In this document: positions 1 through 25,508 of the stretch, piece after piece
Numbering within the stretch: the stretch's first letter is position 1
Layout: each line of letters opens with the position of its first letter
Assembly (NCBI GenBank): GCA_964455935.1
Contig: CAYVZU010000052.1
Coordinates: 1-25,508 of the forward strand
Source: an uncultured Fibrobacterota bacterium
Lineage (GTDB): Bacteria; Fibrobacterota; CAYVZU01
Length of the DNA stretch: 25,508 nt
Direction of reading: 5' to 3'
Made by a program: the position numbers and the translations under genes
Notes under the pieces: generated by a model
Database searches by the model: none
What the model was told of the DNA's origin: nothing
What the model saw: the letters and a program-made list of their open reading frames with translations, nothing else

Positions 1-42
1 TTGCGTGGCCACCACGGTTCCAATGACATTTGCGAAGATCAT
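1..42 (-). CDS. BMC vertex (pentameric, BMC-P) shell protein of the EutN/PduN/CcmL family; N-terminal fragment only, the gene continues past the window edge
   Basis: The reverse complement of 1-42 reads ATG ATC TTC GCA AAT GTC ATT GGA ACC GTG GTG GCC ACG CAA = MIFANVIGTVVATQ, a typical BMC-P N-terminus (compare MKIARVIGTVVSTQK). An AAGGGA Shine-Dalgarno lies about 7 nt upstream. This would be the second BMC-P gene in the operon. Confidence 0.55.
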   Translation of the reverse strand, partial: MIFANVIGTVVATQ

Positions 43-59
43 GACATTCCCTTCGGGAA

Positions 60-335
60 TTATTGATTGAAGGTGCTTTTTATTTCGGATACGGGCCGCG
101 GAATAATCAGTTCCGATACCACGGTCCCCACGCGGCTGGCCGCTTCTTTGCCCGCTTCAATGGCCGAGCGTACAGCCGCAACCTCGCCCTCGATAACAAA
201 GGAAACAAGACCGCTGCCAATGCGCCGCCATTCCACCAGATCAACACTGGCCGCCTTTACGGCCGCATCCGCTCCCTCGATCAACGGCGTAAGCCCTTTT
301 GTTTCCAACATGCCGATTGCCTTTGAGTCTGCCAT
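60..335 (-). CDS. BMC-H hexameric shell protein (PduA/EutM/CcmK-type BMC domain)
   Basis: The 60..425 ORF contains MADSKAIGMLETKGLTPLIEGADAAVKAASVDLV...IIPRP, the canonical BMC-H fold signature. The chosen ATG at 335 is preceded by an AGGAGG RBS (plus strand cctcct at 345-350). The stop codon is at 60-62. Confidence 0.85.
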   Translation of the reverse strand: MADSKAIGMLETKGLTPLIEGADAAVKAASVDLVEWRRIGSGLVSFVIEGEVAAVRSAIEAGKEAASRVGTVVSELIIPRPVSEIKSTFNQ

Positions 336-405
336 ATCCAACCTCCTATTGATTCTTGCCTTCGTTTTCCTGCGTGTGCCACGGTCCCCCAGGACCGTGT
401 CCGGT

Positions 406-1836
406 TCATACAAACCGCATCGCATTCACCGTAACAATTCTTCGTACACGCGCGAACGTGTGCGGCCTGGTGACCGCCTCGCCGGTGGGCGTGGCAATCG
501 TAAACGAGAGAGTTCCCTCTCCATCCGGAGTGCCGTTGCCCTGGTACGTTCCGCCATTGATTACAAATATGGAGCAGTTGGCTTTGCGGGCAAAGGCTGT
601 CGCCCTTTCCATGTCCTTCGTAAAAATGGACGCTGTGTGGCTGAAACCGTGTTCGGCCTCCAGCGCGCAGGCAACCGCCTCGTCGTAATTCTTCACGCGC
701 ACTACGGGAAGGAAGGGCATCAACTGCTCTTCCTGAACAAACACATGCGAGCTTCGCGTCTCGCCAAACAGCAGAGGAATAGTCTCGGGAATAGTGAGAC
801 CGATCTCTTTAGCCAACACGTTGGCATTGCGTCCCACAAAATTACGATTGAGAACAACGTGTTCACCCTTGGCCGTGAATGCCTTGGCGGCCAATTGTTC
901 GATCTGGGCCGAGGTTAGTTTTCGATTTCCCTGCTTCTCCATTTCGGCCATGAACTTCCCAAAGACGCTCTCCACAATGAAAATTTCCTTTTCCGCGGTG
1001 CAGAGCACGTTGTTGTCAAAAGCCGCGCTTTTGGTGATCCGTTCGGCGGCGCGCGCCACATCGGCGGTTTCATCGATCACAACAGGCGGATTGCCCGGAC
1101 CCGCGGCGATTACTTTTTTCCCTGCTGCCATGGCAGCCCGCACCACGGCCGGCCCTCCCGTGACCACCAGGATTCGCGTCTTTGGGTGCTGGAAAAGGGC
1201 GTTTGCGGTTTCAATCGTGGGCTCGGCCACACATGTAATCAGGTTGGCAGGCCCGCCTGCCCGGATCAGCGCAGAATTGAGCATCTTCAATGTGTAGGCC
1301 GATACATTCTTTGCGCCGGGATGGGCATTGAAAACAACGGTATTGCCGGCGGCCAGCATCATAATGGTGTTGTTGACCATGGTCTCGCTGGGATGCGTGC
1401 TTGGCAGCACCGCGCCGATCACACCATAGGGCGCATATTCCTCTATGGCCAAGCCGTTGACTCCGGACCACGATTTGGGCTCAATTTCCTCCACACCGGG
1501 CGTGGCCGTGGCCGCGAAGATATGCTTTTGAATCTTGTCCTTGTAGCGGCCCATTTGGGTTTCGTCCCACACCATGCGGGAGAGCGCCTCTTTGTTCTCG
1601 ACAATGACTTTCCTGATCTCCGCAATCAGCGCCGTGCGTTTCTGCGGGCCAAAAGCCCTGAATTCCTGGAACGCCTTGTGGGCCGCCTCGACAGCGGCGT
1701 TCATATCCGCAAAGACGCCCAGTTCGCAGCCACCCTGCGCGGTCGGAGATTTTGCCGCCGGACTGGACTGCTGAAGCGAAGCCAGGACCTGTTCCACAAC
1801 GGCCCTGATCTGCGGCTCGGAGATTGTGCCATTCAT
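406..1836 (-). CDS. CoA-acylating aldehyde dehydrogenase (PduP/EutE family) with an N-terminal encapsulation peptide
   Basis: 476 aa. The N-terminus has an amphipathic helix SEPQIRAVVEQVLASL, then a Pro/Ser/Ala linker, then an aldehyde dehydrogenase fold with a catalytic Cys in NVLCTAEKE and a C-terminus ...RVRRIVTVNAMRFV typical of PduP/EutE. The ATG at 1836 has an AGGA RBS upstream. Confidence 0.9.
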   Translation of the reverse strand: MNGTISEPQIRAVVEQVLASLQQSSPAAKSPTAQGGCELGVFADMNAAVEAAHKAFQEFRAFGPQKRTALIAEIRKVIVENKEALSRMVWDETQMGRYKDKIQKHIFAATATPGVEEIEPKSWSGVNGLAIEEYAPYGVIGAVLPSTHPSETMVNNTIMMLAAGNTVVFNAHPGAKNVSAYTLKMLNSALIRAGGPANLITCVAEPTIETANALFQHPKTRILVVTGGPAVVRAAMAAGKKVIAAGPGNPPVVIDETADVARAAERITKSAAFDNNVLCTAEKEIFIVESVFGKFMAEMEKQGNRKLTSAQIEQLAAKAFTAKGEHVVLNRNFVGRNANVLAKEIGLTIPETIPLLFGETRSSHVFVQEEQLMPFLPVVRVKNYDEAVACALEAEHGFSHTASIFTKDMERATAFARKANCSIFVINGGTYQGNGTPDGEGTLSFTIATPTGEAVTRPHTFARVRRIVTVNAMRFV

Positions 1837-1888
1837 AGAATTTTCCTGCTAAAGCCGTTTGCTCGCCTTGGCCAAGGTTACGGCGGGT

Positions 1889-2176
1889 TTACTTTCCTTT
1901 TCCTTCTCCAAAGGGAAACACCGGCGCCAGCTTGTCGGAAGGCCGGGGAATCACGGTGCTGCCGGCGACCTTGCCCACCTGGGCGGCCGCCGCAAGGGCC
2001 GCTTCAACAGCGGCTTTGACGGCCGCAACATCGCCCCGGATGAACACGCTTACTTTTCCCGCGCCGGTTTGGCTGTTGTTTGAGATCTTCACATTGGCCG
2101 CCTTCACGGCGGCATCGGCGGCCTGAATTGCGGTGGCCAGGCCTATGGTTTCTACTATTCCTAATGCTTCTTGCAT
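1889..2176 (-). CDS. BMC-H hexameric shell protein
   Basis: 95 aa, MQEALGIVETIGLATAIQAADAAVKAANVKI...VIPRP. The BMC domain is clear. An AAGGAGA RBS lies just upstream of the ATG at 2176. Confidence 0.85.
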   Translation of the reverse strand: MQEALGIVETIGLATAIQAADAAVKAANVKISNNSQTGAGKVSVFIRGDVAAVKAAVEAALAAAAQVGKVAGSTVIPRPSDKLAPVFPFGEGKGK

Positions 2177-2229
2177 TGTCGTCTCCTTGGCTATTTGTAA
2201 CTGCTCAAGTCCCAGAAGAGGAGAATAAC

Positions 2230-2312
2230 CACAGAGTCACAGAGTGTATGGAGAAGAATAGTTTCTTGAGAAAAGCTTTGCCCCATGACCCTCTTCCTCT
2301 GTGAACTCTGTG
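2230..2312 (-). other. Long-range intercistronic stem-loop between two BMC-H genes
   Basis: cacagagtcacagag (2230-2244) is the reverse complement of ctctgtgaactctgtg (2297-2312) apart from a 1-nt bulge, giving a ~15-bp stem around a 52-nt loop. The loop itself contains the small hairpin aagaa/ttctt and the palindrome aaagcttt. The element sits inside the 158-nt spacer 2177-2334. Confidence 0.4.
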
Positions 2313-2334
2313 CCTCCGTGGTGAGTAATTATGG

Positions 2335-2613
2335 CTATTTCTTAATGCCCAGCATTGCGAAAACATCGTCATGGGCCGAAGGAATTACATTGGCGCACAC
2401 AAGCTCGCTAACCCGGGCTGCGGCTTCGGCGCCGGCTTCCACGGATGACTTAACCGCCCCAACCTCGCCCCGGACAATGGCCGTGACATAACCGGCGCCA
2501 ATGCCGACCTTGGATACAAAATCAACCTGCGCGGCCTTGATCATGGCATCAATGGCCAGTACATTTCCTGCATTTCCTTTTGTCTCAATGAACCCAAGCG
2601 CGACTTTCGCCAT
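2335..2613 (-). CDS. BMC-H hexameric shell protein
   Basis: 92 aa, MAKVALGFIETKGNAGNVLAIDAMIKAAQVDFV...; BMC domain. An AAAGGAGG RBS precedes the ATG at 2613. Confidence 0.85.
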   Translation of the reverse strand: MAKVALGFIETKGNAGNVLAIDAMIKAAQVDFVSKVGIGAGYVTAIVRGEVGAVKSSVEAGAEAAARVSELVCANVIPSAHDDVFAMLGIKK

Positions 2614-2632
2614 GCTTGCCTCCTTTTGGTTT

Positions 2633-2926
2633 TCAGTTCTCGTATAAAATCGTGATATTCTTCTTGCGAATCAGGTCCCTGGCGCGCGGAGTCAGGATGG
2701 TTCCTTGCGGGACCAGAATTTCTCGCGTAAGTTCGTGCAGCGTAAGCATATCCCGCTCGGTGATCAGGGGCGTTTTGTACTTGCTCATATCAATTCGCGC
2801 GACTCCCGTAAGCGGCTGAGCCGCCGATGCCGACCCGGCTTCGATGATTGGCGCCCCCGGGTTCCCAAGCTGGCGCAGAACCTCCCGCGTTACCATTTCC
2901 ACAATCCGCTCGATATTGACATCCAT
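2633..2926 (-). CDS. Small BMC-associated protein with an N-terminal encapsulation-peptide-like helix and a C-terminal region resembling the EutQ N-terminal segment
   Basis: The ORF is 2633..2992. I start it at the ATG at 2926 (MDVNIERIVEMVTREVLRQLGN...), which gives a TGA-A-ATG junction with the upstream BMC-P gene. The N-terminal 18 aa form an amphipathic helix like known encapsulation peptides. The C-terminal LITERDMLTLHELTREILVPQGTILTPRARDLIRKKNITI recalls, from memory, the EutQ N-terminus (LITANDIRA..GE..L.V...IITPEARELAELLGFTI). The other possible start is upstream at 2992. Confidence 0.55.
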   Translation of the reverse strand: MDVNIERIVEMVTREVLRQLGNPGAPIIEAGSASAAQPLTGVARIDMSKYKTPLITERDMLTLHELTREILVPQGTILTPRARDLIRKKNITILYEN

Positions 2927-2927
2927 T

Positions 2928-3218
2928 TCAGTCCCGCGAGTAAAGATCCTTGCCGGCTCTGGAAATACGTTCCACAATTGCGACAATAGCATTATCCGTA
3001 CACGTGCCCTTGGTCCGCGCAGTCAGCCGCGCGGAAGAAGAACCACATGTGAGCACGAGGTCGCCGTTTCTTGCCGACACGGCATCGACGGCCACGATTG
3101 TCCTCTTCGTCTCATTTAGTTGATCGTCGAGTTGCCGAATCACCAAAAGCCGGCACGATTCGAGATTGCCCTCTTTTCTATCCGCGACAACCTGTCCGAT
3201 TACAATTCCAAAAAACAT
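2928..3218 (-). CDS. BMC vertex (pentameric, BMC-P) shell protein of the EutN/PduN/CcmL family
   Basis: From the ATG at 3218 the protein reads MFFGIVIGQVVADRKEGNLESCRLLVIRQLDDQLNETKRTIVAVDAVSARNGDLVLTCGSSSARL...AIVAIVERI, which matches the BMC-P consensus. The start sits 1 nt after the PduL stop (TAA-C-ATG). Confidence 0.8.
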   Translation of the reverse strand: MFFGIVIGQVVADRKEGNLESCRLLVIRQLDDQLNETKRTIVAVDAVSARNGDLVLTCGSSSARLTARTKGTCTDNAIVAIVERISRAGKDLYSRD

Positions 3219-3219
3219 G

Positions 3220-3960
3220 TTAGGCCTTTCCCATAAAAACCGCCTGCTGATTGCAGGCCACATGCGCGGCATTGGCATCATCGGTATCCAAATGGAGCTG
3301 AAGCTTCCACGTATCATTGGTGCGCACAAGGGTTTGCTCGAAAACAGTGCTTTTAATTCCAGGGAGTTTCACGCTGATGTAATCACCCTGCTTTACGCCA
3401 AATGCGGCCGCATCCGCCGAGGTCATATGAACATGCCGGTTCGCGATAATCGCGCCTTCCTTCAGCACCAGGGTTCCCTTGGGACCCACAAGCGTGATTG
3501 GAGCGGCACCGCTCAGGTTGCCCGAATCGCGCACAGGCGGACGAAGGCCAAGCGCCACGGCGTCGGTGAACGAAATCTCGACCTGGTCGTATTTGCGGAA
3601 CGGGCCCAGAATGCGGACATTCTCGATTGTGCGCATCTTGGGTCCCGCAATGAGACAGGTCTGGATGGCGGCGAATTCGCCGGGCTGATAAAGGTCGCGA
3701 TATTTCTCCATTTTCGCGTCCGCGCCGAAGAGCAAGTGAAAGGACTCCTGCCGCAGATGAATATGACGATTCGAGACGCCCAACGGTATCGATCGGGCAT
3801 CTGGTGCCGCGGTGATATCCGGTCCCTGCAGGGCGCGAACGACTTCCTTCACAACCGCATCAATCAGATCAGACCCGCCTGCAGGCGTAGTCCCGGCAGT
3901 GCGAACCTGGCACGCGCCGCATTCCTGGCAAAACTGCGAGCAGCCTTGGGAAAAAATCAT
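3220..3960 (-). CDS. pduL: Phosphate propanoyl/acetyl-transferase (PduL family phosphotransacylase) with an N-terminal extension that includes an encapsulation peptide
   Basis: Both PduL repeats are present: LGVSNRHIHL and IIANRHVHM, with the second repeat region continuing IIANRHVHMTSADAAAFGVKQGDYISVK. The N-terminus reads MIFSQGCSQFCQECGACQVRTAGTTPAGG, followed by SDLIDAVVKEVVRALQG (encapsulation-peptide-like) and then the catalytic domain. The ATG at 3958-3960 has no spaced RBS but lies 10 nt downstream of a near-consensus -10 element. Confidence 0.85.
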   Translation of the reverse strand: MIFSQGCSQFCQECGACQVRTAGTTPAGGSDLIDAVVKEVVRALQGPDITAAPDARSIPLGVSNRHIHLRQESFHLLFGADAKMEKYRDLYQPGEFAAIQTCLIAGPKMRTIENVRILGPFRKYDQVEISFTDAVALGLRPPVRDSGNLSGAAPITLVGPKGTLVLKEGAIIANRHVHMTSADAAAFGVKQGDYISVKLPGIKSTVFEQTLVRTNDTWKLQLHLDTDDANAAHVACNQQAVFMGKA

Positions 3961-3970
3961 CCTGCCAGCA

Positions 3971-3999
3971 AGTATATCATATTATGTCATTTATGTCAA
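3971..3999 (-). promoter_or_regulatory. Sigma70-type promoter of the BMC operon, predicting a near-leaderless pduL mRNA
   Basis: The minus strand reads TTGACA (3999-3994), a 17-nt spacer, TATACT (3976-3971), then tgctggcagg, then ATG at 3960. A transcription start about 7 nt after the -10 element would fall 2-4 nt before the ATG. The surrounding 3961-4060 is AT-rich. Confidence 0.45.
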
Positions 4000-4101
4000 C
4001 AGATATCAGATTGCGTGATTGAAAAATGCGCCTTATGAAAAATTGCCGGGTATTGCGAAGCACCGGGCGGCCAAAATGTCCTATATCATAGGTTCGGCCA
4101 A

Positions 4102-4130
4102 AAAGCGCCGGTAAAAACCGGTATAGCGCA
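4102..4130 (-). terminator. Weak intrinsic terminator candidate downstream of the secreted-protein gene
   Basis: The minus strand reads gcgctataCCGGTttttACCGGcgcTTTTTgg: a 5-bp GC stem plus a 3-bp outer stem followed by T5. The stem is imperfect. Confidence 0.3.
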
Positions 4131-4268
4131 TCGGCTGAAGCGTTGACCGGGGACCTGCAGGCGGGCCAACGAGCTCCGAAATCAATTTTCCCGGCGCCGA
4201 CCTTGTCCTCCGAGGGGGAAGGCAAAATAGCAGACCGCGCTAAATGTCGCAGGTCCAAGTGCCCCTGG

Positions 4269-6071
4269 TTATTGGCCGTCTGGTGCAAACAGCAGGTATT
4301 TTCCGTTCGACGTAACTGTAAGGAAAATGCCGGAACCGATTCGGTATCGGTGAACTTTGTTGTTTGCATCCCCGAGTTTGGGCAAATACCGGCCCTGTAT
4401 ATCATAAATTACAGCATCGCTCATCTGTGGTACCTCGGATCCTAATACGGATTTCCAGGCTGGGCCAACTATCTTGCTGGAAGCAGACACCACTACATTG
4501 CCCGCATGTGTTCGGTTGACGGTCACAGCATAATCGCCATTGCCCAGATTACGAGTCGTATAGCCTTCGGCATTCAAATCGGTACGCAGCGAAATTGCCG
4601 TGCCACCAACCGTTACTGTTGAGGGCAAGAAAGCAAGGCGCAGAATTTCTATCCCATTGCTGTCCGATGGGGTATAATTGACCTGTGTCGCTGAATAGGT
4701 GACGCTTTTAATTACGCTCTTTGAATAAAGAATGTGATTTTCACGAGGCGGGGCCCATTCGGGAAATGCCGAAAAAATATAATAGAACATTGATGTGGCC
4801 TCGCCGTAGCAGTCGCTGAACCACCAACCCACCTCATCGGAATTGCCGTCCTTTGCCATACCGTGGTCGTCAACCATATAGGTCCAGTAGTTCGCTGCTC
4901 GACGCGCTATGTCTTTATGGGTCGCATTGCCCGACCATTTATACCATAACGCATATTCGGCTGCGAGGCGAGCGGTCTGATATCCCATCTGCAGTTTGTA
5001 GCAAACTTGCTCCGCAGGCACATGTGCACCGTATTGGATGAACGGATCGGGACACGTACAAGACATGTTGTCTTCTGTCCATTGAAGGAGCCGAGGTATG
5101 TTGGTTGAGAAATTGGGGTCGACCGATGGATTGTCAAGCAGATACAAACAGGCATTACTCTTGGTGGTATTGCTGAGGTTTCCGGTGCCTTTGATGTAAT
5201 TGTCACCATGGGCGTCAACCCACTTCCCGTTGGCCATGGGGTATTGCAGAAGCCACGCTTTGAGATTTGTGCGCGCCGTCCGGTACCCGGAGACATTGCC
5301 CACGTTGGCGGCAATCAATTCATCAAAGAGCTCCATGGCCTGAAAAAAGTTGGATGTGTATTCGGAGATCACCGTCCCGTTGGAGGAATTGACTACATAT
5401 GGCCAAGGCGAAACGCTTGCAGTGCCGGTGCCCATTTTGCTTACAAGAGTGTTTGCCACATTGACTGCGGCGTCGCGGAAATTGGTGTTGCCGTTATATA
5501 GGTAGATTTTGAAATATGCATAGGCCATGTCCGCAGCCTGGTCGACGTGCACCTCATTGTTGGGCCATGTCCCATTATTGCCTGAGGGCGTGCTGAAGCC
5601 ATTGAAGACCGTCTCGCCCGCATCGGCGGTGGTCACGGGCATATTGGGCCAGTTGGCGGTTGATGATGTGGTCGATGTGGATCGCGCATATTCGGCGAAA
5701 GCGATGATGTTGTTCAGCGCGGCTGATTTCCCGGTATACGCGTAATATGCGAGTGCCGACCGGACCAGGACCGGCACTTTCTCTCCTACATCATTGGTCC
5801 AACGATCGGGCGAATTCATGTTGTTGTCTCTGAATCCACAATAGAAGTAGTACATCTGTTTTCCGTTGTAGCTCGCGGGCTGCCGAAGCCAACACGACCA
5901 GCAACTGTCGAGCATTCTGTCGTACGCAAATTCTTCGGGGATGGTTCGAGGAAGCAATTTGCTTTGAGCATCGAGACGAACGCTGCCATAGCCCAGGTTC
6001 TGCGAAAAGCCGGTGGCACACAACGCTACCACACACAATAAAGCATTGGGAAAATATCGCTTAAGCACCAT
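4269..6071 (-). CDS. Secreted 600-aa protein with a signal peptide and a T9SS-type C-terminal sorting domain; catalytic family unknown, possibly a glycoside hydrolase or lyase
   Basis: N-terminus MVLKRYFPNALLCVVALCATGFSQ looks like a Sec signal. The body is rich in W/Y/N as in carbohydrate-active enzymes. The C-terminus ...VIYDIQGRYLPKLGDANNKVHRYRIGSGIFLTVTSNGKYLLF resembles the por_secre_tail/T9SS C-terminal domain. An AGGAG RBS sits 7 nt upstream of the ATG at 6071. Confidence 0.7.
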   Translation of the reverse strand: MVLKRYFPNALLCVVALCATGFSQNLGYGSVRLDAQSKLLPRTIPEEFAYDRMLDSCWSCWLRQPASYNGKQMYYFYCGFRDNNMNSPDRWTNDVGEKVPVLVRSALAYYAYTGKSAALNNIIAFAEYARSTSTTSSTANWPNMPVTTADAGETVFNGFSTPSGNNGTWPNNEVHVDQAADMAYAYFKIYLYNGNTNFRDAAVNVANTLVSKMGTGTASVSPWPYVVNSSNGTVISEYTSNFFQAMELFDELIAANVGNVSGYRTARTNLKAWLLQYPMANGKWVDAHGDNYIKGTGNLSNTTKSNACLYLLDNPSVDPNFSTNIPRLLQWTEDNMSCTCPDPFIQYGAHVPAEQVCYKLQMGYQTARLAAEYALWYKWSGNATHKDIARRAANYWTYMVDDHGMAKDGNSDEVGWWFSDCYGEATSMFYYIFSAFPEWAPPRENHILYSKSVIKSVTYSATQVNYTPSDSNGIEILRLAFLPSTVTVGGTAISLRTDLNAEGYTTRNLGNGDYAVTVNRTHAGNVVVSASSKIVGPAWKSVLGSEVPQMSDAVIYDIQGRYLPKLGDANNKVHRYRIGSGIFLTVTSNGKYLLFAPDGQ

Positions 6072-6317
6072 AGAAGACTCCTGAGGTTAAGGTAAAACGG
6101 CCGCTAATTCTTGCCCTGCAAAGACACCAACATAGCAAAGGCATACATCCGTGCTATAGCCTCGCTACCTCAAACAATTTGTTTCTACAAAAGGTGGCCT
6201 CATACTTTAGCAGGTATTAAGGTGATCAATTGGGCAGATGAAGTCAACAATTTTTTTAATATCCACAGGGCCCCCAGTTCAATTTAGAAGTGCAACATCA
6301 GGAGGTATCTTGATGAT

Positions 6318-6480
6318 GGCTTTTGGTCTTCCACGCATGCACGAGAAACTGGGAAAGGCGTTGCTCCTGACACCTTTCAGTTTCCGGTTCTGATGCCGAA
6401 TCCGCAACGACAACGTGTCGGTGTGTTTTGAAGCTGGAAGGCAAGAAGGGCAAACTGTCCGGGGGACAGTGGGAAATGCC
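6318..6480. repeat. Direct repeat copy 1 (~165 bp), noncoding, with an internal 11-bp stem
   Basis: About 90% identical to 7779-7945 in the same orientation. It contains ctttcagtttc ... gaagctggaag, with the same stem as in copy 2. Confidence 0.7.
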
Positions 6481-6481
6481 A

Positions 6482-7594
6482 TCACGAGTAAATACATTCG
6501 GATGCGGCCTCGGCAAACGCTTTGAGGTTGGCCGGATCGCCGAAGAAGAAATGGTCCGAGGGGCACAGGATGTATCCCGCATGATCTTTGGTTGACTCAA
6601 AGCAATCAAAAACCAGCTGCCGGGTTTTCTCCGGTGTGCCTTTTTCGAATCCCGCGTTCTGGTCGAATCCGCCGATAAAGAAGAGTTTATCGCCAACCCG
6701 GCGCGAGGCCTCGGCCAAATCGCAGTCGCCCCCCATGCTGGTCGGGGTCATGGTTTCCAAACCATCGGTCCCGGTTTCCACAGCCATGTCGAGCAAGGCC
6801 ATGAGACCGCCGCAAAGATGGTAAACTGTTTTAATGCCGATCTCGTGAAACAGCTCCACCTGGCGCTTGTCATACGGAAGGCAAAACTCGCGAAACATAT
6901 CCGGACTGATTACCGTGCTCGATCCGGCGCCGCCCCCCAGTTCGACCACGTCCGCCGGCGTTCCCTTCCAGAGTTTTGTAACCTCAAGGGTGCGCTTGAG
7001 GATCTCCTCAAGAGCGTGATGCAAAAAATCGGGCTGATCCATGGCCATATAAATGGCTTTTTCCGTATCGACCAGAGTGCAGAAGCTCTGCCATGGACTG
7101 CCCTGTCCCGGGCTGAACGGGTGTGAGCGAATGATCCCTTTTTCTCCCAGCCGCTCCTTCACCAGCTGAACCGGGCTTAAGTCGACGGATACGGGAATTG
7201 GGCGGTACTGGTTCCAAATCCCGAAGTCGGCTTCGTTTTTAATCGGGTATTCGGTCGTCCACTCGGTAAAGGCATTGCGCGCGCCTTTCTGGTGAAGGTT
7301 GCCCTTGGGAGTCGTAATCCGTTCTTCCCAGCGCTCGTTGCCATCTTCGTCTTTGCCGAGTTCCTTGTGCTGGACCTTCCATTGGCCGGGATCGGTATTG
7401 TAGATGTATTCCGGAGATACGTAGATCGCGTAATCCATGCCGAACCGCTCATAGGCGGCCCACCAGTCGCAGCCGCCCAGGTACGTCTTCAGATAATAGT
7501 TCATCCAGCCATGGACCTGGCAGGGCAGCCGGTCGGGCCGGTCGTTGGAAAGAGCTGTCAGCATTCGCTGGCGTGAGGTCATCCGATGTGGCAT
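6482..7594 (-). CDS. Uroporphyrinogen decarboxylase (URO-D) family protein, HemE/MtaA-like
   Basis: 370 aa with a URO-D fold along its whole length (MPHRMTSRQRMLTALSNDRPDRLPC... then a C-terminal TIM-barrel region with GGFDQNAGFEKGTPE). An AGGAG RBS lies 6 nt upstream of the ATG at 7592-7594. Confidence 0.85.
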   Translation of the reverse strand: MPHRMTSRQRMLTALSNDRPDRLPCQVHGWMNYYLKTYLGGCDWWAAYERFGMDYAIYVSPEYIYNTDPGQWKVQHKELGKDEDGNERWEERITTPKGNLHQKGARNAFTEWTTEYPIKNEADFGIWNQYRPIPVSVDLSPVQLVKERLGEKGIIRSHPFSPGQGSPWQSFCTLVDTEKAIYMAMDQPDFLHHALEEILKRTLEVTKLWKGTPADVVELGGGAGSSTVISPDMFREFCLPYDKRQVELFHEIGIKTVYHLCGGLMALLDMAVETGTDGLETMTPTSMGGDCDLAEASRRVGDKLFFIGGFDQNAGFEKGTPEKTRQLVFDCFESTKDHAGYILCPSDHFFFGDPANLKAFAEAASECIYS

Positions 7595-7650
7595 TTCGCA
7601 CTCCTGCGCAGTGTAACGTAAGGTTCTCGATGCAAAGATACGAGATCATC

Positions 7651-7664
7651 TCGGACACCCGCAA
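7651..7664. promoter_or_regulatory. Perfect 14-bp palindrome CCCGCAATTGCGGG in the 5' region of the URO-D gene; candidate operator
   Basis: Read directly from the sequence, about 57-70 nt upstream of the URO-D start codon. Confidence 0.25.
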
Positions 7665-7778
7665 TTGCGGGCGGGTGGTGCAGGCTTTGATCGGAACCTT
7701 TGGAATTCCAAGGCAATTCACGATTCAATCCAGGACATAGAAGGCAATCCCGTGCGGAAAGGACTTTATTAAGAAGCC

Positions 7779-7945
7779 TTCGGAGTGGCTTGGTTCTCCG
7801 CGCACGCACGGGAAACTGGGAAAGGCGTTGCTCCTGACACCTTTCAGCTTCCGGTGCTGATGCCGAATCCGCAACGGCAACGTGTCGGTGTGTTTTGAAG
7901 CTGAAAAGCAAGAAAGGCACAATGTCCGGGGGACAGTGTCACACG
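7779..7945. repeat. Direct repeat copy 2 (~165 bp), noncoding
   Basis: Aligns with 6318-6480. It has a perfect 11-bp stem ctttcagcttc (7842-7852) / gaagctgaaag (7897-7907). Confidence 0.7.
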
Positions 7946-8043
7946 GTCTTGAAAAGGCCACACGGTGAAACAGGCCACCCGCCGCAATTTTATGCCGCGC
8001 AAGGGGGGCAGGTCTTCACTACAAGCACTTTCAAAACAAAAAC

Positions 8044-8072
8044 GGCGAAGCCAGAATGGCTTCGCCATTTTT
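8044..8072. terminator. Bidirectional intrinsic terminator
   Basis: GGCGAAGCC agaat GGCTTCGCC is a 9-bp GC stem. The plus strand continues ATTTTTCAG; the minus strand continues GTTTTTGTTTTG. Confidence 0.6.
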
Positions 8073-8155
8073 CAGCCGAAAGAAGTCCTTACTGTCGAAC
8101 TTGGGCTAAACCATCCGAACGCAAAATTATTATCCGATAACTGCGGAATTTGGGA

Positions 8156-8184
8156 TAAAAAGCGGAGCCCGGGCTCCGCTTTTC
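8156..8184 (-). terminator. Intrinsic terminator for the SSS transporter operon
   Basis: Palindrome agcggagccc/gggctccgct at 8161-8180, flanked by A5 on one side and T4-5 on the other. The minus strand reads the stem followed by TTTTTATCC. It lies about 30 nt after the stop codon at 8211. Confidence 0.65.
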
Positions 8185-8210
8185 AGGATTAAAAATCCAT
8201 CCAATCGCTT

Positions 8211-9830
8211 TTATTCGGCTTCGGGCTTGTGGGCAATCGCGAAAAACCCCTCTACATCCTTGCCGCAATCCTTGGTGGCAAGGCTCACAAGAATCAGCAC
8301 CAAAAACGAGCAGGTTACCCCAAAAACGCCAGGTCCGCCGGCTGTGGGCAGGCCCAAGAAAGACTTGATGCCTACAAGCAGCATGAAGATAAAGGCTACG
8401 GATACAGCGAGCCCTGTGATCATTCCCGCCATGGCTCCCTGTCGGGTGAGGCGCTTCCACCACAGACTTGATAGCATAACAGGGAAGATGGCCGATGCCG
8501 CGATGCCGAAGGCCAGTGTGACCAGCCAGGCCACATTCTCCTTTTTGACGGCCACCGCGATGGCCACCGAAACCACGCTCATGACAAGTGTGGTTATTTT
8601 TGCAATCGAGAGCTCCTGTTTTTCCGTTGCGTTTTTATTGATGTAAACCTTGTAGAGATCGTGCGAAATTGTAGAGGCTGCGGTAATCATGAGCCCGGCT
8701 GCGGTGGAAAGCACGGCGGCAACCGCGCCGGCGGCAGCCAATGCCATCAGGACCTGACCCCCCAGAACACCGGCCGCTTCAAGTACGCTCATGTTCTTGG
8801 CGATCCCAAACTTGCCCGCGGCTATCCATCCAACCAGCTTGGGATAAATACCCGGCATGGTCAGAAACCCGAGAAAGATGGTGCACAAGTAAAATATCCC
8901 CAAGGCTATAATGCAAAGCATAACGCTCTTTTTGGCGGCCCTGGCCGACGGCACGGTGTAGAACATAATGAGGATATGCGGGAGACCCGCCGTGCCAAAC
9001 ACAAGAGCGATGACCGTGGAAATTTGCGCAAGAAGACTTGGGGTTTGAATTCCAATGGTCATCGCGCTGGGCGCATCCGGCATCAATGTCCGTGCCGCGG
9101 TAATGGCTTCTTTGGCGCTGCCCGCGGCGGCCACCGCGGCGGTCGCCGCTGGATTTTTGCCCGCGATTTCGGGAGGAACAATCTGCTGAGCGACCTCGAT
9201 CATTTTCTGGAAAGAACCTTCGCCAAACACCAGGAAGGCCAGCACGGTGACAAAGACCATTGCAAAAAATAGAAAAACGGCCTGAATCAATTGGTTGTAA
9301 ATCGTTGCCTTCATGCCGCCAAACACGATATAGATGCTGATGAGGATTCCCAATAGAATGGTGACGAGCACAAAATTCCATCCCATCACGAGCTCGAACA
9401 ATAGCCCTGCGCCCAGCATCTGCGGCACGAGGTAAAAGGTGGAGATGACCAATGTGCAAATCATCACAACAAGCTTGATCCGATCGTCGGGGAACCGGCG
9501 GTGGAGCGCATCGGCCACGGTATAGCTTCCCACATTGCGCAACGGGCCGGCAATGAGCAGGAGCACCGCCATGTAGCCGCCAAAGAAACCGATGGAAAGC
9601 CAGATTCTATCCACCCCAAAGATGGATATATCGCCAGCGCACCCCAGGAACGAGGCGGCCGAAAGATAGCTGCCCACCATTGCAATCCCGGTTTGAACCC
9701 ACGGGATTGACCGCCCGGCAACATAGAAATCCGAAGCGCTTTTGGCTTGCTTCTGCGTGATCCATGTGATCGCGATTGAGACCGCGACAAAGAACAGGAT
9801 AAAGACGAATACCAAAGGATAGTTCAACAT
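8211..9830 (-). CDS. Sodium:solute symporter (SSS) family permease, large subunit
   Basis: 539 aa with multiple transmembrane helices and the SSS signature GRSIPWVQTGIAMVGSYLSAASFLG. A TGAGG RBS precedes the ATG at 9830. The gene is 7 nt downstream of a DUF4212 gene. Confidence 0.85.
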   Translation of the reverse strand: MLNYPLVFVFILFFVAVSIAITWITQKQAKSASDFYVAGRSIPWVQTGIAMVGSYLSAASFLGCAGDISIFGVDRIWLSIGFFGGYMAVLLLIAGPLRNVGSYTVADALHRRFPDDRIKLVVMICTLVISTFYLVPQMLGAGLLFELVMGWNFVLVTILLGILISIYIVFGGMKATIYNQLIQAVFLFFAMVFVTVLAFLVFGEGSFQKMIEVAQQIVPPEIAGKNPAATAAVAAAGSAKEAITAARTLMPDAPSAMTIGIQTPSLLAQISTVIALVFGTAGLPHILIMFYTVPSARAAKKSVMLCIIALGIFYLCTIFLGFLTMPGIYPKLVGWIAAGKFGIAKNMSVLEAAGVLGGQVLMALAAAGAVAAVLSTAAGLMITAASTISHDLYKVYINKNATEKQELSIAKITTLVMSVVSVAIAVAVKKENVAWLVTLAFGIAASAIFPVMLSSLWWKRLTRQGAMAGMITGLAVSVAFIFMLLVGIKSFLGLPTAGGPGVFGVTCSFLVLILVSLATKDCGKDVEGFFAIAHKPEAE

Positions 9831-9837
9831 GCTTGCC

Positions 9838-10095
9838 TCATTTCCAAAGGACGAAGAAAATTGCGATTAGGACCCACGACACAGGAAAAACGGCCAAAGA
9901 GAGGAATAGCCCCAGGGGCATCCCCGCAAAAGGGATCGCCGCCACCATATGAAATGTGGGCGTTTGGATAATTGCGGTACCCATATAGAAAGCAAAAAAC
10001 ACAATAAATATGCTGAACCCCAGAACCAGGCGACTGCGGTAATTGTTGGTCCATCCCGCTGCCTCGGGCTGGCTGATTTTGGTACTCTCTTCCAT
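9838..10095 (-). CDS. DUF4212-type small membrane subunit associated with SSS transporters
   Basis: 85 aa with two transmembrane helices (MEESTKISQPEAAGWTNNYRSRLVLGFSIFIVFFAFYMG...). A GGAGG RBS lies 3-4 nt before the ATG. It is immediately upstream of an SSS permease. Confidence 0.7.
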   Translation of the reverse strand: MEESTKISQPEAAGWTNNYRSRLVLGFSIFIVFFAFYMGTAIIQTPTFHMVAAIPFAGMPLGLFLSLAVFPVSWVLIAIFFVLWK

Positions 10096-10244
10096 TCGAC
10101 CTCCAGTTGAGTATGCCTCCGAATGCAGTTTTGAGCCTGTAAAATATAAATCAATAAGTGAAGAAAAGAACCTGTATTGATGCTTGCGCGAAATACGGCC
10201 GGGTTGGGAAACCAGCCAGCACGGAACCTATTTCCGAAATCGCC

Positions 10245-13136
10245 TCATTCTCCCAGGAAAACACGGCGCATCTGATTTTGAATCGCATCGATCTGCGCAA
10301 AGCATTCCTTTAAAACGGCCTGTTCGATGCGGCTGAGCCAGCCCGGGTCTAGTAGGTTGTCCGGCTGCCCGCCGCGTTCGACAGAAGCCGATTGATGGCG
10401 GATCCGCAGCCGAAGCAGCGATTCGTGGGTGACCGAGAGATCCTGGTACTCGGACGAAAGCAGAATGCCTTTGCGTGTAAGGGCCTCAAGACGGGACAGG
10501 GTGTTGGTTTCCGAAATTTCATGCTGCATGGAATAGATCCGCGCGTATGAAACAATCGGCAAGGCCGCAGCCTTCAGATCCAGACGGGCGGCATGCTCGC
10601 CCGATCCGGCGGCCAGAACGTGTCCGAACAGGCGCAGAGGGGCCTTGAAGCCCAGCGCATTGCGCACGGCATGAGGAAAGAACGCGGGATTCACCTCCAG
10701 CAAACGGGCGATATGGGCGTGCAATTCCACTGCCAGAGTGGTTTCGCCGGCCACCGGACGGAAATCAAAAAAGATGCTGAACTCCATCAGCTCTTTTGGC
10801 TCCGCTCTTCTGATCCAGGTTTCGAAATATTCCTTCCAGGTACCAAGGGGCTTGCACCAACGGGGATTGCTGGCCAGCGACCTGCCCCGGCACTCGAGGT
10901 AACCCGCTTCGCTCAGCCCCGAGCAGACGAATCCGGCCAGGGCCTGGAAATAGGTGCCCGCGCCGGTCTCGGAATCCGTCTGGTCCGCGTTGTAGATAAT
11001 TGCGTTGTCCTGGTCCGACGTCAGCGTCTGCTCACGGCGTCCCTGGCTGCCCAGAGCGAGAAAAACAAAGGGCGCCGGCGGTTTTCCCAGCGTTTCGATT
11101 CCCAATTCAAGCAGGCGTCTGGTTGCGGCGTCGGTCACATCGGCCAGCAGGCGCGCGATGTCCGGCGCATACGCGCCGTGATCGAGAAGTGACTTCACCA
11201 GCTTTGGATTTCTTCGGCAAATGGAAATGACCTGATCCCGGCTTGGGGCGCGCGCAATTTCCTGCGCCAGGTCCTGCACCGTCACCGCCGGAAGCTGAAG
11301 CAGCCGTTCCAGGACGCTGTGCTTGCGCGCCTCGGCCAATTCGGCGTTGTCCTGAATCTCGCTTGGGCGAAGAAGGACCATCAGTCCGCCCGGCACCGCT
11401 TCGGAGATCCGCCGGAAGGTGAAGGCACATTCCGCCAGATTTCCGTCTCTTTGCCGCGCCACGCCGCGGGCCGATTGGTCGGCCGGATTGCCCGCGTCCA
11501 ATCGCCGCAGAGCTGCCGTTGCGCTTTCGTTTTCCGGGCTGGAAGGAACCACATCCTCCAGGTCGAGCAGTTCCAGCTCCTTTTGCGAGTAGCCCAGCCA
11601 GCTCAGCAGGACGGGGTTGGCATACCGGCAGCGGCGGTCGCTCACGAACAAAGCGCCCTCGCCCGCGGCTTCCACCAGCATGCGGTAGCGATCCACGGCC
11701 TCCCTCAGCAATTCCTCCGCCGTGTTCCTGTTGCGTTCCGCGCGGTAGCTGGCGCGAACCGAAACCATCAGCAGCATCGCCACCAGGGCCGCGATGGCCG
11801 CCGAGACCCCCGCCAATCTGTTTCGGAGATGATCCAACTCCGCCTTCACATCGTTCATGTAAATTCCGGTGCCAATGATCCAGTTCCAGGGCTCAAACAG
11901 CCGAAGATAGGATTCCTTCGGTTCCAGGCGGTGCGGGTCGTCTTTCCATTGCCAGACGTAGTCGACGTATCCCTCGCCATTGGCCTTGACCACCTCCACG
12001 AAAACCGTGAATATGCGAACACCGCGCGGATCGGTAAAACTCGAAAGGTCGGCACCGTTGAGATCTCTGCGATAGGGGTGCATGATCATGCGCGGCGCGA
12101 GGTCCTGAAGCCAGAAATAGTCCTTGGCCTCCGGCCCGTAGCGCATCGCCTCCACACGCACCTTCGCCTGCTCCTGAGCCTGCAGCCGCGTCAGCAATCC
12201 CTTCTGTTCTTCCCGGTTGGCCTCATCCAGAATGCTCCAGGCCGCGTTGGTCAGTTCCCGAATCATCTCGCGTTTGCGCTCCAGCAACGCCTTTTCAAAC
12301 CGCGGCAGGAAAACAAGAAAGAGGACGCCGGCAAATAGCGCCAGCGTCATCAGGGACGGAAGGACGATGTGCGCCATGAATCCGCGCCAATGAAATCCGG
12401 GGCCCGCTGTTGCAATCGGCAGGGGCGGCCGGAACCTCGCTTTGGCGGGCGCTTCGGTCCGCGCGGCGCGGCTCAGGCAGGCATCGCGGAAAGCCTTCCA
12501 TGCCGTTAGAGGCATTTGTACGCCGGGTTTTCGATCCGGCACATTGTTGGAGAAATGAACATCCGATCCGGCCGAAACAATCAGGCCAAATTGCGCGGCC
12601 AATGCGCAAGCGCGCTCTTTGTCCCGGGCGGAAGCCGTGTTGTTCAGCGCTTCGATACCGTCAAGTCCCGATTGCCGTAATTCCTTTACGATATTCGCCA
12701 GATTGTCGGGGTTCGGCACCGAAGCAAAGGGGTGGGCCAAAACCGCGATCCCCCCGGCCTTGTGGATCAGTGCAATGGCTTCAGTGGCGGGCAAAGACCG
12801 CTTGGGGATCAGAATGGGCGAATCCGCATCCCGGCGCGCGGCAAGCTCCCGAAGCGCCGCGCGCAACTCTCCCTGCTCCGTCTCGATCCCGTATCCCAGG
12901 ATGTGCAATTCCAGGCCGGCCAATTGCGTCGTCATCTCCACACCGGCGATGGAACCGATGCCCTGACGCGACAGGACTTGCCTGAAAACGGACTGGCCTT
13001 CAAGCGAATCGTGATCGGTCAGGGAGGCATATTGAACACCGGCCTCGGCCAGCTTTGCCGCAAGCCGGTCCGGCGGCAGGGCGCCATCACTGAACGATGA
13101 ATGGCAGTGGAAATCGACGACGACCGTCTCGCCCAT
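10245..13136 (-). CDS. Multidomain membrane signalling protein: N-terminal PHP phosphoesterase, TM, periplasmic single Cache domain, TM, PAS, then DUF294 nucleotidyltransferase with DUF294_C (GlnD/GlnE-like)
   Basis: 963 aa. PHP motifs VVVDFHCHSSFSDG...LTDHDSLEG...LAHPF...SAGSDVHF. A transmembrane helix HIVLPSLMTLALFAGVLFLVFL. A Cache signature KESYLRLFEPWNWIIGTGIYMNDV, followed by a second transmembrane helix. A PAS-like segment. Then the nucleotidyltransferase core FVFLALGSQGRREQTLTSDQDNAIIY and a C-terminal substrate-binding-like helical domain. Confidence 0.85.
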   Translation of the reverse strand: MGETVVVDFHCHSSFSDGALPPDRLAAKLAEAGVQYASLTDHDSLEGQSVFRQVLSRQGIGSIAGVEMTTQLAGLELHILGYGIETEQGELRAALRELAARRDADSPILIPKRSLPATEAIALIHKAGGIAVLAHPFASVPNPDNLANIVKELRQSGLDGIEALNNTASARDKERACALAAQFGLIVSAGSDVHFSNNVPDRKPGVQMPLTAWKAFRDACLSRAARTEAPAKARFRPPLPIATAGPGFHWRGFMAHIVLPSLMTLALFAGVLFLVFLPRFEKALLERKREMIRELTNAAWSILDEANREEQKGLLTRLQAQEQAKVRVEAMRYGPEAKDYFWLQDLAPRMIMHPYRRDLNGADLSSFTDPRGVRIFTVFVEVVKANGEGYVDYVWQWKDDPHRLEPKESYLRLFEPWNWIIGTGIYMNDVKAELDHLRNRLAGVSAAIAALVAMLLMVSVRASYRAERNRNTAEELLREAVDRYRMLVEAAGEGALFVSDRRCRYANPVLLSWLGYSQKELELLDLEDVVPSSPENESATAALRRLDAGNPADQSARGVARQRDGNLAECAFTFRRISEAVPGGLMVLLRPSEIQDNAELAEARKHSVLERLLQLPAVTVQDLAQEIARAPSRDQVISICRRNPKLVKSLLDHGAYAPDIARLLADVTDAATRRLLELGIETLGKPPAPFVFLALGSQGRREQTLTSDQDNAIIYNADQTDSETGAGTYFQALAGFVCSGLSEAGYLECRGRSLASNPRWCKPLGTWKEYFETWIRRAEPKELMEFSIFFDFRPVAGETTLAVELHAHIARLLEVNPAFFPHAVRNALGFKAPLRLFGHVLAAGSGEHAARLDLKAAALPIVSYARIYSMQHEISETNTLSRLEALTRKGILLSSEYQDLSVTHESLLRLRIRHQSASVERGGQPDNLLDPGWLSRIEQAVLKECFAQIDAIQNQMRRVFLGE

Positions 13137-13286
13137 TTTTTGCGCCTCGCTCCATGCCGGCCAAGCCGGAAAGAATCGGACCGGATAACAGAATAATAAA
13201 ATAAGAATAAACGCAGTTGCTTTCGATTACAGGAGAAACAGCGAACCGGGAAACGACGTTGCGGAAGAAAAAAAAGAGATCGGGAA

Positions 13287-13316
13287 TTTCCCGGCGCACT
13301 GGAGTGCGCCGGGAAA
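13287..13316. other. 13-bp perfect inverted repeat (stem-loop) between the upstream SSS operon and the PHP-nucleotidyltransferase gene
   Basis: tttcccggcgcac tgga gtgcgccgggaaa. On the minus strand a T8 run lies about 14 nt after the stem, so it is not a canonical terminator. Confidence 0.3.
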
Positions 13317-13376
13317 ACCAATTTCGCTAGTGTTCTCCAGGGGTCCTGGAAATTCCGGGAACGATCGAGCCGCCCC

Positions 13377-15257
13377 TCAGGGATTGGCGACCTGTTTCCT
13401 TCCGGTGAACAGGGAAACCACGACCAATGTCATGAAGCTCAGCGGAATTGAAATAATGCCTGGCTGTCCCAGCGGATGCCACGCCTGGGCCTCGGTCAGG
13501 CCGTAAGGGCCTTTGAACATATCGGGCCCGGTCAAAATAATGGCAAGTGCCGATACGGTTCCGACAATGATCGAGGCAACAATTCCGGCCGCCGTGGTTC
13601 GCTTCCAGAACAGCAGCATCAGGATTGCCGGGAGATTGGCCGAGGCCGCCACGGCAAAGGCCCAGCCCACCAGGAAGCTGACGTTCACCCCGCGAAAGAG
13701 AATGCCAAAGACGATGGCGACAAGGCCCACCGCAAAAGCGGCGATTTTGCCGGCCCGCACTTTTTGTGTGTCGCTTAGTCCCATCCGCCCGAACCTGTCC
13801 AGCAGGTCATGGGCCACAGCGCCGGAAGCCGCGACAATCAGCCCCGCGACGGTGCCCAGCACTGTTGCAAAGGCGATCGCCGAAATGATAGCAAAGAGCA
13901 CATGGCCAAAGGAAAATGCCAGAAGCGGCGCCGACATGTTGTTGTCGGCCGGATTAATGGTGCCGTTGATTGCCGCGCCCATTCCCATAAACAGCGTTAA
14001 AACATAGAAAAATCCAATGGCGGCAATGGCCACGATGGTCGATTTTCGGGCGCAGGCCGGACTTGGAACCGTATAGTAACGGATGAGAATGTGCGGCAAG
14101 GCCGCGGTACCAAAGAAAAGGGCCATCATCAGGGACACGAAATTCAGTTTTTGCCAGAGCGTTTTGACCTTGAAATAAACTCCGGGGTTCATGACATCGG
14201 TACCCGTCACGGATTTGGGGAAAAATACCTTGATCTTGCCGCCGTCGGTGTCCAGAATGCTTTTGGTGGACCATTGCTCGTACCGGGTCTGCGGATCAGT
14301 GAGAATTTTAAGAAAAGCAAGGGGTCCAACCGGGCCGGTGCCTTTGCGGGCGGTCTCGCTGCCAATACCGCCGATAGTCTCCAGCCGTCCGACCGGCAAC
14401 AGGTGCCCATCTTTGCGGCCATTGACGAGTCCCTGGCCCTGCCACTGCGTTTGCAAAAGCAAGTCGGCTTCCTTTTTCCACCATGAAATCTGGCCATCTC
14501 GTTCAAACTTGGCAAACCCGTCGGTCTCATGGCTAAAAGCATAGCCCTGGGATTCCAGCTCGGCTTGCGTGCTTTTCGTGGAGACAAACGAGGTTCTGAT
14601 TGATGGATCGGCGGAGTCAGGCAGGCCGGCCGGGCTGGTCGACAGCCCGCGCAGTAAAAGAAAGATCACCAGGATCGTGGAAAAGGCCAGCAACAGCCCG
14701 CCTTTGATAAACTGCACGTAGGTGGTCGAGGTCATGCCCGCGGTGGCCACGATGGTGATTACAATCGCGCCCACCAGAATGACGCCCACCCAATGGGGAA
14801 GCCCAAGCAGCGGTTCGACCAGGGTCCCGGCGCCCACCATCTGCGGAATCAGATAGCAAATCGATACGACCAGTGTCGCTATGGCGGCGGCCAGCTTGAT
14901 CCCGCGGTGATTGTACTTGGCGTCCAGCGCATCGGTGAACGTGTATTTGCCCAATCGCTTCATGGGTTCGGCCACGACAAACAGCGCAACGATCCATCCG
15001 GCGAGATAACCGATGGAATACAGAAACCCGTCATAGCCCAGCGTGGCGATCATGCCGCAGATGCCCAGGAACGAAGCGGCGGAGAGGTAGTCCCCCGCGA
15101 AGCTGATTCCGTTGACGGCCCAATGGATCTGGCCGCCCGCGGCATAATAGCCGCTGGCCGAGCGCGCGCGTTTGGCGAAATACCAGCTAAGAGCGAGTAC
15201 CACAACAACGAAGAAACTGAAAATTGCAATGCTGGAAAAGGTTGCGCCCTGGTACAT
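13377..15257 (-). CDS. Sodium:solute symporter (SSS) family permease, paralogue with a ~170-aa inserted soluble domain
   Basis: Start taken at the ATG at 15255-15257 (MYQGATFSSIAIFSFFVVV...), which overlaps the DUF4212 stop as TAATG. The signature GDYLSAASFLGICG is present. An extra non-membrane segment, roughly residues 205-375, is inserted between transmembrane blocks. Confidence 0.85.
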   Translation of the reverse strand: MYQGATFSSIAIFSFFVVVVLALSWYFAKRARSASGYYAAGGQIHWAVNGISFAGDYLSAASFLGICGMIATLGYDGFLYSIGYLAGWIVALFVVAEPMKRLGKYTFTDALDAKYNHRGIKLAAAIATLVVSICYLIPQMVGAGTLVEPLLGLPHWVGVILVGAIVITIVATAGMTSTTYVQFIKGGLLLAFSTILVIFLLLRGLSTSPAGLPDSADPSIRTSFVSTKSTQAELESQGYAFSHETDGFAKFERDGQISWWKKEADLLLQTQWQGQGLVNGRKDGHLLPVGRLETIGGIGSETARKGTGPVGPLAFLKILTDPQTRYEQWSTKSILDTDGGKIKVFFPKSVTGTDVMNPGVYFKVKTLWQKLNFVSLMMALFFGTAALPHILIRYYTVPSPACARKSTIVAIAAIGFFYVLTLFMGMGAAINGTINPADNNMSAPLLAFSFGHVLFAIISAIAFATVLGTVAGLIVAASGAVAHDLLDRFGRMGLSDTQKVRAGKIAAFAVGLVAIVFGILFRGVNVSFLVGWAFAVAASANLPAILMLLFWKRTTAAGIVASIIVGTVSALAIILTGPDMFKGPYGLTEAQAWHPLGQPGIISIPLSFMTLVVVSLFTGRKQVANP

Positions 15258-15571
15258 TATGCCACCCCGTTGGCTTTTTTGGTTTTGGAGCATCCGGGTT
15301 GCGGATTGTTCGCCCGTTCCCTGGCCGTGCAGACGGCGTTATAAACCAGCGCAAGAATGAAAGCGACCAGGATAAGGCCAAAGCCGTAGACCACGGCCAC
15401 ATTGAGGCCGCCGGGTAGAATTCTCTGCAAGGCCCTGCCCTCGGTGAGAACGTTCAAAAGTACAAAGCCTGCGTAAATTGCCGTGTAGACCACAAAGAGA
15501 ATGGCGCCCAAACGGGTTTTAAACCCAATGGTATTATCCGGTCCCGAAGCTTTTGCTGGTTCGTGAAGCAT
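15257..15571 (-). CDS. DUF4212-type small membrane subunit associated with SSS transporters
   Basis: 104 aa with two transmembrane helices (..ILFVVYTAIYAGFVLLNVL...LNVAVVYGFGLILVAFILALVYN). An AAGGA RBS precedes it. The stop codon overlaps the permease start. Confidence 0.7.
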   Translation of the reverse strand: MLHEPAKASGPDNTIGFKTRLGAILFVVYTAIYAGFVLLNVLTEGRALQRILPGGLNVAVVYGFGLILVAFILALVYNAVCTARERANNPQPGCSKTKKANGVA

Positions 15572-15868
15572 TTCACTTATCCTTTGTGAAAATGTTTTCC
15601 GTATGCAAACCTATCCGCAAAAATAAAAGAAGCTGGAATGGGCTACAATATAGATTTTCCAAGAAGTCGCATACAGAATTTTATAATCCGATTTAGAGGA
15701 ATGAGGGATAAGGTTCGGCAGACTCACGCAGGGCAAAATTCGAAATTCCGGGCAGCATGCATTATATTGGATGCAGCCGGTCCACGCCCAATTGACGGGT
15801 AAATTCCACCTTCTTCGCCCCTGGGTAGAATTGCAGAATCACGGTTGGAGAGAGGACCCGTTGAGCCA

Positions 15869-16765
15869 ATGAAATTCGAAAGCGTGCTTGGTTGTCTTCT
15901 TCTTTCCCTGCCCTTGCTGCTTTCCGCCGGCCCTAAGCCCGAAAGGGCTGATTTCGTTCGCTTCCTCGACTCTCTTGAGCCCCAAGCGACTCAGCAGGGG
16001 ATCGCCGCGGAGTGGTATGGGAAGATCAGGAACCAGATCGAATTCCGTCCGGAGGTGATCATCATCGACCGATTGCAGGGCGAGAGGCCTCCGCATTCCT
16101 ATTCCGAACATATGGAGCGCTGGCTTGCGGTTTGCGGATATCCGAAGGAAACCCGGATCACCCTCGGTAAAAAATTGCTTGCCAAGCACCGGGCCGTTCT
16201 GGACCAGGTAGAGCTGAAATACAAGGTGGATCGAACCGTGATTGTGGCCTTGTGGGGCGTGGAAACACAATATGGCAATTACATGGGTAAGCATCGCATT
16301 CTGGATGTCTTGGCGACTCTCGCTTTCGAAGGCCGTCGCCGCCAGTTTTTCACAGCGGAATTTTTAAACGCTCTGCAAATTTTGCAGGAGGGGCATGCTT
16401 CGCATGATAAATTTATCGGATCCTGGGCGGGAGCAATGGGTCAGTGCCAGTTCATGCCCACTAGCTTTTACAATTACGCCGTGGATTTCGACAAAGACGG
16501 CAAGAGGGATATTTGGAGCAATCATGCCGATATTTTCGCCTCAATCGGCAACTATCTAAAGACGGCCGGGTGGCAGTGGAAAAAATCCGTTGCCAGTTCC
16601 CAACCCAATACAACCGGGGCCTCCAAAGAGATCAGATTATTGAACGATGGCTCGCCCATACTCTATGCGAATATCAACTACCAGACAATTCGGCGCTGGA
16701 ACGCATCCGACGAGTTTGTGTTCAAGGTTAACTTCCTAAAGAGCCATTTCGACCGCAACCAGTGA
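15869..16765 (+). CDS. mltB: Lytic murein transglycosylase B-like (MltB/GH103-type) with a signal peptide
   Basis: From the ATG at 15869 the protein begins MKFESVLGCLLLSLPLLLSAG. MltB motifs ALWGVETQYG and QFMPTSF are present. A GGAGAGAGGA RBS lies 12 nt upstream. The ORF track starts this ORF at a TTG at 15845. Confidence 0.8.
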   Translation: MKFESVLGCLLLSLPLLLSAGPKPERADFVRFLDSLEPQATQQGIAAEWYGKIRNQIEFRPEVIIIDRLQGERPPHSYSEHMERWLAVCGYPKETRITLGKKLLAKHRAVLDQVELKYKVDRTVIVALWGVETQYGNYMGKHRILDVLATLAFEGRRRQFFTAEFLNALQILQEGHASHDKFIGSWAGAMGQCQFMPTSFYNYAVDFDKDGKRDIWSNHADIFASIGNYLKTAGWQWKKSVASSQPNTTGASKEIRLLNDGSPILYANINYQTIRRWNASDEFVFKVNFLKSHFDRNQ

Positions 16766-16917
16766 TGCTTGCCTTGCACCCCAGGGGACACCTCAAGGCA
16801 ACCCGCCATCAGTTCACAACCAAACCGATCACAATTGCCGTCACCACAATGCCGCCAATAACCGCCGGACCCGTGGTCACCGGGTTTGCGGACGAACAGC
16901 TGCTGCTCTTTTTCCCG

Positions 16918-18138
16918 CTACCGCGACAAGACCTTTTCGTAAACCCGCTCGATCCGTTCCGCGACCCGTTCCCAGGTGAAATGCTCCTGAAACCGGAGCC
17001 GGCCCTTTTCGCCCATGGCCCTTCGCAGTTCTTTATGCTCCGCCAGGTCCAGCAGGCATTCGGCCAAGCTCCCGACATCACCTCTGGCCACCAATCGACC
17101 CGTCTCTCCGTGAATCACAATCTCTGGAATCCCGCCACTGCGCGTGGCCACGACCGGCAGCCCGCTTGCCATCGCTTCCACAATGGGCATGCCAAAGGGC
17201 TCATTCCAGACCGAGGGAAAAACCAGGACGTGCGACGATTGATACAGCTCGGCCAGCTGGTCGTGAAGAACAGCCCCGCGGAATTCCACCGGAAGTCCCT
17301 GGCTCATTTCCATTAAATGTTTGAGGTAGCCTCCGCCAAAGAAGGGCCGGATTTTCTCAAGCTCCGGTCCGGCAGACCAAGTTGTCGCAATGTCCGCGGA
17401 AGGAACCGCTTCCGGGCCTGCAATAACCAGTCTGGCATCATTTTTCCGCGCATAAATGTCCCGAAACGCCTCGATCAGAACATGCAGTCCTTTTTCCGGG
17501 GAGACCCGGCCCGTGTAGAGAAGAGAGAAACTCTCATTTGCAGGGCTTTGGCGAATGGAAACCGGATCGGCCCCGTTGTAGATGATGCCCGCGTTTTCCG
17601 CTATTTCCGGAAATTGATCTCGAATTCCTTGAACTACGAACCCACTGCATCCCGCCACAAAATCGACCAGCGCCAACCGTTTCCGGACAAGCGCTTTTGG
17701 CAATTCGGTAAGCCATTCGCAGTGCATGTGCAAAACAATGCGTGCTGTCGGATTGAAGAAGTGTATGATCGGCACAAACTGGGTGAGATTATGAAGATGG
17801 ACAATGTCGCATCGCAATCCTCGTAACGCCAGGGCCGTCTGCAAGCCATACAATGCATAGTAAATCCGCGAGGCGTACAGCGGGCCTGGAAGAATTTTCC
17901 TTAATCGGGATCGGGCAATGGCTCGCAGGAGCTTTTCATCAAAGCGCGTGGAATGCAACCTGTATTCAACCGCGCTTCCCTTTCCAGGCAGTTCGCTCCC
18001 TTTTCTGGCACCGACGTTGACCACCTGGTGCCTTGCGCCAAGCCGGGCCGCGACACGGTCACTCCAGACCGCAATTGATCCGGTGATTGAGCCCGGCACA
18101 ATGGTATTCCAAGGCTGATTGACAATGGCAAGCCGCAT
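16918..18138 (-). CDS. Glycosyltransferase family 4 (GT-B, group 1)
   Basis: C-terminal motif VVATRSGGIPEIVIHGETGRLV and an EX7E-like region. The likely start is MRLAIVNQPW at the ATG at 18138. The ORF track extends to a TTG at 18171. Confidence 0.85.
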   Translation of the reverse strand: MRLAIVNQPWNTIVPGSITGSIAVWSDRVAARLGARHQVVNVGARKGSELPGKGSAVEYRLHSTRFDEKLLRAIARSRLRKILPGPLYASRIYYALYGLQTALALRGLRCDIVHLHNLTQFVPIIHFFNPTARIVLHMHCEWLTELPKALVRKRLALVDFVAGCSGFVVQGIRDQFPEIAENAGIIYNGADPVSIRQSPANESFSLLYTGRVSPEKGLHVLIEAFRDIYARKNDARLVIAGPEAVPSADIATTWSAGPELEKIRPFFGGGYLKHLMEMSQGLPVEFRGAVLHDQLAELYQSSHVLVFPSVWNEPFGMPIVEAMASGLPVVATRSGGIPEIVIHGETGRLVARGDVGSLAECLLDLAEHKELRRAMGEKGRLRFQEHFTWERVAERIERVYEKVLSR

Positions 18139-18243
18139 ACAGATCGGAGAGATTTGAGTGAAATGGGGCAATGGACAAGAGGCGGGTATTATTCGATTGC
18201 AAAGGCCATACCAGCAGCCTTACGGTCCGCTGAGCCTTTAACC

Positions 18244-19345
18244 TGAATACCGCGTCTATCGCGTCTAGGGACGGACCTTTAAAACTATATTTACGAATGG
18301 CTTCTTCTTTGCGAGTTCATCGCCGGCGGCGATGCTCAGGGTCGCAGGGGAGCCGCCGACACCCAGATATTCTCCAATCTTGTTTACGGGGAACCCGTAC
18401 TCCCGGCGGCAAAGGTGGGCAAACACATGCCGCAATGCTGCCAAATGCGAGCCTCGGCTGCGCCGCTGCAGTTGTTCTTTGGTGATCCCGGAGACTTTGC
18501 AGAAGTTACCGGCAAGCGAATCAAGCAAAACGCCTTCAACTCTGTACCGGGCAAGCCTGATCCGGTTGGTTTTATCCGCGGCCAGGGCGGCCTTCACAAA
18601 TTCGGGATCTCCGATCACCCAGCATCCCGGATCGAACATATCTTTCCTGCCGGCATTTGCCATTCGTATCGTCTTTATCAGGGTATCTTCGGCCATGCCC
18701 ACCCCTGATGCGATGAACTCCCAGTAATTGAAAGTCGCCGTCTTCCGGTCCCTGCCAAACCTGCGCAAAACAATCCAAGAATCCATAAAATCGCAGTTGC
18801 GGTTGCTCATAATCACCGCGTGACTGCTCCAGGGGTATGCATCCAGGACCTCAAGGCTATCGCAGATTCCGGCGCGCAAGGGGTTAAGGTGAACGTAGCG
18901 TATGATTTCCTTTACGTAATATTGATCCTGTGTTGTAATTGACTTAAACCGGTCCTGAAACAGGTATCCGCGCCGACCATGTTTTCGCGCATGATATAGG
19001 GCATAGCGGGTATTAAGTGGCCGCATCAGATCGCAAAGGGGACGCTCGGCTGTCTGGATCAGCAAATGGTAATGATTGGACATTAAGGTCCAGGCATGAC
19101 ATGCGCAGCCGCTCTTTTTCAGGTTTTCGCGGAGGAACTCAAGGAATTTTGTGCGGTCTTCTTCATCAACGAAAACATCGCGGCCTTCGATGCCCCTGGC
19201 CATTACATGATAGAAACTCCCAGGTAGAAATATGCGCGCTTTTCGAGGCATGCTCCAAGATAATTCATGTTTCGCCAAATTATAAATAAAGTTATAAAGG
19301 TCCGTCCCTAAGCGGCGGCGCTAAGCGGCGCGTAAACCATCGTCG
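18244..19345. mobile_element. Compact IS-like element: one HUH (Y1) transposase gene bounded by ~32-bp imperfect terminal inverted repeats
   Basis: The right inverted repeat attataaataaagttataaaggtccgtcccta (19279-19310) matches the reverse complement of the left inverted repeat 18266-18297, with a 15/15 core and 27/32 overall. Outside each repeat are short tandem GC-rich subrepeats (gacgcg ata gacgcg / agcggcg..agcggcg). A possible 7-bp flanking direct repeat TTTAACC occurs at 18237-18243 and 19346-19352. Confidence 0.6.
18265..19251 (-). CDS. IS200/RAYT-like HUH (Y1) transposase fused to a C-terminal DnaA_C-like helix-turn-helix domain
   Basis: SFYHVMARG at the N-terminus, the HUH motif NHYHLLI, and a catalytic-Tyr region RYVHLNPLRAG. 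The C-terminal ~90 aa (..ITKEQLQRRSRGSHLAALRHVFAHLCRREYGFPVNKIGEYLG..) resemble the DnaA C-terminal DNA-binding domain. The last 8 codons lie inside the left inverted repeat. The ATG at 19251 is preferred; an alternative TTG start is at 19278. Confidence 0.8.
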   Translation of the reverse strand: MPRKARIFLPGSFYHVMARGIEGRDVFVDEEDRTKFLEFLRENLKKSGCACHAWTLMSNHYHLLIQTAERPLCDLMRPLNTRYALYHARKHGRRGYLFQDRFKSITTQDQYYVKEIIRYVHLNPLRAGICDSLEVLDAYPWSSHAVIMSNRNCDFMDSWIVLRRFGRDRKTATFNYWEFIASGVGMAEDTLIKTIRMANAGRKDMFDPGCWVIGDPEFVKAALAADKTNRIRLARYRVEGVLLDSLAGNFCKVSGITKEQLQRRSRGSHLAALRHVFAHLCRREYGFPVNKIGEYLGVGGSPATLSIAAGDELAKKKPFVNIVLKVRP

Positions 19346-19424
19346 TTTTAACCCGGATTCACAGCCGTCTTGATAGCCTTTGGCGCTTTTTATGGGCGAA
19401 GCGAGGGGTGGTTGAATTCTACTG

Positions 19425-19468
19425 AGTTGCTCAAATAAAATAAGACAGGGGAATCTTTCGATTCCCCT
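19425..19468 (-). terminator. Intrinsic terminator ending the gld-like ABC operon
   Basis: caggggaatc tttc gattcccctg (19445-19468) is a 10-bp stem. The minus strand continues TCTTATTTTATTTGA. An 18-nt perfect palindrome gacgttgcgcgcaacgtc at 19484-19501 lies between this stem and the stop codon. Confidence 0.55.
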
Positions 19469-19524
19469 GTTTCGTTCGATGAAAGACGTTGCGCGCAACG
19501 TCTCCAAAATGATGAACGGTCGAA

Positions 19525-20502
19525 TTATTTCGGCTGTGGGCCCACGGCTGGTTGTGCGGTGCTGTCTGGCTTAACAGGATCGGGCTCGAAATCCTTGCGC
19601 TGTTTTCTGACATCGTTGAGCCGGTATTCCGCCAGCTTATAGATGGTGGAATCGCCCGTGACACTTGAAAGATAGTAGTAGCCCGCTTTTTTGCCGAGTG
19701 TTACCGTTTTTTCGCTTCCGTCGCCCTGCGTGAGGGTCACCGAGGCTTCGGGCTTTTTGAATGCATCTTTCAGCGTATCCACCGCCGGGTCGGCCCATTC
19801 GTCGGTCTTCAGGTCGGCCAGGTATTGGATGAATGCGCCCACCTTGCCCGAATCGGCCTTAGCGCCGGCCGGGGCTGCAAATGACCAGCCCTTGGCGTCC
19901 TTCTTGAGCGCCAGGTGCACCGTGTCGTGGTCGACCTTGATTCCGGTGACGTTGGTCTTGGCAAATTCCAGCACACCGCGGTCTTTCCACTCTTTATCGG
20001 TGGTGAAGTAATTCCACTTCACGATATTGGGCGAAACATAGACCTTACTCAGGGCCTGCTCGCGCACAAAATAGCTTCGCCAGTCCGCGCCGGTTTTGCC
20101 CACGCGGAAATCGAGGAGGACCTTGCCGTCGGCCGATTTTGCGGTAATACGCCGGCCCGAAGAGCTATCCACCTCAAACGATTTCTGCTTGGAGACATTG
20201 GCCGACATCAGGTCCCCGCGCTCCAGCTCCAAAAGTCCCTTAATGGCGGCGTTCACTTTGGCTGTGTCGGCCCTGTAATTGGCCAGGCCCGGAATCACCC
20301 AGCGGCCGCCCGTTTTGCTGATCGCGGAGCTGGTTGCGCCTTCGGTGACTGTCAGCGAGGCGATCTGTTCGGCCTTCAGGCCCGGAAAGAAGAGCAGTTC
20401 CTCTTTGGCGGGCTTGCGTTTGGACACCTGGTTCGAGACCACAATTACGGCAACAACCGCAACCAGGACGATCAGGCTGGCCAGTAGTTGCTTCATCTTC
20501 AT
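19525..20502 (-). CDS. DUF4340-domain protein with an N-terminal membrane anchor; common partner of GldG-type ABC accessory proteins
   Basis: 325 aa, MKMKQLLASLIVLVAVVAVIVVS... The start overlaps the GldG stop as ATGA. Confidence 0.75.
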   Translation of the reverse strand: MKMKQLLASLIVLVAVVAVIVVSNQVSKRKPAKEELLFFPGLKAEQIASLTVTEGATSSAISKTGGRWVIPGLANYRADTAKVNAAIKGLLELERGDLMSANVSKQKSFEVDSSSGRRITAKSADGKVLLDFRVGKTGADWRSYFVREQALSKVYVSPNIVKWNYFTTDKEWKDRGVLEFAKTNVTGIKVDHDTVHLALKKDAKGWSFAAPAGAKADSGKVGAFIQYLADLKTDEWADPAVDTLKDAFKKPEASVTLTQGDGSEKTVTLGKKAGYYYLSSVTGDSTIYKLAEYRLNDVRKQRKDFEPDPVKPDSTAQPAVGPQPK

Positions 20503-22184
20503 TGCGCTGCTCCTTGTTTGACGCTTTCACGTTTCTTGCGGCGGATCCCCATGCGCACCAAGCCGAAGCCGATGACGAGGACCGGCATCACCACCACGTT
20601 GACCCACTTGATGGCGGCGCGCGCGGCCGGCGTTGTGGTCTTTAGCGGCCGGTCCACGACCTTGCGCGACCGAATGGTGATGAGGTCGTCGTCCTGCACC
20701 ATCCAATCCACCAGGTTCATGAGGAAAGCGCCGTTGATGCCTCCGGTCTGCTGAACGAATTGATCGGTGATAAACCGCGAGTTTCCCATGACCAGGATGC
20801 GGGTGTCGGGGCTTTGCTCCACAATGGCCCGGCCCGCGTCTTCCGGCGCCAGCGTATCGACCTGCTTTGGGGCGCCATTGTCCACGATTTCTTTCTTGAA
20901 CTTGGGAATGGCCTTGCCCTTGTAGAAACTGGCGAATTGACCCGAAAGCACAACAGCCAGGTTTTGGGATTTTTTCAGACCTTCGGCCGTGTTAAACTGC
21001 TTCTGCGGATCGAGGTTAAACGGCTCCTGCATGGTCCAGGCCGCCTTGGTGGATCGCAGCAGAACCGTGGATTTGATTTTCTTTGTCGTGTCCGCCGCGT
21101 CAAGGGTCAGATCCACGCAGCTCGACCACGGAAGCGTAAGGCCGGCCATGCGGTTGACAACCGGGTTTTCCTGGTCGAGATATTGGTCATGGATCTTGGG
21201 CCAGAGCGGATAGGGGGTGGTGAAATAGCTCATGAATCCGCCGCCCATTTGCGTCTGAAACGAGGCCAGAGCGCACGAGACATCGAGCACCAGGTTCTGA
21301 CTGATGCGCGCGCCGTAGTGGCCCAGCAGATCGTTCATATTATGATTGCGGGTCTGGCCGTTAAGGCCGTATTGCGCCATAATCGAGACACCATCCACAA
21401 AGGCCAGTAGTTTTCCGCCGGACATCACATACTGGTCGATCTCGAATTTGGCGCGCTCCGTAAGGTTCTCGGGACCCAGAAGGACAAGGCCCTTGAGGCC
21501 CGTATCGATCTTTTCGCCTTCTTTAAGGGCCACATCGACCACGCTGTATTGCCGCTTGAGCTGATCGCGTGCCTGCGTGGCCACCGTATCGAGGGCCTGC
21601 GTTCCATAGCCGCTCAGCAACCCAATGCGCGGCTCTTCGGCGCGCGTGAGTTTCTTGATGGCGCTGGTGAGATTGTATTCGAGGTCCTGCACCTCGGTCA
21701 CAAGGGGCAGCAGTTCCTTTTTGTCGGCGTACTGGATCGCAATGCCAAGGTAGCCTTTGATGATCTGGCGCTGGTCCTTTTCGATGGCATCCATCTGCAC
21801 GGCCTGAATGCCCAGGGCGCTGGCTTCCTGCTCGATTTTAGGATCGTCGGCCGGGTCGAGATAGGTGATGCGCAGATTGCCTTTGGCATAGGCCTGGTAC
21901 TCGTTGAGGATGTCCTTGACCTTCTTGGTCGTGGGAATCATCTGGGAGGGCAGCTTTTTCGAGAAGAAGACTTTGATGTTGACGATGTCGTCAAGGCCCC
22001 GAAGCGTTTTTTTTGTGGCCTGGGAAACGGTGTATTCCTTGCCCTCGGTCAAGTCGAGGCGCATGAACCATTTGTTCGATCCATAGTTGACCAGGGCCAT
22101 GGCGCCCAAAATCACCACGATAAACAGCGTCGAGTAAATCCCGTATTGGACGGCGCGGGATTGAAATGTCGATTTGATTTGCAT
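20499..22184 (-). CDS. gldG: GldG-like ABC-type transport auxiliary component
   Basis: Large periplasmic protein with N- and C-terminal transmembrane helices. Start taken at the ATG at 22184 (MQIKSTFQSRAVQYG..), with a GAGGTG RBS 7 nt upstream. Confidence 0.8.
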   Translation of the reverse strand: MQIKSTFQSRAVQYGIYSTLFIVVILGAMALVNYGSNKWFMRLDLTEGKEYTVSQATKKTLRGLDDIVNIKVFFSKKLPSQMIPTTKKVKDILNEYQAYAKGNLRITYLDPADDPKIEQEASALGIQAVQMDAIEKDQRQIIKGYLGIAIQYADKKELLPLVTEVQDLEYNLTSAIKKLTRAEEPRIGLLSGYGTQALDTVATQARDQLKRQYSVVDVALKEGEKIDTGLKGLVLLGPENLTERAKFEIDQYVMSGGKLLAFVDGVSIMAQYGLNGQTRNHNMNDLLGHYGARISQNLVLDVSCALASFQTQMGGGFMSYFTTPYPLWPKIHDQYLDQENPVVNRMAGLTLPWSSCVDLTLDAADTTKKIKSTVLLRSTKAAWTMQEPFNLDPQKQFNTAEGLKKSQNLAVVLSGQFASFYKGKAIPKFKKEIVDNGAPKQVDTLAPEDAGRAIVEQSPDTRILVMGNSRFITDQFVQQTGGINGAFLMNLVDWMVQDDDLITIRSRKVVDRPLKTTTPAARAAIKWVNVVVMPVLVIGFGLVRMGIRRKKRESVKQGAAQ

Positions 22185-22194
22185 GTCGGTCACC

Positions 22195-22911
22195 TCACTT
22201 CCAGTTGCGGCTCGCGATCGATCGGACATTCAAAAATAGAAAGAATCCGATGATCGAAACGTAGTAGATGATATCGCGGCTGTCGATGACGCCGCGGCTG
22301 ATGGAGTCGAAGTGCGTCCCAATGCCCAGGTATTCGGCCAGGGGCGCCAGCAGGGCCGGCAGCCGGGCGGTCACGAAACTTTCGCCCACAATGAAGGCCA
22401 GAAAGGATACGGCCACGGCCACGATGAAGGCCACGATCTGGTTCTCGGTAAGACTCGAAATGAAGAGCCCAATCGAGAGATACGCCGCGCCCATGAGCAG
22501 CGCGCCCAGGTAGCTGGCCACCAGCGGTCCGGCCTCCGGGTTGCCCAGAATCGCCAGCGTGACCGGCACCGTAATCGAGCAGAGAACGGTAATGGTGAGA
22601 AAGGAGAGGGCCGCCAGAAACTTGCCCGCGACCACTTCCCCGTCCTTTACCGGCCAGGTCAGCAGCAGTTCGATGGTGCCCATCTTTTTCTCTTCGGCCC
22701 ACATGCGCATGGTGATGGCCGGGACGAAAAACAGGAAAATCCAGGGCAGCAAGCTGAAGTAGCTGCGCATATCGGCCTGATTGATCACAAAGGCGCTCAT
22801 GAAAAAAAGCCAGTTCGTGAGGCCGACATACACTGTGATAAAGATATAGGCGATGGGCGAATTAAAATAGCCCTTCAACTCTTTTTTGGATAATGTAAGG
22901 ACCGCATTCAT
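22195..22911 (-). CDS. gldF: ABC-2 type permease (GldF-like)
   Basis: From the ATG at 22911 (MNAVLTLSKKELKGYFNSPIAYIF...) the protein has six transmembrane segments. The start overlaps the ATPase stop as ATGA. Confidence 0.8.
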   Translation of the reverse strand: MNAVLTLSKKELKGYFNSPIAYIFITVYVGLTNWLFFMSAFVINQADMRSYFSLLPWIFLFFVPAITMRMWAEEKKMGTIELLLTWPVKDGEVVAGKFLAALSFLTITVLCSITVPVTLAILGNPEAGPLVASYLGALLMGAAYLSIGLFISSLTENQIVAFIVAVAVSFLAFIVGESFVTARLPALLAPLAEYLGIGTHFDSISRGVIDSRDIIYYVSIIGFFLFLNVRSIASRNWK

Positions 22912-23879
22912 GCTTGCTCCTCCTTCTGCGTGAGCTGGGCAAACACGTCCTCCAGCCGTACGCCTTCGCGCCGCAGCTCGGTGAGACTCCATCCGTTGCG
23001 CGACACAGCGTAAAAGATATCTTCGCTGGGATCGGCGCCGGCGTTCATGGTAAGTTGGAAATGCTGCAGTTGGTTGATTCCTTCCCCGGTCTTGCGTACG
23101 GTTTCGACGCCGCCGATTTCACCCAGCTTGCGTTCGATGGACTGCGCATCGCCGCGGATTTTGCAGAGAATCTTGTCGGCCGAGTTGGAGGACTTGCCGA
23201 TCAGTTCCTGCGTGGTCCCGTCGGCCACCAAAGTTCCGTTGTTGATGATAATGACCCGATCGCAGGTCGCCTCGACCTCGGGCAGAATGTGGGTCGAAAG
23301 CACGACGGTCTTCTCGCGTCCGATGCGTTTGATCAATTGCCTGATTTCAACAATCTGGTTGGGGTCCAAACCCACCGTGGGCTCGTCCATGATCAGAATG
23401 TCGGGGTCGTGGAGCAGTGTCTGGGCCAGGCCCACTCGCTGTCGGTATCCCTTGGACAGGTGCCCGATAACCCTGTTGCCCATGGAGCTAAGGCCGCACA
23501 GGTCCACCAGTTCGCCGATCCGCCGGGCTCCGGCGGCTTTTTCGATTCCGCGCATTTCGCAGACAAACTGAAGGTATTCGATCACGCCCATGTCGTGATA
23601 TAGCGGCGCGCTTTCGGGCAAATAGCCGATGCGCTTTCGCACCTCCAGCGAGTTCTCGCGGACATCGAACCCGGAAACCCTGACATTACCTTCATCGGCC
23701 GGGATAAAGCAGGTGAGCATTTTCATGGTCGTGGTCTTTCCGGCCCCATTGGGACCCAGAAAACCCAGGACCTCACCCTTGTGGACATTGAAAGAAATGT
23801 CGCGCACGGCATGCACGTTGCCGTAGCGCTTAGAAAGATGGCTCACTTGAACGACGACATTATTTGAGGCTTCGCTCAT
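22908..23879 (-). CDS. gldA: ABC transporter ATP-binding protein (GldA-like)
   Basis: Walker A GPNGAGKTT, ABC signature LSKGYRQRVGLA, and Walker B ILIMDEPTVGLD. An AGGAGGTG RBS lies 8 nt upstream. Confidence 0.9.
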   Translation of the reverse strand: MSEASNNVVVQVSHLSKRYGNVHAVRDISFNVHKGEVLGFLGPNGAGKTTTMKMLTCFIPADEGNVRVSGFDVRENSLEVRKRIGYLPESAPLYHDMGVIEYLQFVCEMRGIEKAAGARRIGELVDLCGLSSMGNRVIGHLSKGYRQRVGLAQTLLHDPDILIMDEPTVGLDPNQIVEIRQLIKRIGREKTVVLSTHILPEVEATCDRVIIINNGTLVADGTTQELIGKSSNSADKILCKIRGDAQSIERKLGEIGGVETVRKTGEGINQLQHFQLTMNAGADPSEDIFYAVSRNGWSLTELRREGVRLEDVFAQLTQKEEQA

Positions 23880-24010
23880 GTCCGTTCACCTCCTGGATAT
23901 GTTTCTATATTTGGGGACGGGACCTCAGTAAGAACCGCCCTTGCACCCGGGTACCCCCAATGATGCCGGATTTTCAAATATACAGCCCGCATCAGGAGAA
24001 AAAAAATACG

Positions 24011-24229
24011 ATGGGGCTTGCGGACAGTCAAGATTTGGCCGTTTTTTCAGATGAGCACCATCTCCAAATCGTCTTCGGTCTGGTGGATCTCGATTTAAAG
24101 GGCCAGCCGGGAGCAAGCGATCACATTGCGAACTTCAGCGATCGTTTTGAGCAGGAGCACTTTGCCGCCCCGCCGAACGCAATTTTTGTGGAGATTCGAA
24201 ATCAGTCCAAGGCCGCTGGAGCTCATTGA
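24011..24229 (+). CDS. Hypothetical small protein (72 aa)
   Basis: AGGAGA followed 11 nt later by ATG, giving MGLADSQDLAVFSDEHHLQIVFGLVDLDLKGQ... No recognisable family. It sits in an otherwise noncoding spacer between gldA and a small minus-strand ORF. Confidence 0.3.
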   Translation: MGLADSQDLAVFSDEHHLQIVFGLVDLDLKGQPGASDHIANFSDRFEQEHFAAPPNAIFVEIRNQSKAAGAH

Positions 24230-24259
24230 GCGGCACTCCGAGAGACCGAAGACAAGGAA

Positions 24260-24382
24260 TTAGTGGCCGGTAGTCAGCCCGCTTTCGGCCGCTTTCTTGA
24301 TGTGGGGAAGGTCCTCAACTTCGAAATTGCCGGCATCCTTCACAATGTAGTAAAAGCCTTTTTCAACGCCGTAGCTGTTCAC
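24260..24382 (-). CDS. Hypothetical small protein (40 aa, GTG start)
   Basis: GGGAAGAGGGAAC GTG gives VNSYGVEKGFYYIVKDAGNFEVEDLPHIKKAAESGLTTGH. The RBS-like element is strong. It lies 37 nt downstream of cheX. No family recognised. Confidence 0.25.
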   Translation of the reverse strand: MNSYGVEKGFYYIVKDAGNFEVEDLPHIKKAAESGLTTGH

Positions 24383-24419
24383 GTTCCCTCTTCCCGCATT
24401 GCGCAGGCTGCGGGTTTGG

Positions 24420-24878
24420 TCACGGCGTCTTGAGGCTGATTTCCACGGCAAAATCGCCAAGTTCGCAATTGAAGGGGACCACCAGGTTCTGGGCATCGCT
24501 GGGGCCTGAAAGCCGATGGCTCTTGCCGATAATCACGCTGGGCAGCGAAATGGCAATATTGAGTCCGCCCAAGTCCCTTTTGGCGCTGCCGGCGATGATA
24601 TTGGCCAGTTCACCCACCGCGTCTGTGACTTCGGGGCCAATAATTTTAATTTCCTGGCCAATGAATTTCGAAACGACTTTCAGCGCGGTTACCCGAGGGA
24701 AACTGATGGAAATCGACCCCACAGCCCCGCCCGAAATCCCGATAATGCCCGAGACGTCATAGGTGGGAAATGGCTGCTTTTTGATTTGCAGGGGCCCGGC
24801 CTCGATCTTGGTCTGCATCATAGTCTCGAACGTGTTCTTCGTGGAAGCGAGAAAGGGGTTAACGTATTCGACCTTCAT
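24420..24878 (-). CDS. cheX: Chemotaxis protein CheX (CheC/CheX phosphatase family)
   Basis: MKVEYVNPFLASTKNTFETMMQ...GIIGISGGAVGSISISF...ELANIIAGSAKRDL is typical of CheX. An AGAGG RBS lies 5 nt before the ATG at 24878. A GTG at 24884 is an alternative start. Confidence 0.8.
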   Translation of the reverse strand: MKVEYVNPFLASTKNTFETMMQTKIEAGPLQIKKQPFPTYDVSGIIGISGGAVGSISISFPRVTALKVVSKFIGQEIKIIGPEVTDAVGELANIIAGSAKRDLGGLNIAISLPSVIIGKSHRLSGPSDAQNLVVPFNCELGDFAVEISLKTP

Positions 24879-25097
24879 GGCCACCTCTTTGTTGAAAGCC
24901 TAAATATCTATTCCACAATCTTCGGTAAACAAGAAAAGATGTCAGCGCACAGCCCTGCAGACCGCCCTGTGCCGGTTTGGACGATTTAGGTCACGCCCTT
25001 GCACTTTCAGGGCAGGCGGGTCCAGGGGCGTAGCCTGGTCTTACTTGCGTCAGAAGGCCAAGCGTATTTGGAGGGAGTAACCGGAACACGGGGAGAT

Positions 25098-25502
25098 TCA
25101 GGAGGTATTGAGCCGGATCTGGAAGATTTTTTGGAACAAGGCTTCATATTTGGGCGGATATGGGTGCTTCCGGATGCTCTCCATCAAGAGCCGGCCGATA
25201 TTCTTGATGCTTCCGCAGGCTTGCCGGATATATTTTGCAGGCTGCCCCTTTTCGATGAGTTGATTGAGGATGTGGGCGACTTGTAGCAGCAGATAATAGT
25301 TCTTGCCTGCATTGTCATGATGGCTGTAGACCTGTTCCAGATTATACCCTCCGTTGGACTTCGCAAACCTGCGGCCCAAATCGGATATTTTCAAACCCTC
25401 CCTTTGGTAGCGCGCCAACCGAATCCGGTTGGCCTTATCCGCTGCCAGCGCACTTTGAGCCTTCCCCGATTTGGTGGACACTAAGAAAAGGGTGTATTTC
25501 AT
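25098..25502 (-). CDS. Hypothetical protein whose N-terminal ~45 aa are homologous to a segment of the transposase at 18265..19278; possibly a remnant of a related element
   Basis: KAQSALAADKANRIRLARYQREGLKISDLGRRF resembles FVKAALAADKTNRIRLARYRVEGVLLDSLAGNF in the transposase. The underlying DNA is about 80% identical over roughly 30 bp. The rest of the ORF has no similarity to the transposase. Confidence 0.45.
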   Translation of the reverse strand: MKYTLFLVSTKSGKAQSALAADKANRIRLARYQREGLKISDLGRRFAKSNGGYNLEQVYSHHDNAGKNYYLLLQVAHILNQLIEKGQPAKYIRQACGSIKNIGRLLMESIRKHPYPPKYEALFQKIFQIRLNTS

Positions 25503-25508
25503 ACCCTG

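Follow-up and report, generated by a model that had tools for sequence, protein, structure and literature searches.

A Cache-linked DUF294 nucleotidyltransferase gene flanked by two ActP-group symporter gene pairs in an uncultured Fibrobacterota bacterium

A 25,508-nucleotide stretch of DNA from an uncultured Fibrobacterota bacterium (GCA_964455935.1 CAYVZU010000052.1:1-25508), hereafter called the window, contains five co-directional genes on the minus strand, which were delineated by ORF calls and a Pfam scan (Table 1). This locus is a new variant of a known, uncharacterised gene cluster. As a whole, it is best read as a self-contained module for the uptake and sensing of short-chain monocarboxylates with a sensor-driven reversible nucleotidylylation, a reading to which we would give an even chance of being correct. 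According to this reading, two heteromeric cation/solute symporters, each composed of a small subunit with two transmembrane (TM) helices and an SSS permease of the ActP group, would both import acids of the acetate, propionate and pyruvate class, and they would probably differ in substrate or affinity. The sensor would cross the membrane twice and bind an external C2 or C3 carboxylate with its periplasmic sCache_2 domain. The second TM helix and the PAS domain would then relay the signal to a nucleotidyltransferase of the GlnE/DrrA type in the cytoplasm, which would reversibly attach AMP or UMP to a protein, and the N-terminal PHP metal-phosphoesterase would provide the opposing hydrolytic activity. 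The most parsimonious target, and above all else the presumptive element in this scheme, would be the neighbouring transporter complex, either in its permease or in its small subunit, so that uptake would be tuned post-translationally to the outside acid concentration.

Table 1. Features of the locus, all on the minus strand, with positions in the window and, for parts of the sensor, residue numbers.
Feature	Position in window	Residues	Strand	Description
small1	15257..15571		-	104 aa; two-TM small subunit, DUF485 (YjcH-like)
perm1	13377..15257		-	626-aa SSS permease, long-form clade
Hairpin and U-run	13268..13325		-	between perm1 and the sensor gene
sensor	10245..13136		-	963-aa enzyme; PHP, sCache_2, PAS, DUF294 and DUF294_C (Pfam)
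sensor, PHP	~12492-13136	1-~215	-	phosphoesterase, predicted cytoplasmic
sensor, TM helices		257-275 and 442-460	-	
sensor, sCache_2	11829-12281	286-436	-	predicted periplasmic
sensor, PAS	11367-11690	483-~590	-	
sensor, DUF294	10794-11210	643-781	-	nucleotidyltransferase
sensor, DUF294_C	10257-10685	818-960	-	
small2	9838..10095		-	85 aa; two-TM small subunit of a distinct family, weakly DUF485-like
perm2	8211..9830		-	539-aa SSS permease, third clade in the ActP/VC_2705 group

A sequence-only reading of this DNA had described two pairs of a small ORF and an SSS permease gene that bracket a PHP-Cache-PAS-DUF294 gene on one strand, and the coordinates, PF00474 scores and sensor domains agree with this description. 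Translational coupling had been proposed for one of the pairs. Indeed, the junction of small1 and perm1 reads TAATG, the stop codon occupying positions 15259-15257 and the ATG positions 15257-15255. Because of this overlap, perm1 most likely starts at 15257 and not at 15293, the ATG of the longest ORF. The gap between small2 and perm2 is 7 nt (TGA ggcaagc ATG). The hairpin between perm1 and the sensor gene has an MFE of -31.4 kcal/mol (z = -5.7 compared to shuffled sequences) and is likely to be an intrinsic terminator or attenuator. The Rfam search of the window returned no elements; a scanner caught part of the hairpin.

Both permeases belong to the SSF family of LeuT-type fold (PF00474, gathering cut-off 22.8 bits), with scores of 222.6 bits for perm1, where the match is split over two stretches, and 278.5 bits for perm2. 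Among the NCBIfam models, perm1 scored 443 bits with MctC, 386 bits with ActP (314.9 bits for the comparison with TIGR02711) and 255.9 bits with VC_2705, and perm2 scored 349 bits with ActP (286.6 bits for TIGR02711), 343.5 bits with MctC and 298.1 bits with VC_2705. All these values are below the cut-offs, which are 1099 bits for the ActP equivalog TIGR02711, 670 bits for the MctC equivalog NF058657, and at least 320.75 bits plus a DUF4212 partner for the VC_2705 SSS large subunit (TIGR03648). In an NJ tree, perm1 and perm2 grouped with ActP from P. aeruginosa and E. coli and were remote from PutP and PanF, the perm1 clade being the sister of canonical ActP and perm2 forming a third clade. 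The monocarboxylate assignment proposed earlier is thus borne out by the best-scoring models (ActP and MctC) and by the tree, and both permeases belong to the ActP/MctC/VC_2705 monocarboxylate group. In view of the equivalog cut-offs and the separate clades, we rejected both as ActP or MctC orthologues and regard them as relatives. Both were likewise rejected as VC_2705 members, as they score below 320.75 bits and their partners are not DUF4212 proteins; true members of that type occur beside the same sensor family at two other loci (L014 and L022). The two pairs had been called paralogous, which applies loosely, the permeases being just 36% identical and belonging to different clades.

The earlier assignment of both small ORFs to DUF4212 had to be abandoned. 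small1 is a member of DUF485 (PF04341; 32.5 bits, GA 28) and gave no match with DUF4212 (PF13937, GA 30); the small subunits of L014 and L022, which served as positive controls, scored 112 and 107 bits with the latter model. It has two hydrophobic helices and is encoded directly upstream of an ActP-like permease, and its tblastn matches (35-51% identity) are located upstream of perm1-type permeases at ~50 loci. small2 has no Pfam match above cut-off (13.0 bits with DUF485, GA 28; 9.3 bits with DUF4212, GA 30), and its hhalign comparison with the DUF485 alignment gave a probability of 2%. Its topology and position are DUF485-like. Five orthologues of small2, 48-58% identical and scoring 20-22 bits with DUF485 (below the GA of 28), share the invariant motif QTP...G.P.GL..SL..FPVSW, and their genes are always located 5-8 nt ahead of a perm2-type gene. 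True DUF4212-SSS pairs adjoin the same sensor family at L014 and L022, and such pairs also adjoin classical DUF294 genes. The small1-perm1 pair resembles E. coli acs-yjcH-actP, which encodes an acetate/glycolate:cation symporter, both in its DUF485 partner and in the tight overlap of the small ORF with the permease gene (4 nt in E. coli). The E. coli K-12 acs-yjcH-actP region, as fetched, contains no DUF294 gene.

On the input side of the sensor, the Cache domain matches 4K08 and 5G4Y with E-values of ~1e-31. In the PscD domain, which binds acetate and propionate, the ligand is contacted by Y90, W92, H103, F126, Y143, W145 and K156 (PMC5062169). According to our mapping, these correspond to Y340, W342, H353, F376, Y393, W395 and K407 of the sensor, with identity at all seven positions, and none of the seven residues varies among 22 homologues (with 14-22 sequences, the sensor alignments are shallow). 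The pocket is therefore of a kind that we infer to accept C2/C3 carboxylates (acetate or propionate), and the replacement of Met129 of PscD by Phe379 may shift its preference for ligand size. The Cache region also scored 72 bits with the MctS model (NCBIfam). With its seven PscD contact residues, the sCache_2 pocket is of the type found in the carboxylate sensors PscD (P. syringae), McpP (P. putida) and Adeh_3718, but these are chemoreceptors with MCP outputs, whereas the output here is an enzyme. Likewise, CrbS/MxtR-CrbR/ErdR and MctS/MctR include dedicated sensors for acetate or monocarboxylate uptake genes, but these are two-component systems that act on transcription, and the Pfam scan of the present sensor detected no kinase, receiver, DNA-binding or RNA-binding domain. 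There is no cNMP or CBS domain in it either (Pfam). A longer form of the sensor family, of ~1230 aa, has CBS domains.

On the output side, scores of 147.5 bits for DUF294 and 119.7 bits for DUF294_C (Pfam) place the sensor in the COG2905 core family, and the Pol-beta motif G-S...D-x-D with its downstream D (G696, S697, D708, D710 and D791) is invariant. The AF2 model bearing on this output had a pLDDT of 80.7 and a pTM of 0.82. The closest folds were those of the protein adenylyltransferases GlnE and DrrA, at a sequence identity of 10-12%, and not those of poly(A), CCA or TUTase enzymes, but such a match between a model and known folds does not prove that the substrates are proteins. The partner domains of GlnE and Legionella DrrA/SidM differ from those of the sensor: GlnE pairs two nucleotidyltransferase (NTase)-like halves, and DrrA is reversed by SidD. 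Enzymes of the GlnE/DrrA type are characterised by an NTase fold together with a helical domain for substrate binding, and by the transfer of AMP to a tyrosine of a protein. The metal ligands of the PHP domain (HxH, D, DH, E, H, H, DxH; residues H10, H12, D17, H42, E67, H78, H135, D192 and H194) are conserved and align with those of RNase AM and Cv1693 (7UG9, 2YB1). Its NCBIfam scores of 120 and 99 bits fall short of the respective cut-offs (400 and 375), and the ~60-aa TrpH-type insertion is absent.

Relatives of the sensor occur in more than 593 species-representative genomes. We fetched 87 loci and kept 80, from phylogenetically scattered species-representative genomes, for neighbourhood counts. 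An SSS permease adjoins the sensor in 61 of the 80 loci. A perm1-type permease (54-83% identical) is its neighbour in 51 loci, and 46 of these permease genes are situated immediately upstream of the sensor gene and in the same orientation; with one exception, the gap between the two is 9-250 nt. Directly downstream, a perm2-type permease (68-74% identical) was found at L009, L010, L016, L021 and L024, and other SSS proteins of the ActP or DUF4212 type adjoin the sensor in 4 of the 80 loci. When the 703 neighbour ORFs of these 80 loci were clustered, SSS proteins appeared in 61 loci, DUF485-like ORFs in 33 or more and the next most frequent family in just 7, and there was no recurrent transcription factor. 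No ActP-group permease is present at six sensor loci whose flanks are ample, although at one of them (L030) a distantly related SSF gene adjoins the sensor. We infer that adjacency in about three quarters of 80 genomes is far above the expectation for genes with a few copies per genome. Because the pairing recurs in many uncultured bacteria, and SSS and small-subunit genes are the sole recurrent neighbours, the link between sensor and transporter that had been suggested from the sequence is probably functional. Neither a clustering of the permeases with transporters of unrelated substrates nor an absence of synteny with DUF294 genes was found. The suggested conserved module, however, is only conserved as the sensor plus one pair, and among the loci surveyed the two-pair bracket was seen in this window alone. 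At the small2/perm2 position, as matched by place, length and family, the closest relative of the sensor (L098) has an ORF of 85 aa and an SSF gene encoding 539 aa.

DUF294/COG2905 proteins are widespread, their genes being neighbours of symporter genes for acetate, pyruvate and lactate in many bacteria, and we know of none whose activity or target has been demonstrated by experiment. The predicted input, the GlnE/DrrA-like output fold and the fused phosphoesterase make the question of DUF294 function testable in the present variant. Classical COG2905 proteins have an N-terminal cNMP-binding domain and a CBS pair, with an adjacent RNase T-like exonuclease, an architecture that the window sensor does not have. 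The gene order is DUF485-ActP-DUF294-exonuclease in P. aeruginosa and Methylocella, and DUF4212-SSS-DUF294 in Paracoccus and Rhizobium, with the exonuclease one or two genes further along. In Skermanella, DUF4212-SSS-DUF294 is followed by a hypothetical protein in place of an annotated exonuclease. The window locus shares with the PA3235-PA3232 cluster, and with its Paracoccus/Rhizobium counterpart, the gene order and a set made up of a small subunit, an ActP-group permease, an enzyme with DUF294 and DUF294_C, and a phosphoesterase. It differs from the PA3235-PA3232 type in having a periplasmic sCache_2 domain and a PAS domain in place of cytoplasmic cNMP and CBS sensor domains, a PHP domain fused at the N-terminus in place of the separate DEDD exonuclease, and a second transporter pair after the sensor. 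No RNase_T protein was found among the scanned ORFs of the window. In 7 of 8 classical loci, an RNase_T exonuclease gene occupies the phosphoesterase slot, whose occupant in Krumholzibacteria and a Polyangiaceae MAG, where the Cache-DUF294 variant is found, is a Metallophos gene. That PHP, RNase T-like and Metallophos partners can stand in for one another shows that the system cannot do without a phosphodiester-cleaving activity. PA3232-PA3235 are co-induced ~16-fold on propionate, and the cluster is also co-induced on acetate (PMC9765439). In addition, cofitness links DUF4212/SSS genes to the COG2905 gene next to them (bioRxiv 10.1101/072470). Against the proposed reading, a P. fluorescens pflu5625 mutant showed no phenotype (PMC5715377).

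That reversible nucleotidylylation switches the ActP-class transporter itself or the small subunit, with the Cache-controlled GlnE/DrrA-like enzyme as writer and PHP (RNase T-like or Metallophos in sister systems) as eraser, is a tentative proposal that is more likely wrong than right. The transporter need not be the target, because the DUF294-exonuclease pair has no nearby transporter in 3 of the 8 classical loci, and the six sensor loci mentioned above have no ActP-group permease. If the proposal is true, it would represent a new mode of control for short-chain fatty acid uptake, with relevance for the anaerobic carbon cycle of groundwater and sediments and for the use of acetate and propionate by pathogens such as P. 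aeruginosa. To our knowledge, it would also be the first case of AMPylation or UMPylation regulating a transporter, and it would assign a function to DUF294/COG2905 and define three new families of de-nucleotidylases.

The RNase T-like, RNase AM-like and Mre11-like families are known chiefly for acting on nucleic acids, and a product consisting of RNA or of an oligonucleotide would suit the phosphoesterases no less well than a protein-NMP. The binding of an acid by the Cache domain might cause DUF294 to synthesise a linear or cyclic oligonucleotide, as OAS and CD-NTases do, which would be degraded by the PHP, RNase T-like or Metallophos enzyme and received by the transporter or an unlinked protein. 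We consider such a messenger unlikely, although the partner slot is taken by three unrelated families of phosphoesterases (RNase_T, RNase AM/pAp-phosphatase-like PHP and Metallophos), each of which includes enzymes acting on short oligonucleotides or nucleotide messengers, and although the NTase-exonuclease pair also occurs away from transporters, as a diffusible signal predicts. It is improbable that the sensor reads the acids carried by the permeases but modifies a protein encoded elsewhere, such as acetyl-CoA synthetase or some other acetate-metabolising enzyme, so that the adjacency would reflect co-regulation alone. The presence of acs beside the cluster in Paracoccus and beside yjcH-actP in E. 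coli would fit this explanation, as would the DUF294 loci without a transporter and the six full-flank sensor loci without an ActP-group permease, but no family besides SSS and the small subunit recurs in more than 7 of the 80 loci, and the gaps to the permease genes are operon-like in nearly all cases. Quite improbable, too, is a control at the RNA level, in which the NTase would tail and the nuclease trim an RNA, for instance the transporter mRNA or a small RNA, thereby setting permease expression. The exoribonuclease families of the partner enzymes and the strong terminator-like hairpin could be cited in its favour; against it, the closest folds are protein adenylyltransferases, the sensor has no RNA-binding domain and the window no Rfam element, and a membrane-anchored RNA-tailing enzyme would be unusual. 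It was also speculated that the transporters and sensor serve the neighbouring microcompartment by importing or exporting its acyl products, as this locus, with an acylating aldehyde dehydrogenase, PduL and three BMC-H genes, ends ~300 nt from perm2 on the same strand; this is very improbable, because the synteny is not conserved: no PduL or shell-protein homologue was found near the sensor in the 87 fetched loci, the sole aldehyde-dehydrogenase-like match (L087) is weak (29% identity) and ~3 kb downstream of the sensor, and in L098 a cation-efflux gene follows the perm2-position gene.

Lastly, perm1 and perm2 are 40% and 37% identical to E. coli ActP, with which they group below the equivalog cut-off, and perm1 differs from it by an extra domain of ~160 aa. 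This insert (residues ~204-366, window positions ~14160-14648) is located between TM6 and TM7. In the AF2 model of perm1 (pLDDT 81), it is predicted to be beta-rich, with pLDDT values of 86-92, and a Foldseek search with the model matched SGLT1/2, CHT1, SiaT, NIS and vSGLT at E-values of 1e-8 to 1e-12.

The five genes of the module all lie on the minus strand (see the table). A small subunit and an SSS permease (small1 and perm1) precede the gene for a PHP-sCache_2-PAS-DUF294-DUF294_C protein, referred to below as the sensor, and a second pair (small2 and perm2) follows it after a spacer of 150 nt. The TAA stop of small1 overlaps an in-frame ATG at position 15257 (TAATG), and perm1 therefore most likely starts at this codon. 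The hairpin with a U-run between perm1 and the sensor gene suggests that the small1-perm1 pair can be transcribed apart from the sensor. At small2, the 85-aa ORF is the real gene and the overlapping 76-aa ORF is not, because the former is kept in five orthologues, always 5-8 nt before a perm2-type gene. The Rfam scan of the entire window gave zero matches, and the number of consensus promoters was not above the shuffled expectation.

Features of the window and of related loci from other genomes
Feature	Sequence	Position	Strand	Description
337-aa ORF	window	18265-19278		IS200-like Y1 transposase domain and DnaA C-terminal-like helix-turn-helix
151-aa ORF	window	15839-16294		just upstream of small1, at the module border; without family match
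small1	window	15571-15257	minus	104 aa, two hydrophobic helices, DUF485 32.5 bits (GA 28)
perm1	window	15257-13377	minus	626 aa, SSF permease
perm1 insert	window	~14160-14648		residues ~204-366
hairpin with U-run	window	~13268-13325		-31.4 kcal/mol, z = -5.7
sensor gene	window	13136-10245	minus	963 aa
small2	window	10095-9838	minus	85 aa, two TM helices, family match below cut-off
perm2	window	9830-8211	minus	539 aa, starts 7 nt after small2
113-aa ORF	window	7579-7920		at the other module border; without family match
microcompartment locus	window	60-7920		acylating aldehyde dehydrogenase, PduL, three BMC-H genes
methyltransferase	window	6482-7594		MtaA/CmuA-like (URO-D fold), in the microcompartment locus
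600-aa protein	window	4269-6071		in the microcompartment locus; no Pfam, NCBIfam or PDB match
split variant	L096 (Krumholzibacteriia MAG)	4649-7457		sCache_2-PAS-DUF294 (686-687 aa), then Metallophos
split variant	L097 (Polyangiaceae MAG)	4694-7500		sCache_2-PAS-DUF294 (686-687 aa), then Metallophos
hypothetical protein	L089	7046-7543		after DUF294; zero Pfam matches
hypothetical protein	L092	7068-7652		after DUF294; zero Pfam matches
hypothetical protein	L099	6097-6621		after DUF294
fragmented perm1-type gene	L005/L043 (OY970325.1)	~5950-7860		upstream of intact sensor

The sequence-only reading had described this layout largely correctly, but its label of DUF4212 for both small subunits is ruled out by Pfam. 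Small1 is a DUF485 protein, whereas small2 scored 13 bits on DUF485 and 9 bits on DUF4212, neither of which assigns it to a family. The orthologues of small2 reach only 20-22 bits on DUF485, and a profile of its family matched the DUF485 alignment with 2% and DUF4212 with 17% probability, in alignments too shallow for these values to be informative.

Both permeases are SSF proteins whose top curated models are MctC, ActP and VC_2705, each under its cut-off, with PutP and PanF far lower. A neighbour-joining tree was built with E. coli ActP, PutP and PanF, P. aeruginosa ActP, two DUF4212-partnered permeases and the permeases of related loci. It places both proteins inside one ActP/VC_2705 group of four clades, namely long perm1, canonical ActP, perm2 and DUF4212-partnered permeases, with the long perm1 clade as sister to canonical ActP. 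Perm1 and perm2 are 36% identical to each other, 40% and 37% identical to ActP, respectively, and about 20% identical to PutP and PanF, so that they do not belong to an unrelated substrate class. They are therefore distant paralogues and not products of a recent duplication; the pairs had indeed been taken for paralogues, but their permeases fall into separate clades. The closest homologues of perm1 (75-77% identical) come from Krumholzibacteriota, the nearest relatives are Krumholzibacteriota, Latescibacterota and Fibrobacterota MAGs, and an identical perm1 is carried by a groundwater metagenome.

Between TM6 and TM7, the perm1 clade has a conserved insert of about 160 aa, which is absent from ActP and perm2. 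It is modelled as beta-rich (pLDDT 86-92) and, by positive-inside reasoning, is predicted to be periplasmic, a position from which it may reach the Cache domain or the substrate. The insert had no Pfam match at E-values up to 10 and no significant match among PDB sequences (best E = 1.3), and Foldseek with the whole perm1 model returned transporters only. In an Armatimonadetes chromosome (OY970325.1), the perm1-type gene is broken into pieces that are 83%, 78% and 56% identical, of which the gene caller gives 278 aa; either the gene has decayed to a pseudogene or the assembly is faulty here.

The sensor architecture gave more than 1100 protein matches in two forms, of about 960 aa and about 1230 aa, the latter with additional PAS and CBS domains, and relatives are present in more than 593 species-representative genomes. 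The 80 loci that were kept are all MAGs, from Chloroflexota, Armatimonadota, Verrucomicrobiota, Planctomycetota, Latescibacterota, Fibrobacterota, Cloacimonadota, Spirochaetales, Clostridia and others. A perm1-type permease with the insert adjoins the sensor in 51 of these loci, directly upstream on the same strand in 46 of the 51, mostly with a small1 homologue before it. In 5 of the 80, the sensor is followed directly by small2 and a perm2-type permease; a canonical ActP adjoins the sensor in one locus (L008), and DUF4212-type permeases do so in three (L014, L015 and L022), true DUF4212 ORFs being confirmed in L014 and L022. The remaining 19 loci lack an ActP-group match; six of them have at least 2.5 kb on both flanks, and in one of these six (L030) a distant SSF gene adjoins the sensor. 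When 703 ORFs around the sensor were clustered without supervision, just two recurrent neighbours emerged, the permease in 61 loci and the small subunit in at least 33, the next cluster reaching 7 loci. The conserved module proposed earlier therefore holds for the sensor with one pair, but not for both pairs, which occur together in none of the other loci. In the closest relative (sensor 76% identical), the sensor gene is followed, as here, by an 85-aa ORF and a 539-aa SSF gene, but its contig breaks off upstream.

That DUF294 genes occur together with those of ActP-group symporters has been published before. DUF485 and DUF4212 are reported to be required by their permeases, and some DUF4212 genes are cofit with a neighbouring gene of COG2905, the classical DUF294 family (Price et al., bioRxiv 10.1101/072470). 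In P. fluorescens, the cAMP/CBS/NTase gene is part of the CrbS/R acetate regulon and its mutant had no phenotype (Sepulveda-type work, PMC5715377). A whole-word literature search on DUF294 and COG2905 did not find a functional study.

When annotated plasmids and chromids were searched by tblastn with the DUF294 half, 63 records matched, eight of which were inspected. The classical form consists of cNMP-binding, CBS, DUF294 and DUF294_C domains (Pfam scans of the P. aeruginosa, Paracoccus and Krumholzibacteria variants). A 3'-5' exonuclease gene is adjacent to DUF294 or within two genes of it in seven of the eight loci, with RNase_T confirmed by Pfam in all three loci scanned. Five of the eight have a DUF485-ActP or DUF4212-SSS pair immediately before DUF294. 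The P. aeruginosa cluster presumably corresponds to PA3235-PA3232. Propionate raises expression of PA3235-PA3232 about 16-fold (PMC9765439). The split variant, to which the closest homologues of perm1 led, is a third form; its operon encodes no PHP domain and is divergent from a DUF485 gene and a perm1-type permease. Alphaproteobacterial DUF4212-SSS-DUF294 clusters carry a gene for a 165-195-aa hypothetical protein directly after DUF294, which may be an additional component of the system. The window module is thus a variant of a known, mechanistically unsolved cluster, and what is new is its combination of Cache/PAS input, a fused PHP domain and two alternative transporter partners.

Hydropathy places TM helices of the sensor at residues 257-275 and 442-460. 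Because these two helices flank sCache_2, the Cache domain is predicted to be extracellular and the PHP, PAS and DUF294 parts intracellular. The Cache domain matches 4K08 (Adeh_3718) and 5G4Y/5G4Z (PscD) with E-values of about 1e-31. Seven PscD residues contact propionate, and these are identical in acetate-bound Adeh_3718 and in McpP (Brewster et al., PMC5062169). In our alignment they map to Y340, W342, H353, F376, Y393, W395 and K407 of the sensor, which are invariant across 22 homologues. The PHP domain keeps all metal-ligand motifs. It can be aligned with RNase AM (7UG9) and with the pAp phosphatase Cv1693 (2YB1), but lacks their insertion of about 60 aa. The DUF294 part keeps G-S...D-x-D and the third Asp.

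The gene anatomy, the conservation of neighbourhood, pocket and catalytic residues, and the fold are established. For the mechanism, we propose that an external C2/C3 carboxylate would bind the Cache domain, which would then control the GlnE/DrrA-like nucleotidyltransferase, and that the PHP domain would reverse the reaction. GlnD, GlnE and DrrA-SidD are switches with a reversed reaction and serve as a model for the PHP step. Hydrolytic activity is probably integral to the system, because the nucleotidyltransferase is accompanied by a phosphoesterase from one of three unrelated families, a pattern that suggests non-orthologous displacement. The most parsimonious target would be the adjacent transporter complex, because it is the sole conserved partner and there is no transcription factor nearby; this is the weakest step of the proposal. 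The main rival is that the enzyme makes a nucleotide signal or extends an RNA at its 3' end, which would fit both the nuclease-like partner enzymes and those inspected classical loci in which the nucleotidyltransferase-exonuclease pair stands alone. A two-component or transcriptional mechanism was rejected, since kinase, receiver and DNA-binding domains are absent from the sensor and neighbour clustering found no such genes recurring beside it.

The interpretation given in the sequence-only reading is thus supported in part, but its speculative link to the neighbouring microcompartment locus is not supported. When its aldehyde dehydrogenase, PduL, shell, URO-D-like and 600-aa proteins were searched against 87 loci by tblastn, only weak isolated matches were obtained. 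Microcompartment genes do not recur beside the sensor, the sole match there being a weak aldehyde dehydrogenase-like one in L087. The enzyme set of the locus is itself unusual for a metabolosome.

Follow-up and report, generated by a model that had tools for sequence, protein, structure and literature searches.

Organization of the locus

In the window, i.e. the whole 25,508-nt stretch of DNA that was analysed, a minus-strand gene encoding a transposase-like protein is enclosed by a pair of terminal inverted repeats, and short tandem units lie immediately outside both repeat tips. The features are as follows.

18265..19251, minus strand: TIRYT gene, tnpA-Y1 subclass 2.1.2-like, 328 aa plus stop codon
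18823..19215, minus strand: N-terminal Y1 HUH nuclease domain (approximately residues 13-143), from Pfam, NCBIfam, alignment and Foldseek
19066-19074, minus strand: HUH motif H60-Y61-H62, invariant columns in an alignment of 31 sequences
18895-18897, minus strand: invariant Tyr119 in the motif RYVHLNP, from the invariant columns of the alignment of 31 sequences
18295..18543, minus strand: C-terminal DnaA-domain-IV-like helix-turn-helix (approximately residues 237-319), from Pfam, family profile and Foldseek
18266..18293, plus strand: gene-distal (3') terminal inverted repeat, TAGGGACGGACCTTTAAAACTATATTTA, with the tip GGGACG at 18268-18273
19283..19310, minus strand: gene-proximal (5') terminal inverted repeat, minus-strand reading TAGGGACGGACCTTTATAACTTTATTTA
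18250..18267, plus strand: left junction stutter outside the left tip, two tandem 9-nt units, CCGCGTCTA at 18250-18258 and TCGCGTCTA at 18259-18267
19309..19332, plus strand: right tandem units outside the right tip, TAAGCGGCGGCGC at 19309-19321 (13 nt) and TAAGCGGCGCG at 19322-19332 (11 nt)

RAYT-like genes with terminal inverted repeats have been named TIRtrons, and their proteins TIRYT, by Di Nocera et al. (2013, BMC Genomics 14:522; PMC3733652), and 20 of the 26 TIRYT proteins fall in TnpAY1 subclass 2.1 according to Quentin et al. (2018, BMC Genomics 19:475; PMC6006769). Since this literature describes exactly such repeat-flanked genes, the locus is a member of an already described arrangement; a search for work on this TnpAY1 group after Quentin et al. 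returned none. An earlier note on this DNA had proposed a distinct and poorly characterised IS family. The arrangement does differ from classical IS200/IS605 and works by an uncharacterised mechanism, but it was named in 2013 and classified in 2018, so that its novelty as a family does not hold.

Gene and encoded protein

The open reading frame list of the window places the minus-strand frame at 18265-19278. The start codon is most likely the ATG at 19251, because the resulting MPRKAR is the conserved N-terminus across the family. The gene-caller version of the protein begins 16 codons later and has 312 aa (P0001); an exact look-up with the 328-aa form found no record, and the 312-aa form is recorded.

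In the protein, a helical linker joins a RAYT-like HUH/Tyr nuclease domain to a DnaA-domain-IV-like helix-turn-helix. For the N-terminal domain, a single-sequence search against the PDB yielded only noise, and searches by profile and by fold were required. Pfam Y1_Tnp matches residues 23-130 (E 1.4e-11), whereas the match to the NCBIfam model REP_Tyr_transpos (REP-associated tyrosine transposase; residues 13-143) reaches 64 bits and stays below the 80-bit cut-off. The spacing between H60 and Y119 is 59 residues. The AlphaFold model of the protein has a mean pLDDT of 86.6, and its top Foldseek match in the PDB is E. coli TnpAREP with the REP hairpin (4er8, TM 0.74 on target), followed by the ISDra2 and IS608 transposases.

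At the C-terminus, Pfam Bac_DnaA_C matches residues 260-306 with an E value of 5e-5 and 23.7 bits, under its cut-off of 31.5 bits; the same domain is recorded in many homologues. A profile of 31 family members searched against the PDB finds Aquifex DnaA domain IV (2hcb and 1l8q, E 5.4e-6) over positions 237-319, and the C-terminal part of the model resembles the DNA-binding domain of M. tuberculosis DnaA (3pvp, TM 0.76, rmsd 2.2 A). The suggestion in the earlier note of a RAYT/IS200-like core with HUH motif and catalytic Tyr is thus borne out by the Y1_Tnp match, the invariant H60-Y61-H62 and Y119 and the fold match to 4er8. Its fusion to a DnaA_C-type DNA-binding domain is likewise supported by the sub-cut-off Pfam match, the family profile and the fold match to 3pvp.

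Inverted repeats and junctions in the window

The two arms, 18266-18293 and 19283-19310, span 28 nt and are complementary at 26 of the 28 positions (93%). The inverted-repeat score is 23 and that of shuffles at most 10.5, in agreement with the earlier claim of inverted repeats on either side of the gene. In the left arm, which overlaps the stop codon, the last 8 residues of the protein, NIVLKVRP, are encoded within 18266-18293, as had also been noticed. The G-run of the gene-proximal tip begins 57 nt upstream of the ATG, and the tip sequence in the window is TAGGGACGGACC. The gene-proximal arm contains CTTTAT twice, 8 nt apart (plus-strand ATAAAG at 19286-19291 and 19294-19299). The repeat core occurs in two copies only within the 25.5-kb window, with no further one.

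Hairpin (REP-like) folding of the ends is no better than that of shuffles, with z between -0.6 and +0.8. A sigma-70 promoter scan of the upstream arm in the window made no call, Rfam and tRNA scans of the window gave no matches, and there is no tnpB gene beside the transposase-like gene.

GC-rich hexamers had been reported outside each repeat. Tandem units do lie outside both tips, but they measure 9 nt on the left and 13 and 11 nt on the right; on the upstream side of the gene, the tandem-run scan gives a score of 9 with a period of 13. Assembly artefacts are excluded, because the units fit within a sequencing read and are identical in three independent assemblies. The hexamers of the earlier note are the junction stutter that is seen across the family, as described below.

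Repeat anatomy across the family

The protein at the locus has more than 1400 homologues, many of them automatically named RayT ('REP element-mobilizing transposase RayT') or 'putative transposase'. A scan of one genome per GTDB species yields at least 587 loci, which are distributed over Desulfobacterota, Nitrospirota, Elusimicrobia, Fibrobacterota, Omnitrophota and other groups. Plasmid records contain distant relatives only, labelled 'transposase'.

For 77 testable loci and the window, we determined the best inverted repeat between the start-codon region and the stop-codon region. About two thirds of the surveyed loci have an inverted repeat far above shuffles, and GGGAC stands at the outer end of both arms in about 54 of 77 loci, the window counted in. 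The position of the tips relative to the coding sequence is also shared: the upstream tip typically lies about 57 nt before the ATG, and the downstream one falls at -3 to +28 from the stop codon, which the repeat overlaps or closely trails. The position-specific profile of the repeat reads (A/T)(A/G)GGGAC(G), followed by about four variable bases and an A/T-rich segment in which T peaks at +9/10, +14-18 and +22/23.

The inner, A/T-rich part of the repeat is lineage-specific and usually holds two direct sub-repeats 8 nt apart. Exact direct sub-repeats of at least 6 nt are present in 31% of the arms versus 3% of shuffles, and 36 of the 47 cases have a lag of 8 nt. Examples are TTAACTTA (twice in L072), TAACTTAG (twice in L041) and TAAATAA (twice in L043).

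In the 60 nt inward of the tip, 26 of the 54 upstream arms but only 2 of the 54 downstream ones have a -35-like TTGAC, most often at +22 to +31; it adjoins the inner edge of the upstream repeat in half of the relatives. Therefore, a protein bound to the upstream arm would cover the promoter of the gene.

Absence of a target duplication

The earlier note had raised a possible 7-bp target duplication, TTTAACC, on both outer flanks. The sequence occurs there (18237-18243 and 19347-19353), but its copies are 22 and 36 nt away from the repeat arms, and a 7-mer shared between two 50-nt flanks is met in 10.1% of shuffles and 9.4% of family loci. Of 54 loci, 38 lack any direct repeat abutting the tips and 16 have no more than 1-4 nt in common there, which is about the chance level. 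Neither an abutting nor a displaced repeat bears out a 7-bp target duplication, which is rejected: the match in the window is one of chance, and none is seen across the family.

Junction stutter across the family

Tandem runs with a score of at least 7 touch the tip at 20.6% of 107 tips. Such runs are seen in 1.2% of random windows and in 2.9% of 1568 intergenic windows from the same loci, the latter comparison giving an odds ratio of 8.6 (Fisher p 2e-11). Unit length ranges from 7 to 17 nt; left and right units of an element are unlike, and the initial tip bases are often part of a unit.

The clearest stutter is that of P0002, the closest relative (64% identity, from the same groundwater project), in which the junction reads CGGCACTGGGGA, CGGCACTGGGGACGGGA, CGGCACTGGGGACGGGA and then CGGCACTGGGGACGGACC, continuing into the repeat. 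The closest relatives L086-L088 have stutter at most ends, and P0003 and P0005 have tandem units at both ends. The number of units differs by one between samples in L112 and L113. Whole arms are duplicated in tandem at L046, L067, L019 and L077. The stutter appears to be previously unremarked. It could reflect replication slippage or extra binding sites instead of a footprint of nicking.

Copies, context and junction variants

Three further contigs carry the exact protein, with identical context in all. Contig breaks in three other assemblies, at window positions 18117-18196, were considered as evidence of repetition and rejected, because they fall 70-150 nt outside the left repeat and away from its tip. 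A metagenome scan with the pattern TAGGGACGGACCTTTAWAAC gave one match, in a TRAP-transporter region (L084), which was taken as chance; the scan is silent on copy number because the source contig is absent from that collection.

The insertion point lies between a terminator at 19445-19470, which ends an ABC-transporter/DUF4340 operon, and a GT4 glycosyltransferase gene. An empty-site search via the neighbouring DUF4340 gene returned no clean empty site. It found one relative of that neighbour (71% identity), in which the spot is occupied by a DDE_5 transposase and a ParE toxin module/toxin-antitoxin pair. The insertion spot is a variable region.

Three of four relatives that are traceable over 9-18 contigs remain in a fixed context, one of these three with minority variant junctions. 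The 9 contigs of P0109 agree in context and junctions, as do the 9 of P0012. Of the 18 P0116 contigs, the majority share a single context, and two, from different samples and assemblers, have variant junctions that link the downstream tip to other sequence, the break lying inside the G-run. In one of these two, the suspicious palindromic contig L111 from JGI 3300031707, flank Z is followed by the element and by the reverse complement of Z; flank Z is not found within +/-10 kb of the main P0116 context. Either an inversion or a fold-back duplication may underlie this arrangement, or it may be artefactual.

The P0020 element (1036 bp) is 99.4-99.9% identical over seven samples and occurs in three flank combinations. 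Its homology stops exactly at AGGGACGG on one side and at CCGTCCCT on the other, and one sample has one extra 7-nt unit at the upstream junction. All of these alternative junctions in relatives derive from short metagenomic contigs.

Extra copies of the repeat are also found within 10 kb of the genes, where 8 are observed versus about 0.03 expected. One is a MITE-like doublet with 34-nt arms (L046); solo copies lie 1-2 kb from genes, oriented as if bracketing a passenger gene. In our reading, the element seems not to behave as a multicopy IS, and its activity would be rare and RAYT-like.

Discussion

Proposed action at the repeats

We consider the locus to be quite probably a TIRtron, that is, a chromosomal and apparently single-copy Y1 HUH gene together with the repeats that its product likely recognises, with rare RAYT-like nicking at the repeat tips. 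In the proposed mechanism, the helix-turn-helix would bind the two sub-repeats on duplex DNA, which would confer lineage specificity, and the bound domain would place the HUH domain at the conserved tip. The Tyr residue could then nick and rejoin one strand at or within the G-run. Binding at the upstream arm would probably autoregulate the gene, such that this arm doubles as an operator. With infrequent activity, the unit would act like a domesticated RAYT, not like a proliferating IS.

The footprints of such events in relatives would be tandem units composed of flank and first tip bases, one-sided flank changes that break at the tips, and solo or paired repeats nearby. The units may originate from staggered nicks with fill-in, from re-initiated strand displacement at a regenerated nick site or from slippage, which would look the same in the present data.

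Domain composition, bipartite repeats, their constant placement with respect to the gene and sequence instability focused on the tip are observed, and the assignments of binding and cleavage in TIRYT proteins are what we infer from sequence comparison. The inner part of the repeat co-varies with lineage and the tip does not, a pattern that recognition of the sub-repeats by the helix-turn-helix would account for. According to Quentin et al., the motif at the tip is unlike a DnaA box, and the tail may not read the repeats (PMC6006769). If the tail reads the sub-repeats, this objection would be answered. The full scheme, in which the helix-turn-helix reads two 8-bp sub-repeats, the Tyr cuts the G-run of GGGAC, and abortive cutting and rejoining give rise to stutter, flank exchanges, inversions and MITE-like doublets, is put forward tentatively, as a possibility about which we have considerable doubt.

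Alternative explanations

The repeats could be operators only, with the helix-turn-helix autoregulating the gene, possibly by looping the arms, and the HUH domain acting on single-stranded DNA elsewhere in the genome. The -35-like box abutting the upstream arm in half of the relatives speaks for such a role, as do the single copy and the stability of the gene in most lineages; moreover, Quentin et al. suggested the replication fork as a possible alternative target of the DnaA-like tail (PMC6006769). However, a second repeat with the same outward-facing tip at the stop codon in nearly every relative would be left unexplained, as would tandem reiteration precisely at the outer tip and the flank changes at tips together with dispersed solo and doublet copies. 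We therefore regard a purely regulatory role as unlikely.

An autonomous IS of a new family, i.e. a double-stranded transposition unit set by the inverted repeats and generating the 7-bp TTTAACC duplication, is rather improbable to us. In its favour, inverted repeats bound the gene, which sits in an intergenic spot past a terminator. Other mobile genes at the equivalent spot in the relative with the 71% identical DUF4340 neighbour, and identical elements in two relatives with differing flanks that break exactly at the tips, would also be in line with it. Against it, the TTTAACC copies are unequally distant from the arms and at chance level, no abutting duplication exists over 54 loci, the exact protein is present in one context only, P0109 and P0012 are fixed and P0116 is mostly fixed over 9-18 contigs each, and the family has been described already. 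We give very little credence to the view that the end structures have been misread and that the locus is a plain IS200/IS605 element or a REPtron with its REP-associated RAYT. Its appeal lies in the Pfam Y1_Tnp match, in TnpAREP as the top structural match with ISDra2 and IS608 next, and in the many homologues automatically named RayT. However, the protein of 328 aa with its helix-turn-helix tail is about twice the size of TnpA-IS200 and lacks a tnpB partner, the ends fold no better than shuffles (see above), the REP_Tyr_transpos match is below the cut-off, and the window contains no REP copies.

Significance

By itself, the locus adds little, the architecture having been named in 2013, classified in 2018 and found commonly in several phyla. 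The family comparison outweighs it, because this is the second-largest TnpAY1 subclass and has neither a known substrate nor a known mechanism. The survey yields a testable repeat anatomy, comprising a conserved tip, two 8-nt sub-repeats and a promoter box beside the upstream arm, as well as a statistically supported footprint at the tip in the form of tandem junction units. Moreover, the natural junction variants put the active end at the GGGAC tip. Together, the anatomy, the stutter and the variants define exact substrate oligonucleotides and predictions with which biochemical work could begin. If a repeat-dependent HUH mechanism of TIRYT proteins is true, it would be a hitherto undescribed one, and the stutter would offer a read-out, from sequence alone, of where and how often the enzyme acts in nature.

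Comparison with known systems

IS200/IS605 elements have subterminal hairpins and no terminal inverted repeats, encode a transposase of approximately 130-155 aa, often carry tnpB and are multicopy. The locus shares with IS608 and ISDra2 the Y1 HUH catalytic fold and chemistry, and differs in its 328-aa protein with an extra domain, its terminal inverted repeats, the absence of hairpins and its single context. From classical insertion sequences with terminal inverted repeats, the family differs in that no fixed-length direct repeat abuts both repeats.

The N-terminal domain finds its best structural match in RAYT/TnpAREP (E. coli YafM, 4er8, TM 0.74). As in REPtrons, a single-copy and chromosomally stable gene lies between inverted copies of its presumed substrate, and tandem reiteration can involve this substrate along with parts of the adjoining DNA, as is the case for REPs in REP clusters (PMC3733652). 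Unlike REPtrons, the locus has neither a palindromic REP hairpin nor a GTAG tag and encodes the extra helix-turn-helix domain, and copies of the TIRtron substrate are not known to be abundant in the genome.

The closest resemblance is to the published TIRtrons, which have a RAYT-like HUH/Tyr protein longer than RAYTs and terminal inverted repeats instead of REP hairpins, at a near-constant distance from the coding sequence and with arms that sometimes overlap the gene ends. A G-rich conserved motif in the repeat and the occasional dispersal of repeats as small families are further common features. The motif of Di Nocera et al., GGGGWSAS, is found in the majority of TIRtron repeats, not in all (PMC3733652). 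The tip in the window, TAGGGACGGACC, does not match it exactly, GGG(G)AC being common to both. Most relatives have the tip (A/G)GGGACG, in which 88% carry G at the published A, and the 11% with GGGACA fit GGGGWSAS. The 8-nt sub-repeats, the -35 box beside the upstream arm and the tandem junction units are not mentioned in the 2013 paper.

Proteins of TnpAY1 subclass 2.1.2 have a tail similar to Bac_DnaA_C, HTH_23 or HTH_28 and no REPs nearby, and the median HuH-Tyr spacing in most TnpAY1 subclasses is 58-67 (PMC6006769). The complete PF01797 core, the spacing of 59, the Bac_DnaA_C-like C-terminal extension, the lack of nearby REPs and the patchy spread over multiple phyla all liken the locus to this subclass, a likeness judged by these features as described by Quentin et al. 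The target of the tail was left open by these authors; our comparison suggests that it may be the variable sub-repeats, not the conserved tip.

Tandem units and junctions at the repeat tips

The outer ends of the terminal inverted repeats, which carry the conserved (A/G)GGGAC(G) tip, are adjoined by tandem units of 7-17 nt at ~21% of the family ends, compared with ~3% of the intergenic controls. The units combine local flank sequence with the opening bases of the GGGAC tip. Such units are found at both ends of the window element and in L086 (listed below), and likewise at the tips in the loci L087, L088, L038, L060, L078 and L080. The two papers describing the family (PMC3733652 and PMC6006769) make no mention of them.

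Tandem units adjoining the repeat tips
L086, 1120-1215: tandem units at the tip
Window, 18250-18267 and 19309-19332: tandem units at the tips

Comparison of contigs from several samples also places sequence changes at the tips. The 1036-bp element of the relative P0020 is 99.4-99.9% identical between copies (contigs L112-L118), and its left and right flanks occur in three combinations that break exactly at the tips; at the upstream junction, samples differ by one 7-nt unit. Since these flank changes are one-sided, they suggest the presence of several copies, recombination, or events specific to one end. For a second relative, P0116, the element in contig L111 is bordered on one side by a flank (1-85) and on the other by its exact reverse complement (1101-1218), which extends over at least 85 nt. 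Possible explanations for this layout are an inversion, a fold-back duplication and an artefact of assembly. The alternative junction recurs at the end of L108 (3965-3976), which comes from a different sample and assembler, and in both contigs the break is located inside the G-run of the tip. The L111 flank is absent within 10 kb on either side of the main P0116 context.

The tip and the coding sequence

In the family protein alignment, (L/V)RP forms the C-terminus of many divergent members, including P0002, P0004, P0007, P0019, P0020, P0042, P0073 and the window protein. The DNA seems to dictate this ending: CGTCCC in the repeat tip is translated in frame immediately ahead of the stop codon.

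At the opposite end of the gene, TTGAC is located 22-31 nt inside the tip in 26 of the 54 upstream arms of the family loci (e.g. L076, L072 and L066), ~35-28 nt ahead of the ATG. Almost no room is thereby left for a 5' untranslated region, and the mRNAs of the TTGAC-bearing genes may accordingly be leaderless or nearly so. No TTGAC box is present in the upstream arm of the window; the window's GGAG sits only one base away from the ATG.

Surroundings of the window locus

Other assemblies of the same population were compared with the window. Contig L001 (1-771) departs from it upstream of 22510, and L001-L003 all end at window positions 18117-18196, 70-150 nt past the left repeat and near the start of the glycosyltransferase gene, which suggests strain-level variation on that side. 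The only relative found of the neighbouring DUF4340 gene, in L085, is 71% identical, and is followed at 1153-3877 by a DDE_5 transposase and a toxin-antitoxin pair whose toxin is ParE-like. Because these genes occupy the spot in L085, the intergenic spot after the DUF4340 gene is a hot spot for mobile genes.

Elsewhere in the window, a protein of unusual-looking architecture was observed.

10245-13136, minus strand: 963-aa protein; PHP domain at the N-terminus, Cache sensor domains, and a DUF294 nucleotidyltransferase plus its C-terminal substrate-binding domain

Duplicated units and extra repeat copies

In L066, the complete gene is immediately followed by a second TIRYT paralogue (6249-7097), which is truncated at its N-terminus and has a downstream repeat of its own. 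This order indicates that the unit was duplicated in tandem. Repeats also occur away from a TIRYT gene: in L046, from an Elusimicrobia MAG, a MITE-like doublet (396-560) stands 1.4 kb from the TIRYT gene and consists of two inverted 34-nt copies of that gene's repeat, separated by a gene-free spacer of ~85 nt. Finally, two unrelated loci, from Omnitrophota (L008) and a deltaproteobacterium (L023), each have a putative P-loop ATPase of ~385 aa that is enclosed by the downstream repeat on one side and an additional outward copy of it on the other.

Putative P-loop ATPase with extra repeat
L008, 2813-3964
L023, 6856-8016

The placement of the ATPase gene resembles that of a passenger gene.
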